Assembly (NCBI GenBank): GCA_021822495.1 | Contig: JAKAQO010000006.1 | Location: forward strand, 20,092-84,091 | Length of the DNA stretch: 64,000 bases | From: a bacterium | GTDB taxonomy: Bacteria > Elusimicrobiota > Elusimicrobia > UBA1565 > UBA9628 | Direction of reading: 5' to 3' | Shown here: positions 1-64,000 of the stretch, in pieces | How positions within the stretch are numbered: position 1 is the first letter of the stretch | Layout of the letters: each line of letters starts with the position of its first letter | Notes under the pieces: model-generated | Told to the model about the DNA's origin: nothing | The model's database searches: none | Seen by the model: the letters and a program-made list of their open reading frames with translations, nothing else | Position numbers and translations under genes: made by a program

Positions 1-54
1 TGAACCCCTACCGGTTTTCAAGACCGGCGCCTTAAACCGCTCGGCCACCTCTCC
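1..54 (-). tRNA. tRNA-Ser (anticodon UGA); the 3' part is cut off by the window edge
   Basis: The reverse complement reads GGAGAGGTGGCCGAGCGGTTTAAGGCGCCGGTCTTGAAAACCGGTAGGGGTTCA. It has a class-II type D-arm. The anticodon stem is CCGGT/ACCGG with loop CTTGAAA (anticodon TGA). A long variable arm begins before the window ends. Confidence 0.8.
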
Positions 55-68
55 AAATTAACGCGCCC

Positions 69-1004
69 TTATGCGGAAACTTTTTGAAATTGCTCCTGCC
101 AGTCGTGGAGTTGCTTAAGGCCCACTCCGACTCCGCCGCAGACAATCGCAAGAATGGATGAGAACTCTCTTAAGATGGAAGCATTTTTATAAAGAGGAGC
201 CAAGGCCGCGCCACAGGCGGGCTCGACTAAAACCTTGTGATCGTCGGCGAATTTAACGCAGGCATCTACCGCGTCAGCGTCAGAAACTGTCTCATCAATG
301 ATTCGGTGCTTTTGAGTCCACTCCCAAAGGGCCGGGGTGATGACCTTTGTGCCGAGGCTGGTCGCGATGGTCTCGACTTTATTGACGGAAACCAGTTTTC
401 CTTCTTTTAGAGAAGCGTTGAGCTTGGCCGCGCCTTTAACTTCGCAGGCGATGACAGGAATGTCTTTGAGCCCGTGCGCGTGAAGACCTTGTAAAATGCC
501 GCAGAGAAGCCCGCCTCCACCGACCGCGACCGCAATCGCGCCGGGTTTAAGGCCGGCTTTGACGATTTCATCAATCAAGCTTGCGTGTCCGTCCCAAATG
601 AGCGGATTGTCGAAGGGATGAACATAGCCGACCTTGGGGTCTCGGGCCAGGCGAGAAGCCTCTTGATGGGCGTCGTCCCAAACCTTGCCGAAAACCCGTA
701 CTTCTGCGCCTTCAAGAGCGATGCGTTCTCTCATGATGGTTGGGGTTGTCTCAGGAACAATCACGGTTGTTTTGATTCCTAATTTTCGTCCAGCATAAGC
801 GGCGGCAAGGCCCGCGTTTCCGCCGGAAGAAGAAATAAAATGAGTTTTTCCCGCTTTCGCGAGTTGTTCGCAGAGGTGTCCAATCCCCCGGATTTTAAAT
901 GAGCCAGACGGCTGAAGCGCGTCCATCTTCAGATAAACCGGTTTTTTAACGATGCGGGAAATGGCCAGCGATTCAAGCAGCGGCGTGTCAAAGTGAAGCG
1001 GCAT
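69..1004 (-). CDS. PLP-dependent L-threonine/L-serine dehydratase (ammonia-lyase), short form without a regulatory domain
   Basis: 311-aa ORF. It has the PLP-lysine motif SGSFKIRG near the N-terminus and the glycine loop VGGGGLL typical of fold-type II PLP enzymes. Confidence 0.8.
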   Translation of the reverse strand: MPLHFDTPLLESLAISRIVKKPVYLKMDALQPSGSFKIRGIGHLCEQLAKAGKTHFISSSGGNAGLAAAYAGRKLGIKTTVIVPETTPTIMRERIALEGAEVRVFGKVWDDAHQEASRLARDPKVGYVHPFDNPLIWDGHASLIDEIVKAGLKPGAIAVAVGGGGLLCGILQGLHAHGLKDIPVIACEVKGAAKLNASLKEGKLVSVNKVETIATSLGTKVITPALWEWTQKHRIIDETVSDADAVDACVKFADDHKVLVEPACGAALAPLYKNASILREFSSILAIVCGGVGVGLKQLHDWQEQFQKVSA

Positions 1005-1548
1005 TTAGATTCTCCTTAATATTCTTTTTGGGTTTTTTAGAATTTCCAAATTGTTCAAGCACTTTAAGGCGCGAGCTTCGGCTCGATTTGTGATGACAAA
1101 GGGCGATGGCGGCGGCGTCGGCGACGTCGGCGGGATGAAGAATTTCTTTAAGGTTGAGCGCGCGTTGGACGGCCCACTGCATTTGAGATTTCATGGCCGT
1201 TCCACTGCCGGTCAAGGTTAATTTTACGGTGCGCGGATTGTATTCTTTAATCTCTTGGTTAGCCAAGGCGGCGGCGAGTACAATAACCCCGCGCGCTTGA
1301 AGGGTCGCCCGCACGGTGGGAGCGGCTTTTAAAAAAAACATTTCTTCTATCGCGACGGCGTTAGGCGCGTGTTGTTTAATCACGCGCTTGACCTCGTTGT
1401 GAATTTGGACCAAGCGTTCGGTCAAGGATTGGGAGGGAAACGTGCGAATAAGACCTGAGGCAATCAGTTTTGGGGTAGCGGCATTTTCTCCGTTTAAAAC
1501 GGCCCATCCGGTTTCAGAGACGCCCGGATCAATTCCTAGAATGATCAC
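988..1548 (-). CDS. ruvC: Holliday junction resolvase RuvC
   Basis: 186 aa. N-terminus MIILGIDPGVSETGW plus an IEEMFF acidic motif, matching the RuvC size and pattern. It overlaps the downstream gene by 17 nt. Confidence 0.9.
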   Translation of the reverse strand: MIILGIDPGVSETGWAVLNGENAATPKLIASGLIRTFPSQSLTERLVQIHNEVKRVIKQHAPNAVAIEEMFFLKAAPTVRATLQARGVIVLAAALANQEIKEYNPRTVKLTLTGSGTAMKSQMQWAVQRALNLKEILHPADVADAAAIALCHHKSSRSSRLKVLEQFGNSKKPKKNIKENLNAASL

Positions 1549-1554
1549 CTGAAG

Positions 1555-2310
1555 CTAAGCCTCAAGCTTGGCTAGAATTTCATCGGGAATATCGAAATTG
1601 GCGTGGACATTTTTAACGTCATCATGTTCTTCGAGAGCGTCCACCAGCGCCAAGACTTTTTCAGCGGTCGCCTGGTCCAAAGTGATGGTGGTGTCCGGCT
1701 TCATAATCGAAGAAGCCGATTCAATTTCATATCCCGCCTTGGTTAAGGCCTCTTTCGCTTTGTCGAGGTTGAGGGGAGAAGTGATCACCTCGCAAAATTC
1801 GGCGTCCTCCATCGAAATGTCGTCGGCTCCCGCTTCAAGCGCGTGGGAGATTAAAGAGTCTTCATCTTTAACGGAAGATTTTTTGACGCGAATAAGGCCC
1901 TGGGGTTTGAACATCCACGCCACGCAACCCGCTTCCCCTTTGTTTCCGCCGTTTTTAGTGAAAATGGTTGCGATCTCGGAACCCGTGCGGTTGCGGCTGT
2001 CGGTCGTGACCTCAACTAAAATCGCGACTCCGCCGGGGCCATAGCCCTCATAAGTCAATTCTTCGTAGGTCGCGCCGGGAATTTCGCCGGTTCCTTTTTG
2101 TATGGCGCGTTTGATGGTGTCTAGGGGCATATTGGCTGCCCGTCCGTCGTCAATCGCGCGGCGCAACCGTGGGTTTCCGGCGGGGTCGCCGCCGCCCATT
2201 TTGGCCGCGATAGTGATTTCGCGGCTGATTTTCGTCCAAACTTTTCCGCGCTTTGCATCCAAGAGCGCTTTTTTATGTTTGATTCCCGCCCAGTGAGAGT
2301 GTCCGCCCAT
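1555..2310 (-). CDS. yebC: YebC/PmpR family DNA-binding transcriptional regulator
   Basis: 251 aa. The N-terminus MGGHSHWAGIKHKKA...DAKRGK is characteristic of the family. A GGAGG Shine-Dalgarno (SD) sequence lies 5 nt upstream of the ATG. Confidence 0.9.
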   Translation of the reverse strand: MGGHSHWAGIKHKKALLDAKRGKVWTKISREITIAAKMGGGDPAGNPRLRRAIDDGRAANMPLDTIKRAIQKGTGEIPGATYEELTYEGYGPGGVAILVEVTTDSRNRTGSEIATIFTKNGGNKGEAGCVAWMFKPQGLIRVKKSSVKDEDSLISHALEAGADDISMEDAEFCEVITSPLNLDKAKEALTKAGYEIESASSIMKPDTTITLDQATAEKVLALVDALEEHDDVKNVHANFDIPDEILAKLEA

Positions 2311-2360
2311 AAAGCCTCCAAAAATTTTTTACGGCGCCATTTGATGATGCGCTTTCCTTC

Positions 2361-2369
2361 ATTTTAGCA
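2361..2369 (-). promoter_or_regulatory. Candidate extended -10 promoter (TGcTAAAAT) for yebC-ruvC
   Basis: The minus strand reads GTGCTAAAAT, about 50 nt upstream of the yebC ATG. A leader carrying a GGAGG SD follows. Confidence 0.35.
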
Positions 2370-2397
2370 CATCGCGCGCGGGAGCGCGCCGCAGAAT

Positions 2398-2406
2398 TGA
2401 TATAAT
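2398..2406 (+). promoter_or_regulatory. Candidate extended -10 promoter (TGATATAAT), 9 nt upstream of the permease ATG
   Basis: TGATATAAT at 2398-2406 and ATG at 2416. The 9-nt gap tatttcatt has no SD. Confidence 0.45.
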
Positions 2407-2415
2407 TATTTCATT

Positions 2416-3933
2416 ATGTGGAAAAATCTTTTCGCGGCTAAACCCCTTTCCTTGATAATGGAGGAAATGAAAACCGGCAAGCGTTTAAATCGCGTGCTGG
2501 GCCCCTGGCAGTTGGCGGGCGTTGGAATTGGCGGAATTATTGGAACAGGGATTTTTGTTTTGACGGGGGTCGCCGCCCATGATAAGGCGGGGCCGGCCTT
2601 GATTCTGTCTTTTGTCGTGGCTGGAATTGCCTGTATTTTTGCCGCTTTGTGTTACGCGGAATTTGCCGCGATGGTTCCCGTGGCTGGTTCCGCCTACACT
2701 TATGCCTACGCCACATTGGGAGAGCTTTTTGCCTGGATCATCGGCTGGGATCTGGTTTTGGAATACACCGTCGCTTCCGCCGCGGTCGCCCATGGTTGGT
2801 CGCATTATTTCCAGGATTTTATCGGTATGTTTGGAATTTCCATCCCGCATATTTTGACCAATGCTCCTTTTGACTTTAATCCTATTCTAGGGAAATTCTT
2901 TTTGACCGGAACAGTTTGTGATTTTCCTGCGATTGTTATCACATTTCTTATCATGGGTATTTTGGTCGTGGGGGTTCAGGAAAGCGCTTCATTTAACACG
3001 GTGATGGTGTTTATCAAGTTATCTGTGGTTCTATTTGTGATTGTGGTTGGCGCGTTCTATATTCATCCCAAGAACTGGGTTCCCTTCGCGCCTTATGGCT
3101 ATACGGGCATCGGTTTTTTCGGGAAGACGCTGTTGGGAAGAACTGATTCTGCCGGAAATCCGTTGGGGGTTTTCGCGGGCGCGGCGATCATTTTTTTCGC
3201 CTATATCGGTTTTGATGCGGTGTCCACCCAGGCGGAAGAAGCGATTGAACCCCAGAAAAGCGTTCCCTTTGGAATCATCACATCCTTGATTGTCTGCACC
3301 ATTCTCTATATAGCCGTGACTGCGGTTTTGACCGGGATGATCCCATATAAGCAAATCAACGTGGACGCTCCTATTGCCGAAGCCTTTAAGCAAGTAGGGC
3401 TTCCCTGGGCTCAGGGCTTGATTTCCATTGGCGCTTTGGCTGGAATCACCTCCGTTTTACTGGTCATGATGCTCAGCCAGCCGCGCGTATTTTTGGCGAT
3501 GGCCCGGGACGGGCTTTTGCCCCGGAAATTTTTTGGGGCCATTCATGATAAGTTTAAGACTCCTTATAAATCGACGATTTTAACGGGCATTGTCGTGGCC
3601 ACGATGTCGAGTTTGATTCCACTTCGCGTCTTGGCGGAGTTGGGCAATATCGGAACCTTGCTGGCTTTCCTCATTGTTTGCGCCGCGGTTCTCATTATGC
3701 GAAAAACCCATCCGCATACGGAGCGTCCGTTTGCGTGTCCCATGGTTCCTTGGATTCCTGCTGGGGGAATTGTGACATGCCTTCTGCTTATGTTCTCCTT
3801 GCCGGTGGAAAATTGGTGGAGCCTTTTTATCTGGCTTTCTATTGGTCTTGTCATTTACTTTTTCTACAGCCGCCACAATAGCGTTCTAGCCGAAGAAAGG
3901 CGGCGAATTGCCGCGCGCCCGGATCCCGCGTAA
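2416..3933 (+). CDS. APC-superfamily amino acid permease (cationic amino acid transporter-like)
   Basis: 505 aa, polytopic. Typical APC N-terminal segment GVGIGGIIGTGIFVLTG and FAYIGFDAVSTQAEE motif. Confidence 0.85.
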   Translation: MWKNLFAAKPLSLIMEEMKTGKRLNRVLGPWQLAGVGIGGIIGTGIFVLTGVAAHDKAGPALILSFVVAGIACIFAALCYAEFAAMVPVAGSAYTYAYATLGELFAWIIGWDLVLEYTVASAAVAHGWSHYFQDFIGMFGISIPHILTNAPFDFNPILGKFFLTGTVCDFPAIVITFLIMGILVVGVQESASFNTVMVFIKLSVVLFVIVVGAFYIHPKNWVPFAPYGYTGIGFFGKTLLGRTDSAGNPLGVFAGAAIIFFAYIGFDAVSTQAEEAIEPQKSVPFGIITSLIVCTILYIAVTAVLTGMIPYKQINVDAPIAEAFKQVGLPWAQGLISIGALAGITSVLLVMMLSQPRVFLAMARDGLLPRKFFGAIHDKFKTPYKSTILTGIVVATMSSLIPLRVLAELGNIGTLLAFLIVCAAVLIMRKTHPHTERPFACPMVPWIPAGGIVTCLLLMFSLPVENWWSLFIWLSIGLVIYFFYSRHNSVLAEERRRIAARPDPA

Positions 3934-3935
3934 GT

Positions 3936-5597
3936 TTGCCGATGGATTTATCCAGGCTTTGGAAACGAAAAGGGCTGAGTGAATTATCCTCCGAAGCGGA
4001 GACTACTCATGGTCTTTCGCGCTCTCTAGGTCCTACCGATCTTATTTTTCTGGGCATTGGCGCCATTATCGGCGCGGGAATCTTTTCTACGATAGGGACT
4101 GCCGCCGCCGGCCAGACTGACGCCGCCGGTCACGTCGTTCGCTTGGGCGCGGGGCCTGCGATTATTCTCTCCTTTGTCGTGACCGCCGTAGTCTGCGGGT
4201 TTGCCGCCATCTGTTACGCTGAAATGGCCTCCATGATTCCTATTTCAGGTTCGGCCTATACTTATGCTTACGCGACGATGGGAGAACTGGTCGGGTGGAT
4301 TATCGGTTGGGATCTTCTCTTAGAATATGCCGCTTCAAACGTGGCTGTCGCCATTTCCTGGGCGGGATATTTCAATGAACTGGTCCATAATGCCGGGCTT
4401 TTAATGGGCTCTTTCTTGGGACATCCGGGCTTAAATTGGGGCGTGCCGGTTTGGCTGAGCACTTGCCCACGAGGAGCCCCGGCCGAGGTTTTTACGGCGG
4501 CTCCGCATTTTTTTGGAATTCCCATTGTCTTTAATCTGTTCGCCGTTCTCATCATGGCCGGCATTACCTGGATTACGGTCGTTGGCATCAAGGAGTCCAG
4601 CCGTTTTAACGCCATCATGGTCCTCATCAAATTAGTGATTCTTTTGTTTTTTACCGCCGTGGGGATCAGTCTTTTTAAGATGAGACATTGGGTTCCGGCG
4701 GGTTCGGTTTCGGCATGGAAAGGTTTCGCGCCCAACGGTTGGGGCGGAATTTTCTCCGGAGCGGCGATCGTCTTTTTTGCCTACATCGGTTTTGACGCGG
4801 TCTCAACGGCTTCAGAAGAAAGCAAAAACCCCAAGCGCGATATTCCGATTGGGATTATCGGTTCTCTCATCGCCTGCACCGTGATTTACATCGTGGTCGC
4901 CGCGGCTTTGACCGGAATGGCGCCTTATGCGAGTTTAAACAATGCCGAACCCTTGGCCTCGGCTATTGAGCGCCATGCGGCTGTTTCAAGCGGGCTCTGG
5001 ATTACCTTTTGCGCCTTTTTGGTTTCAGTCGGGTCGGTTGTCGCCAATACGGCGGCCCTCTTGGTTTATCAGATTGGTCAGCCGAGAATTTTTTTCTCGA
5101 TGTCGCGGGACGGGCTTTTGCCGTCCTGGTGCGCGAAGATTCATCCCAAATATAAAACGCCGGTCGTGACCACCGTTCTTACGGGCGTCGCCGTCGCGGT
5201 TTGCGCCGCTTTTTTCCCGATTGATGAAATCGTGGATTTGACCAATATTGGAACCCTCTTTGCCTTTATCTTGGTGTGCGGCGGGGTCATGATTTTGCGC
5301 GTGACTGATCCTGAGAGGCCGCGTCCTTTTCGCGCGTCCTGGGTTTGGCTGACGGCCCCGGCGGGAATCATTTCCTGCTTTCTCCTCATGGTTTACTTGC
5401 CCAGAGTCACCTGGGTTCGTTTTTTTGTCTGGCTTTTAATCGGGCTTGCCTTTTATCTTGCGATGGTGGTGTGGAAAGAAAATTTGCGCCAGGACGGAAT
5501 GTCTGAAAGAAAATCTTTCTGGTTGACTGGGCTTGCGGCTGCAATTCTTACGGCGATTGTGACCGGCGGCAGCATCTGGCTGGGATTGTGGAAATGA
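3936..5597 (+). CDS. APC-superfamily amino acid permease, tandem paralog with an extra loop insertion
   Basis: 553 aa. Motifs GIGAIIGAGIFSTIG and FAYIGFDAVSTASEE parallel those of the upstream gene. The start is either TTG 3936 or ATG 3942. Confidence 0.85.
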   Translation: MPMDLSRLWKRKGLSELSSEAETTHGLSRSLGPTDLIFLGIGAIIGAGIFSTIGTAAAGQTDAAGHVVRLGAGPAIILSFVVTAVVCGFAAICYAEMASMIPISGSAYTYAYATMGELVGWIIGWDLLLEYAASNVAVAISWAGYFNELVHNAGLLMGSFLGHPGLNWGVPVWLSTCPRGAPAEVFTAAPHFFGIPIVFNLFAVLIMAGITWITVVGIKESSRFNAIMVLIKLVILLFFTAVGISLFKMRHWVPAGSVSAWKGFAPNGWGGIFSGAAIVFFAYIGFDAVSTASEESKNPKRDIPIGIIGSLIACTVIYIVVAAALTGMAPYASLNNAEPLASAIERHAAVSSGLWITFCAFLVSVGSVVANTAALLVYQIGQPRIFFSMSRDGLLPSWCAKIHPKYKTPVVTTVLTGVAVAVCAAFFPIDEIVDLTNIGTLFAFILVCGGVMILRVTDPERPRPFRASWVWLTAPAGIISCFLLMVYLPRVTWVRFFVWLLIGLAFYLAMVVWKENLRQDGMSERKSFWLTGLAAAILTAIVTGGSIWLGLWK

Positions 5598-5618
5598 TAC
5601 TGAAATTTCAGAAATAAT

Positions 5619-5885
5619 ATGGACCTTAAACTCATGTGGGGCGCTTTTATCACCTTATTTCTCGCTGAGATGGGAGACCGGACTCAATTTGCCGCTTTGG
5701 CCTTGGCGGCGTCAACCCACAAGCCCTGGTCTGTTTTCCTGGGAGCCTTGGCGGGATTAGCCTTGGCGCTTTTACTTGCGGTTATTTTCGCTGATATCGC
5801 GGGTCATTACCTTCCAGAAACTCTGCTTAAGAAAACCGCGGCCCTTCTCTGTGTTGTGATGGGCGCGTGGATGTGGTTTCACTAA
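5619..5885 (+). CDS. UPF0016/GDT1-TMEM165 family cation (Mn2+/Ca2+) transporter, single-repeat half-size form
   Basis: 88 aa with 3 predicted TM segments. It carries one copy of the family signature E-x-G-D-[KR]-[TS] (LAEMGDRTQ). Confidence 0.75.
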   Translation: MDLKLMWGAFITLFLAEMGDRTQFAALALAASTHKPWSVFLGALAGLALALLLAVIFADIAGHYLPETLLKKTAALLCVVMGAWMWFH

Positions 5886-5908
5886 AAAAGGGGACTGTCC
5901 CCTTTTTT
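5884..5908. terminator. Bidirectional intrinsic terminator, A6-GGGGACTGTCCCC-T6
   Basis: A perfect palindromic hairpin flanked by an A-run and a T-run. It lies exactly between the convergent genes ending at 5885 (+) and 5907 (-). Confidence 0.75.
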
Positions 5909-6302
5909 ATTCATCCGGCCAGTGAGACAGAATTTCTTTTCCGGCTTCGGAATCGGGCTTGATTCCCGCTTTGTCGAGATAATCAGCGACATCCTTGCGG
6001 GTGGGGGCATGATCCTTAAGCCAGCTGTGGGCTTCTTGAGTGGGGTTTCCCTGTGGAATTTTAGGAAGCGTCGCCCCTAAATAGAAAAAAACCAAGATCG
6101 CAAAGCCCGCTTCGATGGCCAGCTTAACCAGCTTAGAGCCAATGTCAATGAGTTTAATGGCGATAAAAACCCCGATAGCCGAGACTAAAATCAAGAAAAA
6201 TTGAGCCAGGTGATATCCGTGCGCGTGCCATTGCGGGAAGTGAAACAGGAAAAATAAATATCCAGCGACGGCATAGATGATGAGGCGCAAAAGTGTCAGC
6301 AT
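5907..6302 (-). CDS. Hypothetical membrane protein, last gene of the ExbB-ExbD-TonB-like operon
   Basis: 131 aa with about 3 hydrophobic helices and a charged C-terminal tail. It starts 6 nt downstream of the TonB-like gene. I recognise no family. Confidence 0.5.
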   Translation of the reverse strand: MLTLLRLIIYAVAGYLFFLFHFPQWHAHGYHLAQFFLILVSAIGVFIAIKLIDIGSKLVKLAIEAGFAILVFFYLGATLPKIPQGNPTQEAHSWLKDHAPTRKDVADYLDKAGIKPDSEAGKEILSHWPDE

Positions 6303-6308
6303 AAAGTT

Positions 6309-7022
6309 TTAGTTGGAAGTGAGGGTCAGATGGATTTTTAAAAACGGTTGATGAAAATCTTGCGGTAAAGGCGGAAAGGGAGAGGCGTCTTGAACCGAAG
6401 AGAGGGCCGTCAAATCAAAATCCGAACTGCCCGAGCTTGATTCCGTTTTCAAATCTACAATCCTTCCATCCGGCATAATCTCAAAAACGACCTCGCATTT
6501 CCCCGAAACGGAAGGGAGATTTTTCGACCATTGGTCCCATAGGGCCGCGCGCAACTCGCTAATATACCAAGGGTAGGGGAAGTTTGGCAAGTCCGCCGAG
6601 ACGTTCGCGCTCGCTGCGGGGCCGTTGGCGCTGTTTTGTTTGACCGGAACGACATTTGAATGAACCTTGGACTTTTCAGGAGTGGCGAGCGAAGAGTCTG
6701 AAGAAAGAAGGCTGGGTTTGGGTAAAACGAAATGTCTGGATTTTTTTGGGAAAGAAATTTCTTTGCTGGCGGTTTGGATTTTTGCGTTTTTTTTGGAAGA
6801 GTTTTGCGGGGATTTTTCCGCTTCCGCGCCTTGAATTTTAACCGCGCTGGGACCGACAAAATCGATGGCGTAAAAATGAGGGGTTGTGGAAGCGTAATGG
6901 CGGGCAATCAGAATGAAAGAAATGAGGAGAACGAAATGCGCGAGAAAAGAGCCGACAATGTAGGGAGATAAGTCGGAACTCCAGAGTTTTAACGGATGAT
7001 CAATGGGCATTTCTCTAGTCAA
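6309..7022 (-). CDS. TonB/TolA-like energy transducer (N-terminal TM anchor, low-complexity linker, TonB_C-like C-terminus)
   Basis: 237 aa. It has a single N-terminal TM segment, an S/K/P-rich linker and a C-terminal region (CEVVFEIMPDGRIVDLKTESSSGSSDFD) resembling TonB C-terminal domains. It overlaps the ExbD gene by 4 nt. Confidence 0.65.
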   Translation of the reverse strand: MTREMPIDHPLKLWSSDLSPYIVGSFLAHFVLLISFILIARHYASTTPHFYAIDFVGPSAVKIQGAEAEKSPQNSSKKNAKIQTASKEISFPKKSRHFVLPKPSLLSSDSSLATPEKSKVHSNVVPVKQNSANGPAASANVSADLPNFPYPWYISELRAALWDQWSKNLPSVSGKCEVVFEIMPDGRIVDLKTESSSGSSDFDLTALSSVQDASPFPPLPQDFHQPFLKIHLTLTSN

Positions 7023-7432
7023 TGCGGGGTTTGTGAGACGCCCACCCCTAGCTTTCCAACTCCCAGTCGTTTAGCGGTGTCCATGACATAGACGACTTTT
7101 TCAATCGGCACCGAATGATCGGCTTCGACCAAAACCGTTTTTTGGGCGGCATGGGCCAGCTTAAGAATGAGTTCTTGTTTGAGGTTTCCCCAAGGGATGG
7201 CGTTCCCGCCTACAAGAAGAGCCCCGGAAGAGGTGATTTGGACCGTGAGCGCGTTTGAACTGGAAACGGGGTTGGCCGATTTCGACTTCGGAAGCTTGAC
7301 AGTCAGTTCCGAACGGACGAGCATGGGGGTTAAGACCATGAAGATGATGACTAAAATCAAGGATACGTCGATGAGCGGAATCATGTTGGGTTCCGCGAAT
7401 AAACCTCGAGGGTTTCTTCGCCGGGCCTTCAT
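7019..7432 (-). CDS. ExbD/TolR family biopolymer transport protein
   Basis: 137 aa. N-terminal TM segment with a conserved Asp (MIPLIDVSLILVIIFMV). Confidence 0.85.
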   Translation of the reverse strand: MKARRRNPRGLFAEPNMIPLIDVSLILVIIFMVLTPMLVRSELTVKLPKSKSANPVSSSNALTVQITSSGALLVGGNAIPWGNLKQELILKLAHAAQKTVLVEADHSVPIEKVVYVMDTAKRLGVGKLGVGVSQTPH

Positions 7433-8055
7433 GGGGAGGCTTTTCCGGAGAGATGATCAATGATTTCTTCCGCGATCCAGTCCATCTCGTTTGAAAATTG
7501 TCCCGCCTTGTTGGTGAAATAATTATAAGCCCAGACGGCGGGAATGGCGACTAAAAGCCCGGCGGCGGTTGAGACCAAGGCCTCCGATATTCCGACCGCG
7601 ACAATTCCCGGCCCCGCTCCGGCGGCGCCGGCCAAATCTTGAAAAGCGCGAATGACTCCGACGACGGTTCCGAAAAGTCCGATAAAGGGCGCGGTTGAGG
7701 CAATCGTAGCGAGAAAATTAAGCCTTCTTTCAAGAAGGGCTGTCGCTCTTGAAGTGGCGCGATCGGCTTGGCGTTTTCTCTCCTGACGGTTGGAGGAACC
7801 GACCAGGCTTGCGGTCACGATGGAGGCGGCGATACCTTTATAATTTTTGCTCGCCGTCAAGGCTTGGGAGAGATTTTCATCCTCGATATTTTTTCGAATT
7901 TTTTCCAAAAACAAGTCCATGTCGGCAAGAGATTCCTTAAAGAATTTCCAGCGCTCCCAGACCAAGGCCAGCGAATAGACCGACAAGAGAATGAGAAACC
8001 CCAAAGGGAATCCCCCCGAAACTAAAATTTCTTTGATTGAGATGTGAAAGCTCAT
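7429..8055 (-). CDS. MotA/TolQ/ExbB proton channel family protein
   Basis: 208 aa. C-terminal motif APFIGLFGTVVGVIRAF...GISEALVSTAAGL is typical of ExbB/TolQ. Confidence 0.85.
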   Translation of the reverse strand: MSFHISIKEILVSGGFPLGFLILLSVYSLALVWERWKFFKESLADMDLFLEKIRKNIEDENLSQALTASKNYKGIAASIVTASLVGSSNRQERKRQADRATSRATALLERRLNFLATIASTAPFIGLFGTVVGVIRAFQDLAGAAGAGPGIVAVGISEALVSTAAGLLVAIPAVWAYNYFTNKAGQFSNEMDWIAEEIIDHLSGKASP

Positions 8056-8175
8056 GGAGTTTGACCCATTTTAAGGTATAATAATAAATTATTATATGCC
8101 TGAGCGCAAGTCCATCGTCTTTTGCCGGAATTGGGGACTGTCCCTCATTCTCTTTTCGCGAGAAGAGGCGGTTTA

Positions 8176-10227
8176 ATGATCGGCGACATTGTCTCTAAAT
8201 GGATGCCGTTTCCCGAACGCTATTATCATAAGCCCAAGGACTGGGCCAATAATCTGCGCCCGGATTCCGAATTCTCCGACACTGGGCATGTGCCTCATTT
8301 GCTGAAAAATACCGTTCTCAAAGCCCAAGAAGCCTTGCTGAGAATGCAGAACCATAAAGAAGGATTTTGGTGCGGCCCGCTTAAATCCGATACGACAATC
8401 GTTTCCGATTCCGTCATGCTGTTTAACTTTCTGGGCCGGGGCCAAGATGCCAAGGTTCAAAAAATGGCCGCCCATATTATTCGAGAGCAGGCTCCGGACG
8501 GCGGTTGGCCGATTTATAAAAACGGTCCCTCAGATGTTTCCGCGACGGTCAAAGCGTATTGGGCTTTAAAATTCGCCGGATACTCTCCTCAAGACGCGCG
8601 GATGCAGGCGGCGCGAAAGAAAATTCAGGATCTCGGCGGCATCCACAAGGTCAACACCTATACAAAATTTTACATGGCCGTTTTCGGACAGTATGACTGG
8701 AAGGGCGTTCCAACGATTTTGCCGGAATTGATGCTGTTTCCGAAATGGTTTTATTTCAGCATTTATGCGATGAGCTCCTGGACGCGGGCCATCGTCATTC
8801 CGCTTTCCATTGTTTGGGCCAAGCCTCCGAAAATTTCCTGTCCTCCTCATGCCGCTTTAGATGAGTTGTTTCCGGATTCTCGCCGCTATGTGCCGCTCAA
8901 GGACACGATGCCGCCGCATGGATTTTTTTCCTGGACGAATTTCTTTTTGTTGTGGGACCAGGGCCTGAAAAAACTAGAAGGCCACGGCGGACATTGGATT
9001 CGCCAATGGGCTCTGCGCTTGGCCGAGGATTGGATTTTGCATCGTTTAGAAGGTTCTGATGGTCTTGGCGCTATTTATCCCGGCGTCATCAACACCATCA
9101 TGGCCATGAAGTGTTTGGGATATCCAGATACCGATCCGCGTTTCATCGAACAAATGCGGGTGTTGGAGCGCTGGGAATTAGATGACGGCGAGGCCTTGCA
9201 GTATCAGCCTTGCCAATCTCCGATTTGGGATACGGCGATTTCCATTATTGCCCTGGCCGAATCAGGGCTTGAGAGAAACCATCCGGATCTCATTGCGGGC
9301 GCTCGTTGGCTGATTTCCAAGGAAATTCGCGTCGCGGGCGATTGGCGGGCGACCAACCCCTTAGCTCCCATCGGCGGCTGGTATTTTGAATTTAACAACA
9401 CCCATTATCCCGATATTGATGATACGGCGATGGTGATGTTGGCCCTTCGGCATGTTGAGATGGATGAGTCATTAGGGCAAGCCCGAGAACGGTCGTGTTT
9501 GCGCGGCATCAACTGGCTTTGGGGCATGCAGTCCCGTTCCGGGGGCTGGGCGGCGTTTGATAAAGATAATACAAGGGCGATTCTGACGAAAATCCCTTTT
9601 GCCGATCATAACGCGATGATTGACCCGCCCACGGCGGACGTCACGGCCCGGGTTTTGGAATTTATGGGTTATGTCGGTTATGATTTGAGCTATCCACGAA
9701 TTGAAAAAGCGGTTCAATTTTTGCGCCAATGTCAGGAAAAAGACGGTTCTTGGTTTGGGCGTTGGGGCGTCAATTACATTTACGGAACCTGGCAGGTCTT
9801 GAGAGGCTTGTCGGCGATTGGAGAAGAGATGAGTCTTCCCTATGTTCGTAAGGCCGTTGATTGGCTGAAATCCGTTCAGTTAGATGACGGCGGCTGGGGG
9901 GAGCGTTGCGACACGTATAATGATCCCTCGCTTAAGGGTCAAGGGCCTTCGACTCCTTCTCAGACGGCCTGGGCTCTCATGGGCCTTTTAGCGGCAGGTG
10001 AAAGCGTGGAGAGTGAACCCGTTCGCCGCGCCGTGGATTATTTGATTCGGACCCAAAAAATCGACGGAACCTGGGATGAAAACGAATGCACGGGAACCGG
10101 GTTTCCGAAAGTTTATTATTTGGAATACACGATGTATCGCCAATATTTCCCGCTTCAAGCCTTGGGGAGTTATTTAAAAATTTTATCGTCGAAAACAAAA
10201 AAGTCGTCGGTCGTTCAAGTCGCATAA
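8176..10227 (+). CDS. shc: Squalene-hopene cyclase
   Basis: The catalytic DxDD motif (DIDDTAMV) and multiple QW repeats (e.g. QxxDGGWG, RSGGWAAF, KDGSWFGRWG) are present. The ORF is open from TTG 8122. ATG 8176 is preferred because a GAGG lies upstream. Confidence 0.9.
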   Translation: MIGDIVSKWMPFPERYYHKPKDWANNLRPDSEFSDTGHVPHLLKNTVLKAQEALLRMQNHKEGFWCGPLKSDTTIVSDSVMLFNFLGRGQDAKVQKMAAHIIREQAPDGGWPIYKNGPSDVSATVKAYWALKFAGYSPQDARMQAARKKIQDLGGIHKVNTYTKFYMAVFGQYDWKGVPTILPELMLFPKWFYFSIYAMSSWTRAIVIPLSIVWAKPPKISCPPHAALDELFPDSRRYVPLKDTMPPHGFFSWTNFFLLWDQGLKKLEGHGGHWIRQWALRLAEDWILHRLEGSDGLGAIYPGVINTIMAMKCLGYPDTDPRFIEQMRVLERWELDDGEALQYQPCQSPIWDTAISIIALAESGLERNHPDLIAGARWLISKEIRVAGDWRATNPLAPIGGWYFEFNNTHYPDIDDTAMVMLALRHVEMDESLGQARERSCLRGINWLWGMQSRSGGWAAFDKDNTRAILTKIPFADHNAMIDPPTADVTARVLEFMGYVGYDLSYPRIEKAVQFLRQCQEKDGSWFGRWGVNYIYGTWQVLRGLSAIGEEMSLPYVRKAVDWLKSVQLDDGGWGERCDTYNDPSLKGQGPSTPSQTAWALMGLLAAGESVESEPVRRAVDYLIRTQKIDGTWDENECTGTGFPKVYYLEYTMYRQYFPLQALGSYLKILSSKTKKSSVVQVA

Positions 10228-10243
10228 ATCGAGGAAACACACT

Positions 10244-11353
10244 ATGCCATCACCAATGTCGATGCAGTTGTCCGTTCTTAAACACATCCTCAAACAGAAA
10301 ATTAAGGGAAACAAAAAGTATCCACTTGTCATGATGCTCGAACCCTTATTTGCCTGCAACCTGGAATGCGCGGGATGCGGGAAAATTCAATATCCGACCG
10401 ATATTTTGCGAAAGCGCCTAAGCCCGGAAGAGTGCTGGGAGTCTGCTGAAGAATGTGGGGCGCCGGTTGTCTCTATTGCGGGCGGGGAGCCCTTGGTTCA
10501 CCCCCAAATTGACACAATCGTGGAGGGGCTTATTGCGCGCGGCAAGTATATCTATCTTTGTTCAAACGCCATTTTGCTTGAGAAAAACATTCATCGCTTC
10601 AAACCTTCGCCCAAGCTCATTTTTTCAATTCACTTAGACGGCGTTGAAAAGACCCACGACCGGATGGTTTGCCGGGACGGAGTTTATAAGACCGCCGTTT
10701 CCGCGATTAAGCTCGCCAAATCAAAAGGCTTTAACGTGATGACCAATTCGACGATTTTCCAGGGAGAATCCTCCGAGGAATTCCGCCGCTTCTTTGACGA
10801 AACGATGGCCTTGGGGGTTGACGGGATGATGATTTCTCCCGGATACGCCTATGAGAAAGCCCCGGAGCAGGCTCTTTTTCTCAAAAACGAACAGACCAAA
10901 TCCTGGTTTAAAGAGACGCTTAAGGACTGGAGAAAGATGGGGTGGGACTTCAATCACAGCCCCTTCTATCTTGACTTCCTGGCTGGTCTACGCGATTATG
11001 ATTGCACGCCCTGGGGAACTCCGCTTCGTAACATTTTCGGCTGGCAAAAGCCCTGTTACCTAATGGCTGACGGCGGCTACGCGAAAACCTATAAAGAACT
11101 TTTGGAGACGACGGACTGGTCTCAGTACGGCCATGCCTCCAAAAATCCAAAATGCGCCAACTGCATGGTCCATGTCGGCTTTGAGCCTTCGGCGGTTGTG
11201 GAAGGCTTTTCGAGCTTGCCGCGCTTTATGGAAATGGTTCTTGATTTCGCGACCATCAAGGGGCCTAAAAAAGCTCAAAGCGCTTATCCGAGAAGAATCG
11301 AGACGGATGAGAAATTAGTTTCTGTCGGGAGCAAGGATTCTTCCGCGCATTAA
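10244..11353 (+). CDS. hpnH: Adenosyl-hopene transferase HpnH (radical SAM)
   Basis: 369 aa. It has a CxxxCxxC radical-SAM cluster (CNLECAGCGK) in the YPLVMMLEPLFACNLECAGCGKIQYP context characteristic of HpnH. It lies immediately after shc. Confidence 0.9.
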   Translation: MPSPMSMQLSVLKHILKQKIKGNKKYPLVMMLEPLFACNLECAGCGKIQYPTDILRKRLSPEECWESAEECGAPVVSIAGGEPLVHPQIDTIVEGLIARGKYIYLCSNAILLEKNIHRFKPSPKLIFSIHLDGVEKTHDRMVCRDGVYKTAVSAIKLAKSKGFNVMTNSTIFQGESSEEFRRFFDETMALGVDGMMISPGYAYEKAPEQALFLKNEQTKSWFKETLKDWRKMGWDFNHSPFYLDFLAGLRDYDCTPWGTPLRNIFGWQKPCYLMADGGYAKTYKELLETTDWSQYGHASKNPKCANCMVHVGFEPSAVVEGFSSLPRFMEMVLDFATIKGPKKAQSAYPRRIETDEKLVSVGSKDSSAH

Positions 11354-11356
11354 TTA

Positions 11357-12385
11357 ATGGAAACCTGTTTTCTCACCGGAGGGACGGGCTTTGTCGGCGC
11401 CAATCTCGCGAGGCTTTTAATTGAGAAAGGTTTTCATGTCCGCGCCTTGGCCCGAAAAGGTTCGAACCGTAAGAATCTTGAAGGTGTTCCGATTGAGATT
11501 ATCGAAGGCGGTTTGTCGGATGAGGCGGCTCTAAAAGCGGGGTGCAATGGCGCAAAATACGCTTTTCACTGCGCGGCGGATTACCGGCTGTGGGTCCGAA
11601 ATCCCGGAGAGATGTATAAATCCAACGTTCAAGGCGCCGTCTCCGTGATAGAAGCGGCGGCAAAAGCGGGATGCGAAAAAATTGTCCATTGTTCGTCAGT
11701 GGCCGTGGTTAAGCCCAGGCATGACCATCGTCCGGCGGATGAAACTTCCGAATACTCATCCGAGACTGAAATTGTCAGTCACTATAAAAAATCAAAGTTT
11801 TTAGCTGAAAAAGAAGCTTTGAAACTGGCTCAAAAAGGCGCTCCAGTCGTGGTCGTCAATCCCGCCGCGCCCATCGGTCCTTATGACATTAAACCGACGC
11901 CGACTGGAAAAATCGTCGTTGATTTTTTAAACGGGCGCATTCCTTCTTATATCGAGACCGGGCTCAATGTGGTTTTTTCCCGAGATGTGGCCTTGGGGCA
12001 TTTTTTAGCCGCGGAGAAAGGACGCATCGGCGAACGTTACATTTTGGGCGGAGAAAACATTACCTTTAAAGCCATGCTTGAAATTTTAGCCGACATCAGC
12101 GGTTTGCCCGGACCTCAATTTAAAACGCCTTATTCCGTGGCTTATGTTTTCGCGGCCCTTGATTCCGCGCGCGCGCGCCTGATGGGCTCGGAACCCTTGG
12201 CGCCATTAGATGCCGTTAAAATGGCTAAATATTATATGTGGTTTGATTCTTCCAAGGCTGAAAAAGAATGGGGATATCGTCCTGTTTCTGCGCGTGAAGC
12301 CCTCAAAAGCGCGGTGGACTGGTTTGTCAAGAACGGATATGTTTCCAAAAAAATTGAGGAACGGATGAAAGTATGCCCTTCATGA
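11357..12385 (+). CDS. hpnA: Hopanoid-associated NAD-dependent sugar epimerase/dehydratase HpnA
   Basis: 342 aa. Rossmann motif TGGTGFVGANL and a YxxxK motif (YKKSK). It sits between hpnH and hpnG. Confidence 0.8.
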   Translation: METCFLTGGTGFVGANLARLLIEKGFHVRALARKGSNRKNLEGVPIEIIEGGLSDEAALKAGCNGAKYAFHCAADYRLWVRNPGEMYKSNVQGAVSVIEAAAKAGCEKIVHCSSVAVVKPRHDHRPADETSEYSSETEIVSHYKKSKFLAEKEALKLAQKGAPVVVVNPAAPIGPYDIKPTPTGKIVVDFLNGRIPSYIETGLNVVFSRDVALGHFLAAEKGRIGERYILGGENITFKAMLEILADISGLPGPQFKTPYSVAYVFAALDSARARLMGSEPLAPLDAVKMAKYYMWFDSSKAEKEWGYRPVSAREALKSAVDWFVKNGYVSKKIEERMKVCPS

Positions 12386-13119
12386 CTGATTCGCCCCGCG
12401 CCTTTCAAAAAGAAACCGTTTCCCAGATGTTTCCGACTCTCATTTGCGCGGCGACCGCCTGGGAAGCTCGCCCTATCGCTCAAGCCCTCAATCTGAAGGA
12501 GACGGTTTCTGATTCCTTCTTCGGAAAATGGGGGGGGCGTTCGATTCTTCTCGTGAAAACGGGAATGGGCGAAGCGGCTTTGAACAAAAGACTTTCAGAT
12601 TTGCCCGAGAAAAGCGTGTTCTCCCGCGTTATTTCCACGGGCTTTTGTGGCGCTTTAAAACCGGAACTTTTGACCGGGGATATTGTCTGTGACGGTGATC
12701 TCGATTCTTTGTCCGAGAAGATAAAAAAAACAGGAGACGCCCTTAGACTTAAAGCGTATCTTTCTTCGATAGCCCATACGGGTGAAGTTCTTTATTCTCC
12801 AAAACTTAAGAAGTCTTTCGCGGAAAAAACCGGGGCCGCGGCTGTTGATATGGAGACCGCGCCTTTAAAATCTTGGGCCAAGAAAACAAACCCCGACTGC
12901 GAATTTATCTCCATTCGCGCGGTTTTGGATTGCCTAGATGATTCTCTTCCCGCTGATTTACCTCAAAGCGAGAATTTTATCTCTTTTATTTGGTATTTTC
13001 TTTCTCATCCCCTTTCCTGGGCGAGTTTTGGGAAACTTTACTTTAAACAGAAAAAAGCCGCAAAGGCCTTGGTTCAATTTTTAGGACATCTTTTAGAAAA
13101 TTCGGGAGATTTTAAATGA
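12373..13119 (+). CDS. hpnG: Hopanoid-associated phosphorylase/nucleosidase HpnG (PNP/UDP-1 family)
   Basis: 248 aa. It resembles nucleoside phosphorylase/MTA-nucleosidase proteins (VKTGMGEAA, AAAVDMET) and lies in the hpn operon. An alternative start is the ATG at 12382 (ATGA overlap). Confidence 0.7.
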   Translation: MPFMTDSPRAFQKETVSQMFPTLICAATAWEARPIAQALNLKETVSDSFFGKWGGRSILLVKTGMGEAALNKRLSDLPEKSVFSRVISTGFCGALKPELLTGDIVCDGDLDSLSEKIKKTGDALRLKAYLSSIAHTGEVLYSPKLKKSFAEKTGAAAVDMETAPLKSWAKKTNPDCEFISIRAVLDCLDDSLPADLPQSENFISFIWYFLSHPLSWASFGKLYFKQKKAAKALVQFLGHLLENSGDFK

Positions 13120-14054
13120 GAAAGACCCTCATCCGGGAAGCGGAGATTTCCTTGGAGTCCTATCTTTCCGCTTATTCAAAAATGGTGGATGCTGAATTGA
13201 AAAAACTGTTTGTCCGACATGCGGAAGAGCCGGCTTCTATTCTTAAGGCGATGAGTTATTCCATTTTCGCCGGCGGCAAGCGCCTGCGCCCGATTTTGGT
13301 TTTGGCCGCTCATGAGTGCTGCGGGGGAAAAGCAAAAGACGCGCTTAAAACCGCAGCGGCTTTGGAAATGATTCACACCTACTCCCTCATTCATGACGAT
13401 TTGCCGGCGATGGATGACGACGATTTAAGGCGCGGACGCCTGACCAACCACAAGGTTTTTGGAGAGGCGCTGGCGATTTTGGCGGGAGACGGGCTTTTGA
13501 CCTATGCCTTTGAAGTCGCGGCCCAAAACAGCGCGGAGATGGGGCTTGATGGAAAGCGCGCGTCGGCCCTCATTCAAGCGATTGCTTGCGGCGCCGGGTC
13601 TTCCGGGATGGTGGGAGGGCAGGTCGCGGATTTGGAAGCGGAGGATTGGCAAAATAAGAATCACGGCTTTAACCCCAAGCGCCATTTGGAATACATTCAC
13701 CTTCACAAGACCGCTTCTTTGATTATGGCGAGTTTGGAAGCGGGTGGGATTTTGGCCCGCGCGTCCGAGAGTCGTCTTAAGGCCTTGTCCGATTATGGCC
13801 GTTCTTTGGGACTTGCCTTTCAAATCGCCGACGATGTTTTGGACGCGGTCGGGGACAAAAAGAAAATGGGTAAAATGGGTTCGGATGCCGCCAATCACAA
13901 GCTCACCTATGTTTCTCTTTACGGAGTGGAAAAGGCGCGGCAAATGGCCCGGACAGAAGCGGAAAAGGCCAAAGCGGCCTTGGGCGTTTTTTCGGCGCAG
14001 CAAAATCAATGGCTTAAACGGATCGCAGATTATACTATCGAGAGGGATAAATAA
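13116..14054 (+). CDS. ispA: Polyprenyl (farnesyl/geranylgeranyl) diphosphate synthase
   Basis: 312 aa. First Asp-rich motif LIHDDLPAMDDDDLRRG and second Asp-rich motif FQIADDVLD. ATGA overlap with hpnG. Confidence 0.85.
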   Translation: MRKTLIREAEISLESYLSAYSKMVDAELKKLFVRHAEEPASILKAMSYSIFAGGKRLRPILVLAAHECCGGKAKDALKTAAALEMIHTYSLIHDDLPAMDDDDLRRGRLTNHKVFGEALAILAGDGLLTYAFEVAAQNSAEMGLDGKRASALIQAIACGAGSSGMVGGQVADLEAEDWQNKNHGFNPKRHLEYIHLHKTASLIMASLEAGGILARASESRLKALSDYGRSLGLAFQIADDVLDAVGDKKKMGKMGSDAANHKLTYVSLYGVEKARQMARTEAEKAKAALGVFSAQQNQWLKRIADYTIERDK

Positions 14055-15991
14055 TGTCACAAGAAAATTCGCGCGCGTCTTTAGGAAATGAATGGCCGCT
14101 TTTAACGACGATTAACGATCCGGCGGATTTAAGAAAACTTCCGGTTGAAAAATTACCGCAGGTTTCCTCTGAGTTGCGTGATTATCTTATCAATACAGTG
14201 TCTCAAATCGGCGGTCATTTCGGCTCAAGCCTCGGCGCGGCCGATATCGCGGTCGCTTTGCACTACGTTTTCAATACTCCCAAGGATAAATTGGTTTGGG
14301 ATACCGGACATCAAACCTATGGACATAAGGTTTTGACCGGCCGCCGGGACGCCTTGAAAAAAATTCGCCATTTTAGCGAAATCTCCGGATTTTTAAAGCG
14401 CGCGGAATCGCCTTATGACTCTTTCGGCGCGGGGCACGCTTCGACTGCGATTTCCGCGGCCTTGGGAATGGCCGCGGCCCGCGATATTCAAGGTGAGAGT
14501 AATAAGGTCGTGGCGATTGTTTCAGACGGCTGCATGACCGGAGGAGAATCCTACGAGGGCCTTCAAAACGCCGGTCAAATTCAAAGCGACATGATTGTCG
14601 TTTTAAACGATAATCAAATGTTTATTTCCCACCGGGTCGGAGCCTGGGGAGTCTTTTTGACCCGGCTTTTGACCTTGGGCGCGGTTCAAGGCGCGCATAA
14701 ACAAGTCGAAAAATTTTTGGCGCGCTTTAAGTTTTGGGGCGGGGTTGTCATGCGGGTGGCCAAGCGCGCGCGGGTGCTCCTCTTTCCCGGAATGCTTTTT
14801 GAAGAAATGGGATTTTCCTATTTTGGGCCGGTGGACGGCCACGACGTGAAGGGCTTGGTCGAGGTTTTTCGGCATGTCAAGGAACTCAAGGGCCCGATTC
14901 TTGTTCATTGCGTGACTAAAAAGGGAAAAGGCTACGCTCCCGCGGAAGCGGACGCGATTACCTGGCACGGCCCGGGCAAATTCGACGCGAAAACCGGAAC
15001 GATGCTCAAATCAACTGCGAAAGCGCCGCCGTCTTACACAGCGGTTTTTTCAAAGGCGATTCTCAAAGAGGCCGAAGCGGATCCCAAAATCGTTGGAATT
15101 ACGGCCGCGATGCCGGAGGGAACCGGAATGGACGCTTTTAGGGATAAATTTCCAAAGCGTTATTTCGACGTAGGGCTGGCCGAAGAACATGCGGTCACTT
15201 TCGCGGGCGGCCTTGCCGCTTCGGGGCAAAAACCCGTCGTCGCGATTTATTCGACTTTTCTTCAAAGAGGCTTTGATCAAATCGAGCATGATATCTGTCT
15301 GCAAAATCTGCCGGTGGTTTTCTGTCTTGACCGCGCGGGACTGGTGGGCGAAGACGGGCCGACCCATCATGGGGTTTTCGACTACAGTTATCTCCGGATC
15401 ATTCCGGGGATGACGGTCATGGCTCCGGCGGATGAAAACGAATTGCAGCACATGCTCAAAACCGCCTTGCATCTCAATGCGCCGGTGAGCATTCGCTATC
15501 CGAGAGGCGCGGGGCAAGGAGTCGAGATGGAGCCGGAAGCGAAGCTCCTTCCCATTGGAAAAGCTGTGCGTCTGCGGGACGGCCGAGACGTAACAATTCT
15601 AGCGATTGGAAACCGGGTACATCCGTCTCTTGAGGCCGCAAAGATGCTGGACGAGCGCGGAATTTCCGCCGGCGTCGTCAATATGCGCTTTGTGAAACCC
15701 TTGGACGTCGAAATGATCAAGGAATGCCTGCGCATCAGCCCTCATTTAGTGACGGTGGAAGACAACGTTCTTCAGGGCGGCTTTGGAAGCGCGGTGTTAG
15801 AAGCGTTGGGAGACGCTCCCGCTTCGGTTTTGCGAATTGGAATTCCCGATCGTTTTGTCGAGCATGGAGCGTCGGCTCTCCTTTATGATCATATCGGCCT
15901 TTCGGCGCCCAAGATTGCCGAACGCGTGGGAGAGTGGATGAAAGGAAAAGCTGCCAGCGGTCTCAAAGTCGGGGCGGGACAAGGAGCGTAA
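14054..15991 (+). CDS. dxs: 1-deoxy-D-xylulose-5-phosphate synthase
   Basis: 645 aa. It has the Dxs pattern GGHFGSSLGAADIAVALHYVFNTP, a GHQTYGHK motif and the ThDP motif SDGCMTGGESYEGLQNAG. TAATG overlap with ispA. Confidence 0.95.
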   Translation: MSQENSRASLGNEWPLLTTINDPADLRKLPVEKLPQVSSELRDYLINTVSQIGGHFGSSLGAADIAVALHYVFNTPKDKLVWDTGHQTYGHKVLTGRRDALKKIRHFSEISGFLKRAESPYDSFGAGHASTAISAALGMAAARDIQGESNKVVAIVSDGCMTGGESYEGLQNAGQIQSDMIVVLNDNQMFISHRVGAWGVFLTRLLTLGAVQGAHKQVEKFLARFKFWGGVVMRVAKRARVLLFPGMLFEEMGFSYFGPVDGHDVKGLVEVFRHVKELKGPILVHCVTKKGKGYAPAEADAITWHGPGKFDAKTGTMLKSTAKAPPSYTAVFSKAILKEAEADPKIVGITAAMPEGTGMDAFRDKFPKRYFDVGLAEEHAVTFAGGLAASGQKPVVAIYSTFLQRGFDQIEHDICLQNLPVVFCLDRAGLVGEDGPTHHGVFDYSYLRIIPGMTVMAPADENELQHMLKTALHLNAPVSIRYPRGAGQGVEMEPEAKLLPIGKAVRLRDGRDVTILAIGNRVHPSLEAAKMLDERGISAGVVNMRFVKPLDVEMIKECLRISPHLVTVEDNVLQGGFGSAVLEALGDAPASVLRIGIPDRFVEHGASALLYDHIGLSAPKIAERVGEWMKGKAASGLKVGAGQGA

Positions 15992-15992
15992 A

Positions 15993-16979
15993 ATGGGAAA
16001 AGAAAACGACGAGATTAAAATTGAAAAACTCATTTTAGCCCGTTTGCGTGGGTTTTGCGCCGGGGTTGTCCGCGCCATTGACGTCGTTGAAAAAGCTCTG
16101 GAAGTGTGCGGGCGCCCGGTCTATGTTCGTCATGAGATCATCCACAACCGCTATGTGGTGGACGGCTTAAGAGCGAAAGGCGCCATCTTTGTCGAAGACT
16201 TATCCGAAGTTCCGCCCGGGTCCTGGCTGATTTTTTCCGCGCACGGGGTTTCTCCGGCGGTGGTTCAGGAAGCGAAAGACCGGAATCTCAAAGCTATTGA
16301 CGCGACTTGCCCTTTGGTGACCAAGGTTCATTTGGAAGCCAAGGCCTTGGCTAAAAAGGGTTATTCCATTTTACTCATTGGCCATGCCGATCACGTAGAA
16401 ACGATTGGAACCTTGGGTGAAGCTCCGGAGCATATCCGAGTCATCGGTAGCGCGATGGAAGCCGAAAAAGTTTCCGTTCCTGATCCCAATCGCGTCGCTT
16501 ATTTGACGCAGACGACTCTTTCCCTGGATGATACGCGAGAAATCGTCGCAGTTTTAAAAAGACGATTTCCGAATCTTCATGCTCCTTCTAAAGACGATAT
16601 TTGTTATGCGACTCAAAACCGTCAAAACGCGGTTAAGGCGATGGTCCCGCACATGGACCTTTTACTCGTTTTGGGCGCGCCGAATAGTTCCAACTCCATT
16701 CGTCTTTGCGAGGTGGCCAAGGCCAAGGGCCTGCGCTCGTACTTAATTGAGCGCGCGGCGGACATTAAGAAAGAATGGTTGAAAGGCGTTCGGATTTTGG
16801 GGCTCACCGCCGGGGCTTCCGCCCCTGAGGTTTTAGTCCAGGAAGTGGTTAAATACGTGAGAGATCATTTTGGCGTCAGCCAGGTTGAAGAATTTGAGAC
16901 GGTGGAAGAAAATATGCACTTCTCTCTTCCCTACGAGCTCGATCAAATCGTCAAATCCGCTTCCCTCGCCAAGAAATAA
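15993..16979 (+). CDS. ispH: 4-hydroxy-3-methylbut-2-enyl diphosphate reductase
   Basis: 328 aa. Motifs GFCAGVVRAI, HEIIHN, FSAHGVSP and ATCPLVTKVH are typical IspH/LytB Fe-S ligand contexts. Confidence 0.95.
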   Translation: MGKENDEIKIEKLILARLRGFCAGVVRAIDVVEKALEVCGRPVYVRHEIIHNRYVVDGLRAKGAIFVEDLSEVPPGSWLIFSAHGVSPAVVQEAKDRNLKAIDATCPLVTKVHLEAKALAKKGYSILLIGHADHVETIGTLGEAPEHIRVIGSAMEAEKVSVPDPNRVAYLTQTTLSLDDTREIVAVLKRRFPNLHAPSKDDICYATQNRQNAVKAMVPHMDLLLVLGAPNSSNSIRLCEVAKAKGLRSYLIERAADIKKEWLKGVRILGLTAGASAPEVLVQEVVKYVRDHFGVSQVEEFETVEENMHFSLPYELDQIVKSASLAKK

Positions 16980-16998
16980 AAGGGGACAGTCCCCTTTT
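16978..16998. terminator. Bidirectional intrinsic terminator, A4-GGGGACAGTCCCC-T4
   Basis: The same palindrome family as at 5890. It lies exactly between convergent ispH (ends 16979) and orn (ends 17000). Confidence 0.7.
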
Positions 16999-16999
16999 A

Positions 17000-17551
17000 T
17001 TACCGGAAAACCGTCTTTCGGTAATAGGTGAGTTCCGCGATGGACTCGCGGATATCTTCCAGGGCTTGGTGCTTTTTGTTTTTCTGGTGCTCGTATTTTT
17101 TATCCGGGTACCAGCGCGCGACCAGCTCTTTAACCGTGCTGACGTCCACCGAACGGTAATGGAAAAACTCATTGAGAAGGGGCATATATTTGGCCAGAAA
17201 TCGGCGGTCTTGCCCGATGGTGTTTCCGCAAAGAGGAACCTTTCTCTGCGGGCAGTATTTGGCGACAAATTCAATCGTGCGCGCCTGGGCTTCGAGAACT
17301 TCAACGGTTGAACTGCGCACGCGTTCGATAAGGCCGGATTTAGCGTGAGTTTCCCGGCACCAAGCGTCCATCAAAGCCAAGGCGTGTTCGCTTTGGCGGA
17401 TGGCGATGACTGGGCCTTCCGCGATGAGGTTGAGTTCGCTGTCGGTGACAATGGTCGCGATTTCCAGGATCGCGTCTTTTTCCGGATCCAAGCCGGTCAT
17501 TTCTAAATCGAGCCAGGCGAGATGGTTCTCTTTTTGCATAAGAGTTATCAT
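17000..17551 (-). CDS. orn: Oligoribonuclease
   Basis: Contains LAWLDLEMTGLDPEKDAILEIA (DEDDh exonuclease motif I) and a C-terminal HQALEDIRESIAEL motif. The ORF is open to TTG 17575. ATG 17551 or 17539 fits the Orn N-terminal length better. Confidence 0.85.
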   Translation of the reverse strand: MITLMQKENHLAWLDLEMTGLDPEKDAILEIATIVTDSELNLIAEGPVIAIRQSEHALALMDAWCRETHAKSGLIERVRSSTVEVLEAQARTIEFVAKYCPQRKVPLCGNTIGQDRRFLAKYMPLLNEFFHYRSVDVSTVKELVARWYPDKKYEHQKNKKHQALEDIRESIAELTYYRKTVFR

Positions 17552-17568
17552 AGCTAAAGTTTTAGGAC

Positions 17569-17597
17569 TTGACAACGAAATCTTTCTCTGCTAGACT
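17569..17597 (+). promoter_or_regulatory. Candidate sigma70-type promoter TTGACA-N17-TAGACT for the lipoprotein cluster
   Basis: TTGACA 17569-17574, an exact 17-nt spacer and TAGACT 17592-17597. An AAAGGAGA SD follows 6 nt before ATG 17641. Confidence 0.5.
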
Positions 17598-17640
17598 TGC
17601 GGGAGAGGGTATAAGGCTTCGTTAATAAAGGAGAATGTTT

Positions 17641-18243
17641 ATGAAAAGCTTCGAGAGTTTTAAGTTTGTGGTTCCTACAGTCGTTTTGGGAGCGCTGATT
17701 GGCATTGCCGGTTGCGCTCATTACGCGCCGTTGGTTTCTTCCAATGCCCCAGCGTGGGTCAATAAAGGGAGTGGGGCCTTTAAGGATTCTCAAGGCCAAG
17801 GCGTTTTCTACGGAGTCAGCGGCTTTAAAGGAAGCCAAAACCCCATCTTAGCGCGCCAAGCCGCCGGCGATCGGGCTTGCGCTCAAATTGCTCAGACCAT
17901 GAACCGCTACGTCGCCATCTTGGATAAAGACTATATGTCGGCGACTACCGCTGGAAATCAATCAAAAACCGCCGATGAGCAGTTTGTCAGTCAAACCCAG
18001 AAGACCTTCACCCAATTCACCTTGACTGGGGCCCATGTGGTGGATTACTGGAAAAGTTCTGGCGGCACGATCTACGCTCTTTGCAAAATGGACTTGAATG
18101 GTTTCCTTAAAAATCTTGACCAGGCCAATCAACTCAGCAGCCAGGTCCGAGATTTTGTTCGTAAGGATGCCCAAAAAGCCTTTAGCGACTTGAGCAAGAA
18201 CGAAAAAGAACACTCGAACGGCACCATTTCCGGCGGCCTTTAA
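17641..18243 (+). CDS. LPP20-like lipoprotein
   Basis: Signal peptide with lipobox IAGC, then the PAWVNKG...FYGVSG...LARQAAGDRACAQIAQ pattern typical of the LPP20 family. ATG 17641 is preferred over 17635 on SD spacing. Confidence 0.6.
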   Translation: MKSFESFKFVVPTVVLGALIGIAGCAHYAPLVSSNAPAWVNKGSGAFKDSQGQGVFYGVSGFKGSQNPILARQAAGDRACAQIAQTMNRYVAILDKDYMSATTAGNQSKTADEQFVSQTQKTFTQFTLTGAHVVDYWKSSGGTIYALCKMDLNGFLKNLDQANQLSSQVRDFVRKDAQKAFSDLSKNEKEHSNGTISGGL

Positions 18244-18267
18244 TCTGGAAAGATAAAAGGATAGCCT

Positions 18268-18858
18268 ATGCGAAAGAGTGTGTTGTGGGTGGCGGCTCTT
18301 GTGTCTCTCTCCGGGTGCGGGATGAGCGTTCAACGTCTAAATACCAATGCCGTTGTTGATTTGAACGGCCGTTGGGATTCGACCGATGCGCGCTTGACCG
18401 CGAAAAAAATGATCTCGGACTGTCTGGCTCGTCCTTGGTTGTCCAACTTCCAGCAGAAAGATAATCGCGAGCCCGTGGTCATCGTCGGAGACATTTATAA
18501 CAAGAGCTTCGAGCACATCAACACCGATATCTTTATCCAGGATATTGAAAGCGAGCTGATTAATTCCGGCAAGGTGAAATTTGTCGCCGATGACAAGCAG
18601 CGCGCGCAGTTGCGCCAAGAGCGCCTAGACCAGGACGTCAACGCTTCCGCGGCCACTCGAAAGGCGATGGGAAAAGAATTGGGCGCCGATTATATGCTTG
18701 AAGGCACCTTGGACGCGATTAAGACCCAAGAGGGCGGGCGCGAGGTCATGTATTATCAAGTCAACCTTCAGCTCATCAATATCGAGACCAATAATATCGC
18801 CTGGATTGGGCAGAAGAAAATCAAGAAGTATATTTCTCGGCCCGGTTGGACTCTTTAA
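18268..18858 (+). CDS. LpoB-like (COG3417-type) lipoprotein, possible penicillin-binding protein activator homolog
   Basis: 196 aa with lipobox LSGC. The mature part (VVDLNGRWDSTDARLTAKKMISDCL...PVVIVGDIYNKS...YMLEGTL) resembles the LpoB/YcfM family. Confidence 0.55.
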   Translation: MRKSVLWVAALVSLSGCGMSVQRLNTNAVVDLNGRWDSTDARLTAKKMISDCLARPWLSNFQQKDNREPVVIVGDIYNKSFEHINTDIFIQDIESELINSGKVKFVADDKQRAQLRQERLDQDVNASAATRKAMGKELGADYMLEGTLDAIKTQEGGREVMYYQVNLQLINIETNNIAWIGQKKIKKYISRPGWTL

Positions 18859-18883
18859 GACGGTAGGGGCTCTTCCCAGCTAA

Positions 18884-20248
18884 ATGGATTTTTTTTTAAG
18901 GGATAATTGGTGGGAGTCTTTTCGGTCTTTTGTCCCAGCGGCGTTTGTGGGTGGAATTGTCCTCTTTTCCGCCTGCGCGACCGAGCCGACCACCGCCTAT
19001 CGCGATCAGCTTAATCACCTTATTGCCCTTCAAGAATATCCCGCCGCTCTTAAAGACGTTCAAGATCACAAAAATAGCGATTACGGCCCCAAAAGCGTCG
19101 TTCTCTATCATTTAGACGAAGGAACGATTCTCAACAACGGCGATCAATACAAAGAAAGCGATCAAAAATTCGCAGATGCCGAACACACGATGCAGGACCT
19201 CTACACTAAGAGTATCCTTCAGGCGGGGGGGATGCTTCTTCTCAACGACACGACTATGGATTATGCCGGAGAGCCTTTTGAACGAGTGCTTCTCCACGTT
19301 TTCCGCGCGATGAACTGGATTTTCATGGGCCATCCCCATGGCGCCGCGGTTGAGGCCAATAAGGCCGAATTTTTCCTTCAACAATTACATGATCACTTTG
19401 GCGATAAGTTGGGATACAAAGACGACGCCTTTGTCCGCTATTTAGACGCGATGCTTTATGCCGACATTGGAGATTACAATGACGCCCGCATCTCCTTGGA
19501 GGCGGCCAAGCGCGCCTACCTTTGGTACGCTTCTTATTACAATACTCCGCAACCAGAATTTCAGTTTCCTAAAGACGCGCGCAAGGAGGGAGACGGAGAA
19601 CTTGTTTTCATCCATTACAACGGCGTCTCTCCGATTAAAATTTCAAAGACGATCCAGATCGCTTGGAACCAGGCCGTTTTAGCCGTTCAGGAAAGTAATG
19701 ACACCAGCCAAGACGCTCAGCGCGCCAAAAATGCGCTGGTCGCGGGTTTTGTCGGAAACGCGATTACGGTGGCCTACCCTCAATACATCCAGCCACCTTA
19801 CCGGATTGTATCTTCGGAAGTTTTTGTTGATTCAAAACTCGCCGGCCAGACGCTTTTAATGGAGGATGTGAGCGCGATTGCCTTCAAGAATTTAAAAAAT
19901 CGCATGGACATGATTATGACCCGCGCCATCGCCCGCGCCGCGATTAAATATATTTTGGCGCACGCGGCCAGCCAAGCCGTCGCCAAGCAATTTGGCCAAG
20001 GATGGGGGCTTTTGACCCAGGTGGGGTCCAATATCCTGGCCGCCGCGACCGAAGTCGCCGATACCCGGAGTTGGACGACCCTGCCGTCTCAGATTCGCAT
20101 GGCGCGCATTAAGGTCCCGCCGGGCGTTCATCAGGTTCGGGTTGATTTTAAGGATCAAGCGGGTTTTGTCGTTGAATCCCACGTTTTTTCCAACGTGAGG
20201 ATTAAAAAATCCACGCGCACGTATCTTGCTTTTCGCACGGCTTTGTAA
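18884..20248 (+). CDS. Hypothetical lipoprotein (454 aa), possibly a COG3014-type conserved protein
   Basis: N-terminal hydrophobic segment ending FSAC (lipobox-like). It has helical-repeat-like N-terminal and C-terminal parts. The family assignment is from memory only. Confidence 0.45.
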   Translation: MDFFLRDNWWESFRSFVPAAFVGGIVLFSACATEPTTAYRDQLNHLIALQEYPAALKDVQDHKNSDYGPKSVVLYHLDEGTILNNGDQYKESDQKFADAEHTMQDLYTKSILQAGGMLLLNDTTMDYAGEPFERVLLHVFRAMNWIFMGHPHGAAVEANKAEFFLQQLHDHFGDKLGYKDDAFVRYLDAMLYADIGDYNDARISLEAAKRAYLWYASYYNTPQPEFQFPKDARKEGDGELVFIHYNGVSPIKISKTIQIAWNQAVLAVQESNDTSQDAQRAKNALVAGFVGNAITVAYPQYIQPPYRIVSSEVFVDSKLAGQTLLMEDVSAIAFKNLKNRMDMIMTRAIARAAIKYILAHAASQAVAKQFGQGWGLLTQVGSNILAAATEVADTRSWTTLPSQIRMARIKVPPGVHQVRVDFKDQAGFVVESHVFSNVRIKKSTRTYLAFRTAL

Positions 20249-20269
20249 AAAAAGAGGAGGAGAAATCTT

Positions 20270-21319
20270 ATGATTCGTAAAATCTACCCCTTAGCGCTTT
20301 TTGGGTTTTTAGCCAGCGCTTGCGCTTCGTTTCCAAGAGCCAATAATTCTTTTACTGTTCAAAAGCCCGATTGGGTGAACGGAAGCGATGCGCAGTATCC
20401 CAATAGTTTTTACCTGACTGGAGTTGGCACTGGAGGCAGCCAGGCTTCTGCGGGAAATTCAGCGCGGGCGGAAATCGCGAAGGTTATTTCTAGTCGCGTG
20501 ACGGTGCATGATACCGTTTCTGAGTCCCAGGGAACTCAGATGAAAAATGGCCGCTCAAAAAATACTTTTTCTCAATCCGTGGCTCAGGCGGTCGAGGTTG
20601 CGTCCCAGAAAGTTTTGCGGGGAGTCAGAATTGTCAAATATTGGGAAAATCCGGTGACAAAAAATTATTACGCTTTTGCGGTCATGGACCGACAAAAAGC
20701 CTCGATCGGCCTTAACGACAAAATTTCAAGAATTGACAAGGAACTGAAGGATTGGGATGACCAACTCAGCGGTTCGAAAGAAAAATTTGAGCGCGCTCGC
20801 GCGGCGATGAAGGTCTTGGCTCTTCTTAAGGCCAGGGATCATTTAGCCCAGGAGCTTGAGGTCATCTCGGCCATGGGGCAAGTTCCTCCTCTTCCGATTG
20901 ACGAGTCAAAAGCGAAATTCATGATTTCCCGAGCCCTTTCGGCCTTGCTTGTTTCCGTCCATATCACGGGAGAAAACGCCGGTTCCATTGAAACCGGGGT
21001 CGTTGAAGGCCTTAACAGCTTGGGAATTTCGGCGGCTGTTGACTCTTCGACCAAAAACCCGGATATTCTCATCGAAGGCCATGTTTCATCCGAAAAACTG
21101 ACCCAGCTGCCTCCGCCCTGGAAATGGGGAAAGTCTCAGGCGACAATTTCAATTGAAAACGCGCGTTCTAAAGAGATTTTTTCCCAATTTGGCGCCGAAT
21201 CCCGCCAGGCTTCTTCTATCAGCCATTCCGACGCCGTCTCTCGTTCCGAAACAGCCTTGGGCAATAAAATTTCACGGAAAATTCACGACGCGATTGCGTC
21301 TTATTTCGAGAATATTTAG
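20270..21319 (+). CDS. LPP20-domain lipoprotein (349 aa) with a C-terminal extension
   Basis: Lipobox ASAC. The pattern KPDWVNGSDAQYPNSFYLTGVGTG...SARAEIAKVISSRV matches LPP20. A strong AGGAGGAG SD lies upstream. Confidence 0.55.
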   Translation: MIRKIYPLALFGFLASACASFPRANNSFTVQKPDWVNGSDAQYPNSFYLTGVGTGGSQASAGNSARAEIAKVISSRVTVHDTVSESQGTQMKNGRSKNTFSQSVAQAVEVASQKVLRGVRIVKYWENPVTKNYYAFAVMDRQKASIGLNDKISRIDKELKDWDDQLSGSKEKFERARAAMKVLALLKARDHLAQELEVISAMGQVPPLPIDESKAKFMISRALSALLVSVHITGENAGSIETGVVEGLNSLGISAAVDSSTKNPDILIEGHVSSEKLTQLPPPWKWGKSQATISIENARSKEIFSQFGAESRQASSISHSDAVSRSETALGNKISRKIHDAIASYFENI

Positions 21320-24211
21320 TTATTTCCCAAACAGGCCGTTAATCAGATTTTTGGTCGGCCCGAGCAACAGGGAAGCCAAATCCACATGGACTTTTGGCTT
21401 GTCGAATTTCCCCTGGACCGTGATTTTCATTGGCGCGATGTTGGCGACTTGGGCGATGACGTGCATATCCAGGTTTTCTTTGGGGATGTCAATTTTTCCT
21501 TTCGCGCTGACATTGGCTGCGTCGCTATAAACGTGGCTTTCGTTGACCGCCATGATCCCATCGGCGAAATTGTAATCGCCCGCGAGTTCTTTAAAGGTGA
21601 TGTTGTTGAAATTAGGAAAAAGCCGAATTCCACCGAAACTCGTGATTTTTTGGATTGCGATTAAGGGTGAAGCCAAAATCTTAACCAAAATTGATTTGTC
21701 CACCAAATTTCCCAAATCCTTGAGTTTTCCGTGACTCGCGAGAATATGCGCGTGTCCCGTCAGCGTCTTTAAATCAGGGGTAATTCCCTGGACGTTCCAA
21801 GTGACATGGACGCCGTCGGCGCGAAATTTCGGGTGAATGAGATGATCAATATTGAGGATACCCTTGGAATCTATTGGGGGCTCGGGTTTTTCTTTCTTTT
21901 CCTGTTTGCCGGATGAGACCTGCGATTTTTCCGTTCCTTCCTTGAGGGAAGACAGGATTTGGACGAATTGGTCTCTTGCCGCGAAAAAATGATCGAGATT
22001 AAATTTTGACAAGTCTATTTCCATGTCGATATAGGGACGCTGGACATAATTTTTGACAGTCAGATCAATATGGGTTTGGGAACCGTCAAATTTCCCATAG
22101 ATGTCCGGCGCGTCAATTCTCTGTTCGTTAAAGGACGCAACCCCGGTAAAATGGGATACGTCAACCCCCAATTCTTTAATGCCCAAATCCTCGAATTTTA
22201 TTTTTCCTTCAAGTATCGGGCGTTCCAGGGGACCTGAGGCGGCCAGAGCAAAAAACCCGTGTCCGACGATTTTTAATTTCCTGGTATTGGGAAAAATAGG
22301 CGTTAATTCTGGCAGGTCAAACGACGGGCATTTGACCAAAACCTTTAAGGCAGGGTTTTTCCCGGCGATGTCCACAAATTCGCTGTTGGAAAGTTCAATG
22401 GTATTTCTTTTAAAAGATAATTTAAGCTGTTTGACGCGGATGTTTTTGGGGCCGAGATAGAAGCTTCCGTCCCATCGGGAAGGTGGGAATTTAATTCCCG
22501 GCGGCAGTTGATGAAAAGGGATATCTGAGGACTCAAAGGCCGGAAGGTTGATGGCCGCGCTAATCATCAGATGAGGCTTTGGATGATGCGAGGCATAACC
22601 TTCGATGGGGCCGGAGAAACTTAAAGCTCCAAAATGGGTCAAGGCGCTGGCCTGGTAAAAAGTCAATAAGTCTTTTTTGAGATTAAGCTTGGCTTGAATA
22701 TGGGTTGAGGGAATCACCAGTTCCTTAGATAAATGTGCCCAGGGCATATCATGGGAAGAAAGACGCGGAAATTTAAGATTCGCTTCGATATCCAGGTTCG
22801 GCGTCGGGGCTTTGGAAAGAATATTCTTGACCTTCCCTTGAATAGACAAAGTTCCAGGAGAGGACGTCAACGTCGCGGATGCGATACTGAAGGTCTGATC
22901 TTTTAAAGAGGCTTGTCCGGCAAGTTGAATCGCCGGGATGGGAAGAGTAGGCGGCAAGGCGGCGAAAGAAACGTCCTTGCCTTTGAGCGCGGGCATTTGA
23001 ATGAAACAGTTTAGTTTCAGATCGGGCTTAGGGTTTTTGTCTAAAAAGTTCTGAATACTTCCTGAAATATTGAGGGTTGAGGAAGAAAAAGCGATTGAAG
23101 TTCTTGGGGTTGAAATTTGCCCATGTTTGAGGAGAAACTTGCCATCAATGGCCAGCGGCGGGATTGTGGAAAGAGGAATTTTAGGCCAAGGCGTTTGGGC
23201 GGGAGTAAGAGTCGGAGTCTTAAGTGAAATCATTCCGTTTGCGCCAATTTGATTGAGAGTCCAAGGGGGGGTGAGAACCCCTTTCCACGCGGCGGAAATA
23301 AGAGAGTGGCCGGAATAAGATATTCGACCTTTAACATTGGAAATGACCTGGTTTTTTCCGGCTTGTATTTGACCGGAGAAAGACGCGGCGTAGGGCTTGC
23401 TTTGGAGAGTAAAACGGGTGAAATGAAGCGCGATAAGGCCTTGACGCGCGGCTTTTAAATCAACGTTCCCAGCGTATTGAAAATTTCCTTTAAGCTCTTG
23501 GGTTTGACTCGAGATATTGGCCGAGAAATCAGATACAAGGGACAAGGAAAAGGGTCGGCCAATTTCGATGTTGGAAGATTTGAGCTTGATTTTAGAAAAG
23601 CTGATTTGGGTGTGATTAAGCGGATCGGCATAGGCGAGGCTTCCGTTTAAAATATCGATTCGGCGAATTTGGAATTGACTTCCCCATTTTTGCGAGGGAT
23701 AGGGGATTTTTGGCGTGGAGGTGGATTGGGAAGGGAGGTTGGAAACGGCTAACAAATCGGAAAAATTATAAGAAGAAGGGCTGGTTTTTTTGATGGATAA
23801 GGAGAGACCCTCAACCGTGATTCCGGAGACCACGATTTTTTTTTGGAGAAGTTCTCGCCATGACAGTTGCAGGTTGGAAGATCGAATTTGGGCGAAGGTT
23901 CCATGGGAAAAATCGGGATATTCGGAAACCGCAAAATCATTAATGGTCAAACCCTTGACCAGGGACCAGGAAATTTTTCCAATTTTAATTTGCCGGTGAA
24001 ATTGAGTCTGGGCTTCGTTAATCAAGGCCGCGCGAAATTTCGCGTAAGGAAAGAAATAGGCGATGAGAAGAGACGCGGCCAAAAAACCGGTCGCGGCCAG
24101 GGTCGCCAGAGCTAATATTACTTTCAGTCGCCGATTCACTCCTCCATTATAACAATCTGTAACAATCAGGCTTGGGAAATTTGAGCAAGGCTTGCTATGC
24201 CTTTTCCTCAT
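21320..24211 (-). CDS. AsmA-family outer-membrane biogenesis protein
   Basis: 963 aa. It has an N-terminal TM anchor followed by an AsmA-like start (ALINEAQTQFHRQIKIGKISWSLVKGLTINDFAV) and a long beta-rich body. The true start may be internal. Confidence 0.7.
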   Translation of the reverse strand: MRKRHSKPCSNFPSLIVTDCYNGGVNRRLKVILALATLAATGFLAASLLIAYFFPYAKFRAALINEAQTQFHRQIKIGKISWSLVKGLTINDFAVSEYPDFSHGTFAQIRSSNLQLSWRELLQKKIVVSGITVEGLSLSIKKTSPSSYNFSDLLAVSNLPSQSTSTPKIPYPSQKWGSQFQIRRIDILNGSLAYADPLNHTQISFSKIKLKSSNIEIGRPFSLSLVSDFSANISSQTQELKGNFQYAGNVDLKAARQGLIALHFTRFTLQSKPYAASFSGQIQAGKNQVISNVKGRISYSGHSLISAAWKGVLTPPWTLNQIGANGMISLKTPTLTPAQTPWPKIPLSTIPPLAIDGKFLLKHGQISTPRTSIAFSSSTLNISGSIQNFLDKNPKPDLKLNCFIQMPALKGKDVSFAALPPTLPIPAIQLAGQASLKDQTFSIASATLTSSPGTLSIQGKVKNILSKAPTPNLDIEANLKFPRLSSHDMPWAHLSKELVIPSTHIQAKLNLKKDLLTFYQASALTHFGALSFSGPIEGYASHHPKPHLMISAAINLPAFESSDIPFHQLPPGIKFPPSRWDGSFYLGPKNIRVKQLKLSFKRNTIELSNSEFVDIAGKNPALKVLVKCPSFDLPELTPIFPNTRKLKIVGHGFFALAASGPLERPILEGKIKFEDLGIKELGVDVSHFTGVASFNEQRIDAPDIYGKFDGSQTHIDLTVKNYVQRPYIDMEIDLSKFNLDHFFAARDQFVQILSSLKEGTEKSQVSSGKQEKKEKPEPPIDSKGILNIDHLIHPKFRADGVHVTWNVQGITPDLKTLTGHAHILASHGKLKDLGNLVDKSILVKILASPLIAIQKITSFGGIRLFPNFNNITFKELAGDYNFADGIMAVNESHVYSDAANVSAKGKIDIPKENLDMHVIAQVANIAPMKITVQGKFDKPKVHVDLASLLLGPTKNLINGLFGK

Positions 24212-24238
24212 GATTCTTAGATGGCATTGTCTCTACCT

Positions 24239-24267
24239 TTTAAACTTATGCGGAAAGAGACTATAAT
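24239..24267 (+). promoter_or_regulatory. Candidate promoter TTTAAA-N17-TATAAT, 6 nt upstream of the engB GTG
   Basis: TTTAAA 24239-24244, a 17-nt spacer and TATAAT 24262-24267. GTG start at 24274, with no SD in the gap. Confidence 0.4.
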
Positions 24268-24273
24268 GGATAG

Positions 24274-24852
24274 GTGATATCTTTAGCGAAATGCCGTTAT
24301 CTGGCCAGCGAGACCAAGCCCGAGCGCGTCAAAGAAGCGGTTTCAGAAGTGGCCTTTGTCGGGCGCTCGAATGTGGGGAAAAGCAGTTTGATTAACGCCC
24401 TGTGCGGGCGCGCGCTTGCGCACGTTTCCGGAACCCCGGGGCGGACGCGGGCGATTAATGTTTTTGAGGCGGCGCCGGGGAGGTTTCTCGTTGATTTGCC
24501 AGGATACGGTTTTGCCAAAGGCCCGATTCAAGAAGTCCTCAACTGGGGACCGATGATTGAGACTTATCTTCTCTCAAGGCCAAGCCTTCGGCTGACGGTT
24601 TTAGTAGTTGATGCCAAGGTGGGCCCGACCCCTTTAGACGCTCAAATGGCTCTTTGGCTGAGCGACCATCGGATTGATTTTTGCGTTGCGGCGTCCAAGA
24701 CCGACAAGGTCAAACCTTCTGAATCTTTCGCGCAAAGAAAAAAGGTCGCGGAGTTTTTTGAACTATCCCCGGAAGAGCTTTTTTGGATGAACTCCGAAGA
24801 TCATAAGAGCGTCGCGCCTTTAAGAGTCGAGATACTCAAGGCCTTGGAATGA
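24274..24852 (+). CDS. engB: Ribosome biogenesis GTP-binding protein YihA/EngB
   Basis: 192 aa. G1 motif VAFVGRSNVGKSSLINAL, G3 DLPGYG and G4 ASKTDK. Confidence 0.9.
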   Translation: MISLAKCRYLASETKPERVKEAVSEVAFVGRSNVGKSSLINALCGRALAHVSGTPGRTRAINVFEAAPGRFLVDLPGYGFAKGPIQEVLNWGPMIETYLLSRPSLRLTVLVVDAKVGPTPLDAQMALWLSDHRIDFCVAASKTDKVKPSESFAQRKKVAEFFELSPEELFWMNSEDHKSVAPLRVEILKALE

Positions 24853-25457
24853 AAAAAGAAGGAAAACGTCCTTCGGGCGGACGAGTCGTTTTGTTTTACA
24901 AACCCTACGGAGTTCTTTCCCAATTTACTTCTTCGGACGGTCATCCTGCTCTATCCGGTTTTGGACTCCCCAAAGGGGTGTATCCAGCGGGAAGGCTTGA
25001 TTTAGACAGCGAGGGGCTGTTGCTTTTGACCGATGATGGCCAATTTCAGCGCCGTCTGACCGACCCTCGCTTTGAGCATCCTCGCGCCTATTGGGTTCAA
25101 GTCGAAAATATTCCTTCGGAAGAGAGTCTTAAGCGCTTGGCCAGTGGAGTTTTACTTCAAGACGGAATGACTAAACCGGCCGTTGTTCGAGCTATTTCCG
25201 ATCCCGCTTTGCCGCCAAGAAATCCGCCCATTCGCTTTCGCCGCAATATTCCCACGTCTTGGATTGAAATCGTGCTCAAGGAAGGGCGAAACCATCAAGT
25301 TCGGCGGATGACCGCGAGCGTAGGGCACCCCACTTTGCGGCTTATGCGCGTTCGCATCGGCAATTATTCTCTGACGGGACTTCTCCCGGGACAGTGGAAA
25401 TTCGCTAAAATAGAGTTATATGACTCGCCAAAAGAAAGAAACTCCTCGCCTCATTGA
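24849..25457 (+). CDS. Pseudouridine synthase, RsuA/RluE family (no S4 domain)
   Basis: 202 aa. Catalytic motif AGRLDLDSEGLLLLTDDG and NHQVRRM motif. ATGA overlap with engB. Confidence 0.85.
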   Translation: MKKEGKRPSGGRVVLFYKPYGVLSQFTSSDGHPALSGFGLPKGVYPAGRLDLDSEGLLLLTDDGQFQRRLTDPRFEHPRAYWVQVENIPSEESLKRLASGVLLQDGMTKPAVVRAISDPALPPRNPPIRFRRNIPTSWIEIVLKEGRNHQVRRMTASVGHPTLRLMRVRIGNYSLTGLLPGQWKFAKIELYDSPKERNSSPH

Positions 25458-26052
25458 TAAATACGGAACCTGGAATGAGGTTTACCGAAAGACCTCGCCT
25501 GCGGAACTCCCATGGAACGCGGGAAACCCAGACCCGGAACTGGTAAGGCTCATTGAATCTCAAGTCATTCCCGTGGGGCGCGCCATTGATGTTGGAACCG
25601 GCCCCGGGCACGACGCGATTTTTTTAGCCCAAAAAGGGTTTAAGGTTTTGGCTTTGGATATCGCTTCTTCCGCGATCGAGTTGGCAAAACTCAACGCCAA
25701 AAAAGCGGGCTTTGAGGTCGCCATTGATTACCGGGTTGAAAGCGTTTTGGAACTTTCTTCTCCCGCGGGAACCGCGACCTTTGTCAACGACCGGGTTTGT
25801 TTCGAGGTTTTGGATAAAGAAGACCGCGAGGACTACGTCCGGAAAATTTCAGAGGTGCTTATTCCCGGAGGGCATCTTTTCTTGAGAACCTTTTCGGAAA
25901 AAGAGCCGCCCGGGCCGGGGCCGCATCGCTTTACCCGGGAAGAAATTGAGAGCGTATTCTCTAAAAAATTTGAGTTTCTTGATTTTCGGGACGGGGTTTT
26001 GGCCGGTCCTCGGCAAGCCAAAATCTATGTCGCGCTTTTGCGTAAAAAATAG
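25420..26052 (+). CDS. Class I SAM-dependent methyltransferase
   Basis: 210 aa. SAM-binding motif I AIDVGTGPGHDAIFLAQKG followed by VLALDIS. Confidence 0.75.
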   Translation: MTRQKKETPRLIDKYGTWNEVYRKTSPAELPWNAGNPDPELVRLIESQVIPVGRAIDVGTGPGHDAIFLAQKGFKVLALDIASSAIELAKLNAKKAGFEVAIDYRVESVLELSSPAGTATFVNDRVCFEVLDKEDREDYVRKISEVLIPGGHLFLRTFSEKEPPGPGPHRFTREEIESVFSKKFEFLDFRDGVLAGPRQAKIYVALLRKK

Positions 26053-26070
26053 ACCACCTCATTCGGTTCC

Positions 26071-27207
26071 GTGAAAAAACGACTCTTTCTAATCCTTGCT
26101 ATCGCCTTCTTGATCGCTTTCTATATCGGCGTTAATTTGGCGGAAATCTCTCCGGCTCATCTGTGGGAGATGATGGGAATTTCATTTTTCATCGTTTTTT
26201 TGTTTATCGGTTGGCAATGGAGCTACCGCTTGTCTTCTTTTTCCCAGGGCCCCTGGTCCTTGGCTCTTGCGTGGACGGCCAATATTGGTATCGGGGTTTG
26301 GGTGACCTTTCTTTTTTTTGCCGCGCTTAAAGACGCGGTTATTTTGGCGCTTCCGAGAAGATTTTTACCCCTCATTCCTTGGCCGAGCGTTATTTTAGGG
26401 ATGCTTCTCATTTCGGTTGTCTTTGCCGCCATCGGCCTTTGGCAGGCCTTGGCGGGGCCTTTCATTCGGCGCGTGTCAGTTCCCATTCAAGGTTTGCCCA
26501 AATCTTTAGAAGGGCTTAAAATTTTGCAAATTAGCGACTTGCATATCGGTCCAACCATTCGAAAACTCTATGTGGAAAAAACCGTTGAACGGGCTCTAAG
26601 TCTCAATCCTGACTTAATCGCCCTGACCGGCGATATTTTTGACGGGACTTTCGAGGTTTTGGCGCCTCACCTGGAACCCCTGCGCCGTTTAAAAGCCCCC
26701 TTGGGCCTTTTTTATGTGACGGGAAACCATGAATATTTTTGGGGCGCTCGGATGTGGACTCAAAAAGCCGTTGAATATGGTCTGACGCCTTTAAACAATG
26801 AAAATCGCGTCCTGACTTTTAAAGGCGAAAAATTTCTCATTGCGGGAATCCCTGATGAAATGAGCCGTTTTTTTGATAAGGACAATAATCCCGATTGCGC
26901 CAAGGCCGCCAAAACACAAGACGGGGAACTGTTTAAAATATTGCTGGCCCATCGCCCCGGGGTTTATGCCGAGGCCGCGGCTGCGGGGTTTCATCTTCAG
27001 TTGTCGGGCCATACGCATGGCGGCCAATTTTTTCCCTGGAGTCTCATGATTGGCTTTTTTCATCGCTTTTACCGGGGGCTCAACTGCTACAAAAATTTAT
27101 GGATTTACGTCAGCCCTGGAACCGGCTATTGGGGGCCGGCCCAGCGCTTGGCTGTTCCCGCTGAAATCACCCTTTTGACGCTAAAAGCCCAAGATTCTAA
27201 GAGCTAA
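26071..27207 (+). CDS. Membrane-anchored metallophosphoesterase (calcineurin-like)
   Basis: 378 aa. It has N-terminal TM helices and then the motifs SDLHIG, TGDIFDG, GNHEYF and SGHTHGGQ. Confidence 0.8.
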   Translation: MKKRLFLILAIAFLIAFYIGVNLAEISPAHLWEMMGISFFIVFLFIGWQWSYRLSSFSQGPWSLALAWTANIGIGVWVTFLFFAALKDAVILALPRRFLPLIPWPSVILGMLLISVVFAAIGLWQALAGPFIRRVSVPIQGLPKSLEGLKILQISDLHIGPTIRKLYVEKTVERALSLNPDLIALTGDIFDGTFEVLAPHLEPLRRLKAPLGLFYVTGNHEYFWGARMWTQKAVEYGLTPLNNENRVLTFKGEKFLIAGIPDEMSRFFDKDNNPDCAKAAKTQDGELFKILLAHRPGVYAEAAAAGFHLQLSGHTHGGQFFPWSLMIGFFHRFYRGLNCYKNLWIYVSPGTGYWGPAQRLAVPAEITLLTLKAQDSKS

Positions 27208-27473
27208 GGACTCTTGACAAAATAATATGGACATTTGGCTAAGCCGATTTTGGAGCGAAACAAGGAGAGAGGAGCGCGCATGGCTTAAGCCATGTAAGCG
27301 ACGAACGACGCGGTTGCAGCCCAAAAGCGGCTCAGCCCCTTCGGGGGAGGCCCATCTTCGGCCCATTTCTTCGTTGCTCGGCGCTTACATAACTCGTTAT
27401 GCTCGCTTCTCGCGCCTCGAATTGGGCTCGAACCTGGGCCTCCCAAATGTCCATATTATTTCGTCACGAGTCC
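27208..27473. mobile_element. 266-bp MITE-like fold-back element with 31-bp terminal inverted repeats and a TAA/TAA target-site duplication
   Basis: The left end is GGACTCTTGACAAAATAATATGGACATTTGG (27208-27238). The reverse complement of the right end (27443-27473) is GGACTCGTGACGAAATAATATGGACATTTGG, a 29/31 match. The element is flanked by TAA 27205-27207 (the stop codon of the upstream gene) and TAA 27474-27476. The interior is an imperfect palindrome with its apex at CCCC-TTCG-GGGG (27336-27347). It contains no convincing ORF. Confidence 0.55.
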
Positions 27474-27480
27474 TAAAGAC

Positions 27481-28752
27481 ATGACACAAAAAAAAGATTG
27501 CAAGGCGCTTATTATCGGCGCCGGAGCGGCGGGGCTTGCGGCGGCAGAGGCCTTAACGCGGGCGGGAAAGAGATGCGTGATTCTTGAAGCGCGAAATCGC
27601 ATTGGCGGGCGAATTTGGACTGTGAAGGGTCCGGATCAGTCTCCGATTGAATTGGGCGCGGAGTTTATCCACGGTCGTCCCCGCGTGACTTGGGATATCC
27701 TCAAGCGTTTCAGGATCAAGGCTATTCCGGTCTCGGGGGTTCGCTGGCGCAAGGGCGAAGAGGGTTTGAAACGAGATTCCAACTCTTGGGGAAGTCTTTC
27801 CAAAGTTTTCTCGCGGCTTAAATCCACGAGGAAAGACCGTTCTTTTCTCGATGCTTTGGAGAAAATGAAACTTTCTCCCGCATCCAAAGAGATGGCCGAG
27901 CGTTTTGTGAGAAGTTATCACGCCGCGGACACTCGTAAAATCAGCGTCAACGATCTCGTATTTCAACAGGAAGTATCCGGAGAATCGGGTATGCAGGGGT
28001 ACCGCATTCCGCAAGGTTACGGGTCTTTGATCAAAAATTTGGCGGCAGCCTTGCCTCCCGGTTCAATTCAGTTGAATCAAGCCGTGCGGGAAATTCGCTG
28101 GTCTCGAAATAAGGTGGAGGTTGTCACTCAAAAATCGCGCTTCAAGGCCGAGCGCGTCTTGGTGACCGTGCCGCTAGGGGTTCTAAAATATCCCGGGGCC
28201 TTTGTTTTCTATCCCGCCTTGAAAGCAAAAGAAGCGGCCTTGAAAAAACTGGAGATGGGACTGGCGGCTAGAGTTTCTTTCTTTTTTCGGGAGCCTTTCT
28301 GGCAAAAAGGGGGGAGAAAAAATCTTTCCGGCTTTTTTCAATTAGAGAAGACGGCAATTCCGGTTTGGTGGACCGGACTCTTTAAGGATTCTCCGGTCTT
28401 AACTGGTTGGCTGGGTGGGCCGGAGGTTCAAAAACTGGGGGCCCCGAAGCTTTTTACTCGCCGAGGGCTTGAGAGTTTAAGCGGTCTTTTTTATTTTGAT
28501 CAAAAATTCTTGAAATCAAAACTCCTCCGGACTTATTTTCACGACTGGAGTTCCGACCCTTTTTCCCGCGGGGCTTACAGTTACTGTGGAGTGGGTGGAA
28601 TGCCGGCTCGAAAAGAGCTTGCGCGTCCCGTTGATAAGACCTTGTTTTTTGCCGGAGAAGCAACCGATGATTCCGGTGAGGCCTCGACCGTGGCCGGCGC
28701 TTTTTCAAGCGGTCTTCGCGCCGCTGAAGAAATCATCTCATCTTTAATTTAG
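27481..28752 (+). CDS. FAD-dependent amine oxidase family protein
   Basis: 423 aa. Dinucleotide-binding motif ALIIGAGAAGLAAAEAL, then ILEARNRIGGRIWT, and a C-terminal FFAGEAT motif typical of flavin amine oxidases. Confidence 0.8.
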   Translation: MTQKKDCKALIIGAGAAGLAAAEALTRAGKRCVILEARNRIGGRIWTVKGPDQSPIELGAEFIHGRPRVTWDILKRFRIKAIPVSGVRWRKGEEGLKRDSNSWGSLSKVFSRLKSTRKDRSFLDALEKMKLSPASKEMAERFVRSYHAADTRKISVNDLVFQQEVSGESGMQGYRIPQGYGSLIKNLAAALPPGSIQLNQAVREIRWSRNKVEVVTQKSRFKAERVLVTVPLGVLKYPGAFVFYPALKAKEAALKKLEMGLAARVSFFFREPFWQKGGRKNLSGFFQLEKTAIPVWWTGLFKDSPVLTGWLGGPEVQKLGAPKLFTRRGLESLSGLFYFDQKFLKSKLLRTYFHDWSSDPFSRGAYSYCGVGGMPARKELARPVDKTLFFAGEATDDSGEASTVAGAFSSGLRAAEEIISSLI

Positions 28753-28763
28753 TATAATAGAGT

Positions 28764-28837
28764 TGCGGGGTAGAGCAGCCTGGTAGCTCGCAAGGCTCAT
28801 AACCTTGAGGTCGCTGGTTCAAATCCAGCCCCCGCAA
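28764..28837 (+). tRNA. tRNA-Met (anticodon CAU), initiator-like
   Basis: Sequence TGCGGGG-TA-GAGC-AGCCTGGT-AGCTC-G-CAAGG-CTCATAA-CCTTG-AGGTC-GCTGG-TTCAAAT-CCAGC-CCCCGCA-A. It forms a cloverleaf with A11:U24. The D-arm and T-loop match the E. coli tRNA-fMet sequence as I recall it. CCA is not encoded. Confidence 0.9.
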
Positions 28838-28860
28838 CGTCTTCAAGGGAAAGATTCGAA

Positions 28861-28892
28861 CCGGGAGAGGAAAATTCTCTCTCGGTTTTTTT
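28861..28892 (+). terminator. Intrinsic terminator after tRNA-Met
   Basis: CCGGGAGAG-gaaaatt-CTCTCTCGG forms a 9-bp stem with one G-U pair and is followed by T7. Confidence 0.7.
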
Positions 28893-28908
28893 ATTTCCAA
28901 TTTTCTTA

Positions 28909-28937
28909 TTGAAATTGAGTCTCAATAAGGTTATAAT
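28909..28937 (+). promoter_or_regulatory. Candidate feoAB promoter TTGAAA-N17-TATAAT with an embedded inverted repeat ATTGAG-T-CTCAAT (28914-28926)
   Basis: TTGAAA 28909-28914, an exact 17-nt spacer and TATAAT 28932-28937. A 13-bp perfect palindrome lies within the spacer. An AGAGAGGA SD precedes ATG 28981. Confidence 0.55.
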
Positions 28938-28980
28938 AAAAGTGATGGAGGTCGGCTTTGCCGGCCAAAGAGAGGAATTT

Positions 28981-29220
28981 ATGACCTTAGAGGAAGTCGC
29001 GCTGAATCAGGCGGTTCGAGTCGAAGAAATTCAGGGCCTTGGCGAAAAAGACCTCGCCTGTCTTTTGGGGATGGGAATTCGTTCTGGCGTCTCCGTGACC
29101 AAGGTGATTACGACCCCGCTTAAAGACCCGGTTGAATGTTTGGTCGGTTCCCAGTTGTTGGCCGTTGAAAAGAGGCTTTTTAAGCATATTCGGGTCAAAG
29201 AAGTCTCGCCGGTTTCGTGA
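28981..29220 (+). CDS. feoA: Ferrous iron transport protein A (FeoA)
   Basis: 79 aa from ATG 28981, which has a good SD. The ORF is open from TTG 28909. It has FeoA size and pattern (LNQAVRVEEI...GIRSGVSVTKV) and a GTGA overlap with feoB. Confidence 0.8.
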   Translation: MTLEEVALNQAVRVEEIQGLGEKDLACLLGMGIRSGVSVTKVITTPLKDPVECLVGSQLLAVEKRLFKHIRVKEVSPVS

Positions 29221-31202
29221 AAACGGTTGTCGCTATTGCTGGGCGTCCTAACACCGGCAAAACCACGCTTTTTAATTCCTTGACTGGCCTCAGCCAGCGG
29301 GTGGCTAATTTCGCGGGCTGCACGGTTGACAGCGCCGTCGGCAATTTAAAAGACGGAGACGATTCTCTTGAGATTGTTGATTTACCGGGAACTTATTCCT
29401 TGCGGGCCATTTCGCAAGACGAGAAAATCGCCTTCCAATTTTTGGAAGATTCTTCCCGAGATGAAAATTTAAAAGGTCATTTCTTTGTTCTTTGCGTGGC
29501 CGAAGCTTCCAATTTAGCCAGGGACCTCACCCTGGCCGAGGCTTTAAAAGAGCGCGGCTATTCCGTTGGGGTCGTGATCAATATGATGGATGAGGCGCGC
29601 CATAACGGAATTGAAATTAATTTCAGCGGCCTTTCCCAAGAGTTGGGCTTTCCCGTGTTTCCAGCTTCGGCGCGTTATGGAGAAGGAGTGCCTGAGATTC
29701 GTTCTTTCATTGCCTCTTTGCCGGAAAAATCTAATTTGAGCTTGAGCGTAGACAAGTCTTTTGCCTCTATTGACGAGGAAGAAAAAAAATCCCACGCGCG
29801 GGTGGAAGAGGCTCTGTTGAAAATGGTGTTCCTGCCTGACGGAGAAATCCTTTCCACGGTCGAGCGTTCGATTCAAATTGATCGCAAACTCTTTCATCCG
29901 GTTTTAGGACCCTTGATTTTAGCCGCGACGCTTTTTTTTGTCTTTGAATCTCTTTTCACCTTGGGGCGTCCTCTCTCGGATGCCTTGGGTCTCTGGTTTA
30001 GCGCCGGAACGGAATGGTTGCGGGGGCAAATTCCCGGCAGTTTTCTTTCCAGTCTTGTGTGCGATGGAATTTTGGCCGGAATTTCGGCTGTGGCGACTTT
30101 TATTCCGCAGATTGCGATTTTATTTACGCTGATCGGCTTTTTGGAACAGAGCGGATATTTGCCGCGCGCGGGAGTGATGCTTGACCGCGCTTTCAGGCCC
30201 TTTGGGTTGGATGGAAAGGTCTTTGTTCCATTTCTGTCTTCTTTTGCCTGCGCTATTCCCGGGGTTATGGCCGCAAGAACTATCGCCGATGAAAAAAAGC
30301 GTTTGGCCGCGATTTTTCTTTGTCCTCTCATGACCTGTTCAGCCCGCATTCCCGTCTATACGCTCATTATCGCGGCTTTTGTTCCGGCGTCTCTTAGGAT
30401 TTTTGGATTGAGCGCTCAGGCTCTTGTGATGGCGGGTCTCTACGTTTTTGGCATTGTCGCGGCCCTTCTTTTCGCTTTGGCCTTAAAATTGGGTCGGGCC
30501 GAGGACCATTTCACCATCCCTTTGACCGTTTTGCCGCCCTACCGCTTTCCGCATCTGCGGGAAATGGCCATCTACGTCTGGGTGCGTTCCTCTCATTTTT
30601 TAATTAAGGCGGGAAAGATTATTTTTACCATTAGCCTTATTCTTTGGGTTGTGGCCTCTTTCCCTAAAAATCCCCAAAGCGTGCCGATTAAGGCGGAGAT
30701 CGCGAACATTCGTTCCTCCCAGGTTCTATCCGAGGCTTCCAAGGCGAAATTGGCGGACCTTCAGTTTCAGGCGCAGTCCTTGGATTTAGAGTCCAGCCTC
30801 TTAAGCCATATCGGAAAATTCATCGAACCTGTCTTTAAACCCATTGGCTATGATTGGCGCATCAGCGTTGCGGTCATCGCGTCTTTAAGCGCCCGGGAGG
30901 TTTTTGTCGGGACCTTGGGCACTCTTTTTTCCGTCAGCGGAGAGGCGGAGCCTTCCCGGGGCTTGATTGATAGTTTGAGAAATGCGCGTAATGCCGCGGG
31001 AGGGCCGGCTTACACCTTGGCGACGGCGGTGAGTTTGCTCATTTTCTTTGCGATCGCGCTACAGTGTTTGTCTACTTTTATCGTCGTTGGTCGGGAAACC
31101 GGCGGTTGGAAATGGCCGCTCATTCAGTTCTCAAGTTTCTTTGTGGTGGCCTATTCCTTGTCCTGGGTGGGTTTTCATCTCACGTCTTATTTGATGAAAT
31201 AG
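29217..31202 (+). CDS. feoB: Ferrous iron transporter FeoB
   Basis: 661 aa. N-terminal G-domain motifs GRPNTGKTTLFNSLTG, DLPGTYSL and NMMDEA, followed by a polytopic membrane domain. Confidence 0.95.
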   Translation: MKTVVAIAGRPNTGKTTLFNSLTGLSQRVANFAGCTVDSAVGNLKDGDDSLEIVDLPGTYSLRAISQDEKIAFQFLEDSSRDENLKGHFFVLCVAEASNLARDLTLAEALKERGYSVGVVINMMDEARHNGIEINFSGLSQELGFPVFPASARYGEGVPEIRSFIASLPEKSNLSLSVDKSFASIDEEEKKSHARVEEALLKMVFLPDGEILSTVERSIQIDRKLFHPVLGPLILAATLFFVFESLFTLGRPLSDALGLWFSAGTEWLRGQIPGSFLSSLVCDGILAGISAVATFIPQIAILFTLIGFLEQSGYLPRAGVMLDRAFRPFGLDGKVFVPFLSSFACAIPGVMAARTIADEKKRLAAIFLCPLMTCSARIPVYTLIIAAFVPASLRIFGLSAQALVMAGLYVFGIVAALLFALALKLGRAEDHFTIPLTVLPPYRFPHLREMAIYVWVRSSHFLIKAGKIIFTISLILWVVASFPKNPQSVPIKAEIANIRSSQVLSEASKAKLADLQFQAQSLDLESSLLSHIGKFIEPVFKPIGYDWRISVAVIASLSAREVFVGTLGTLFSVSGEAEPSRGLIDSLRNARNAAGGPAYTLATAVSLLIFFAIALQCLSTFIVVGRETGGWKWPLIQFSSFFVVAYSLSWVGFHLTSYLMK

Positions 31203-31203
31203 C

Positions 31204-31227
31204 AAAAAAGGGGACAGTCCCCTTTTT
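31204..31227. terminator. Intrinsic terminator A6-GGGGACAGTCCCC-T5 (serves feoB)
   Basis: A copy of the palindrome family, directly after the feoB stop codon. Confidence 0.7.
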
Positions 31228-31243
31228 GGCTAAGGTTATAAAG

Positions 31244-31263
31244 AAAGGGGACTGTCCCCTTTT
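31244..31263. terminator. Intrinsic terminator A3-GGGGACTGTCCCC-T4 (serves the minus-strand ankyrin-caspase gene)
   Basis: A second copy in inverted orientation, 24 nt from the first and adjacent to the stop codon of the gene ending at 31265. Confidence 0.65.
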
Positions 31264-31264
31264 C

Positions 31265-32845
31265 TTACCGGAAGGTAAACAGGGTGCCGGAGGTGTTTCC
31301 AGCCAAAACTGGAACTTGGTCTCGACCTTGGGCGGCGGCTTTTTCCCGTACGCGGATTTTAAGATAATCAAATAAGGACCTCGGGGTTAAATTCCGATGC
31401 TTTTGATCTGCGCGGTCAATTCCCCGAAGATAATAATACGTGAAAAGCCCGTGGCCCTGGCTTTCCAAGATGCCCGCCGTCTCATCGCCCTTGGCCGCCG
31501 CAAAGACCAGGAGTTTCCCGGCCGGAGGGGTGAGCGATTCGACTTTAGAGACTAAGGGCTTGACATTGTCGGCGATGACGGATCTTTCTCCGCTTCCGGA
31601 AAAACAGCTGTCTAGGACGACGATAACCCGTTTGGCGTTTAAGGAATTTAAGTCCTTGTAAAGCTCGGAAATGGAAAGGGCGGTTTGAGCGAGGAAATTA
31701 GGATCCCCGTCTACAGGAACCAGATAGGCCGCTCCCGATTTAACATCCGGCGCCCCGTGTCCTGAAAAGTAGATAAAGACTCTTCCATCTGATTTTGCGT
31801 GTTTGGGAAGCCAGTCCTCGACGTAGCCTAGAATATCGCTTTTAGTGGCCTGGTCGTTAATGAGGGTTTTGATTTGCCATTCGGGAAAGCCCAGAGCGAT
31901 GAGATGCGCCTTGACCGCCTCGGCGTCCCGGTTGGCGAATTTGGCGTGGGGTAAATCATGAATATAGCGGTTGATGCCGATAACCAGCGCGATGTCGTGC
32001 GGACGCTCCGGCAGACGGTAAAGCGGAGAATCAACATCCGAGAAATAGATTTTCTTTGGCGGTGGGGGCGCGGACGGCATTTCGCTTGAGGCAGAGCTAA
32101 TCAAAGAAGAGATATCCTCATGGCCGGCAATATTGGCGATGTCGGCGGCTGTTTCGTTTTGGGCGTTTTCAAGATTCGGGTCGGCGCCGTCTTTAAGGAG
32201 AGTTTTAACTGCGTCGGCGTATCCGCTGCGAGCCGCATACATTAAAGCCGTCCAGCCGTTATTGTCACGCGCGTTGATATTGGCGCCCGCCTCCATCAAT
32301 GGTTTGATGACCCCGATATTGTCGTTTTGGGCCGCGACCATGAGAGCCGTCTTCCCGGATTTATTCTTGGCGTTGACATTGCCTTTGTGCTGGATTAAAT
32401 CTTCCGCCATTCCAGGATAGCCGCCTTCCGCCGCGATCATGAGAGAGGTCCATCCGGCGTTATTTTCCGCGTTGACCTTGGCGCCGGCGCGCAAAAGAAC
32501 TCGAACCACGTTGTCATGGCCATAATCGGCGGCCTGCATTAAGGCGGTCCATTTGCCGTCATCATGGGTGTCAACCTTTGCCCCCATCTTAATCAGGTAT
32601 CGGGCGATGCGGGGATGCCCGGTCATAGCGGTCCACATAAGAGGAGTACGTCCGATGTCGTCTCTTAAATTGACGTCGGCCCCGCGGGATAAAGCGCGCT
32701 TAAGGGCTCCTAGGCGCCCTAGCATGGCAGCTTCGATGAGATCGTCGTTCGGGGTTGCGCGCGCGCGAGGGGCTGAGAACAAACTTAAGAGAAGCAAAAA
32801 AACCCCGGCAACTAAATTTCGGGAGATCGTAATTTTTTTATCCAT
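31265..32845 (-). CDS. Exported ankyrin-repeat protein with a C-terminal caspase-like (peptidase C14) domain
   Basis: 526 aa. Signal peptide (...SLFSAPRARA), then about 6-7 ankyrin repeats (aa ~31-248, e.g. GRTPLMWTAMTGHPRIARYLIKMGAKV). A Pro-rich linker follows, then a caspase fold with the His-Cys dyad contexts YFSGHG (His363) and VLDSCFSG (Cys414). Confidence 0.8.
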   Translation of the reverse strand: MDKKITISRNLVAGVFLLLLSLFSAPRARATPNDDLIEAAMLGRLGALKRALSRGADVNLRDDIGRTPLMWTAMTGHPRIARYLIKMGAKVDTHDDGKWTALMQAADYGHDNVVRVLLRAGAKVNAENNAGWTSLMIAAEGGYPGMAEDLIQHKGNVNAKNKSGKTALMVAAQNDNIGVIKPLMEAGANINARDNNGWTALMYAARSGYADAVKTLLKDGADPNLENAQNETAADIANIAGHEDISSLISSASSEMPSAPPPPKKIYFSDVDSPLYRLPERPHDIALVIGINRYIHDLPHAKFANRDAEAVKAHLIALGFPEWQIKTLINDQATKSDILGYVEDWLPKHAKSDGRVFIYFSGHGAPDVKSGAAYLVPVDGDPNFLAQTALSISELYKDLNSLNAKRVIVVLDSCFSGSGERSVIADNVKPLVSKVESLTPPAGKLLVFAAAKGDETAGILESQGHGLFTYYYLRGIDRADQKHRNLTPRSLFDYLKIRVREKAAAQGRDQVPVLAGNTSGTLFTFR

Positions 32846-32929
32846 TTTTTGGCCGCGAATATAGTTTAGGGCCTTTATTTCTCTCTGTCAAGGGGAACTT
32901 TTTTTGGGGGTAAGCCGTAAGAGTAGTGA

Positions 32930-32945
32930 CCGGAATAAATTCCGG
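32930..32945. promoter_or_regulatory. Inverted repeat CCGGAAT-aa-ATTCCGG upstream of the Spy/CpxP-like gene (candidate operator or 5' UTR hairpin)
   Basis: 7-bp arms, located 31 nt upstream of ATG 32976. Confidence 0.25.
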
Positions 32946-32975
32946 AGACTTCAGGAAATAAAAGGAGGAGTAATT

Positions 32976-33425
32976 ATGGATAAGCATCGCAGAATCGTGA
33001 CGGCTCAAGTCGGGGCGGCCTTGTTGGCCGCGCTTTTACCCTTCGGCGCGTGGGGGGCAAACTCGAAGAAGACGGGAGGACGAGGGCGTTGGATGGAGGA
33101 ATTGGGGCTGAGCTCGACCCAGGTTCCCAAACTCTTGGAGGTTTTGGGAACCCATCGCGAGAAATTGTCTCCGCTTTTTTCGCGGAGACGGCAAATTCTC
33201 GCGCAATTATCCCAGGAACTTAAGGCTAAAGCCCCCGAAAGTCAAATTGAGGCGACCCTCCAAGCCTTTGACCAAGTCAAGGAGCGCATGAGAAAAGCCA
33301 ACGAAGAGTTTATCGAAGGGGAGAACGCGGTCTTAACACCCCTTCAACGAGCCAAACTCATTGTCTCGCGTTCCTTGAGATATCAGAAAAAGCGCGCGCA
33401 ATTAAAGTCGAAAAAAACCTCTTAA
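32976..33425 (+). CDS. Periplasmic Spy/CpxP-like (LTXXQ-motif) helical protein
   Basis: 149 aa from ATG 32976, which has a strong AAAGGAGGAG SD. It has a signal peptide, a helical charged body, and LSSTQ and LTPLQ motifs. Confidence 0.5.
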   Translation: MDKHRRIVTAQVGAALLAALLPFGAWGANSKKTGGRGRWMEELGLSSTQVPKLLEVLGTHREKLSPLFSRRRQILAQLSQELKAKAPESQIEATLQAFDQVKERMRKANEEFIEGENAVLTPLQRAKLIVSRSLRYQKKRAQLKSKKTS

Positions 33426-33432
33426 GGTTTAC

Positions 33433-33468
33433 GGGGAGGAATTGGGGGGCGGTTCCCAATTCCTCCCC
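33433..33468 (+). terminator. Strong GC-rich hairpin (14-bp perfect stem) without a U-tract; possible terminator or REP-like element
   Basis: GGGGAGGAATTGGG (33433-33446) pairs perfectly with CCCAATTCCTCCCC (33455-33468) around an 8-nt loop. It lies 8 nt after the upstream stop codon. Confidence 0.45.
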
Positions 33469-33478
33469 GGCAGGAAAG

Positions 33479-33487
33479 TGATAAAAT
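33479..33487 (+). promoter_or_regulatory. Candidate extended -10 promoter (TGATAAAAT), 6 nt upstream of the GT9 GTG start
   Basis: TGATAAAAT 33479-33487, gap ttcagc, GTG 33494. There is no SD. Confidence 0.4.
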
Positions 33488-33493
33488 TTCAGC

Positions 33494-34549
33494 GTGTGGA
33501 ATTTAAAACAATCCGCGAAACACCTGGAAGAAAGAAGTAAGGCTTATCTGCGCTCTCATTTGATAAGCCTTTTGCCAAATCCCCATCCAGTTGAGGGGGC
33601 GTTAGATGTAAAATCCGTTTCCCGAATCCTGGCCGTTCGCCCCGACGCGAGATTGGGAAATATTCTTCTTTTAACCCCGGCTTTGCGCTTAATCAAAGAG
33701 GCTTTTCCTTTCGCAAAGACAGAGGTTTTGATGCCGGGAGCCTATGCCGAGGCTCTTAAATTTAACCCTTGCGTGTCCCAAGTTTTGACTGTTCGGGAGT
33801 GGCCGCTGACTCGGTTTTACGGCTATGATATTGTCTTTGATTTTTCTTCCTATCACGCATTTTCTTTATCCGGAGCGTTTTGGAGCGCCTGGTCCGAGGC
33901 GCGGAGGAGAATTGGTTACCGGCGGGGAGAAGCGGAAAAATTTCTTAACGATCTTGTCGATTGTCCGGTAGAAAAATTACATGAGACCGTTAATCTGGCG
34001 CGCTTGGTTCGTCACGCGGCGGCGGGGGCGGCTTTGACATCGGATGAAAATTTGAGGCTTGAGTGGCATTTCGGCCCGGGCGAAAAAGAAGAGGGAGAAA
34101 AATTTTGGCGAGAGCGCGGCCTGGATCAAGAAACGGTCGCTCTTTTTATTGGCGCGCGGGATCAAAAACGCTTGCCGGTTTCCTGGTTTTTGGAAATGGC
34201 TTCCCTTTTGCGCGCACAGGGCAGAAAAACGGCTCTTCTGGGGGGACCAGCGGAGAGGCGTATCATTCAAGATTTATCATTGCCAGAAGGCGTGGTCTTA
34301 CTTCCTGAAATGCCTTTGAGAAAATTTGCCGCGGCCTTGTCGAACGCAAGAGCCGTCTTAACGGCGGACACGGGGCCGATGCACTTATGCGTGGCTCTCA
34401 ATATCCCGACGGTTCAAATGTTTAGCCGTTCCGAACCCTGGCGGTATGGCTATTCTCATTGGCCGCCTCATCAAATCATTGAGACTCCCGGGCGGCTGGC
34501 CACCGTGGAAGAGGTCTGGCCAGTTCTTTTAAGGCTTCTTAACCGCTGA
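33494..34549 (+). CDS. Glycosyltransferase family 9 (LPS heptosyltransferase-like)
   Basis: 351 aa. N-terminal ILAVRPDARLGNILLLTPAL and C-terminal LTADTGPMHLCVALNIPTV motifs are typical of GT9. Confidence 0.8.
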   Translation: MWNLKQSAKHLEERSKAYLRSHLISLLPNPHPVEGALDVKSVSRILAVRPDARLGNILLLTPALRLIKEAFPFAKTEVLMPGAYAEALKFNPCVSQVLTVREWPLTRFYGYDIVFDFSSYHAFSLSGAFWSAWSEARRRIGYRRGEAEKFLNDLVDCPVEKLHETVNLARLVRHAAAGAALTSDENLRLEWHFGPGEKEEGEKFWRERGLDQETVALFIGARDQKRLPVSWFLEMASLLRAQGRKTALLGGPAERRIIQDLSLPEGVVLLPEMPLRKFAAALSNARAVLTADTGPMHLCVALNIPTVQMFSRSEPWRYGYSHWPPHQIIETPGRLATVEEVWPVLLRLLNR

Positions 34550-35482
34550 AGTCCTGACTTTGGGGATAATTTTCCGAAGCGGGCTTGACATCATTGCACG
34601 GGTTCCCAGCTTTGCGCGAAGCGGCCGTTGCGGCTTTTGCGGAAGAAGACTCGTGATTTCATAGGCTGAAACCAGGACAATGATATTGCGGTCTTGTGAT
34701 TTCGCGTAGTAATAAACCGGCTTTCCAGATTTAACAGGTTGTGGATTTCCAATGATCCACTCAATATTTTGTTTTCCAGCCGTGGCTTTAAAAATAAAAA
34801 GCGGTTTTTTAAAAGGATTTTTTTTCGGAAGGTCTTGATTGACAAATTCGGTAATCCTGAGCCCAAAGACCGTAGGCCAGGTGGGGCTTGAGGGAAATAA
34901 GGTGTAACTTTTTCCATGTCGCGGCGCGACTTCGATGGATTTCGGCATGCCATAGGTTCTGGGGAAAAAAGCGCGTTCTCTAAAGTTATCGGGGTCCTGG
35001 GTCAAGCGCGAAGAATTGAGGCCGGAGGTGATGTAAACTTCCGGGCGATTGGAATAGCGGAAATAGGCGGAGTTCCAGCCGAAGGCTTGGCGGCCAAAAT
35101 AGCCGTCTAAAATGGGCTTAGGGCTGATGGCGGCATAGGCGATGAGGTGCGCGGCGGAAGTTGAAATTCCGTAATCGGAATAAGAGGCGGGGTCTTTAGT
35201 CGCGACATCTTCTAAAATAATGCTGGGCAGGGCTTGGACGATTTGGGACGTGGAATCTTGGTCCGCGACATCTTGCACCGGTTTTTTAACTTCCCAAATT
35301 TTTTGATTCTTGACGAGCTCAACTGATTTCCCCTGATAGGAAATTTCGAGACGCTCAATTTGATTAGGCTTAACTCCCTCAAGAATCGGCGCGCGGGTGA
35401 TGCGCGCGTTGTCAATGGCGATCCAAATCAAGGCGCCGAAAGTCGCAACGAAAAGAGCGGAAAGAATTAAGATTTTCTTCAT
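34529..35482 (-). CDS. DUF4340-like periplasmic protein, partner of the GldG-type ABC system
   Basis: 317 aa with an N-terminal anchor. Its position downstream of a GldG-like gene matches the common DUF4340 arrangement. The assignment rests on context and pattern only. Confidence 0.55.
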   Translation of the reverse strand: MKKILILSALFVATFGALIWIAIDNARITRAPILEGVKPNQIERLEISYQGKSVELVKNQKIWEVKKPVQDVADQDSTSQIVQALPSIILEDVATKDPASYSDYGISTSAAHLIAYAAISPKPILDGYFGRQAFGWNSAYFRYSNRPEVYITSGLNSSRLTQDPDNFRERAFFPRTYGMPKSIEVAPRHGKSYTLFPSSPTWPTVFGLRITEFVNQDLPKKNPFKKPLFIFKATAGKQNIEWIIGNPQPVKSGKPVYYYAKSQDRNIIVLVSAYEITSLLPQKPQRPLRAKLGTRAMMSSPLRKIIPKVRTSAVKKP

Positions 35483-35497
35483 ATTCGTTAAGACCTT

Positions 35498-37120
35498 TTA
35501 AGATGAGATGGGCGTTGGTTCTTCTGGGCTCGGCGCATCTTGAGTTTCTTGCGCGGATTCCCCGCCGTAAAGCGCAATCATTTTGCGTCTTCGCCTCATT
35601 TGTCTCCAGTAGCTGAGTCCTCCATACGCCAAAAGCATGAAGGGCAGGAAAAGAATCATGCCGTATTTGACCAAAAGGCGCATTTTATCCGACAAGGGGC
35701 GAAGCGGGCGATAGGTCATGCCCTTGCCGCGAATGGACAATAAATCGCTGTCCTCGCAAGACCACTCAAGCAGGTTTTCTAAAAAGACTGAACTCGTTTG
35801 TCTATTGGCGAAATGCGAATCTAAAACGTAGGCGGTGGGCACGATAATCGCTCTTGAGCTTTTGTGCGGAGTCAAGGACGGGGTTCCTTCGGGCGCCGGA
35901 AATTCTCCAGAGACAAGACCCGCCAGAGAAAAGGGGCCGCGCTTGTCTTTGGCTAGATTGGCGGAACTTTGGGTGATTCCAATGCTATAGGAATTTTTAA
36001 GCCAGCTGTTGGGTGTGGAATCGGCCAGGGACTCATATTTGAGGCCTGACTCCGTGGAAGTCGAAGCGAAAATAGGATGAACAAAAGGGAGGGTTACGCC
36101 CTGAAGATGTTCGACCGCAGGGTTCGATTGGTTAAAGTGAGTGGCGACGGGAAGATAGGGATATTGCTGAATTCTCATCGCGACAAATTGGCCGATGTTC
36201 TGTTGAAACTCGACGTTTTCTGATTGCGCGTCCACCACAAATCCATTCGGGATATCAAGTCCCCAATCTTTGAAAAGCGGGCTTAAGCCTAGACTCATCG
36301 GCGCGCTGTAAAAGGCCTGGAAATTGACCGAACGCCGGTTAAAAAGGATGCCAAGGGGCTTCCCTGAGAAGAGCCAGCTTCGCAAGGCTTGAATATCCTG
36401 GTCCTTAAATTTTTGCGTAGGCCCCAAAATCCAAAGAGCCGAGACGTCCGACGGAACGGCGGAACTTAGGTTGACGGTTTTTAAATTGAGGTCTTCTCTC
36501 ATTGGGGCGAAGAGGCTCGAGGCCGAAGGATCTCCCGGATTTTTTTCGCCGTGCCCAACGACAAAGCCGACGGTGGGTAAAACGGGATCGGCAAGTTTCT
36601 TAATGCGGCTTGTGATTTGATACTCCAAGTCCGAGGTGTCTTGAAGAAAAGGAATGACTTGGCTACGGCCCTTATAAAGGAGGGCTAGGCCCATATAAGC
36701 GGTCTTAACCTCGAACTTGTCCTTGGCCATGACGTTGACCTGGATTGGGGAAATCCCCAAAGCCTGGGCGTCGTCTTTTCTTTTTTGCGACATGTTGGGG
36801 TCGAGAAATTCGACCGTGATATGTCCGTGCGCGGCGGATTTATACTCGCCCAATAAATCGCGGAGATAATTCTCGTTAAGCCCGTAGGGGGGCGGAAGAT
36901 TGGGCGTGAAGTAAACCTTGACGATCAGGTTGTCGGTCAATTTGGAAAGGATGTGCTTGGTTCCCTTGGAAATCGAATAAACATGTCCGGCGGAGAAATC
37001 CATTCGGGAATAGACATAGTAAGAAATTCCGTTCACGGCGGCCAAGGTTCCAATGAGAAGCAAAGTGCCTAAGCCGGAAAACAAAAGCCGCCGAACTTTA
37101 GCCTTTAGTTCTTCGGCCAT
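35498..37120 (-). CDS. GldG-like ABC transport auxiliary component
   Basis: 540 aa with N- and C-terminal TM anchors. The N-terminal pattern YVYSRMDFSAGHVYSISKGTKHILSKLTDNLIVKVYF is typical of the ABC_transp_aux/GldG family. Confidence 0.75.
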   Translation of the reverse strand: MAEELKAKVRRLLFSGLGTLLLIGTLAAVNGISYYVYSRMDFSAGHVYSISKGTKHILSKLTDNLIVKVYFTPNLPPPYGLNENYLRDLLGEYKSAAHGHITVEFLDPNMSQKRKDDAQALGISPIQVNVMAKDKFEVKTAYMGLALLYKGRSQVIPFLQDTSDLEYQITSRIKKLADPVLPTVGFVVGHGEKNPGDPSASSLFAPMREDLNLKTVNLSSAVPSDVSALWILGPTQKFKDQDIQALRSWLFSGKPLGILFNRRSVNFQAFYSAPMSLGLSPLFKDWGLDIPNGFVVDAQSENVEFQQNIGQFVAMRIQQYPYLPVATHFNQSNPAVEHLQGVTLPFVHPIFASTSTESGLKYESLADSTPNSWLKNSYSIGITQSSANLAKDKRGPFSLAGLVSGEFPAPEGTPSLTPHKSSRAIIVPTAYVLDSHFANRQTSSVFLENLLEWSCEDSDLLSIRGKGMTYRPLRPLSDKMRLLVKYGMILFLPFMLLAYGGLSYWRQMRRRRKMIALYGGESAQETQDAPSPEEPTPISS

Positions 37121-37872
37121 TAGCTGATTCTCCTATGGCTGAGTTTCTGGGCCGTTAAATAAAGGAAGATGAAGATAAACGAGGCGAAATAAAGCAGGTC
37201 CCGCGTATCCAAGACGCCTTTGCCGAGCGTCTGCATGTGAGAATCAAGACCGATGAAATCGAGAATTCCCGAAAGCCCTGCGGGAAGAAAGATGGCGAAC
37301 TTGCCAATGACGACAAAGCTAAACCCGATCAAAAACGCCGTGATAAAAGACACAATTTGGTTTTTGCTGAAAGAAGAAGTGTAGAGCCCCGCCGCCCCGA
37401 TCAAAAGGCCTTCAAAAATGAGGGCCAGCAATGTTCCCATGGATTCGCCCCAATCTAAATGAGCTGGAGGGGCGACCAAAAATGCCAGACAAATGGCGAA
37501 AAACAAAAGCGCTGCGATGACCAACGCGTAAAGGGCGGCAAAGCCGAGATATTTTCCCAAAACGATGTCCCAGTCTTCCAGGGGAAATGTCGCCAGGGTC
37601 TCAAAGGTTCCGGATTTAAGTTCTTCCGACATGAGGCCCATGGTCAGCGCCGGAACGAAAAAAGAAAGGATGATGGGCTCAAAATCAATGAGAGTTTTAA
37701 TGGTCGCTTGTCCAACCAGAAACAGGGGCGCCATGAATAAATATCCGGTTAAAAGATAAAAGACAAAAAGAGCGACGTAGGTGGACGGCGATTCCAGAGC
37801 GACGCGAAGGCCTTTGTGCGCGAGGGCCTTAACGGCATGAGCTTGAAACAGCGGTTCTTCTTTGGTTTTCAT
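37120..37872 (-). CDS. ABC-2 type transporter permease (GldF-like)
   Basis: 250 aa with about 6 TM helices, located between the ATPase and the GldG-like gene. Confidence 0.75.
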   Translation of the reverse strand: MKTKEEPLFQAHAVKALAHKGLRVALESPSTYVALFVFYLLTGYLFMAPLFLVGQATIKTLIDFEPIILSFFVPALTMGLMSEELKSGTFETLATFPLEDWDIVLGKYLGFAALYALVIAALLFFAICLAFLVAPPAHLDWGESMGTLLALIFEGLLIGAAGLYTSSFSKNQIVSFITAFLIGFSFVVIGKFAIFLPAGLSGILDFIGLDSHMQTLGKGVLDTRDLLYFASFIFIFLYLTAQKLSHRRIS

Positions 37873-37877
37873 GGCGA

Positions 37878-38810
37878 TTAGTTTTGGGTCAAGTTCCTGA
37901 ATACCTCTTCCAAATCTTGACGGTCTTTTCTTAGTTCCAGAATCGGCCAGCGCTTTTCGACGGCCAAGTTAAAGAGGTCTTCTCTTACGTCGGTTTTGGC
38001 CGAGGCGTCAAAATAAAATCCCGGTTCTTTTGGGTTTCTGCTTGCTTCCTCGGCTGATAAAATTCCCGGCAGTTTTCTTAAGGAAGATAAAATCTCGCCA
38101 ACAGGTCCTTTAAGGGAAACAAAAAATCTAATTTGGGAAGCGTGTCCGCCGGAGCTGATTTCTTCGGAACTCCCTTCCGCGACCAGGCGCCCGTTATTAA
38201 TAATAACGAGCTTGTCGCAAAGAACTTTCGCTTCGGAAAGAATGTGGGTTGAAAAAAGAACGGTTTTTTCCCGTCCCAATTCGCGGATTAGATCTCGCAC
38301 TTCATGGACTTGATTGGGGTCCAGGCCCGAGGTGGGTTCATCGAGAATTAAAACTTCCGGATCGTGGAGAATCGCTTGCGCGAGCCCCACGCGCTGGCGA
38401 AAGCCCTTGGATAGTTCCCCAATTTTTCTTCCCACGGCGGTCTTGAGCCCGCAGGCCTTGACGGCGTAGGCGATGCGCTCGCGCTTTTTCTCGCCGGAAA
38501 TACCCCGAAGATGAGCGGCAAGCTCTAAAGTTTCCGCGACTTCCAAATCTTCATAAAGAGGATTATTTTCAGGCAGATATCCCAAATGGCGCCGGGCCTC
38601 CATCGGGTTTTCCGCGACATCTAAATCCAAAATCCTTGCGCTTCCGCCGTCAAAGGGGAAAAAGGATGTCAAGAGGCGCATGGTGGTGGTTTTCCCCGCG
38701 CCGTTGGGGCCGAGAAAGCCGACAATACGGCCCTGCTCGACTTTGAAACTTAAATCGTCTACAGCGACTCTTTCGCCGAATTTCTTTTTTAAATGGATCG
38801 CTTCAATCAT
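37878..38810 (-). CDS. ABC transporter ATP-binding protein (GldA-like)
   Basis: 310 aa. Walker A GPNGAGKTT, signature LSKGFRQR and Walker B LILDEPTSGLD. Confidence 0.9.
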   Translation of the reverse strand: MIEAIHLKKKFGERVAVDDLSFKVEQGRIVGFLGPNGAGKTTTMRLLTSFFPFDGGSARILDLDVAENPMEARRHLGYLPENNPLYEDLEVAETLELAAHLRGISGEKKRERIAYAVKACGLKTAVGRKIGELSKGFRQRVGLAQAILHDPEVLILDEPTSGLDPNQVHEVRDLIRELGREKTVLFSTHILSEAKVLCDKLVIINNGRLVAEGSSEEISSGGHASQIRFFVSLKGPVGEILSSLRKLPGILSAEEASRNPKEPGFYFDASAKTDVREDLFNLAVEKRWPILELRKDRQDLEEVFRNLTQN

Positions 38811-38926
38811 GGTCTCCTTAAATTAAAGAAAAATTAGGGGGGAATGTGTCAATGTGTTTTTAATTTTTTCAGCAATTTTGTTGACAGCGTTAATGTAAGA
38901 TATTCGGTGTCGGGCTTCTCCGAGAA

Positions 38927-40570
38927 ATGAAATATATCAACCTGATTTTTTTATTGATTGCGTTTAACCTCGGGGTTTACTTTTTTTTAAGCTCGAATTT
39001 TGTCAATCCGGATGGAATTGGATACGTTTCTTATCTCCCGACGCTCCTGATGGGAAGGACGTTTAACTTTTTTCCGTTCTATCATTTTTTTCATTTACAG
39101 GTTCCAGATTCCATTACCGCTTTAGGATGGCCGGCCAATATTTGGTCTTTTGGCGCCGCGTTTTTATGGTCGCCGATTTATTGGACGGGGAAACTTGGTC
39201 AAATCATCGCCGGGCAAAGAATGATTCCTTTTAATGCGATGGATATGGCCCTGGTTAATTTTTCCAGTATGCTCTTGGGGCTTGGGGCGTTTTGGTTTAT
39301 GGTGGACAGTTCACGGAGATTGAATTTGCCTGGAAGGAAAATAGCCTCCTTAGCGGCCTTTTTGGGAACTCCGCTTTTCTTTTACGCTTTCATGGCGGGA
39401 ACGACTTCTCATGCCGCCAGCGCTTTTATGACGGGCGGAGTGGTTTGGTTTTGGATCTCAACCCGCGAAGAGAGAGGCTTTCTTCGCTGGCTTTGTTTGG
39501 GAGTTCTTTGCGGAATTGCGGCGATGGTTCGCCCTCAGGAGGGTTTGGTTTTGATTCTTCCCTTGTGGGATATCGCGCGGAGGAGGGAAGAAGAAATCTC
39601 TGGCCTTGCGTTTAAGGCGGTTGGCGGCGTTTTTCTTGGTTTCACCTTCGGGTTTTTCCCCCAAGCCTTGATTTGGAAAATAATATATGGATCTTTTTTT
39701 CACGCGCCCAGCGCTTTTAATCTGAGATGGAGTTATTTCGCCTTGCCGGAGGTTTTGTTTTCGTCCTTTCACGGATTGCTTACTTGGACGCCGATTTTTC
39801 TTCTCTCCGCGATGGGGCTTGTTTGGGATATAGCGGGTGACGGCGGTCCGCTTTTGGCTTTTCTTTCCGCCCAGATATTTCTCAACAGCTTTAGCTTGGC
39901 CTGGTGGGAGGGATTTTCTTTTGGGCTGAGACAGATGACGGGGACCGCCGTCGTTGTCTCTCTGGGGATAGGTTTTTTTCTAAAAATGGCTGATGAAAGG
40001 TTTAAGGGAAATCTTCCGCGTCTATTGGCACGCCTGGGAATTGCGTTATGCGTTTTATGGACATTGTTACTCTCTCTCAATGTGGTAGTGGGAAATTTGC
40101 AGCTTCTTTTTTATGTTTCTCCCGCTTCCTTGGCCGCCTTGTCCTGGAAATGGGGAAATCTGTTTGAAGGGCTTCGCGCAAAAGGAGCGGGATTCTCCCA
40201 GCCTTTTTCTTCTCTATTCTTAATTTTGCTGTTCGTTGAGGCGATAGTATTGTCGATTTTATTGGGGTTTAGGAATTTTCTTGAAAAAAATAAGATTCCC
40301 TTGATTTTGGGAGGAATGGTTTTCCTCTTGTTCGCTTCCGATTTTTCCATCGCCCTTGCGAGGCTTTACGCCCAGCCGCCCGCCTATAGCCTCGCCTTAA
40401 ATGAAAAAGAACTGGATTCATTTTTTAAAAGCCAGGTTGATTATGTCTATGGGAAGTATTATCTTGCTCGCGGGATAAATGAAGAAGCCATGGAATATCG
40501 CCAAAAGGCATTAAGCGCCCTCCCGAAAAGCCCTTTGACCGATCTCTTTCGCCAGAAAATCCGACAATAA
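38927..40570 (+). CDS. Polytopic membrane protein, possible GT-C-fold (ArnT/PMT-like) glycosyltransferase
   Basis: 547 aa with many TM helices. It has an acidic motif in the first predicted loop (NPDGIGY) and a C-terminal soluble helical tail. The family was not verified. Confidence 0.4.
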   Translation: MKYINLIFLLIAFNLGVYFFLSSNFVNPDGIGYVSYLPTLLMGRTFNFFPFYHFFHLQVPDSITALGWPANIWSFGAAFLWSPIYWTGKLGQIIAGQRMIPFNAMDMALVNFSSMLLGLGAFWFMVDSSRRLNLPGRKIASLAAFLGTPLFFYAFMAGTTSHAASAFMTGGVVWFWISTREERGFLRWLCLGVLCGIAAMVRPQEGLVLILPLWDIARRREEEISGLAFKAVGGVFLGFTFGFFPQALIWKIIYGSFFHAPSAFNLRWSYFALPEVLFSSFHGLLTWTPIFLLSAMGLVWDIAGDGGPLLAFLSAQIFLNSFSLAWWEGFSFGLRQMTGTAVVVSLGIGFFLKMADERFKGNLPRLLARLGIALCVLWTLLLSLNVVVGNLQLLFYVSPASLAALSWKWGNLFEGLRAKGAGFSQPFSSLFLILLFVEAIVLSILLGFRNFLEKNKIPLILGGMVFLLFASDFSIALARLYAQPPAYSLALNEKELDSFFKSQVDYVYGKYYLARGINEEAMEYRQKALSALPKSPLTDLFRQKIRQ

Positions 40571-40624
40571 AACCCGTTGTTGCGCTGGTTTTTCCAGATT
40601 TCTTCGACGTGATAATTATAGCCC

Positions 40625-40653
40625 TTGACAATGTTGGGGGGCGGGGCTAGACT
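40625..40653 (+). promoter_or_regulatory. Candidate sigma70-type promoter TTGACA-N17-TAGACT for the nine-gene envelope operon
   Basis: TTGACA 40625-40630, a 17-nt spacer and TAGACT 40648-40653. An AAAGGGGGGA SD lies before TTG 40674. Confidence 0.5.
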
Positions 40654-40673
40654 ATTTGTAAAAGGGGGGAACG

Positions 40674-43600
40674 TTGAATCTGTTCTTGTCAGTTGTTTTT
40701 TGGGGACATTGCGCTTATGCCGCGGGGGTTCCAGCCGAAATGGCTCCCCATACGCAAGCCCAGGAGCTTTATCTCTCAGCCGGGCATTTTTTTCAAACCC
40801 AGGATTACGCCCATTCGGCCGATCAATACCAGGAATTCTTAAAACGCGATCGCAATCAGCCGGGAGAGCTTGAGGCCCAAATGATGCTTGCGGAAAGCCT
40901 TTACCGCGAAGGCGTCGCGCAGTTGTCCTTATCTCCCAAGCGCGCGGCTAAAATTCTCAAACAAGCCAAACAGGCGTACAAAAAAGTCGCGCGCGACGCC
41001 CCCAGCGGAGACTATCTGGCGGAAAGCGCTCGCTTTAGACTCGGAGAAATGGCGTTTAATCTCGGAGAATATGACGAGGCTATTTCGGATATGGAGCGTT
41101 TGGTTTCCGATTATCCCTCAGGAACTCTTCGGGGAGAAGCTCGTTTGCTTGAGGCCGAGGCTTTGATGTCTCAAAAACAATTTTCCAAGGCGGAAACCCT
41201 GCTTGAGGAAGCTTTAAAAGAACAGCCGGCCTATGCCCATGATCCTCGGCTTAAGTTGGCGCGCGGCATTACTCTCTTTGAAATTGGAAATCCCTCCGCC
41301 GCTCTCTCGTCTTTGAGCGGCCTTGATTCTTCCTTGGCTCTTTTATATTCCGCTCGGGCCAATATGGATTTGGGAAAGCCCTTGATCGCGGTTGAGAATC
41401 TCAAAACGCTGATAGAAAAATATCCCGATGACCCTTCCGTCGAAACCAGCCGATATCTTGTGGGAGAAGCTTTTTTTGAAGCGAAGGATTACACCTCGGC
41501 CCTGCAAGTTTTTAATCAGTTCTTGATGGATTTCCCGCATAGTTCCCTTCGCGGGGCGGCGACCTATAAAATGGGGCTGTGCAGCTACGAACTTAAGGAT
41601 TATATGGCGGCGCGAGGAGATTTCGAGTCGGTCGAGCAGATGAACCCTCCCGGAGAATTTGCCGAGCCCAGTCTCTACATGATGGGGGAATCTTTCTTAA
41701 AGGAAGGAAACTATACAAAAGCCGGCTTTGACTATTCCGATTTGTCCTCGGCTTACGCCAATACCTTGGCCGGAACCGCTAAATTCAAACTCGGATGGAC
41801 CCAATACAAACGTCAGGAATATCCGGAAGCGGGGGTGACCTTGAATTCATTTATCGTTCAATATTCTTCCCATCCGCTGGTGCCGGCGGCGGCTTATTTA
41901 GATGGAAACGTCCTTTTAAGCGAGAGCAAATACCGTCAAGCGGCCCACGCCTATCAAGAAACCCTGGATTTGGCGAGTTCTAGCGCTAATCCCTATCGAA
42001 ATTTAATTTGGAACCCAGCCTTGGCGATGCTCAGCCGCTCGTATTTAGTAGCCGGTGAATATGGACATTTGATTTCGGGATACCAGTATATCTTGAAAGA
42101 AAACGCGCCGACCCAGGACCCTTGGCATGCGGCCGCTCTCCTTTATATCGCGGAGGGATATTATCGGCAGGGTCTTTACGATCAGGCCTTGGCGATTGAT
42201 CATGAAATTATTCACTCTTATCCCGCAACTCCGGAATCCATCGTCGCCAAGGACGGGATCGCGTGGTGTCTATTTAAACAAGGGCATTTTGAGGAGTCCT
42301 ACCAAGAGCGCGTAAAACTGGAAGCCTTAAAAAACGCTTCCGCGATTGCCCCTTCAAAGACGGTCGTTGTGGATGAAAATCCGGGAGCGGATTTATTTGT
42401 CAACAATCAATACGCCGAAGCCGTAACGCTTTTTAATCAGAAAAAATACGCCGACGCCTTGGACGCTTTTCAGCGATTTGAAAAAGATTATGCTCAAGAC
42501 CCCAGAGCGGCGGACGCCGCTTTGGAAGAAGGTTGGTGCTATTACCGCCTCAACTATTACGGGGATGCCGTCAAGACCTGGGAGAAGGTCGAGTCAAGCT
42601 ATGCTTCGTCTGAGGCCGCTAAATCCGCCGCGTGGGCGACAGCCGACACTTATTTTAGAGCCGCTCAATATGACAAAGCCGTTCTGGCCTATCAGCATAT
42701 TCTTGAGGCTTATCCGGATGATGCCGCCTCTTCCTATGCGCGGCTTCGCATCGCCCAAAGCTACTACAACGCAAAAAATATCCCGCAGGCGATTGCCGCC
42801 TTTACGGATGTTTTGAATAATTCTCCCGGCGAAAAAGAAGAAAAAGAGGTTTTGGATTACTTGACCCAGATGCTTTATCAGCCGGAGTCTAAAGACGCGG
42901 CCTTAAAGGCTCTTGAATCTTTGGCGGCTTCTCAAGTCTCAAACCCCATAGGAGCGAAGGCGGAACTGGGTCTGGGGCTTTATTTTTTCGAGACTGGCGA
43001 TTACACGAGCGCGGTTCAAAATCTGGAGGAAGCCATTCCAAATCTTTCGCAGGATAAAGACATTCGCAACGCCCAGTACGATCTTGCCCAGTCCTATTAC
43101 TCGCTTAAACGCTATGAGGACGCCCAGCGGGCTTATGAACGCTTTACGGAAAATTATCCAGACGACCCGCGCTTTAGGGCGGCTTTATTTCGGATGGGGA
43201 CTTCGGCTTTTAATCTCAAGAATTTTGAAAAAGCCGCTTCGGCTTTTCATCAGCTGGCGGCGCAATATCCCAAGTCTCACTACGCCGCTTTGGCCCTTTA
43301 TAATTCCTCCTTGGCTTATCGAAAATTGGGGGACTGGGAAGCGGCGGCCTTGGCGCTGAAAAATTACATCAACCTTTATCCTGCCCAGGCTCAAAAGTCG
43401 AGCGCGGCCTCGGAACTGGCCTCCGTCTATGAACAGGAAAGAGACTATGCGAAGGCGATTAAGGATTTGAAATCGGTCAGAAGTTCGATGAAAAGCGATG
43501 ACCCCGCGTTTTTAGCGACCAGTCTTGAGATCGCGAAAGATGACAAGGCGATGGGAGATGAGGCGGATTCTTTAAAGGAATATCAGGCGATTGAGGCTAG

Positions 43601-43856
43601 TCCCTTGAAAGATAATTCTTATCGCCTGAACGCCTTGGCGGATTTGGGCCGCTATTATGAAGATCAAAAGAATTGGGCTCTTGCGGCAAAAACCTATGAC
43701 GAGTTGGCTTCAAGCGCTTCCGACCCAAGCTGGCGGGATCCCGCTCGGGCCCGGGCGGAAGCGGATCGTGAAAAGATTTCCAAGACCGCTTCGGCCAATT
43801 CCACTCAAAATGAAGTTCAGAATTCTTCCGCGCCGGCGGGAGGAGGGGCGCAATGA
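40674..43856 (+). CDS. Giant TPR protein built of YbgF/CpoB-like repeat units
   Basis: 1060 aa with a short signal-like N-terminus. Throughout its length there are units of the form Y..A...F..G.Y..A...F..F...YP.S (e.g. FNLGEYDEAISDMERLVSDYPSG, YYSLKRYEDAQRAYERFTENYPDDP). Confidence 0.8.
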   Translation: MNLFLSVVFWGHCAYAAGVPAEMAPHTQAQELYLSAGHFFQTQDYAHSADQYQEFLKRDRNQPGELEAQMMLAESLYREGVAQLSLSPKRAAKILKQAKQAYKKVARDAPSGDYLAESARFRLGEMAFNLGEYDEAISDMERLVSDYPSGTLRGEARLLEAEALMSQKQFSKAETLLEEALKEQPAYAHDPRLKLARGITLFEIGNPSAALSSLSGLDSSLALLYSARANMDLGKPLIAVENLKTLIEKYPDDPSVETSRYLVGEAFFEAKDYTSALQVFNQFLMDFPHSSLRGAATYKMGLCSYELKDYMAARGDFESVEQMNPPGEFAEPSLYMMGESFLKEGNYTKAGFDYSDLSSAYANTLAGTAKFKLGWTQYKRQEYPEAGVTLNSFIVQYSSHPLVPAAAYLDGNVLLSESKYRQAAHAYQETLDLASSSANPYRNLIWNPALAMLSRSYLVAGEYGHLISGYQYILKENAPTQDPWHAAALLYIAEGYYRQGLYDQALAIDHEIIHSYPATPESIVAKDGIAWCLFKQGHFEESYQERVKLEALKNASAIAPSKTVVVDENPGADLFVNNQYAEAVTLFNQKKYADALDAFQRFEKDYAQDPRAADAALEEGWCYYRLNYYGDAVKTWEKVESSYASSEAAKSAAWATADTYFRAAQYDKAVLAYQHILEAYPDDAASSYARLRIAQSYYNAKNIPQAIAAFTDVLNNSPGEKEEKEVLDYLTQMLYQPESKDAALKALESLAASQVSNPIGAKAELGLGLYFFETGDYTSAVQNLEEAIPNLSQDKDIRNAQYDLAQSYYSLKRYEDAQRAYERFTENYPDDPRFRAALFRMGTSAFNLKNFEKAASAFHQLAAQYPKSHYAALALYNSSLAYRKLGDWEAAALALKNYINLYPAQAQKSSAASELASVYEQERDYAKAIKDLKSVRSSMKSDDPAFLATSLEIAKDDKAMGDEADSLKEYQAIEASPLKDNSYRLNALADLGRYYEDQKNWALAAKTYDELASSASDPSWRDPARARAEADREKISKTASANSTQNEVQNSSAPAGGGAQ

Positions 43857-46800
43857 TGAAGGAACGGAATTTTATTTGCGGGAAAAAAGTCTTGTCCGCT
43901 TTTCTTTTTTTGACGGCTTTTTTGAGCGGGAATATTTCCAGGGCGGCTTCTCCATCTGCCCCGCCAAGCCTCATTTTTTCTCCGGCGGGAAACGGAACCC
44001 GCAAAACGCTTTCCTTTGTCGTCAACCTTCCGGAAACGGCTGAGGTGTCGAGTTGGCGTTTTGAGATTCGAGAAAAAGGGCTTAAGGACGCGCCTGGAGC
44101 CTTGGTTAAAGCGTTTTCCGGGGATGGGCGTCCGCCGCGAAAGATTGTCTGGGACGGAAAAGACACCCAAAATCGCGTGGTTGAGGATGGAACGTATTAT
44201 TATTCTTTGAGTCTTCAAACTCCTGCTGGTAACCAAGCCGCGATACGACCATCCCCCGTGGTCGTCGACCGAATTCCCCCGACTATTTCAGCTAAAGTCG
44301 ATCCGAAGATTTTTTCTCCTAACGGCCTTAAGCCGGAAACGGTTTTCACACTAAAGGCTTCCGATCAATACGGAATTTATGAATGGCTGCTTGAGATTAA
44401 GGGTTCCGACGGGGTTCCGGTCAAGTCCTGGATGGGGAAGGGAATGCCGCCCTCGGCTTTGCGTTGGGATGGAAGGGGAGATTTTAACGAAGACGTTCCA
44501 AATGGAGCTTACACGTTTCAGCTCACCGTCGAAAACCTAGCCTCAAACCGCACGGTGACGCCTCCCCAAACGGTCACGATTAAAAGACAAGGCGTAGTTT
44601 CAACCGTGGGGGTCACGCCGGATGTTTTTTCTCCGCATAAAGAAAAGCCGATTGCGAGTTTTGATATCACGGGCGGAGATCCTTCTTCTATCGAACGCTG
44701 GGACCTGAAAATTATCAATCAAGGCGGAAGACCCATCTTCTCATTTAAAGGAAACGGGGCGCCGCCCGCGCGGCTTGATTGGGACGGAGATATTTCCAAG
44801 GATAAGATCGCGCCTGATGGGGAATATCAAGTCATTTTGTATGAAACCGATAACGCCGGAAATACCGCAGCCTCCGCGCCAGAGCCCCTCTATGTGGACA
44901 CCAAGGCGCCGTTACTTGTAGCGCGTTTAGAGCCGGATTTGCTGAGTCCCGGAAAACATCGCGCGAATTCCCAAGGACTTTTTAAGCTGAGGGCCGAGAG
45001 CCGTTATCCGTTTAAGTGGGCCCTTAGAATTTATACTGACGTCGGCGAACCCGTTCGGACTTGGAGCGGAAAAATGGGGTCGAAGGTTCCGCCGCAAATT
45101 TTATGGCATGGAAACAACGATTCGGGACAAATCATCACGGATGGAACCTATTCCTATTCTCTTTGGGCTTCCGATATCGCCGGAAATGAGGGAGAAACCC
45201 CGCGCCAAAAATTCGTGGTGAATACGACTCCGCCGGCTTTATCGGTTTCGACCGATCATTCTCTTTTCTCCCCCAATGGCGATCCGGCTTTGAGCCATGT
45301 CGTTTTTAGTTTGAGCGCGCAAGACGCCAGCCCCTTCGCGAATTGGGCTCTTTTAATTTACAATTCCGATCAAAAACTCGTGCGGCAGTTTACCGGCTCT
45401 CCCCTCAACATTCCAGCCAGCGTAACCTGGAACGGAAAAAATCAAGATCGCCAACCTCTTCCAGACGGAACTTATTCCTATGTCTTGAAGGCGAAAGACG
45501 TTGCGGGAAATTCTTCCGAGACTTCTCCCCAGGACATCGTCATAGGAGCGACTAAACCCATTCCTAAAGTTGTCTCTGCTTTAAACGCTATTTCGCCCAA
45601 TGCCGACGGGTTTAAAGATACGACGGACTTTCACCTCAGCGTCAAGTCTTTCAACCCGGTTAAGAAATGGTCGCTTCAAATTTTTGACGACAACAAGGTC
45701 GCTCGCCGGACCTTTGAAGGCCAGGGAGACGTTCCGGGAACTATTCAGTGGGGAGGGGAGGGAGACGATCAAAAGATTCTTCCGGACGGAAAATATTTCT
45801 ATCAACTCAAGGTTGTCGACGCCGCCGGAAATACCAGTAAAACCCGTCTTAAGCCGATTTTGATTAATACGACGCCGCCGGAAATTAAAATTACGGCGGA
45901 CCCGGCGCTTTTTTCGCCCAAACCCACGGCGCCGCATTTTAGCTCCTCGACGATGCTGGTCTTAAGTTATCAAGACGTCAGTCCCATCATGACTTGGAAG
46001 GTGATCATCCAGGACCCAATGAAAAATAGCGTCCGAGTTTTTTCGGGGACGTCTCCCTTGCCCATGTCGATTTCCTGGTACGGGCGATCCAAATCCGGAA
46101 AAATTTTGCCCGATGGGCCCTACACCTACACTCTTTTTGCGGAAGACGATGTGGGCAACAAATCAACGACCTCGGAACAGATCTTGCGCTTGGATGCCTC
46201 TTCCCCTCAAGTGAGTCTAAGCGCGAACCCCAAGCTGTTTTCTCCTGGAACCGGTTCCGAGAAAAACGAGACCACCTTGCTTCTGGGTTACAAAGCCAAG
46301 GCCGATATCTCTAAATGGAAACTGTCCATTGACTTAAAAAAGGGCGAGGCCGCGCGCGTTTTTTCAGGGCTGGGGCGTCCGCCTCAAAACCTTCCCTGGG
46401 ACGGGAAAAACGCTTATGGGCGCATTCTTCCCGATGGAACCTATGACGCATTTTTAAAATTGATCGATGAGGTGGGAAATATAGGACAAAGTCCCGTCGC
46501 TCAAATCACCATCGACACTTCTAAACCGGTTGCGACCGTCGTCGCCCAAACCGATCAACTGGAAGATTTAAGCGTGCCTCTGACAGTGACCAAGGACGCG
46601 GAAAAAGATATCGTCATCTCGTTAGCCAGCGAGGTTTTATTTGACAGCGGAAAATCGACCTTAAAAACAGAGGCCAGCAATACGCTTTTGAGGGCGGCCT
46701 ATTTAATCAAACGCTATCCCCATCGCGCTGTTTTAATTAATGGCTACACCGACAACGTGCCGATTCATGACGCCGCGTTCAAAGACAATCGCGATCTTTC

Positions 46801-46999
46801 AAAAGCGCGGGCCAAAGCTGTGATGAAGTTTTTGACTTTTAAGGCGAATATTCCCGCTTCCCGCATGAAGGCCCAGGGGTTTGGGGCCAAGAACCCCATC
46901 GCCTCCAATGACGATGCGGAAGGCCGGCAAAAAAATCGTCGGGTGGAAATTGTTTTGACCAGTAATCAGTCCAATGCCGCGAAGGGAGACAATCCATGA
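43853..46999 (+). CDS. Exported protein with eight FlgD-Ig-like modules and a C-terminal OmpA/Pal-type peptidoglycan-binding domain
   Basis: 1048 aa with a signal peptide. FSP-type module starts lie at aa 42, 154, 259, 364, 472, 580, 687 and 796, a period of 105-112 aa. Each module ends with ..WDG.....G..(L/V)PDG.Y.Y.L...D.AGN. The C-terminus LFDSGKSTL...INGYTDNVPI...NRRVEIVL is OmpA-like. Confidence 0.8.
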   Translation: MMKERNFICGKKVLSAFLFLTAFLSGNISRAASPSAPPSLIFSPAGNGTRKTLSFVVNLPETAEVSSWRFEIREKGLKDAPGALVKAFSGDGRPPRKIVWDGKDTQNRVVEDGTYYYSLSLQTPAGNQAAIRPSPVVVDRIPPTISAKVDPKIFSPNGLKPETVFTLKASDQYGIYEWLLEIKGSDGVPVKSWMGKGMPPSALRWDGRGDFNEDVPNGAYTFQLTVENLASNRTVTPPQTVTIKRQGVVSTVGVTPDVFSPHKEKPIASFDITGGDPSSIERWDLKIINQGGRPIFSFKGNGAPPARLDWDGDISKDKIAPDGEYQVILYETDNAGNTAASAPEPLYVDTKAPLLVARLEPDLLSPGKHRANSQGLFKLRAESRYPFKWALRIYTDVGEPVRTWSGKMGSKVPPQILWHGNNDSGQIITDGTYSYSLWASDIAGNEGETPRQKFVVNTTPPALSVSTDHSLFSPNGDPALSHVVFSLSAQDASPFANWALLIYNSDQKLVRQFTGSPLNIPASVTWNGKNQDRQPLPDGTYSYVLKAKDVAGNSSETSPQDIVIGATKPIPKVVSALNAISPNADGFKDTTDFHLSVKSFNPVKKWSLQIFDDNKVARRTFEGQGDVPGTIQWGGEGDDQKILPDGKYFYQLKVVDAAGNTSKTRLKPILINTTPPEIKITADPALFSPKPTAPHFSSSTMLVLSYQDVSPIMTWKVIIQDPMKNSVRVFSGTSPLPMSISWYGRSKSGKILPDGPYTYTLFAEDDVGNKSTTSEQILRLDASSPQVSLSANPKLFSPGTGSEKNETTLLLGYKAKADISKWKLSIDLKKGEAARVFSGLGRPPQNLPWDGKNAYGRILPDGTYDAFLKLIDEVGNIGQSPVAQITIDTSKPVATVVAQTDQLEDLSVPLTVTKDAEKDIVISLASEVLFDSGKSTLKTEASNTLLRAAYLIKRYPHRAVLINGYTDNVPIHDAAFKDNRDLSKARAKAVMKFLTFKANIPASRMKAQGFGAKNPIASNDDAEGRQKNRRVEIVLTSNQSNAAKGDNP
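43964..46546 (+). repeat. Eight tandem ~105-112-aa FlgD-Ig-like protein modules (divergent at the DNA level)
   Basis: The periodicity was derived by counting the positions of the recurring (F/L/I)SP and WDG...PDG.Y motifs in the translation. Confidence 0.7.
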
Positions 47000-47610
47000 T
47001 TCATATTAATTTTTTAGAAATTTTAAAGACAAGTTTTACCTTGGTCATACTCCTTTTCTGCTCTTTAGTGACCATGACCTTTGCCATTGAGAGATGGTGG
47101 TATTACCGTTCGGTCCGGATTGACGTCGAAAAATTCATGACGGCGATCAGAGAATTTTTGGAAGCCCATAAACACGCGGAAGCCTTAAACCTCGCCTCCG
47201 GTTCTCCGGGACCGATAGCCGCGATTGTCCGCGTCGCTCTTCTTAACCGCAGCCGCCCCAAAAGCGAAGTCGCCGCTCTGCTGTCTGCCGCGCAGATTGA
47301 CGAGAGGGGGAAACTTGAACGCTATCTTGGAATTTTAGGAACGATGGGAAATACGGCGCCCTTTATCGGTCTTTTTGGAACGGTGGTCGGCATTATCAAG
47401 GCTTTCCATGATTTAGCTCTTTCCGGTTCCGGCGGGCCGTCGGTCGTGGCAGCGGGAATCGCGGAAGCCCTGGTGGCCACCGCCAGCGGTCTTGCGGTCG
47501 CCATTCCAGCGGCGATGCTCTACAACTATTTCGTCAAAAAGGTCAAGGATTTGTCGTCGGATATGGAAGCTTCTTCCATCCGGATTTTGGTTTATTTGGG
47601 GCTTAGCTAA
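46996..47610 (+). CDS. MotA/TolQ/ExbB proton channel family protein
   Basis: 204 aa. Motif APFIGLFGTVVGIIKAF...GIAEALVATASGL. Confidence 0.85.
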   Translation: MIHINFLEILKTSFTLVILLFCSLVTMTFAIERWWYYRSVRIDVEKFMTAIREFLEAHKHAEALNLASGSPGPIAAIVRVALLNRSRPKSEVAALLSAAQIDERGKLERYLGILGTMGNTAPFIGLFGTVVGIIKAFHDLALSGSGGPSVVAAGIAEALVATASGLAVAIPAAMLYNYFVKKVKDLSSDMEASSIRILVYLGLS

Positions 47611-48026
47611 TGCAAACGGGGTCCTCGAACAACTCGATTATCACCGATATCAACGTGACGCCTTTGGTGGATGTTTGCCTGGTTTTGGTGATTATTTTCA
47701 TGGTGGTTTCCCCGCTGGCGATGCAGGCTTCAATTGAAGTGGCCTCAACCCGGGTCGGAGCTCCCAAGGCGCAAGCGGCTCTGACCAAAAATGTCGATGT
47801 TGTTTTAGACGCCCAGGGGAAGGTGACAGTGAATGGAAATCCGGTCGCTTGGGCGAATCTGCCCCAGGCCCTTAAAAAAGCGATTTCGCGCAGTCAAGAC
47901 CGCATGGTGGGCCTTAAGGCTTCTCCGAATGCTCCCTTAGGACGGGTAGTTGAAATTTTAGATGATTCCAAACAAAACGGAGCTAAAAAAGTGGCTCTCA
48001 TTAATCCAAAAGAAGGGAAAAGTTAA
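47610..48026 (+). CDS. ExbD/TolR family protein (paralog 1)
   Basis: 138 aa. TM segment with a conserved Asp: DINVTPLVDVCLVLVIIFMV. Confidence 0.85.
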   Translation: MQTGSSNNSIITDINVTPLVDVCLVLVIIFMVVSPLAMQASIEVASTRVGAPKAQAALTKNVDVVLDAQGKVTVNGNPVAWANLPQALKKAISRSQDRMVGLKASPNAPLGRVVEILDDSKQNGAKKVALINPKEGKS

Positions 48027-48445
48027 TGGCAATAGGGCAGGGAAAATCCGGGGAACCCATCACCTCAATCAATATCACGCCCTTGGTGGATGTGAGTCTT
48101 GTTTTAGTCATTATCTTTATGGTGGCCGCCCCGCTTTTGACTCAGTCCATTTTACCGGTTAAACTCCCCAAAGCCGTGACGGATGAGGGAAAAGAAAGAG
48201 AAAACGTTACGATTACGATTTCAAGAGACGGACAGTGGGCTTTAAACGCCGATCCGACGACTCCGGAAACCTTGCCTTCAGTTTTGCCCGCGCTTTTGTC
48301 CAAAAGCCGGGATAAATATGTGATTATCAGGGCGGACGCCGATTCCCCTTATTCTTATACCTTGGAAGCTCTTAAAATCGCGAAAGCGGCGGGAGCCAGA
48401 GATTATGCCGTGGCGACGGTTGAAAAAAAGAGAGGCGCTCCATGA
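48026..48445 (+). CDS. ExbD/TolR family protein (paralog 2)
   Basis: 139 aa. TM segment with a conserved Asp: SINITPLVDVSLVLVIIFMV. Confidence 0.85.
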   Translation: MAIGQGKSGEPITSINITPLVDVSLVLVIIFMVAAPLLTQSILPVKLPKAVTDEGKERENVTITISRDGQWALNADPTTPETLPSVLPALLSKSRDKYVIIRADADSPYSYTLEALKIAKAAGARDYAVATVEKKRGAP

Positions 48446-49563
48446 CTCGGGACGCGACTCGGATTGAAACCTCGGCTGGTGTGGCCGCCGCCATTCACGC
48501 TTCTCTTTTTGGCCTTTATCTTTTGCTTAAAGTAACCGAGCCGGCCCAGGAAACGGTGAAACTGACCCGCGTTGATTTTATCGATGAAATTCCCAAAGCC
48601 GCGGCTTCCGCTATTTCCAGCCCCGGACGGCTTGAGCGCGCGCCGAAAAGTTTCAAGGATTTCCTTCACATGGCGCTTCCTTCTTTTCATAGGCCGAGTC
48701 CTTCCCAGCCGAAACTCGCGGAAATGCAAAACGAGCCGACTCCCAATGCGCCGCAAATGAGGTCGGCGTCTCCCCAGATTCAGCTGAAAACCAGCGCTCA
48801 TCCCTTGAATAAAAATTTCCGCTTTAGGCCGACTCATCTCAACGCGGCGGATTCGACAAGACTCTCCGATGTGTCCAATCCTCAAATCGCGCCGCAGTCT
48901 CCCCAGGATATGCCAAACGTCAAGCCCATTACGCTCGAGGCTGTTGGGCGCGTCAAGGCTTCGGCCCGGATTCATTTTAATTCGGCGGCCCATTTTAAGG
49001 CTTCCGGTCAAATGCGGGATTTGCCCCAAGAAAATTTAGCGGCTACGGGACCGACGTCTTTAGAGGACGCGCAATCTCCCCCCATTCGCTTAAACGCGAG
49101 TTATCACGGATCCAAAAACGCGGCTTTGCCGACAGGAGGGGAACTTCCCATCGGATATGAAAAAGGAATCTCGCTCAAAGAGGGCGCTGTCCATCCGGCG
49201 GGGGCGAATTTGCCCCAGGTTTCCGCAGCCTCTGTTCAAGTCAAAACCGGAAAACTTAAAAGCGTGAAGCATAAGGGCATGGAAATTAGCGGTCCCTTGG
49301 CGGATCGAAAAATTTTAAAGGCGGCGGCGCCCAAATATCCCGTGTGGGCTAAAAATCAGGGGGTTGAGGCGGATGTGGTCGTTCGTTTCTACGTTTCCGC
49401 CGACGGCCAGGTTCTCGACCGCATGATTATCGAGAGAACTTCCGGTTACCGGAGACTTGATGAACTGTGCAAAAAGACGCTTAAGAAAATGCTTTTTGCC
49501 CCGCTTGAATCGGGCGATCAAGTGGAATGGGGTTTTATTACGTTTCATTTTAAGCTCAAATGA
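48442..49563 (+). CDS. TonB/TolA-like protein with a long low-complexity linker and a TonB_C-like C-terminal domain
   Basis: 373 aa with an N-terminal TM segment. The C-terminus KYPVWAKNQGVEADVVVRFYVSADGQVLDRMIIERTSGYRRLDELCKKTLKKMLFAP matches the TonB C-terminal pattern. Confidence 0.7.
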   Translation: MTRDATRIETSAGVAAAIHASLFGLYLLLKVTEPAQETVKLTRVDFIDEIPKAAASAISSPGRLERAPKSFKDFLHMALPSFHRPSPSQPKLAEMQNEPTPNAPQMRSASPQIQLKTSAHPLNKNFRFRPTHLNAADSTRLSDVSNPQIAPQSPQDMPNVKPITLEAVGRVKASARIHFNSAAHFKASGQMRDLPQENLAATGPTSLEDAQSPPIRLNASYHGSKNAALPTGGELPIGYEKGISLKEGAVHPAGANLPQVSAASVQVKTGKLKSVKHKGMEISGPLADRKILKAAAPKYPVWAKNQGVEADVVVRFYVSADGQVLDRMIIERTSGYRRLDELCKKTLKKMLFAPLESGDQVEWGFITFHFKLK

Positions 49564-50171
49564 GTGAAATCATGGATGAGGAAAAACAGGCTTTGCCCTC
49601 AAACCGGCGGCGCCATTATTTTATAGACACGGAAATTCAACTCCCCTTAACCTTGGGGCTGATTTTAATCGCGACGGTGGAGGGCGTTTTTGTCGGATGG
49701 GGCCTCAGCCGAATAATCCACTTTGCGTTTGATTGGCAAAGCGGCAGGCAAATCGCGGAGTTCTTCGCTTTTCTTATCGCGACATTCTTGCCGATGGTCG
49801 TCATCAATTTTTGGCTGAGCGCCTGGTTTACTCATCGGATGATTGGGCCGCTTTCCCGCGCTAGGAAAGCGCTTTCTTCCATCGTGGATGGAAACCTTGA
49901 GTGCGAGATTATTCCTCGGGAAGGCGATTTTCTCCGCCATTATTTGGAGGACGTCAACGCGGTGCTTAAGACTTTAAAGCGCCTTATTTACCGGGACTAT
50001 CAATATGTTCAGGAAACCGTCGAGATTTTAAATCAGTGCCGGGATAAAATAGCTGAGAGCGGCTTGCCCGAAGAAGCCAAAAAAGAGTTTCAAAAACTTC
50101 TGTCTCAGGCTAAAAGCCGCCTAAGTATTGTCAATCTCCATTTCGCGCGTCATCGAGGGGATAAACCATGA
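49560..50171 (+). CDS. 2-TM membrane protein with a HAMP-like linker and coiled coil, no recognisable output domain
   Basis: 203 aa. Two hydrophobic helices are followed by HRMIGPLSRARKALSSIVDGNLECEI (HAMP-like). I saw no kinase or MCP motifs. Confidence 0.5.
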   Translation: MSEIMDEEKQALPSNRRRHYFIDTEIQLPLTLGLILIATVEGVFVGWGLSRIIHFAFDWQSGRQIAEFFAFLIATFLPMVVINFWLSAWFTHRMIGPLSRARKALSSIVDGNLECEIIPREGDFLRHYLEDVNAVLKTLKRLIYRDYQYVQETVEILNQCRDKIAESGLPEEAKKEFQKLLSQAKSRLSIVNLHFARHRGDKP

Positions 50172-50548
50172 AAACCAGAGATGAGTCCGTTTTGATTGTC
50201 GACGATGATGATGGAATGCGGGAACTGGCCGAAATGATGTGCAAACAAATGGGGTTTAAGACCGTTTCTTCTGCGGATACCATCTCCGCCCGGAAATATC
50301 TTGAAGAGAAAATTCCCCGTTTAATTCTTCTCGATATCATGATGCCAGACGGAAACGGAATTGAATTTTGTCAATGGATGCGCTCGCAAGAGGAACTCAA
50401 AAATGTTTCAATTATCGTAACCAGCGCTTTAAAAGAAGAAGAGACGATTCAAGACGCTTTTAAAGTTGGCGCTAACGATTTCTTGTCAAAACCTTTTGAG
50501 GTTGCGATTTTTAAAGAGAAGCTGGAGCGCTGGGTGAACACGAAATAA
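50168..50548 (+). CDS. Stand-alone response regulator receiver domain (CheY-like)
   Basis: 126 aa. It has the acidic pocket IVDDDD, the phospho-acceptor context LILLDIMMPDGNG, and the T/S and K motifs VTSA and LSKPF. Confidence 0.85.
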   Translation: MKTRDESVLIVDDDDGMRELAEMMCKQMGFKTVSSADTISARKYLEEKIPRLILLDIMMPDGNGIEFCQWMRSQEELKNVSIIVTSALKEEETIQDAFKVGANDFLSKPFEVAIFKEKLERWVNTK

Positions 50549-51528
50549 TGAAAAAGAAAACCCTTTTATTGGCCTTTTTTCTTTTGACGGGAGTTCTTTT
50601 TTCTTTTGCCGATTCTCAAAATGGGGCGCAAGGAGAAAATGGACAAGGGGTTTTGCCCGAGGTTCTCATCCAGGCCGAACACAATAAGCCCTTGCCCTTG
50701 ACCAAACCGCCTTTGAATTTTGAGGTAAAGGAAGATCCACCCATTGAGACAATTCTTAAAAAGACGGACCGTTCTTTAATGAACCGTCTGCCTTCCCAGA
50801 TATTGAAATCCAATGTCTTTAAGCCTGAAATCTCGATTAGCTCCAAAGCGGTGACGCCGTTGTATCCGTGGATTATCCGTCCTTGGACGGGAGAGCCTAT
50901 TCACGTCTTCCATCCGCAGGAGATTCTCACCGGCATCCACGCCTTTAAAGATGATCGCAATGAACGCAAGAAGGCGGTTTGGGAGCTGGATGTGGTTGAC
51001 GGCGCGGGAAAATCCATCCAGCATTTTTCAGGCTCCGGGCTTGTGCCCAAAAGACTTCCCTTCGATGGAAAAGGAAAAGATGGGAAATGGGTGGAGGTGG
51101 GAGAGACCTATATGGGAGTCCTTAAAAATACCGATTCTAAAGGCCGCATCCACACGGCTTACGGGCGTCCTTTTAAAATTGCGGGTTTAAGCCTTAAAAA
51201 TCCCTCCAGTTTTGTCATTGATTTGGATGCCGGGGTTCTTTTTTCCACATCTTCGGCGACTTTGCGGCTCTCTTCTTTCGGCGCAGAGCTTATCAAGGAC
51301 GCTTCCCAACTCTTGCAAAGGTATTACCCCGGTTTTAGCGTCAAGGTTTCCTTGTTGACGGAGAGGCTCAATCCCTTGGAACTAAAAGAAGCCGTTTCCC
51401 TGTGCGCGGATAAAATCGCAAAAAGACTCATTATTGCGCCGACGTTCATTCAAAAGACCTGGAGGCGTCAAGACGCGGGGGCCGATGGAACGCTTACGAT
51501 TTCCGTTCAATCTCAAACGCGCCCTTAA
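50548..51528 (+). CDS. Exported protein with one FlgD-Ig-like module and a degenerate OmpA-like C-terminus
   Basis: 326 aa with a signal peptide. WELDVVDGAGKSIQHFSGSGLVPKRLPFDGKGKDGKWVEVGETYMGVL matches the module of the 1048-aa protein. It is followed by VLFSTSSATL..., which resembles the OmpA-domain start. Confidence 0.45.
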   Translation: MKKKTLLLAFFLLTGVLFSFADSQNGAQGENGQGVLPEVLIQAEHNKPLPLTKPPLNFEVKEDPPIETILKKTDRSLMNRLPSQILKSNVFKPEISISSKAVTPLYPWIIRPWTGEPIHVFHPQEILTGIHAFKDDRNERKKAVWELDVVDGAGKSIQHFSGSGLVPKRLPFDGKGKDGKWVEVGETYMGVLKNTDSKGRIHTAYGRPFKIAGLSLKNPSSFVIDLDAGVLFSTSSATLRLSSFGAELIKDASQLLQRYYPGFSVKVSLLTERLNPLELKEAVSLCADKIAKRLIIAPTFIQKTWRRQDAGADGTLTISVQSQTRP

Positions 51529-51535
51529 AAACCGT

Positions 51536-52165
51536 TCAACTTCGCGCTGGTTGCTTGGAGCGCCAGAATTCAAAGAGTCCGGGAAGAAGCGAAATAAAAA
51601 TGACGGCCAAAATGACGAGATGAATGCGCTTTCCGATATCGGGGATGAGTCCGGCCAGGGCGTAGCCGCCGCCGGCCATGGCTAATATCCAGAGAAATCC
51701 GCCGAGCATATTGTAGGCGATAAACCGAAAATAAGACATTTCCGCGATTCCCGCGACCGCCGGGGCGAAGGTTCGGACTATGGGAACAAAACGGGCCAGG
51801 ACAATCGTTTTAGCCCCGTATTTTTCATAAAAGTCATGGGCTTTTTTGAGATGTTTTTTCTTAAAGAAAAGAGAGTCTTCTCTTTGAAAAAGGGCGTGTC
51901 CGGCCTTAAAGCCGAGAGCGTAGCCGACTTGGTCTCCTAGAATCGCGGCGATGGATGAGGCCAGTAAAAGCCAGGAAATAGACAATTCTCCAGTTTTTGC
52001 GAAAATTCCGGCGGTGACCAGAAGGGAATCTCCGGGAAGAAAAAAACCGAAAAAAAGCCCGGTCTCGGCGAAGATAATAAAGGAAATCAAAGAGAGCCCA
52101 CCCCAACTAATCAAGGCTTTGACGTCGTAGATTTGGCGAATGAACGCGATAATTTGATGGAACAT
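51536..52165 (-). CDS. DedA family membrane protein
   Basis: 209 aa. Motif FAETGLFFGFFLPGDSLLVTAG and ARFVPIVRTFAP are typical of DedA/SNARE-associated proteins. Confidence 0.85.
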   Translation of the reverse strand: MFHQIIAFIRQIYDVKALISWGGLSLISFIIFAETGLFFGFFLPGDSLLVTAGIFAKTGELSISWLLLASSIAAILGDQVGYALGFKAGHALFQREDSLFFKKKHLKKAHDFYEKYGAKTIVLARFVPIVRTFAPAVAGIAEMSYFRFIAYNMLGGFLWILAMAGGGYALAGLIPDIGKRIHLVILAVIFISLLPGLFEFWRSKQPARS

Positions 52166-52168
52166 ATT

Positions 52169-53422
52169 TTAGATGAGAAGTCCCGCGATGGCGGCGCTTA
52201 AAAAGCAGGTGATGGATCCCGCAATCAAGGCGTAAACGCCCAGGCGTGCGAGATCTTTTCTCCGTCCCGGCGCCAGGACTCCGATTCCTCCGATTTGAAT
52301 TCCGATGGACAAAAGATTGGAAAAGCCGCAGAGGGCATAGGCGGCAATGATGCGGGATCTCATGCTTAAAGCCTGGGCGTTTGCGGCTAAAATTTTCGAC
52401 ATATCGGTGTAGGCGACAAATTCATTAAGAATGGTTTTTTCGCCCATCAGATATCCGACGGTTTTACAGTCCTTCCATGAAACGCCGAGTATCCACGCAA
52501 CCGGAGACAAGAGGCGTCCCAAAATAAATTCAAGCCCGATGTCCGGACGTCCAAAATATCCGAAGATTATGTGAAGACTGGCGTTAATCATCGCAAGCAT
52601 CGCCATGAAGGCAATCAGCATCGCGGCCACATTCAGAGCGAGTTTTAGCCCCGTTTCGGCTCCCGATGCCGCCGCCTCCAAAACGTTTGAGTCGCTTCCC
52701 GCGCTGGTTTTAGGAACAAATCCGCTGGTTTCCGGAGTTTGAGTTTCCGGAAAAACGAGTTTTGAAATCACGAGCGACCCAATAGCCGACAAGACGCTCG
52801 CCGCTAAAAGATGCCCCGCGATGTCGGGGATATAGGCTTTGAGAAGACCCACGTAGGCAATCATGACCCCGCCGGAAATAGTCGCCATTCCCGCGACCAT
52901 CACGCAGAAAAGTTCTGATTCCGTCATTTTTTCCAAATAGGGTTTGACCAGAAGCGGGGCCTCGGTTTGACCCATGAAGATGTTGGCAGCCGCGTTTAAG
53001 GTTTCGGCCCCGGAAGTTTTCATGGCGCGCTGCATGAGTCGCGCAAGGAGGGAAATGACCCATTGCATGATCCCCAAATAATAAAAGACCGACATCAGAG
53101 ATGAAAGAAAAATGACGCTGGGGAGAACTTGAAAAGCGAAGAAAAATCCCAGGGAGTTTGTTTGTCCCGGCGGAATGGACAAAGCGCCAAAGACAAATTT
53201 CCCGCCTTCTTCCTGGAAGTTTAAAAGATCTGTCACGAGGGTATTAATCTTGGCAAAGACCCAATGTCCGCTTGAAGTTTTGAGAATAAAAAGGGCGAAA
53301 ACAAACTGAAGCAGAAGCCCCCATCCAACCACGGGCCAGTTTATCTTTTTGCCGCGGCGGCCAATGAGGCGCGCAAGGACAAGCATCGCGATAATTCCCA
53401 AAAAACTCATGACCCTAGGCAT
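52169..53422 (-). CDS. nupC: NupC/CNT family nucleoside transporter
   Basis: Polytopic. Motifs FAFQVLPSVIFLSSLMSVFYYLGIMQW and NIFMGQTEAPLLVKPY are typical of concentrative nucleoside transporters. The ORF is open to 53494. The start is taken at the internal ATG, which gives an ATGCCTAG overlap with the upstream stop. Confidence 0.85.
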   Translation of the reverse strand: MPRVMSFLGIIAMLVLARLIGRRGKKINWPVVGWGLLLQFVFALFILKTSSGHWVFAKINTLVTDLLNFQEEGGKFVFGALSIPPGQTNSLGFFFAFQVLPSVIFLSSLMSVFYYLGIMQWVISLLARLMQRAMKTSGAETLNAAANIFMGQTEAPLLVKPYLEKMTESELFCVMVAGMATISGGVMIAYVGLLKAYIPDIAGHLLAASVLSAIGSLVISKLVFPETQTPETSGFVPKTSAGSDSNVLEAAASGAETGLKLALNVAAMLIAFMAMLAMINASLHIIFGYFGRPDIGLEFILGRLLSPVAWILGVSWKDCKTVGYLMGEKTILNEFVAYTDMSKILAANAQALSMRSRIIAAYALCGFSNLLSIGIQIGGIGVLAPGRRKDLARLGVYALIAGSITCFLSAAIAGLLI

Positions 53423-55013
53423 GGCGAAAATCCTCTGAAGTTTTGGAATGTTTGGAAAAGGAAAGCGCGAAGAAAATGACGGCCAAAAGGGCATAGGCCT
53501 CGGAAAACTGATAGGGAATTTGATTGGCGGGATAAGGCAGTGTCCAGGGCCAAACCATCGCCCCGTCTAAAGAGGCGGAATGAATGACTCCGAAAAATGA
53601 TAAGAAAGACAAAAGAGCCAAGTAGAAAGACGAGCGCTTAAGTTTCCCGTCGATCATCTCGGCCACAAAAGCGCCCCAGAGCATGGCGGTCAAAATAAAT
53701 CCGTTTCCCAGAGCCGTGATGACAAGAACCTCCGGCAATCCCTTGCCGACGGAAGACATGAGAGTCTGGAGCTTCTCAGGGCTAATCCAGTCGGGATTGG
53801 AAATTTTAATTTGGATAAGTCTCGCGACGGTGGGAAAATAAGAGAAAGCGACGGCGGGGGCGTGTTTGGCCGGACAAGCGAGAAAGGCCTGGCAGATAAT
53901 GTCTAGCGCCACGAAAATCAAAATCGGCGCGATGACCGCGCGAGGGATGAGTTGAACAATCGCGCCTAAGTATCCCAAAATTCCCCCAAGGCCGATAAAA
54001 AGCCCGGTGAGAAGGGTGTAGCCGGTTTTACTTCCCATGTGTTTATAGGCGGGTTGGCCGATATAGGGCGTTGATTGCGCGACGCCGCCAAAAATTCCGG
54101 CAATTAAGGTCGCGACGGCCTCGGTTAAAAGAATATCCCGCGTGCTAAAATCATCTCCCGCGACCCTGGCGCTTTCAGTGACGTTGATTCCGCCGACGAC
54201 GGTTAAAATTCCAAAGGGAAGAGCGATGGGGAGATATTTGAGAGAAGGAATGAAGCCGTGGACAAATCCCAAAGTGGGGAGCGGAAAACCGAAATGAAAG
54301 CTGATGTTGGGAGAAGCGTAATGCCCGCCGATAAATCCGTGGGGAGCTAAGAGATAATAGAGAAAAGTTCCAAGTCCGATTGCGGTCAAAACTCCGGGAA
54401 AATTCCATGGCAGTTTTTTATGGGCGACCAGGGAGTAGAGAATGAGGCCCAGGGACAAAACGCCGACCAGGGGCATTCCAAAAACCTCGGCCAAGGGAAC
54501 AAATCCAATGAGGGCCAGTCCAATTCCGGCCAAGGATCCCAAAAGCCCCGCCTGCGGCACCGCTTTTCTAATCCAATCGCCGAAAAAAGAAAGAATCAGT
54601 TTTAAAACTCCAATTGAAATCATGGTCGCCATGCCGATTTGCCAGGCTTGGGTCGCCGCGTCTTGGGGAGACAAGCCTTGATTTTTAAGCGCGATAAAAG
54701 ACGGCCCCAAGACCGTCAAGGCAATTCCAATGGTTGAGGGCGTATCCAGCCCCAGCGGCATGGCCGTGACGGAGTCTCTTCCGGTTTTTTTCGCCAGCCG
54801 ATAAGCCATCCAGGTATAGACCAAATCGCCAAAAAGAACGCCCAGGGCCGTTCCCGGAAACATTTTTCCATAGACGATGTTCTCGGGGAAATGAAATCCA
54901 AAAATCAAGATTCCGGCCAGAAAAGAAAGGACCGTCAGATTGTCGAAAGCGAGACCAAAAAACCCGTTTAAATCTCCGATTCCGATTAAATCGCGCGCGG
55001 ACTTATTTCCCAT
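53415..55013 (-). CDS. Putative NCS2/AzgA-like nucleobase permease
   Basis: 532 aa with about 12 or more TM helices. General resemblance to xanthine/uracil/vitamin C permease-family proteins. It is adjacent to nupC. The family was not verified. Confidence 0.55.
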   Translation of the reverse strand: MGNKSARDLIGIGDLNGFFGLAFDNLTVLSFLAGILIFGFHFPENIVYGKMFPGTALGVLFGDLVYTWMAYRLAKKTGRDSVTAMPLGLDTPSTIGIALTVLGPSFIALKNQGLSPQDAATQAWQIGMATMISIGVLKLILSFFGDWIRKAVPQAGLLGSLAGIGLALIGFVPLAEVFGMPLVGVLSLGLILYSLVAHKKLPWNFPGVLTAIGLGTFLYYLLAPHGFIGGHYASPNISFHFGFPLPTLGFVHGFIPSLKYLPIALPFGILTVVGGINVTESARVAGDDFSTRDILLTEAVATLIAGIFGGVAQSTPYIGQPAYKHMGSKTGYTLLTGLFIGLGGILGYLGAIVQLIPRAVIAPILIFVALDIICQAFLACPAKHAPAVAFSYFPTVARLIQIKISNPDWISPEKLQTLMSSVGKGLPEVLVITALGNGFILTAMLWGAFVAEMIDGKLKRSSFYLALLSFLSFFGVIHSASLDGAMVWPWTLPYPANQIPYQFSEAYALLAVIFFALSFSKHSKTSEDFRHA

Positions 55014-55019
55014 TCGTAA

Positions 55020-55025
55020 ATTCTA
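55020..55025 (-). promoter_or_regulatory. Candidate -10 box (TAGAAT), 6 nt upstream of the permease ATG on the minus strand
   Basis: The minus strand reads TAGAAT-ttacga-ATG (ATG at 55013-55011). There is no SD. Confidence 0.3.
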
Positions 55026-55106
55026 CCTGATTTTGGGTGAAAGAGTGTGGGACTCTATAATTTAAAATCCATTCTCCCGACCGTAAGATTATGAAGAAGG
55101 GGACTG

Positions 55107-55115
55107 TGATATAAT
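55107..55115 (+). promoter_or_regulatory. Candidate extended -10 promoter (TGATATAAT), 7 nt upstream of the gmhA ATG
   Basis: TGATATAAT 55107-55115, gap aaaagcc, ATG 55123. It is preceded by a half copy of the GGGGACTGT palindrome. Confidence 0.45.
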
Positions 55116-55122
55116 AAAAGCC

Positions 55123-55716
55123 ATGAATAAAACCGATAGCCGTATTGCCGAAGAACTAAAAGAAAGCGGGCGCGTCATTTCCGAGTCCGCTCAAATGGCT
55201 TCCTTGCTTGAAAAAATAGCGGAAGAGTTGGTGTCGTGCTACCGCCGAGGAAATAAGATTCTGACTTTCGGAAACGGCGGTTCTGCTTGTGACGCCCAAA
55301 ATTTCGCCGATGAACTGGTCGGCCGCTTTGAAAGAAATCGTCCGCCGCTTCCGGCCTTAGCTTTGACGACCAATACCTCAGATTTGACTTCAATCTCGAA
55401 TGATTTCGGCTATGATGTTGTTTTTGCCCGGCAGCTTGAAGCCCACGCAAAACCCGGCGATATCGCGGTCGCGATATCAACATCAGGAAATTCCAAAAAT
55501 GTTCTCTTGGCGGCGGAAGCGGCCAAAAAATTGGGGCTTTTGGTGATTGGCCTTTCCGGAGAAAGCGGGGGGAAACTTAAAAACCTTGCGGATTTTTGCG
55601 TTTGCGTTCCCTCCAAAACGGTCGCGCGCATCCAAGAGGCGCATATCGCCATTATCCAAATTTGGTGCGGGATTATCGAAGATTCTCTTTTCCCAAACGC
55701 CCCGAAAGCTCACTGA
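55123..55716 (+). CDS. gmhA: D-sedoheptulose-7-phosphate isomerase (SIS domain)
   Basis: 197 aa. Motifs FGNGGSACDAQNFADEL and ISTSGNSKNVL are typical of GmhA. Confidence 0.9.
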   Translation: MNKTDSRIAEELKESGRVISESAQMASLLEKIAEELVSCYRRGNKILTFGNGGSACDAQNFADELVGRFERNRPPLPALALTTNTSDLTSISNDFGYDVVFARQLEAHAKPGDIAVAISTSGNSKNVLLAAEAAKKLGLLVIGLSGESGGKLKNLADFCVCVPSKTVARIQEAHIAIIQIWCGIIEDSLFPNAPKAH

Positions 55717-55717
55717 A

Positions 55718-56182
55718 ATGGGGGAAATTGTCTCTTTAAAGAGAGCGGTTAAAATCCGTGAAGCTCTCAAGAAAAAACGCAAGGTGGTCGTTTTTACCAA
55801 CGGGGTTTTTGATATCTTGCACTCCGGGCATATTCAGGTTCTATCCCGTGCCAAAAAAATGGGAGATATCTTGATTTTAGGCCTTAATCAAGATGAGTCA
55901 GTTCGCTTGCTTGGAAAAGGTCCGGGGCGGCCTCTCAACCCCTTTCGAGATCGCGCAATAGTTTTAGCGGCTTTGTCTTCTGTTGATTATGTCGTCGGCT
56001 TTAAAGAACAAACCCCCGAAAAACTGATTCAAGCCCTTAGACCCGATATCCTGGTTAAAGGCGCCGATTATAAAAAAAGCCAGATCGCCGGGGCTCTCTT
56101 TAGCGGAAAAGTCGCTCGAATCTCGCTTAAAAAGGGTTACTCGACCACGGCCCTCGTCAAGAAAATTCAGGGATTGGCCTGA
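55718..56182 (+). CDS. hldC: D-beta-D-heptose 1-phosphate adenylyltransferase (RfaE domain II-type, stand-alone)
   Basis: 154 aa from ATG 55718. VVFTNGVFDILHSGHIQVL is a cytidylyltransferase HxGH motif, and the sequence resembles the E. coli HldE C-terminal domain as I recall it. The longer ORF from 55547 overlaps gmhA and is rejected. Confidence 0.85.
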   Translation: MGEIVSLKRAVKIREALKKKRKVVVFTNGVFDILHSGHIQVLSRAKKMGDILILGLNQDESVRLLGKGPGRPLNPFRDRAIVLAALSSVDYVVGFKEQTPEKLIQALRPDILVKGADYKKSQIAGALFSGKVARISLKKGYSTTALVKKIQGLA

Positions 56183-56712
56183 GTTTGACTCGCTTCCGTT
56201 TCTTTGTTTTTTGATTTCTTAATCTTTTTGGTTTTCTTCGCGGTTTTTTCGGCCTTGGACTTCTCCTTGAGATTTAATTTTTGGAGCTCCGCGATTTTTC
56301 CTTCCGCCTTCTTAACGTCCTTTAGGAGCGGGCTTGAGGGATGAGATTTTTCAAACGAACTTAAGTCGGCTTGGGCTTCCTTGAGTTTTCCGGAAACGAC
56401 TTCCTTGACGGCGGCAGCGAATTCTTTTTTTTCGTTAAGAATCTCTTCTTTTTGGGAGATATTTGATTTTGCCCAGGTTGGCTGGTTGATATCGGCGAGA
56501 TTTTGTTTGCTTCCCCTGACCGCGGCGACCGCAACCAGGTTGTCTCTGTTCTCGTAATTTTGGCTGACCGAGGATTCGGAGAGGCTTTGTTCCAATTGAG
56601 AGAACCAATTCATCAACATGGTTGTGGTTGATTCCGGCTTCTTTGGTTCATCCGCTTTAAGCGAACCGGCGGCAAGAATGCCGCATGCCATTGCGATAAT
56701 TATTTTTTTCAT
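56167..56712 (-). CDS. Hypothetical secreted coiled-coil protein with a Lys-rich tail
   Basis: 181 aa with a signal peptide. The C-terminus is KSKAEKTAKKTKKIKKSKNKE. Its ATG overlaps the stop codon of the upstream giant gene by 4 nt. Confidence 0.45.
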   Translation of the reverse strand: MKKIIIAMACGILAAGSLKADEPKKPESTTTMLMNWFSQLEQSLSESSVSQNYENRDNLVAVAAVRGSKQNLADINQPTWAKSNISQKEEILNEKKEFAAAVKEVVSGKLKEAQADLSSFEKSHPSSPLLKDVKKAEGKIAELQKLNLKEKSKAEKTAKKTKKIKKSKNKETEASQTQANP

Positions 56713-59700
56713 GGGTTTCCCTCCTGAAAGTTCTTCACTAGAATTTCTACTTCCGGTCCGTAAGAAGGATCAATTTCCTTGATTTGCCTGGCGGCTTCGG
56801 AGACTTTACGCGCATTTTTAAGATGGATTTCCGTCTTTAAGAAATTCATCCAGATATCAGGATTTCCGGGATCGTTTTTTGCGGCCTTTTTGTACCAGCG
56901 CTCGGCTTTGCTGTAGTGGCGTTTTAGAAAATCGATATTTCCCAGATCATTGTAGGCGGCCGCGCTGGTTGAGCTTATTGCCAGAACGGATTTAAAACTC
57001 TTCTTGGCTGCGCTGATGTTTCCAGCTTCGTAATCCCAGATGCCCAAGGCCAGACGAGGATCAATGAGAGAAGGGTTTTTTGAAATCTTTTCTTTCAGCC
57101 TTTTCCGGATTGAATGATAGGCGGCATGGAAAAGAGCCTTCGAGCTTTCTTTGACAAACTTATCAACCGTTTCCATATTTGGGATTTCCGCTTTCCATTG
57201 GGTGGGTGGCATGGTGACAGGCTCATAGGTTTCCCAGGCTTTACGAACATTTATGATATGGACGTCGCCTTTTTTCACTTCGGCGCTATAGGCGTAGGCG
57301 GCGTTTCTCACTGCGTCGAGAAAAGGCTTTCCGATGAGGGTAGATTCAACCGGAACCCAATAAGTGCCTTGATAATTGACTAAGCTGTCCTTGGGAAATC
57401 CGGCGTCGGTCCAGGAAGAGGCGTGTGTGTCGAACATAAAAGCCATGTGCCCCGGGTAATCAATAATAGCCGTGCGGACGTTTGCCGCGTCCAGCATTGA
57501 GATAAATAGCGTCGTCAGATCATCGCATTGCCCGCTTTTGTGCTTGAGGGTTTCCCGGGGAAACTGCGCGTAGTCCACGGGAAAATTGGGATTGGTTGAA
57601 GTTTTTTCAAAGGAGTTTGTCGGGTTTTCTAGGTACTGCATTCCGTAAACTCCCAGGGTTTCCCACAAACGCATGGCCTTTAACACATTCGAATTAAGGG
57701 AGGACTCAATGGGGAAATCTTCCTGATGGTGGAGAACTGCTCTTTCAAAATCAAAGACAGGCGTATCGTTGGGGGTGATAAAGTTGGCGATTCGGCGCGG
57801 GTCTTGCCAGGTGATGGCGTTTCGGGAATAAACTGTCAAGGGCTCTGAAAGCGAAATGGTCTTCTTTTTATTTTTTTCAAAATAAGTGAGGGTCAGTTTC
57901 GCTTGGACGGGCGTTTCCTGTGTGACATTTAGGATGGTGTTGTTGAGGGTGGCAATGAGAGGAATCGCGACAGAGCTTGCCGGGTCCAGCTTTTTAATCC
58001 GCATATCATAGCCGAAATCCATATAATTTTTAATTTGGAAGCTCAGCTTGAGGTCTCGAAATGGAACCTCGGAATTATTGGTGATGGTGGCCGAACCAAC
58101 GGGATGTTTTAAATACCACTTATAGTTGGCTGGAAAGATGGGAGACAATGTGACTGAGGAAATGGAAATTTCTGGGCGGTTGGCGGTTCCGCCTGCGATT
58201 GCTTTAATCGCCCAACTTTGAGAGCCGATATCTCCGGTTTTGGCCTCGGTCGCCAGTCGATAGTAATAGATTTGGCCGGTTTGAACGCTTGAATCGGTAA
58301 AGCGGGTTTTATCGGTCGCTCCAATTTTGAGAAAGTCTCCGTAGCGTTTGTCGGAGCGGTAAATCAGGTAGTCCTTAGTCCAGGAATTTTTGACTGGATT
58401 CCAGGAGATTTCAACTGTTCCTTCCTTAGGGGCGCTGGAGATTGAAAGCGGGGCCGATAAGTAGGGATGAATATGGAAAGAGAGAATATGATTCTTTGAG
58501 CGATCGGATATCATGAGAAGCTGTTTGTCAACGGATAGAGAAACCGGGTCTCCAATAAGGCTTCCGGAAAAGAAATCCATGATCCAGCGTCCATTGGTTG
58601 AAAAAACGGAGACGCGTTTAAGTTCATGGTCCAAAACGTAGAGGTAATTTTCCCCGTCAAACGCCAAGGCCGTGGGGTTTTCAAATTTCCCCGGTTTTTC
58701 TCCAATTTCTCCCCAAGAGCTAATGAGTTCTCCGGAAGGGCCGCATTTGAAGACTTTTTTAAGTTCTTTGTCCAGAAAATACACAAATCCCGCGCTGTCC
58801 CAGGCGACGGAGACCGGCTTTTGAAGTTGAAAATTGCCTAGTTTAGGGCCGATAGAAAAGAGATAAACCCCATCCGGCGTATAGGCGTCAACCCTGTGAT
58901 TTCCTGGATCTGCGATATAAAGAGTTCCGGCTCCGTTGATGGCAAGTCCCTCTGGGTATCGAACGCGACCTTCTTTGGAAAGGCCGTCAAACCAGCCGCT
59001 TGGTTCCGCGATGTTTTTGTCCCATTTCCATGAATTTGTGGAGGCTTGAACGAAATGCTCAATGCGGTGCCTTGGGGCATCCGCAACATAAAGCCCAAGA
59101 GAGGGATCGACGGCCAAGCCAGTTGCTTTCCAAGTTTGGTCTTCTTTTTTGCCCTTGTTCCCAAATTGGGACAAAACGTTTCCGGAAGAATCCAAGACAT
59201 TGAACGCGCCTTTCTTTGGCAAGTAGAGATAGGTTTGGGGTTGGCTGAGCAGGAGGGGATTAGCGGAATAGTTCCAAACCGAATCAGGTCCGGAAGGGAA
59301 TAGTTTCGTGGTCGCGCTGGGGTGAATGGGACGAACTTTAAACTTGTTGATGACAGAAACTAAATCAACGGTCTTTTTCCCGCTGTCAAGAAGAACCAGA
59401 TTACCTTTCTGATCGATGGCAATAGAATTTAGTCTTTGAAATTGCCCGGCGCTGTTCCCGCGACTTCCAAAATGCCCCAGCTCGGCCCCATCCGGGCCCC
59501 ATTCTGTGATCCTTCCAGTGGCTGGGGATATCCCATAGATGAATCCGTAGCGATCAACCGCGAAGTCTGTTCCTTTAAAAGGGATAGCGCGTAAAAAATG
59601 AGCGGAAGGATCAAATTCTTCGATGCGCTCGTTGGAATGGTCCAAAACATAGATAGTATCGGAGGCGTCCACGGCGATCTTGTCGGGTCTCGACCATTCC

Positions 59701-60203
59701 CCGGGGAGATCGCCTTTTTTCCCAAACCAAAAGAGAAAGAGGCCATCGGGAGTAAAGACTTCAATTTTTCTAGTTCCTCTGTCGGCGACATAAATTCGGC
59801 CATCGGCTCCGATGGCGATTGAAGAGGGATCGTCAAATTGTCCCGCGCGAGAACCGGGAACACCCAAGGAAAATAGAAATTTTCCATCGCGGTCATAAGC
59901 CCTGAGGAGAGAATTTCCGGTATCTGCGATGTAAATCTTATTTGAGGCAATGGCCAATCCTTCCGGATCGCTGAGTCGTGGAGTCTTAGGGGTCGAGAGA
60001 GCGGTTAGAGTTCCATTTTTTTTGTAAACGAGGAGGCGGCCTTTTTCATCCAAGATGTAATATCGACCGAGTCCGGCGCGGACGGCGATCGGCTTTTTTG
60101 CTTCTGCAATGGAAAAAGACGGCAAAAAATGCACCGTATCGTAACTCCAGGAGGTCATGGGTAAAAATGCCAGCGCGCAAGTAAGAATGGTTTTTATTTT
60201 CAT
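56709..60203 (-). CDS. Giant exported NHL-repeat / fibronectin-III / transglutaminase-like / TPR protein
   Basis: 1164 aa with a signal peptide. NHL-type blades span aa ~30-580 (recurring motifs such as P.GIA.D..G.IYVAD..N.RI..F). An FN3-like segment is at aa ~585-670 (EISWNPV...YLIYRS...YYYRL). The transglutaminase core has Cys893 (KSGQCDD) and His919 (YPGHMAFMF). C-terminal TPR repeats follow. Confidence 0.75.
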   Translation of the reverse strand: MKIKTILTCALAFLPMTSWSYDTVHFLPSFSIAEAKKPIAVRAGLGRYYILDEKGRLLVYKKNGTLTALSTPKTPRLSDPEGLAIASNKIYIADTGNSLLRAYDRDGKFLFSLGVPGSRAGQFDDPSSIAIGADGRIYVADRGTRKIEVFTPDGLFLFWFGKKGDLPGEWSRPDKIAVDASDTIYVLDHSNERIEEFDPSAHFLRAIPFKGTDFAVDRYGFIYGISPATGRITEWGPDGAELGHFGSRGNSAGQFQRLNSIAIDQKGNLVLLDSGKKTVDLVSVINKFKVRPIHPSATTKLFPSGPDSVWNYSANPLLLSQPQTYLYLPKKGAFNVLDSSGNVLSQFGNKGKKEDQTWKATGLAVDPSLGLYVADAPRHRIEHFVQASTNSWKWDKNIAEPSGWFDGLSKEGRVRYPEGLAINGAGTLYIADPGNHRVDAYTPDGVYLFSIGPKLGNFQLQKPVSVAWDSAGFVYFLDKELKKVFKCGPSGELISSWGEIGEKPGKFENPTALAFDGENYLYVLDHELKRVSVFSTNGRWIMDFFSGSLIGDPVSLSVDKQLLMISDRSKNHILSFHIHPYLSAPLSISSAPKEGTVEISWNPVKNSWTKDYLIYRSDKRYGDFLKIGATDKTRFTDSSVQTGQIYYYRLATEAKTGDIGSQSWAIKAIAGGTANRPEISISSVTLSPIFPANYKWYLKHPVGSATITNNSEVPFRDLKLSFQIKNYMDFGYDMRIKKLDPASSVAIPLIATLNNTILNVTQETPVQAKLTLTYFEKNKKKTISLSEPLTVYSRNAITWQDPRRIANFITPNDTPVFDFERAVLHHQEDFPIESSLNSNVLKAMRLWETLGVYGMQYLENPTNSFEKTSTNPNFPVDYAQFPRETLKHKSGQCDDLTTLFISMLDAANVRTAIIDYPGHMAFMFDTHASSWTDAGFPKDSLVNYQGTYWVPVESTLIGKPFLDAVRNAAYAYSAEVKKGDVHIINVRKAWETYEPVTMPPTQWKAEIPNMETVDKFVKESSKALFHAAYHSIRKRLKEKISKNPSLIDPRLALGIWDYEAGNISAAKKSFKSVLAISSTSAAAYNDLGNIDFLKRHYSKAERWYKKAAKNDPGNPDIWMNFLKTEIHLKNARKVSEAARQIKEIDPSYGPEVEILVKNFQEGNP

Positions 60204-60394
60204 GATAAAATGAGCATATCAATTTTTTAAGCGCTCTAAACCATTGTTTAAGTCAAAAAGAGTATAACAGAGGAAATGGGTTTTTTCAATAGAAATTTAA
60301 AAAATGTCAAGGACTTCAATAAATTAGTTTTCCTCTTGTCAAAAAAGCTAGAATATTGCGAATTCTGAATAAACAGGGAATAGAGGGAACGAAT

Positions 60395-63300
60395 ATGCAC
60401 TTAAAAACGGTGGACATTTTCGGGTATAAATCTTTCGCGCAAAAAACTCATTTGGATCTTCAGCAGGGAATTAATGGAATCATTGGTCCTAATGGCTGCG
60501 GAAAATCCAATATCATGGAATCCATTCGCTGGTGTTTGGGAGAAAGCTCCTGGAAGTCCTTGCGGGCCGACGCCATGACCGATGTCATTTTTGCCGGCAC
60601 CGCCCGAAAGCCCGCCTTGTCTTTTTGCGAAGTGACTTTAACTTTTGACAATTCCTCCCAAGGACTTCCGATTCCGTTCTCGGAAGTGACGGTGACCCGC
60701 CGCCTTTTTAGATCGGGAGAATCTCTTTATTTCTTAAATAAAAGCCAATGCCGCCTTAAAGACGTGCGCGATCTCTTTTTGGATACCGGTCTTGGCAGCG
60801 GCGGCTATGCCGTCATTGATCAAGGCCGCGTGGAAATGATGATTTCGGCCAAACCCGATGAGCGTCGCGCGTTCTTTGAAGAAGCGGCGGGAGTCGCCAA
60901 ATATAATGCGCGAAGAGAAGAAGCCCTTAAGAAACTTGAGCGCGTCGAAGCGGATATGGCTCGCGTAATGGACGCCCGCGCCCTGGTGGATGAACAGGTC
61001 AAAAAACTTGATTCGGACGCCAAGAAGGCCAATCTCTTCCAGAAATATAAGGAAGAATTATCAGCGGCGGAGGCCGCGCAAATTTTAAAAGAGATTTCCC
61101 GACTTGAATCTCTGCTGGAAGAAGGCCGCCTCAAGCGCCAACCATTGGAAGAATCCCTGGGTCAGAAAAAAGTTGAAATCGATGTCGCTGGCGCGGAAAC
61201 TTCCGCCTTGAATTTAGAGCAGGCTCAAGGGCAGGCTCAAGCGATGGAAGCGGGTAAAAAATCCTCGGATATAAAGTCTCAGGTGGCGCGTTTGGAAGAG
61301 AGAATTGGGTCTTGGGAGCGGGAAGCCGCCTCTGCCGCGGAAAGGGTTAAATCTCTTCAGACCGAAGAAATGACTCTGAAAGAAAAAATAGCCTCAACAG
61401 ATGAAGATTTAGATCGGGCGCGCGTGGACTTGGAGAAATTGGAAGCGCAACTTGAGGCTGTTCGTCAGGAAGTGGAAGGCGAGACGGAAAGGATGGAGGG
61501 TTTGTCTTTCCAAGTCTCTCAGGCTCAGTCAGACTGGGAGGAAAAGGGGCGAAAGACGCTTGAGGCTTCTGAGCGGCTTTTAGTTGAAACCCGCAAAGTC
61601 TCCGAAGGTGAGTCGGATTTGACCCGGATAGAGGCTAGAATACGTTCTTCCCTGAGGGAATACGGGAAGGATGTGGAAGCAGCGGCTTCTTTACTAGCGG
61701 CGCTAGACGTTGCGCGCGCGGAGCTTAAACAGTGCGAAAACGTTTTAGAAGCCTCGAAAGGGGATTTGGAAACGACGCGGGCGGAGTTAGAGAAAGCGCG
61801 TCTTAAGGAAAAAGAATTGGACGCGGAAAATTTGCGTCTCCATTCTCAAATAGCGGAAACGCAGGCCCAGCTCAAAGCTTTGGAAGCTCGCGGCGAACAG
61901 GACGCGTATTGGGTGGGCGCTCAGACGGTGGCGCGCGCCGGGCTTCCGGGAATCGTGGGAACCTTGCAATCTCTTTTTGAGGCGGAAGATTCTCTTCGAG
62001 TTAAAATTCAGGATATCTTGGGAGAAAGACTTCATGCGGTGGTGTGCGAGGATTCCGCTTCCGCGCGGAACGCGATTGATTTCTTGAAGGCCTCCAACCG
62101 CGGACGTTGCCGGTTTTTAGTTCTTAGTTCCATTCCTTCCGGCGCTTCCGAGAGAAATTATCCGGGAGAAGCGACGCCGCTTTTATCTAAAATCAAGTTT
62201 GACTCGCGCTATGAGCCTTTGATGCGCTTTCTTTTCGCCGAAAGTTACGCTTTGGGACCCGTGGTCTTTGGCGATCATTGGGTGTTTGGCGGCGCAATTC
62301 TTTCTCCTCAAGAAGGATTGTCCTTGGCGGACATCGAACGTCTTCGGAGAGATTTGGAATCCCTAAAAACGAGCTTGGCGGATGTCGCCGCTCAAAAGCA
62401 AACCGTTTCCGCCTCGATTGGCGATTGGGAAAATAAATCTCGCGTCGCGTCCCAAAAAATGACGGAAGATTTAGGGCGCAGGGAATCTTTGGCCGCCCAG
62501 GTGGTGGAAAAAGAAGCGGTTCTAGCCGCGCGGCAAAAAAATAGTTTGATTGTGGAGACGGAGGCGGTGGAAGGCTTAAAAGAGTGGTCTATCTCCGCTG
62601 ATAAAATCAAAGAGTTAAAAAACGATCTTCAAGCTTTGCGGAGCGCGGAAGAAGCGGCTCGTTTGTCCCAGGAAGAATCTCTGAAAGCCCTTTCCGTTCT
62701 AAAGGAAAAACTGGTTGAGGAAAAGGCTAAACAAGGCGTTGTGAAAGCCCGGCTTGAGGCTTTGGAGGGACAAGCCTTCCAGCTTAAGCGTTCTTGCGAT
62801 CGTCTTGAAAAGGAAAAAGAATCCCATCGTGAATCCATCGCGCGCGCGGTGGAAGCGATTTCTTCCCTGTCCTCCAAACAGGAAGAATGCGCTTTAAGTA
62901 TTGCCCAAGGCCGCCAAGAATTGGACGTTTTCTACCGAGACTTGGCCGTTTCCGAATCGGAGTTGAAAACGGTGATGGAGAGACTTCAGCAATTGGAATT
63001 GGACATCCATCAAAAAGGAGAGTCCTTGAAAATTCTCAAGGCGAACGCCGAAGCCGTTCAAGAAGAGCTTCACGCTTTGGATGTCGAAGCCAGCGCTTCT
63101 AAAAGCGCCCAGGAAAGCCACAAATCTCGCTTGTGGGATCAATGGCAGTTGACCTATGACGAGGCGAAATCTAAATACGAGTCGCAGGAGGAAGTGAACC
63201 CCGAGCGTCTGGAATTTTTGAGAAAGCGCATTAACAGTCTCGGCCACGTCAATATGGCGGCGCCCGAGGAATATCAGGAACTGACCCAGAAGCAAACCTT

Positions 63301-63910
63301 CCTCAATTCCCAGATTGAGGACATTTCCCGCGCCCGGGAAGACTTAAAGCGCGCGATTCAAACCATCAACGATTCGACGAGAGAAAATTTCCGCAACACC
63401 TTTAATGAAATTAGGGACCATTTCAAGAAACTTTACGGGACTCTTTTTGAAGGGGGCGAGGCGGATCTCGTTTTGAGCGATCCGGAGAATATTTTAGAGA
63501 CCGGCATTGAAATCATGGCCCAGCCTCCGGGCAAAAAACTCCAGAGTATGTCTCTTTTGTCCGGCGGAGAAAAAGCTTTGACTGCGGTCGCTCTCTTGTT
63601 TGCCTTTTTCATGGTCCGTCCGTCTCCTTTCTGCATGTTGGATGAGGCCGACGCGGCTTTGGATGACGCCAATGTCGAGCGTTTCGTGGGACTCCTCAAA
63701 GAATTTGAGTCCCGGACGCAGTTCTTAATTGCCAGTCACAACAAGCGAACGATGGAGGCGGCCGACGCGATTTACGGCGTCACGATGGAAGAATTGGGTG
63801 TCAGCCAGCTCATCAGCGTGGATTTCAAGAGTCGGGAGCGCGCCGATATCCAGACATCTCCGCTTTCATCTCAAGAGCCGGCGTCGAGCGAAACCCCTGT
63901 CGCGGCATAA
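60395..63910 (+). CDS. smc: Chromosome segregation protein SMC
   Basis: N-terminal Walker A GPNGCGKSNIMESIRW, long coiled coils, a hinge (GLPGIVGTLQSLF), and C-terminal LSGGEKALTAVALLFA plus MLDEADAALD. ATG 60395 has an AGAGGGA SD. The ORF is open from TTG 60356. Confidence 0.95.
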   Translation: MHLKTVDIFGYKSFAQKTHLDLQQGINGIIGPNGCGKSNIMESIRWCLGESSWKSLRADAMTDVIFAGTARKPALSFCEVTLTFDNSSQGLPIPFSEVTVTRRLFRSGESLYFLNKSQCRLKDVRDLFLDTGLGSGGYAVIDQGRVEMMISAKPDERRAFFEEAAGVAKYNARREEALKKLERVEADMARVMDARALVDEQVKKLDSDAKKANLFQKYKEELSAAEAAQILKEISRLESLLEEGRLKRQPLEESLGQKKVEIDVAGAETSALNLEQAQGQAQAMEAGKKSSDIKSQVARLEERIGSWEREAASAAERVKSLQTEEMTLKEKIASTDEDLDRARVDLEKLEAQLEAVRQEVEGETERMEGLSFQVSQAQSDWEEKGRKTLEASERLLVETRKVSEGESDLTRIEARIRSSLREYGKDVEAAASLLAALDVARAELKQCENVLEASKGDLETTRAELEKARLKEKELDAENLRLHSQIAETQAQLKALEARGEQDAYWVGAQTVARAGLPGIVGTLQSLFEAEDSLRVKIQDILGERLHAVVCEDSASARNAIDFLKASNRGRCRFLVLSSIPSGASERNYPGEATPLLSKIKFDSRYEPLMRFLFAESYALGPVVFGDHWVFGGAILSPQEGLSLADIERLRRDLESLKTSLADVAAQKQTVSASIGDWENKSRVASQKMTEDLGRRESLAAQVVEKEAVLAARQKNSLIVETEAVEGLKEWSISADKIKELKNDLQALRSAEEAARLSQEESLKALSVLKEKLVEEKAKQGVVKARLEALEGQAFQLKRSCDRLEKEKESHRESIARAVEAISSLSSKQEECALSIAQGRQELDVFYRDLAVSESELKTVMERLQQLELDIHQKGESLKILKANAEAVQEELHALDVEASASKSAQESHKSRLWDQWQLTYDEAKSKYESQEEVNPERLEFLRKRINSLGHVNMAAPEEYQELTQKQTFLNSQIEDISRAREDLKRAIQTINDSTRENFRNTFNEIRDHFKKLYGTLFEGGEADLVLSDPENILETGIEIMAQPPGKKLQSMSLLSGGEKALTAVALLFAFFMVRPSPFCMLDEADAALDDANVERFVGLLKEFESRTQFLIASHNKRTMEAADAIYGVTMEELGVSQLISVDFKSRERADIQTSPLSSQEPASSETPVAA

Positions 63911-64000
63911 AACCGAGAATTTCTCGTTTGGTTGCCAGCAAGAATTAGGTCTTTTGCCGAGCCTTGACTAGGCCCTTTGGCCCATCTTTTCTTCCTCATT

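Follow-up and report, generated by a model that had tools for sequence, protein, structure and literature searches.

A 266-bp MITE-like fold-back element at the stop codon between a metallophosphoesterase gene and an amine oxidase gene in an Elusimicrobia genome

Results

Genes and features at the locus

In the window, i.e. the whole 64-kb stretch of DNA analysed, a 266-bp element at 27208–27473 separates a metallophosphoesterase gene from an amine oxidase gene. The features of the region are listed below (TIR, terminal inverted repeat; TSD, target-site duplication).

26071–27207, + strand: metallophosphoesterase gene, calcineurin-like, 378 aa (Pfam Metallophos, E 3.7e-12), 5' of the element
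27205–27207: left TSD copy, TAA, read from the sequence; also the metallophosphoesterase stop codon
27208–27238, + strand: left TIR, GGACTCTTGACAAAATAATATGGACATTTGG, with a GG tip, a variable stretch of 10–12 nt and the conserved core AATAATATGGACATTTGG at 27221–27238
27237–27337: left hairpin arm, base helix 27237–27256 with 27319–27337, apex palindrome 27279–27294
27336–27347: central CCCC-TTCG-GGGG mini-hairpin, at the midpoint of the element
27346–27443: right hairpin arm, base helix 27346–27369 with 27419–27443, apex 27388–27401
27443–27473, − strand: right TIR, 2 mismatches as compared with the left TIR
27474–27476: right TSD copy, TAA, read from the sequence
27481–28752, + strand: flavin amine oxidase gene, intact, 423 aa (Pfam Amino_oxidase, E 2.3e-60), 3' of the element

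The TIRs are 31 nt long and match at 29 of 31 positions (pair I1 of the inverted-repeat search, listed as 32 nt, 94%). A search of the window with the TIR gave two matches, as compared with none in 100 shuffles. Inside the element, which is centred at 27340.5, GTAAGCG at 27294–27300 lies opposite CGCTTAC at 27382–27388 (pair I2; 19 nt, 84%), and palindromes CATGGCTTAAGCCATG (I8) and ATAACTCGTTAT are found at 27279–27294 and 27389–27400, respectively. The repeats of the two arms are I3 (27237–53/27321–37) and I4 (27345–60/27429–44). All coordinates given in the initial annotation for the TIRs, the TAA flanks, the junction and the inner palindromes agree with the sequence, including the identity of the left TAA with the metallophosphoesterase stop codon and the second TAA at 27474–27476. 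The interior had also been called an imperfect palindrome. The inner features named in its support are present, but the element is palindromic over its whole length at 68% only, and two separate hairpin arms describe the interior better than one palindrome does.

The longest open reading frame in the element encodes 85 aa and has no Pfam match; its comparison with 5.8 billion proteins gave neither a homologue nor a candidate for more copies. The element is present once in the 64-kb window, and the contig sequence before the window start contains no further copies. A genuine tRNA-Met (ARAGORN, Rfam) is found at 28764–28838.

The gene junction with and without the element

The two genes are now 273 nt apart (27208–27480), and the amine oxidase start codon, which is not preceded by an SD sequence, lies 7 nt past the element. 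When the element and one TAA are taken out, the junction reads AAGAGCTAAAGACATG. Amine oxidase orthologues with 81%, 72%, and 67% identity agree with the window gene in the position of the start codon, and the metallophosphoesterase gene is at the same place upstream in orthologous loci L030 and L032. Three syntenic orthologous loci, L030/L031, L032, and L033, which at 67–81% amino acid identity represent related species and not strains of one species, do not contain the element. Their junctions are an ATGA overlap, TAAGTATG, and an 11-nt spacer; hence the genes overlap or lie 2–11 nt apart, and the search for empty sites proposed in the initial annotation thus found orthologous loci with a tight or overlapping junction. 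The source metagenomes showed no allele free of the element, as no joints of the two flanks occurred.

It had been proposed that the insertion deprived the amine oxidase gene of its SD sequence and promoter. The gene indeed has no SD sequence, but its orthologues also lack a clear one, and their start codons overlap or adjoin the upstream gene, which weakens the claim of a lost promoter. What the insertion probably removed is translational coupling, not a promoter.

Copies of the element in other genomes and in the source community

Full-length relatives are present in two other Elusimicrobia MAGs. JACRDO01 has at least six loci with ~80% identity to the window element, several of them at contig ends, and JACQJN01 has one copy with 71% identity. 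The JACRDO01 copies share 95–99% identity with one another and interrupt the assembly, a sign of recent spread. DAHXMM01 contains a fragment of a family element. A scan of metagenomes with a 19-mer core added only the groundwater contig end L024, which carries a family member, the other 8 loci being chance matches. A one-armed variant, from which the right hairpin arm is absent, was found in a sediment metagenome.

Complete family members are 266–273 bp long, or 332–334 bp with a nested insert, and TIRs were found in all of them. The core AATAATATGGACATTTGG is invariant across the alignment of three lineages. The 3-nt flanks are direct repeats located outside the inverted repeat. Of five complete copies, four are flanked by 3-bp direct repeats without mismatch, TAA/TAA in the window and L007 and TTA/TTA in L009 and L014; the fifth, L002, has unmatched flanks (TTA and TAG). 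Among the known flanks, 14 of 16 are T[A/T]A (TAA or TTA). A 2-bp TA duplication of the IS630/Tc1 type is ruled out for most copies, in which the third base matches too, and is possible for L002. With respect to the genes next to them, copies lie in either orientation. Those of the window, L007, L014, L002, and L011 are located in co-directional gene pairs, at a stop codon or 4–16 nt from a start codon.

In the source mine-drainage metagenomes, contigs stop at 27203–27207 and 27475–27476, the k-mer depth of the TIR is ~7x that of the flanks, and at least five distinct outer flanks are present at about the depth of the window's genome. On one contig, L028, an identical element has a different left flank, again with TAA. 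The element is thus neither single-copy nor conserved at an orthologous locus, the pattern that was to argue against mobility, and its dispersed copies with flanks of their own, in other Elusimicrobia MAGs and several times in the source community, bear out its earlier description as a mobile non-autonomous element.

Predicted fold and its conservation

RNA folding of the element gave −130 kcal/mol for the plus strand (z −7.8) and −137.6 kcal/mol for the minus strand (z −9.3), and folding with DNA parameters gave −72.8 (z −8.6), all far more stable than expected by chance. The RNAalifold consensus consists of a terminal stem and two hairpin arms of ~100 nt, common to the three lineages. Across these lineages, compensatory changes affect 21 of the 90 consensus pairs, and 14 of these 21 do not belong to the terminal stem. 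In helix 1 the tip of the left TIR co-varies with the right end (7 compensatory pairs); helix 2, in the left arm, has 5 among 17 pairs, and in the right arm helix 7 has 3 among 21 pairs and helix 9 has 2. Between the window element and the JACRDO01 copies, all 6 double changes in the inner helices are compensated and none is broken, with 1 loss, and divergence is 14.6% in paired as compared with 25.6% in unpaired columns. A single long fold-back hairpin is less supported than the two-armed fold (−82.8 vs −105.3 kcal/mol; 3 vs 14 inner compensatory pairs).

The consensus fold has nearly the same energy on either strand (−105.3 and −106.2 kcal/mol) and 15 G-U pairs on each. Such symmetry between the strands speaks against a strand-specific RNA gene. 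The loop of the central mini-hairpin is not conserved, being GAC in the JACRDO01 copies and TTC in L002. The TTGACA hexamer in the left repeat, pointed out in the initial annotation, did not hold up as part of a promoter: it is not conserved in other copies, and no sigma-70-type promoter was found in the element. Rfam gave no match on the element at the gathering score and, at a permissive threshold, chance-level matches only (E above 1). A tRNA-like identity for GGTTCGAGCC, part of the right arm, was rejected, since ARAGORN and Rfam report just the tRNA-Met downstream. Nothing from the window's organism is present in the three metatranscriptomes of the same study, in which the only match is a cross-matching tRNA.

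Discussion

Mobility of the element

The element is very probably a MITE that would be moved in trans by an IS5-family (IS1031/IS427-like) DDE transposase encoded elsewhere. The initial assignment to an IS5/Harbinger-type family agrees with the TSD and the GG termini, and these are the two features that point to it, since no transposase gene bounded by the same repeats was found. No autonomous partner was detected in the window, where as many as 3 mismatches to the repeats were allowed, nor among 67 fetched loci and the viral contigs. An HMM of the family, run on the window and every locus, did not reveal one either, and BLAST against plasmids gave nothing relevant. One contig shares the right repeat and a further 11 nt and then diverges, and is regarded as a lead only.

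In the proposed mechanism, the transposase, most likely an IS5-family enzyme of the IS1031/IS427 type, would bind the conserved subterminal core AATAATATGGACATTTGG in both TIRs and cut at the GG tips, and the element would enter a T[A/T]A trinucleotide that is duplicated. The target at this locus was the TAA that ends the metallophosphoesterase gene. As the duplication restored this stop codon, neither protein was changed. If the genes are still co-transcribed, their mRNA would contain a very stable three-way fold, with a terminal stem of 25–31 bp ending 7 nt before the amine oxidase AUG. Such a fold would probably put an end to translational coupling and hamper initiation. It may further offer a cleavage site for an RNase III-type enzyme, by analogy with Correia elements.

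Comparison with known elements

Elements of the IS1031 group enter TNA sites and produce a 3-bp repeat (PMC12016507), the target duplicated by IS1237, an IS5-family member, is TTA/TAA (PMC2516522), and Harbinger elements, whose transposase clusters phylogenetically with the IS5 family, have 3-bp TSDs (PMC12730594). Like MITEs derived from the IS5 family (IS1031/IS427; e.g. IS1237 and ISLrh-type targets), the element has a TNA-type 3-bp TSD, here TAA/TTA, and TIRs starting with G, is small, has no ORF and occurs in multiple dispersed copies (PMC12016507, PMC2516522). However, its TIRs are 31 nt long, as compared with 17–19 nt quoted for ISLrh and IS1237, their sequences are unrelated to the quoted GAG... 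and GAAC... ends, and its hosts are uncultured Elusimicrobia-type MAGs. No cognate IS was found among the loci and contigs searched.

Correia elements of Neisseria and ERIC/IRU elements of enterobacteria are also non-coding palindromic MITEs located beside or between genes. They are co-transcribed, and the long hairpins in their transcripts can be processed by RNases, altering the expression of neighbours; RNase III cuts Correia hairpins in mRNA (PMC10969869). The present element shares no sequence similarity with either, is larger (266 bp) and has a stem with two arms in place of a single hairpin. Correia elements, in addition, have a TA duplication, an IHF site and promoters, whereas no promoter-like site was found here. 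The TWA (TAA/TTA) 3-bp TSD is shared with the eukaryotic Tourist MITEs and PIF/Harbinger elements, which belong to another domain of life. Their GG(G/C)-type termini presumably resemble those of the element; Harbinger requires a second, Myb-like protein. REPINs, the REP doublets mobilised by RAYTs, resemble the element in the compensatory upkeep of hairpins and a strand-symmetric fold, but are much shorter and have no TSD and no long TIRs with a conserved subterminal core, both of which are present here.

Alternative explanations

A plain MITE model does not predict the compensatory upkeep of two inner hairpins. This leaves some room for the fold itself being selected, either as single-stranded DNA or a cruciform for transposition or as a portable intercistronic RNA module, with a preference for TAA stop codons at tight operon junctions, although we regard this as unlikely. 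In the former case a cruciform or single-stranded DNA intermediate would bring the ends together; in the latter, the genes of an operon would be uncoupled and differentially processed.

The same evidence bears on whether the locus is instead a structured non-coding RNA gene, possibly on a mobile cassette, with the three-way fold as its product and the repeats as its closing stem. The very stable fold (z −7.8 to −9.3), the compensatory changes in 21 of 90 consensus pairs (14 beyond the terminal stem), the 6 compensated, unbroken double changes in inner helices with 1 loss, and the lower divergence of paired columns would all suit such a gene. It is nevertheless improbable, as consensus energy and G-U counts are equal on both strands and give no strand signature, copies lie in both orientations to neighbouring genes, there is no promoter-like site and no terminator beyond chance, and neither the TTGACA hexamer nor the UUCG loop is conserved. 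Multiple copies with 3-bp duplications, their absence from orthologous loci and the existence of a one-armed variant also speak against an RNA gene.

Independent copies at a stop codon or 4–16 nt from a start codon in co-directional pairs, together with the conserved fold and the precedents of Correia and ERIC (PMC10969869), might suggest an intergenic palindromic repeat recruited by the host, of the BIME or ERIC-as-regulator type, now immobile and insulating or processing polycistronic mRNAs. Such recruitment is very improbable given the assembly-breaking JACRDO01 copies, whose 95–99% identity indicates recent spread, and the presence of copies in both orientations; the same positions are also expected from purifying selection on T[A/T]A insertions in GC-rich genomes.

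A remnant of a hairpin-dependent single-stranded DNA transposon, REPIN/RAYT-like or of the IS200/IS605 palindrome-associated type, would account for a strong fold that is equal on both strands and with DNA parameters, and for hairpins kept by compensation as in REPINs. However, elements moved by Y1 transposases have no target duplication, no long TIRs and a one-sided fixed tetra- or pentanucleotide target. The 31-nt TIRs at both ends and the T[A/T]A duplicated on both sides thus make this origin a faint prospect.

Finally, L028, with the same element on a different left flank, represents a second copy or else a mis-join through the repeat, but a chimeric join through the repeat can practically be dismissed for the window, in which the arrangement is 100% identical in independent assemblies and an NCBI MAG, the gene order matches that conserved in relatives, and contigs of run X9 from both sides overlap in the left TIR, the right-hand one (27222–27561) crossing the right junction.

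Implications

The MITE reading being preferred, the element represents a MITE family of Elusimicrobia-type genomes that had not been described before; the passages of full-text literature matching Elusimicrobia and 'miniature inverted-repeat' contain just a single mention of each in a general IS survey. Metagenome assemblies break at copies of this family, which can also lead to chimeric joins, as perhaps in L028, and this matters for binning such MAGs. The locus is a clean natural case of a TAA stop codon used as a target and regenerated, with a coupled gene pair split and both proteins intact. Among its features, only the compensation in the two inner hairpins might reward experimental work, as the structure may be selected for transposition or for effects at the RNA level.

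Results

The element of 266 bp at 27208-27473 lies between two genes:

26071-27207, + strand, metallophosphoesterase ORF (Pfam Metallophos); its stop codon is the left TAA of the element
27208-27238 and 27443-27473, 31-nt terminal inverted repeats of the element, with the target-site TAA seen in the sequence immediately outside both
27481-28752, + strand, amine oxidase ORF (Pfam Amino_oxidase and NAD_binding_8), starting 7 nt past the right repeat

The terminal repeats pair at 29 of 31 positions (32 nt and 94% in a repeat search). When up to 3 mismatches were allowed, the repeat occurred at 2 sites in the 64-kb window and at none in 100 shuffles. Each repeat consists of a GG tip, a variable stretch of 10-12 nt that co-varies between both ends within each lineage, and an invariant 18-nt core. 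The element is as the initial annotation described it at 27205-27476, including the TAA/TAA flanks, the left one being the metallophosphoesterase stop codon, and all of the smaller palindromes reported inside it are present at the coordinates given. In the window, the C-terminus of the metallophosphoesterase is of normal length and the amine oxidase is intact.

Orthologous loci in relatives, with amine oxidases of 81%, 72% and 67% identity, share the gene order AsmA-like, GTPase, pseudouridine synthase, methyltransferase, metallophosphoesterase, amine oxidase. At all of them the metallophosphoesterase/amine oxidase junction lacks the element: stop and start overlap (ATGA) in L030/L031, are 2 nt apart in L033 (TAAGTATG) and 11 nt apart in L032. 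Insertion into the TAA stop codon in the lineage of the window, with the duplication restoring the stop, is the most parsimonious explanation. An element-free allele was not seen in the source runs, where no contig joined both flanks directly.

The amine oxidase is directly followed by tRNA-Met (28764-28838) in the window, in the same order as in L030 and L033, and the window then continues straight to feoA/feoB. The tRNA is followed by an HTH and HipA-type toxin module in L030 (6278-8186) and by an HTH gene and a gene cut by the contig end in L033 (1832-2762). L032 (6437-9774) carries AbiEii/AbiEi and a tyrosine integrase, and no tRNA was detected there. The region has the appearance of a variable island hotspot. 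Directly outside the window at its position-1 end (L065:10950-11340), two tRNA-like genes occupy the intergenic region after a PALP gene. A second copy of the 3' end of the first one (GGAATCCCACCCTCTCCG) occurs ~140 nt downstream, and UDG, BrnT/BrnA and DpnI-like genes come next; the arrangement resembles the att-type duplication of an integrated island.

An ENA mine-drainage assembly contig matches the window at 100% identity, and the NCBI MAG contig DAHZIB010000111 matches it at 99.99% (1 mismatch in 8,234 bp). In a comparison with window 26900-27800, contigs of the mine-drainage study (four runs) end at 27203-27207 and 27475-27476, the k-mer depth of element segments is 2-9 times that of the flanks, and several different sequences continue outward. 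In the source runs the left terminal repeat has at least five distinct outer flanks, with contig depths of 31-38 as against 31.8 for the window's own flank (run X1), and the terminal-repeat depth is ~7 times the flank depth. This depth corresponds to some three or four copies for each genome equivalent, which we infer to belong to one genome.

An independent assembly contig (L028:5690-5730; ENA ERZ27237422 k141_41237, compared with window 27203) has the identical element and right flank, with the amine-oxidase side joined to a different left flank that likewise ends in TAA (...CGCAGGC TAA). This flank, also present in runs X1, X2 and X4, lies after an AbiEii gene, and HicB- and AAA_14/DUF4143-family genes are found farther upstream. 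Two explanations fit the contig: the genome has another identical copy at a different place, or the repeat was the point of a chimeric or recombinant join. A contig with a unique flank (2,778 nt in X1, 283 nt in X2 and X4) shares window 27204-27238. It carries the terminal repeat with 4 mismatches and then the 11 nt that adjoin the right repeat of the window element on its inner side (GAGGCCCAGGT), after which it diverges (GTCTAACGCTCAAAAGAGT...); it may represent another subfamily or one end of the autonomous element.

Variant tips and a one-armed variant were found in the source runs and in sediment metagenomes. In the latter, ~165 nt long in a contig of sediment run X10 that matches window 27244-27346, the right repeat (..TCCATATTATTTTTTCACGAGCC) comes immediately after the left arm and central hairpin. 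Hence, the arms behave as modules.

The copies elsewhere that the MITE interpretation called for were sought with the 19-mer common to both terminal repeats in 185,579 species-representative genomes. Eight of the 16 loci recovered are true family members, all in other MAGs labelled Elusimicrobia (JACRDO01, 6 contigs; JACQJN01, 1; DAHXMM01, 1); the remaining 8 have no match outside the seed. The JACRDO copies, several of them at contig ends, share ~80% identity with the window element over the full length and 95-99% with one another; for the JACQJN copy, identity with the window element is 71%. A metagenome scan gave one further member, at a groundwater contig end (L024), and the viral contigs scanned gave none.

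Two JACRDO copies (L007:6961-7022 and L014:5333-5394) contain a nested insert of ~66 nt within the right arm, itself a hairpin (GGGACGTCCCGAAC ... GTTCGGGAC, -28 kcal/mol), and short palindromes related to it adjoin other copies, L009 and L010. The JACRDO genome may thus host a second, REP-like repeat family whose members insert within the MITE or next to it. In DAHXMM01 (L011:531-580), a 50-nt fragment is 96% identical to the last 50 nt of the element. It has TAA and TAG flanks, a start codon follows after 5 nt, and its first bases, GGGCTCG, mirror the CGAGCCC of its own right tip. The fragment may have arisen as a micro-derivative from an internal pseudo-end, or else be what a deletion left behind.

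Matching 3-bp flanks are present in the window (TAA/TAA), L007 (TAA/TAA), L009 (TTA/TTA) and L014 (TTA/TTA), the exception being L002 (TTA/TAG); with single ends included, 14 of 16 flanks are TAA or TTA. As these are direct repeats, and membership of the inverted repeat would set TTA opposite TAA, they are true target duplications. Several independent copies coincide exactly with a stop codon (window, L007, L014) or have a start codon 4-16 nt downstream (window, L011, L014, L002). Such positions are those where T[A/T]A targets exist and insertion is tolerated in GC-rich genomes. Both orientations relative to neighbouring genes occur among the copies.

The single-strand fold is far more stable than those of shuffled controls (+ strand -130 kcal/mol, z -7.8; - strand -137.6, z -9.3; DNA parameters -72.8, z -8.6). 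The consensus of three lineages (window, two JACRDO copies and JACQJN) comprises a 25-bp terminal stem, two ~100-nt arms and a tiny central hairpin, with 95% of cells paired. Changes on both sides that keep the pair occur in 21 of 90 consensus pairs, 14 of them outside the terminal stem, a compensatory count that none of the 500 shuffles and none of the slid controls reached. When the window is set against a JACRDO copy, the 63 inner-helix pairs include 6 double changes that are compensated, none that is broken, and 1 loss, and divergence is 14.6% in paired and 25.6% in unpaired columns. Both arms show significant self-complementarity in every one of the three lineages; the arms are strongly complementary to each other in JACRDO only. 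A pure fold-back model was weaker than the two-arm model (-82.8 vs -105.3 kcal/mol, 3 inner compensatory pairs).

Discussion

The longest ORF in the element (85 codons, 27227-27484, + strand), from an ATG inside the left repeat and open through the whole element and in the equivalent frame of the JACRDO copies, is probably fortuitous, as it has no Pfam family and no homologue in a large protein collection and the nested insert would shift its frame.

A strand-specific RNA gene would account for the compensatory changes. The reverse-strand consensus energy (-106.2) is the same as the forward (-105.3), G-U pairs are equal in number, and copies occur in both orientations; the pairing is thus under constraint without a strand signature. 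DNA-level or strand-neutral constraint fits better in this modest data set of three independent lineages. There was no Rfam match on the element at gathering or permissive thresholds, no sigma-70-type promoter site was found in it, its one terminator-like site is within chance, and the only tRNA-like gene found was the genuine tRNA-Met. The UUCG loop, taken as a sign of structured RNA, and the TTGACA hexamer of the left repeat are not conserved in other lineages. That the two-armed fold is functionally required is quite unlikely.

The MITE interpretation is upheld: the element has every testable defining feature except an identified autonomous relative, and no such partner or transposase with its repeats was found in the window, in 67 retrieved loci or in the viral contigs. 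A DDE transposase would act in trans, and the repeat anatomy is as expected of its binding and cleavage sites. The T[A/T]A 3-bp duplication suggests that this transposase would be of the IS5 family. Insertions of the IS1031 group occur at TNA and give a 3-bp repeat (PMC12016507), TTA/TAA is duplicated by IS1237 of the IS427 group (PMC2516522), and the related eukaryotic Harbinger elements have 3-bp duplications (PMC12730594).

In the window, the insertion did away with the tight junction by which translation of the amine oxidase was probably coupled. If the two genes are co-transcribed, their mRNA would contain a fold of some -130 kcal/mol, its stem ending 7 nt before the amine oxidase AUG. 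Correia and ERIC elements (PMC10969869) serve as an analogy that makes reduced initiation and RNase III-type cleavage of the mRNA plausible; the organism was not covered in the available metatranscriptomes.

In sequence, the element is unrelated to the known families compared. It is a new family of an already known kind, the prokaryotic MITE, and its only unusual aspect is the compensatory conservation of the two-armed fold.

Follow-up and report, generated by a model that had tools for sequence, protein, structure and literature searches.

The question raised by the 64-kb stretch of Elusimicrobiota DNA analysed here (the window) is what kind of envelope machine is encoded by a run of nine genes, termed P1 to P9, which in this little-studied phylum joins a Tol/Ton-like motor to its own periplasmic partners and to a two-component-type regulator pair. 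The first-pass annotation had likened it to a permuted Tol-Pal or Agl-Glt-type system. The best reading of our results is that P1-P9 form a self-contained, PMF-driven force-transduction machine of the Tol/Ton/Agl class, which is neither Tol-Pal nor the myxobacterial gliding motor.

The ORF list contains nine plus-strand ORFs between 40674 and 51528, at exactly the coordinates first assigned to a same-strand operon behind one promoter (Table 1). As revealed by the junction sequences, the eight junctions all overlap, as had been claimed, five by 4-nt ATGA and three by 1-nt TAATG sequences, and purine-rich SD-like runs precede most of them. Overlap at every junction is limited to this genome, and some junctions in relatives are gaps of 9-110 nt. 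The annotated promoter is present; it is followed 3′ by the AAGGGGGG Shine-Dalgarno sequence and P1 then begins with TTG. The promoter shares the top score within 38.5-52.5 kb and sits in the sole intergenic gap, and promoter-like sites across the searched region were no commoner than in shuffles (15 vs 11.9 ± 3.9). The promoter block CCCTTGACAATGT..GGGGGCGGGGCTAGACTAT is near-identical 5′ of the orthologous P1 gene in three relatives (L006, L007 and L008), in which the flanking intergenic DNA has diverged. Two other features of the region were recorded: a GldA/F/G-like ABC transporter, encoded upstream and divergently in the window and in close relatives and not kept in distant lineages, and a second TolQ-TolR-TolA-like cluster, which the first-pass annotation had missed.

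Table 1. Features of the window discussed in the text, with their coordinates and the matches that define them.
Feature	Description	Coordinates	Strand	Evidence
Promoter	sigma-70-like, TTGACA-N17-TAGACT	40625-40653	+	10/12 match; sequence read directly
P1	1060 aa, exported, all-TPR, YbgF/BamD-type three-TPR units	40674-43856	+	TIGR02795, TIGR03302, TPR Pfams
P2	1048 aa, exported, 8 FlgD-Ig-like modules and OmpA-like domain	43853-46999	+	FlgD_ig, Big_13, OmpA matches
P3	204 aa, TolQ/ExbB-type proton channel subunit	46996-47610	+	PF01618 (MotA_ExbB), 112 bits
P4	138 aa, ExbD/TolR paralog 1	47610-48026	+	PF02472, 87 bits
P5	139 aa, ExbD/TolR paralog 2	48026-48445	+	PF02472, 97 bits
P6	373 aa, TonB/TolA-type force transducer	48442-49563	+	TonB_C at 296-372
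P7	203 aa, inner-membrane protein, diverged HAMP and DHp-like hairpin	49560-50171	+	family HMM, AF2, Foldseek
P8	126 aa, stand-alone receiver domain	50168-50548	+	PF00072 (Response_reg only), 90.8 bits
P9	326 aa, exported, Ig module and degenerate OmpA-like domain	50548-51528	+	P2-module HMM, AF2, Foldseek
Second cluster	minimal, TolQ-TolR-TolA-like	6309-8055	-	TolQ 139 bits; weak TolA_full match

The nine families were co-located in at least seven Elusimicrobiota lineages, with identities of 25-96%, and all nine occurred together in L001-L003, L006-L011, L016, L019 and L020, where identities range from 96% to as low as about 27%. The core order (TPR, 8×Ig-OmpA, ExbB, ExbD, ExbD, TonB_C, P9) was invariant. 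The HAMP-receiver genes P7 and P8 are always adjacent and travel together, and the pair was found at four positions, namely after P6, after P9, before P1, or between exbB and exbD (L020); these four positions show selection for the linkage of pair and motor, and not to chance adjacency. In one lineage (L018), P1, P6 and P9 accompany the motor, with P2, P7 and P8 not adjacent, and in a Firestonebacteria locus only P7-like, FlgD-Ig, P1 and ExbB genes are grouped. The first-pass annotation had taken an unconserved gene order as evidence against its reading; the comparison gave the opposite, since gene content is conserved across Elusimicrobiota and the core order is fixed, with the position of P7-P8 varying. 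We conclude that: i) P1-P9 are a real, conserved single functional unit, in which a channel of the TolQ/ExbB type is joined by two ExbD/TolR paralogs and a TonB_C protein, and ii) the operon is restricted to Elusimicrobiota and neighbouring candidate phyla.

P3 matched the TolQ model with 129 bits (cut-off 221) and the ExbB model with 99 bits, both under cut-off, and its closest solved structures were TolQ first and ExbB next. P4 and P5 scored 74 and 82 bits with the TolR model (cut-off 127), and all three proteins matched the TolQ/TolR models better than the ExbB/ExbD models. Both P4 and P5 keep the trans-pore Asp (PLVDV), as had been noticed before; their mutual identity is 36%, and they belong to two separate orthologous groups, P4 always being encoded by the first ExbD gene and P5 by the second. 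The alignments support the view that they are anciently diverged paralogs, each retaining the proton-binding Asp, and a P3 pentamer is presumed to form a 5:2 motor with a P4/P5 heterodimer. P6 has a cytoplasmic tail of only about 10 residues, a single TM helix with a His (His19) that is invariant in the ortholog alignment, and a partly Pro-rich linker that carries conserved linear motifs in the same alignment. Its TonB_C domain was recognized by PF03544 (E = 3e-9) and TIGR01352 (45.9 bits against a cut-off of 27.1), with the TonB C-terminal domains 6fip and 6i97 as best solved relatives. These features support P6 as a TonB-type arm, whose TM His would contact the motor and whose C-terminal domain is that of TonB.

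Since Pfam, NCBIfam and PDB comparisons all class its C-terminal domain as TonB-like, P6 could belong to an ordinary Ton system, in which P3-P6 power TonB-dependent outer-membrane transporters encoded elsewhere and the neighbouring TPR and OmpA proteins play an accessory part or none. One ExbB with two ExbD, TonB and TPR is a widespread arrangement, and exbB-exbD-exbD-tonB-TPR clusters are common in Bacteroidota. TPR-tolQ-tolR-tolR clusters have also been noted (PMC12204202), and a similar cluster of Fibrobacter succinogenes, FSU_2396-2403 (OmpA FSU_2396, TPR 2397-98, ExbB 2400, ExbD 2401-02 and TonB 2403), read as serving cellodextrin uptake, speaks for such a role (PMC6851124). However, neither Plug nor TonB_dep_Rec was matched by any window ORF of 150 aa or more, in agreement with the earlier claim that it encodes no TonB-dependent receptor, and the motor proteins lean to TolQ/TolR, as described above. 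Furthermore, seven partners other than transporters have been co-inherited with the motor across deeply diverged lineages, one of which has the regulator pair lodged between exbB and exbD, and the same window holds a second candidate motor-transducer set. An ordinary Ton system is thus unlikely.

The best model for P1 was YbgF (TIGR02795; 273 bits, 8 stretches); the BamD model TIGR03302 was also matched in 8 stretches, together with many TPR Pfams, and a self-built HMM found about 6 full and 4 partial units across residues 38-1017. P1 carries a Sec, non-lipoprotein signal, and its orthologs have AxA-type signal peptides and no conserved Cys; it is probably a periplasmic scaffold. In P2, an iterated self-built HMM placed eight tandem modules of about 105 aa each at 35-892, followed by a C-terminal OmpA-like peptidoglycan-binding domain at 929-1029. 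The module count was exactly eight in 7/7 orthologs (38-88% identity), and the signature G[YH][TA]D...N..LS..RA...NRRVEI was retained in every ortholog aligned. These alignments support peptidoglycan binding by P2 and a chain whose length is fixed at eight Ig modules.

The top models for P3-P5 (TolQ/TolR) and for P1, the OmpA_C domain of P2, and the phylum-wide, housekeeping-like conservation of the operon would suit a true but rearranged Tol-Pal, with P2 as Pal, P1 as CpoB and P9 in place of TolB, that helps to constrict the outer membrane when the cell divides. The operon does share with Tol-Pal a TolQ/TolR-like motor and TPR and OmpA-domain proteins, but it lacks the TolB β-propeller, and every equivalog cut-off was missed. 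P2 is not a Pal-type lipoprotein, because its signal peptide is of the Sec type and lacks a lipobox. P1 was rejected as a CpoB ortholog, because it is a 1060-aa non-lipoprotein that matched the CpoB model in its TPR part alone (64 bits against a cut-off of 383). In Elusimicrobia, TolB-containing tol-pal loci and a CpoB that is a lipoprotein have been reported (PMC12204202). In addition, the TolQ-like protein of the second cluster scores higher with the TolQ model than P3 does, and the two are only 40% identical, whereas identity to P3 is 51% or higher in all 120 of its best homologs listed (more than 100 clusters), nearly all from Elusimicrobiota. Given the second cluster and the reported tol-pal loci, the P1-P9 operon is a paralogous extra system, and a rearranged lineage Tol-Pal was set aside. 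The P1-P9 system would be Tol-Pal-like in its working, yet by defining features it fails to be Tol-Pal; that it should be one after all is improbable.

P9 had no Pfam or NCBIfam match. Its residues 143-201 matched the P2-module HMM (E = 1.2e-10), tblastn found it similar to P2 820-984, and Foldseek, run with an AF2 model of pLDDT 52, returned FlgD Ig and OmpA_C/MotB_C (prob about 1, E 0.01-0.08). The peptidoglycan-binding signature is absent from P9 in all orthologs aligned, and the fold-defining positions are kept. These comparisons support P9 as a paralog of the P2 tail without its peptidoglycan-binding residues. The mature N-terminus bears a conserved strand motif, LPEVLIQAEH...KPPL, and the block G.LP[ED]V[LVI]I[EQK][AG][EK]...KPPL is the best-conserved stretch of a region whose remainder, with a linker of about 80 aa, is predicted to be disordered. 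Set against the consensus sequences of TonB and TolA boxes, we take this motif to be a putative TonB-box/TolA-box-like strand.

A surface motility or adhesion machine akin to the Agl-Glt core (aglRQS with gltD, E, G and C), in which a receiver-steered periplasmic shaft moves adhesins, was also considered. The label "Agl-Glt-type" was apt for the part list, which runs parallel in one TolQ-like and two TolR-like proteins, TonB_C, a giant TPR protein and receiver control (PMC3169522; PMC11761067); weak matches to GltC and AgmX/PglI tail models and the divergent ABC transporter point the same way. However, the Glt-specific models stayed far under cut-off (21.7 against 450 bits for GltC; 18.6 against 40 bits), the short cytoplasmic tail of P6 has no FHA domain, outer-membrane barrel, adhesin and cytoplasmic platform genes are missing from the operon, and the ABC neighbour is not kept in distant lineages. 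The Glt core is, moreover, insufficient for motility by itself (PMC3169522). Membership in Agl-Glt fails on these defining features, and we regard a machine of this kind as very unlikely.

We therefore favour, with moderate confidence, a candidate proton-driven, signal-modulated periplasmic force machine that would act on its own peptidoglycan-anchored partners. In the mechanism that we propose, the P3 pentamer would enclose the P4/P5 heterodimer, and the resulting motor would energise P6. The TonB-like domain of P6 would then capture the N-terminal strand of P9 by β-strand augmentation, with no outer-membrane transporter being pulled; the operon encodes no outer-membrane component. This capture would be like that of the TolB N-terminus by TolA, in which the disordered N-terminal 12 residues of TolB bind TolA by β-strand augmentation, as the TonB box binds TonB (PMC7391070). 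P9 may bind the Ig/OmpA end of P2, and could either control the peptidoglycan-anchored P2 chain or be pulled off it, while the P1 scaffold would organise that chain. In an AlphaFold model of Glt, a GltG segment wraps the TPR protein GltD (PMC11761067); the P6 linker motifs are comparable to this segment, and P1 may be likened to GltD scaffolding GltG. The likely output would be that a wall-anchored periplasmic scaffold is remodelled or positioned, to tether or space the envelope or to stabilise it in connection with division.

The signal would enter through P7 and P8. The receiver-only assignment of P8 stood, and its phospho-acceptor residues (DD / D / T-S / K) are intact and conserved among orthologs. 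P7 has two TM helices with about 4 periplasmic residues between them, a HAMP region at about 90-145, and a C-terminal helical hairpin that ends in an invariant AKSRLSI[VI]N.HF. A kinase domain is absent from P7. The copy in the window had no Pfam match, HAMP included, but PF00672 was found in 4/10 close and 24/32 wider family members (best 2e-12). The AF2 model has four long helices (pLDDT 69), and its top Foldseek matches were HAMP-DHp fusions and CpxA (prob 0.92-0.99, E 0.1-0.6). On this model, P7 looks like a HAMP domain with a kinase-less DHp-like hairpin, so that of the earlier "HAMP-only" description the HAMP part holds through the family members and "only" does not. A kinase from another locus would phosphorylate P8, which could then dock on P7, and the P7 TM helices could gate the motor. 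Seven of the nine earlier domain calls were recovered directly by HMM; those of HAMP in P7 and of FlgD-Ig/OmpA-like domains in P9 were recovered at the family or structure level only. The paralogy of P9 with the P2 tail, the fixed number of P2 modules, the P7 hairpin and the second cluster are new points. The P7 family has 2488 representatives at E ≤ 1e-3.

Nine open reading frames were found on the + strand at 40674-51528 (P1 to P9 in gene order), with coordinates identical to those of the first-pass annotation, which had read them as a fully coupled operon. When the eight junctions were read directly, all eight overlaps were confirmed (a 4-nt ATGA overlap in five cases and a 1-nt TAATG overlap in three), and SD-like purine-rich runs were present 5′ of most of them. 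Complete overlap coupling, however, is peculiar to the window genome, since in relatives several junctions show short gaps. The start codon of P1 is a TTG, five bases 3′ of AAGGGGGG. The TTGACA-N17-TAGACT promoter proposed earlier scored 10/12 and lies in the region's sole intergenic gap. Promoter-like sites in the region were not above shuffled sequence (15 observed vs 11.9 expected). A 33-nt block, CCCTTGACAATGT..GGGGGCGGGGCTAGACTAT, is almost invariant 5′ of the P1 ortholog in three relatives, with unalignable DNA on either side, and its conservation is stronger evidence for a promoter than the site count. In relatives (loci L001:1-60, L007:~890-940 and L008:~1050-1100), an insertion of ~37 nt carrying an AAGCGC...GCGCTT hairpin, which is missing from the window, separates the conserved promoter from the ribosome-binding site. 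The hairpin did not fold significantly better than shuffled sequences (z from -1.7 to 0.0), and was discarded as a significant structure. No intrinsic terminator was found after P9, and a convergent DedA-family gene ends 7 nt from the P9 end. A foreign origin of the operon was also considered, and no compositional sign of it was seen (GC content of 0.501 vs 0.499 in the window).

Coordinates of the operon, its promoter and neighboring features in the window
Feature	Position	Strand	Content
Second minimal motor-transducer cluster	6309-8055	-	overlapping junctions
TonB_2/TolA-like protein, 237 aa	6309-7022	-	weak TolA_full match; S-x3-H in TM helix
TolR-like protein	7019-7432	-	
TolQ-like protein	7429-8055	-	139 bits, TolQ model
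Hopanoid/isoprenoid-biosynthesis-like cluster	8122-16979	+	squalene-hopene cyclase, radical-SAM/DUF3463, epimerase, PNP_UDP_1, polyprenyl synthetase, DXP synthase, IspH/LytB
Four-gene envelope cluster	17635-21319	+	unknown 202-aa, LpoB-like lipoprotein (PF13036), unknown 454-aa, LPP20-domain proteins
AsmA/YhdP/DUF748-family protein, 963 aa	21320-24211	-	candidate bridge-like protein for carrying lipids to the outer membrane
Ankyrin-repeat and caspase protein, 526 aa	31265-32845	-	Peptidase_C14
GldA/GldF/GldG-like ABC transporter set	34529-38810	-	ABC_tran, ABC-2 permease, ABC_transp_aux + DUF7088, DUF4340
Polytopic membrane protein, 547 aa	38927-40570	+	
Promoter	40625-40653		TTGACA-N17-TAGACT
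P1	40674-43856	+	TPR
P2	43853-46999	+	eight Ig modules and OmpA
P3	46996-47610	+	ExbB/TolQ-like
P4	47610-48026	+	ExbD
P5	48026-48445	+	ExbD
P6	48442-49563	+	TonB_C
P7	49560-50171	+	HAMP/DHp-like
P8	50168-50548	+	receiver
P9	50548-51528	+	Ig/OmpA-like
NHL-repeat protein, 1164 aa	56709-60203	-	beta-propeller(s) and C-terminal TPRs
SMC	60356-63910	+	

The nine proteins were searched with the Pfam and NCBIfam HMMs. Seven of the nine earlier domain calls were confirmed outright, and the window copies of P7 and P9 had no Pfam match. In P1 (1060 aa), an all-TPR protein, the YbgF (TIGR02795) and BamD models each matched in eight stretches, and a self-built HMM resolved some six complete and four incomplete units of three TPRs between residues 38 and 1017. 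P1 and ten orthologs have N-terminal Sec signal peptides that lack a conserved Cys, which makes P1 a periplasmic protein rather than a lipoprotein. P2 (1048 aa) combines a Sec-type signal (…LSGNISRA/AS) without a lipobox, exactly eight tandem Ig-like modules of ~105 aa each (35-892), and an OmpA domain at 929-1029 (67 bits vs a cut-off of 27.2). The peptidoglycan-binding signature G[YH][TA]D...N..LS..RA...NRRVEI is kept in 8/8 P2 orthologs in an alignment of P2 with P9. The module number was eight in all seven orthologs examined (38-88% identity), which suggests that the length of P2, or each of its modules, matters. A one-to-one pairing of eight TPR units of P1 with the eight Ig modules of P2 was rejected on the unit count of P1.

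P9 had been called a small FlgD-Ig/OmpA-like protein. Neither Pfam nor NCBIfam gave anything usable for the window copy, but its Ig part was recovered with an HMM built from the P2 modules (residues 143-201, E = 1.2e-10), and its OmpA-like part by AF2/Foldseek at low confidence. The AF2 model (pLDDT 52 overall, ~80 in the Ig part) matches FlgD Ig and OmpA_C/MotB_C domains, and tblastn ties P9 to P2 residues 820-984. In 8/8 P9 orthologs the fold-defining positions of the P2 OmpA domain are kept and the peptidoglycan-binding residues are absent. From the module HMM, tblastn, the model and the signature alignment, P9 is, on sequence grounds, a paralog of the last Ig module and OmpA domain of P2, and it no longer looks able to bind peptidoglycan. 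The best-conserved part of its otherwise predicted-disordered N-terminal third is a block directly after the signal peptide, G.LP[ED]V[LVI]I[EQK][AG][EK]...KPPL. Its acidic residue and the alternating hydrophobic strand after it appear to give this block the character of a TonB box or a TolB N-terminus, in a qualitative likeness to their consensus sequences. The homologs of P9 are few, and the named ones are all from Elusimicrobiota metagenome-assembled genomes.

The motor genes encode a MotA_ExbB protein (P3) and two ExbD proteins (P4 and P5). Among the matches listed for P3, more than 100 clusters share at least 51% identity with it, and the named ones are almost all from Elusimicrobiota, including Endomicrobiales, with one from Candidatus Firestonebacteria. 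P4 and P5 are 36% identical to each other and both have the trans-pore Asp (PLVDV). In 5/5 distant loci the ExbD pair forms two orthologous groups in a fixed order. The duplication is therefore an old one, with both copies needed. P6 consists of a short cytoplasmic tail, a single TM helix (from ~residue 11) that contains an invariant His, a linker (7-15% Pro) that carries conserved linear motifs, and a TonB C-terminal domain (TIGR01352, 45.9 bits vs a cut-off of 27.1; PF03544, E = 3e-9), for which the closest solved structures are TonB C-terminal domains.

The first-pass annotation described P7 as a HAMP-only membrane protein, which was nearly right and incomplete. The window copy has no Pfam match, HAMP (PF00672) included, whereas HAMP was matched by 4/10 close homologs and 24/32 members of the wider family (best 2e-12). 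The family alignment shows the pattern GPL...GNL...D.L....N. In the AF2 model (pLDDT 69), the four long helices are TM1, TM2 continued by HAMP AS1, AS2 extended by a long helix, and a final one, so that a DHp-like hairpin has to be added to the HAMP call. The model superposes on Af1503 HAMP fusions, and the top Foldseek matches were HAMP-DHp fusions and CpxA (probability 0.92-0.99, but E of 0.1-0.6). The protein (203 aa) ends after the DHp-like hairpin, and no match to HATPase_c or HisKA was found in it. At the H-box position there is an invariant R145-D146 followed by Y, H or R, without a conserved His. On the family HAMP matches, the alignment and the structural comparison, P7 has the look of a histidine-kinase HAMP-DHp stalk that lacks the catalytic domain. 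P8, in agreement with the earlier call, is a stand-alone receiver (PF00072, 90.8 bits vs a cut-off of 30.2), and its phospho-acceptor residues DDD(12-14), D56, T84/S85 and K107 are conserved in orthologs. Homologs of P7 are few, the named ones all being from Elusimicrobiota metagenome-assembled genomes, and the wider small-HAMP family comprises ~2500 representatives (E <= 1e-3). Two Elusimicrobiota genomes (L014:9938-10857 and L015:21-703) also carry the P7-P8 pair by itself, with no TPR or ExbB gene inside 10 kb.

To compare gene orders, the nine proteins were mapped onto 20 related loci from other genomes (L001-L020). Close relatives (L001-L003 and L006-L009; 73-96% identity) keep the nine genes in the window order, and the core order is fixed across distant ones. 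Four loci (L010, L011, L016 and L019; 27-75% identity) have the order P1-P2-P3-P4-P5-P6-P9-P7-P8, two (L012 and L013; 36-67%) have P7(-P8) ahead of P1, and one (L020; 27-58%) has P7-P8 downstream of exbB (P3) and ahead of the first exbD (P4). L018 (25-56% identity) has P1, the motor, P6 and a P9-like gene, with P2, P7 and P8 not adjacent. By these arrangements the core is fixed, and the HAMP-receiver pair is a mobile cassette held in the operon by selection. They also support co-inheritance of all the parts: the TolQ/ExbB channel, the two Asp-bearing ExbD/TolR proteins, the TonB-type transducer, the eight-Ig wall binder, the TPR protein, P9, and the receiver with its partner.

A reduced relative of the system was observed in Candidatus Firestonebacteria (L017:4393-10609, GCA_043822305.1; 25-51% identity), with a P7-like HAMP gene, two FlgD-Ig genes, a 1063-aa TPR gene and ExbB, and without an adjacent ExbD or TonB gene. 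The FlgD-Ig genes encode a 115-aa protein and a 409-aa fusion of UPF0164 (a Treponema protein family) to FlgD-Ig. If UPF0164 is an outer-membrane domain, this fusion would be a hint of FlgD-Ig partners that, in other phyla, can be anchored to the outer membrane.

That P6 carries a TonB-like head, on a TM-anchored protein with a linker as in Ton, is compatible with an ordinary Ton system serving distant receptors. This is unlikely, since it leaves unexplained the co-inheritance of seven non-transporter genes and the presence of a regulator pair inside motor genes. P3 and P4/P5 scored below the equivalog cut-offs for ExbB (98.6 bits vs 206) and ExbD (57-63 bits vs 153). As noted in the first pass, no TonB-dependent receptor occurs among the window ORFs of at least 150 aa, and the flanks of the related loci, like the 64-kb window itself, yielded no TonB-dependent transporters.

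The operon had been likened to a permuted Tol-Pal locus, and this label did not hold. TolQ was the best-scoring model for P3, yet below its trusted cut-off (TIGR02796, 129.4 bits vs 221), and the same was true of TolR for P4 and P5 (TIGR02801, 74.1 and 81.6 bits vs 127.3). P1 scored 64 bits against the CpoB equivalog NF008068 (cut-off 383), with only the TPR part (142-259) matched, and passes TIGR02795 only by summing eight repeat stretches. TolB (PF07676, PF04052) had no match in the nine proteins or in the other window ORFs of at least 150 aa, and TolA_full (TIGR02794) had none in P6, where only TonB_C domain models matched. P2, with its length and Sec-type signal, is not a small outer-membrane lipoprotein of the Pal type. 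The likeness to Tol-Pal lies in a TolQ/TolR-type 5:2 motor, a TM-His transducer with a C-terminal domain of TonB/TolA fold, an OmpA-like peptidoglycan-binding partner, YbgF-type TPR repeats, and a soluble protein of the periplasm whose disordered N-terminus carries a strand motif, possibly the pulled element, as in TolB. In contrast to Tol-Pal, there are two ExbD/TolR paralogs instead of one, P9 with an Ig and a degenerate OmpA-like domain in place of a TolB propeller, a 1048-aa, non-lipidated wall binder with eight Ig modules instead of a small lipoprotein, a TPR protein ~four times the length of CpoB and without a conserved lipidation Cys, and an added HAMP/DHp-like protein and receiver. A true Tol-Pal system that has only been rearranged is therefore improbable: its defining features were not recovered, a second TolQRA-like cluster coexists in the window, and TolB-containing tol-pal loci with a lipoprotein CpoB are identifiable in Elusimicrobia according to a recent survey (PMC12204202).

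The second cluster, at 6309-8055, was not listed in the first pass. No TolB, Pal or CpoB gene is adjacent to it, and it may be the split tolQRA or the Ton system of this genome. Its TolQ-like protein is 40% identical to P3, whereas the best 120 P3 homologs listed are all at least 51% identical, which suggests that the two are old paralogs.

The Agl-Glt label did not stand either. The Myxococcus Agl-Glt machinery contains a widespread "core complex" (Luciano et al. 2011, PMC3169522), with which the operon has in common one TolQ-like (MotA_ExbB) and two distinct TolR-like (ExbD) subunits, a long-linker TonB_C protein of the inner membrane, a likely scaffold in the form of a periplasmic TPR protein of >1000 aa, and clustering of the genes as a unit. 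The sole match to a Glt-specific model was GltC (NF033756, 21.7 bits vs 450), although NCBIfam may not include every Glt model, and P6 scored 18.6 bits against the AgmX/PglI tail model NF033768 (cut-off 40). Unlike a GltG/GltJ-type transducer, P6 has no cytoplasmic FHA or GYF domain. The operon lacks the outer-membrane parts GltA/B/H/K/CglB, and the HMM search found no outer-membrane barrel or vWA adhesin among the nine proteins. The Ig-OmpA proteins and the HAMP/receiver pair are in turn absent from Glt, and the taxonomic range of the operon is Elusimicrobiota and Firestonebacteria. An Agl-Glt-type motility or adhesion engine, which would share this part list, is very unlikely given the missing Glt-specific matches, FHA domain and outer-membrane/adhesin parts, and a link to an ABC transporter that is not conserved. 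The GldA/F/G-like set divergent from the operon is adjacent in close relatives only and absent in L016, L019 and L020, and it was rejected as a part of the system.

Two other gene sets resemble the operon. The Fibrobacter succinogenes cluster FSU_2396-2403, tied by proteomics to growth on cellulose, encodes an OmpA-family protein, two large TPR proteins, ExbB, two ExbD and a TonB-family protein (PMC6851124). In this combination of genes it is like the operon, and neither a HAMP/receiver pair nor a P9-like gene has been reported for it. In PVC bacteria, TPR-TolQ-TolR-TolR-vWA "new force transducer" clusters have been proposed to be a novel PMF-driven envelope system (PMC12204202). Their transducer head is vWA and not TonB_C, and neither Ig-OmpA proteins nor a signalling pair are reported. 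Apart from that survey, our literature searches gave no description of ExbB systems in Elusimicrobia, and none of this gene combination. The operon would function like Tol-Pal and the Glt core, but belongs to neither.

By analogy with ExbBD, TolQR and AglRQS, a P3 pentamer would surround a P4/P5 heterodimer, and proton flow would drive P6 through its TM His. The 12-residue tip of TolB is captured by TolA via beta-strand augmentation, as TonB captures the TonB box (PMC7391070). Because the N-terminal block of P9 resembles such elements, we propose that P6 pulls P9. The Ig and OmpA-like domains of P9 would bind the homologous end of P2, and P9 would either modulate the wall-anchored chain or be stripped from it. 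P1 would scaffold the assembly, possibly by binding the conserved linear motifs of the P6 linker, and GltD has been modelled as holding GltG (PMC11761067). Phosphorylated P8 might dock on the DHp-like hairpin of P7. The TM helices of P7 are only ~four residues apart in the AF2 model, and with almost no periplasmic loop P7 would act on the motor through these helices. The chances of this overall reading, in which proton-driven P3-P6 pull P9 at wall-anchored P2 on a P1 scaffold under the control of P7/P8, are about even. As its output, envelope tethering, spacing or stabilization is the most economical guess.

A bolder version, which we consider doubtful, is that the operon represents a third, independently assembled class of Tol/Ton-type trans-periplasmic system in Elusimicrobiota and at least Firestonebacteria, in which P6 pulls a decoy, P9, on or off a P2 "ruler" along P1, phospho-switched via P7/P8. 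If true, it would be a non-homologous reinvention of the mobilization-and-capture logic of Tol-Pal, and the first case of two-component-type control exerted directly on a Tol/Ton-class stator, via a kinase-less HAMP-DHp pseudo-kinase and a receiver.

Tol/Ton/Mot-type 5:2 motors are increasingly recognised as general power units for envelope processes, and the survey mentioned states that many such systems have yet to be discovered (PMC12204202). The operon is a compact, phylum-wide case in which the likely substrates and the regulator of the motor are encoded alongside it, so that the motor-transducer, transducer-target and regulator-motor contacts are directly predictable and testable. Not described for Tol-Pal, Ton or Agl-Glt are the fixed eight-module length of the wall-anchored protein, a paralog of it that is peptidoglycan-blind and bears a TonB-box-like tip, and, inside a motor operon, a receiver paired with a HAMP/DHp-like protein that lacks a kinase domain. 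The operon may bear on envelope upkeep in the deep-branching, ultra-small diderm Elusimicrobiota, and it touches the question of the role of Glt-like "core complexes" and of the Fibrobacter OmpA-TPR-ExbBD-TonB cluster.

Other features of the window were also recorded. The gene for the 547-aa polytopic protein has the ABC-transporter genes on one side and the operon promoter on the other. At that position it is missing in L006-L008, where an ABC-transporter gene abuts the promoter, and it is therefore a lineage-specific insertion. The protein had no Pfam or NCBIfam match and is possibly a GT-C-like glycosyltransferase. In the hopanoid/isoprenoid-like cluster, we infer that the radical-SAM/DUF3463 protein is HpnH-like and the PNP_UDP_1 protein HpnG-like, and hopanoid synthesis in an Elusimicrobiota genome is possibly worth attention. 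The envelope cluster and the AsmA/YhdP/DUF748-family gene follow it, the caspase gene lies farther on, and beyond the operon SMC comes after the NHL/TPR gene.
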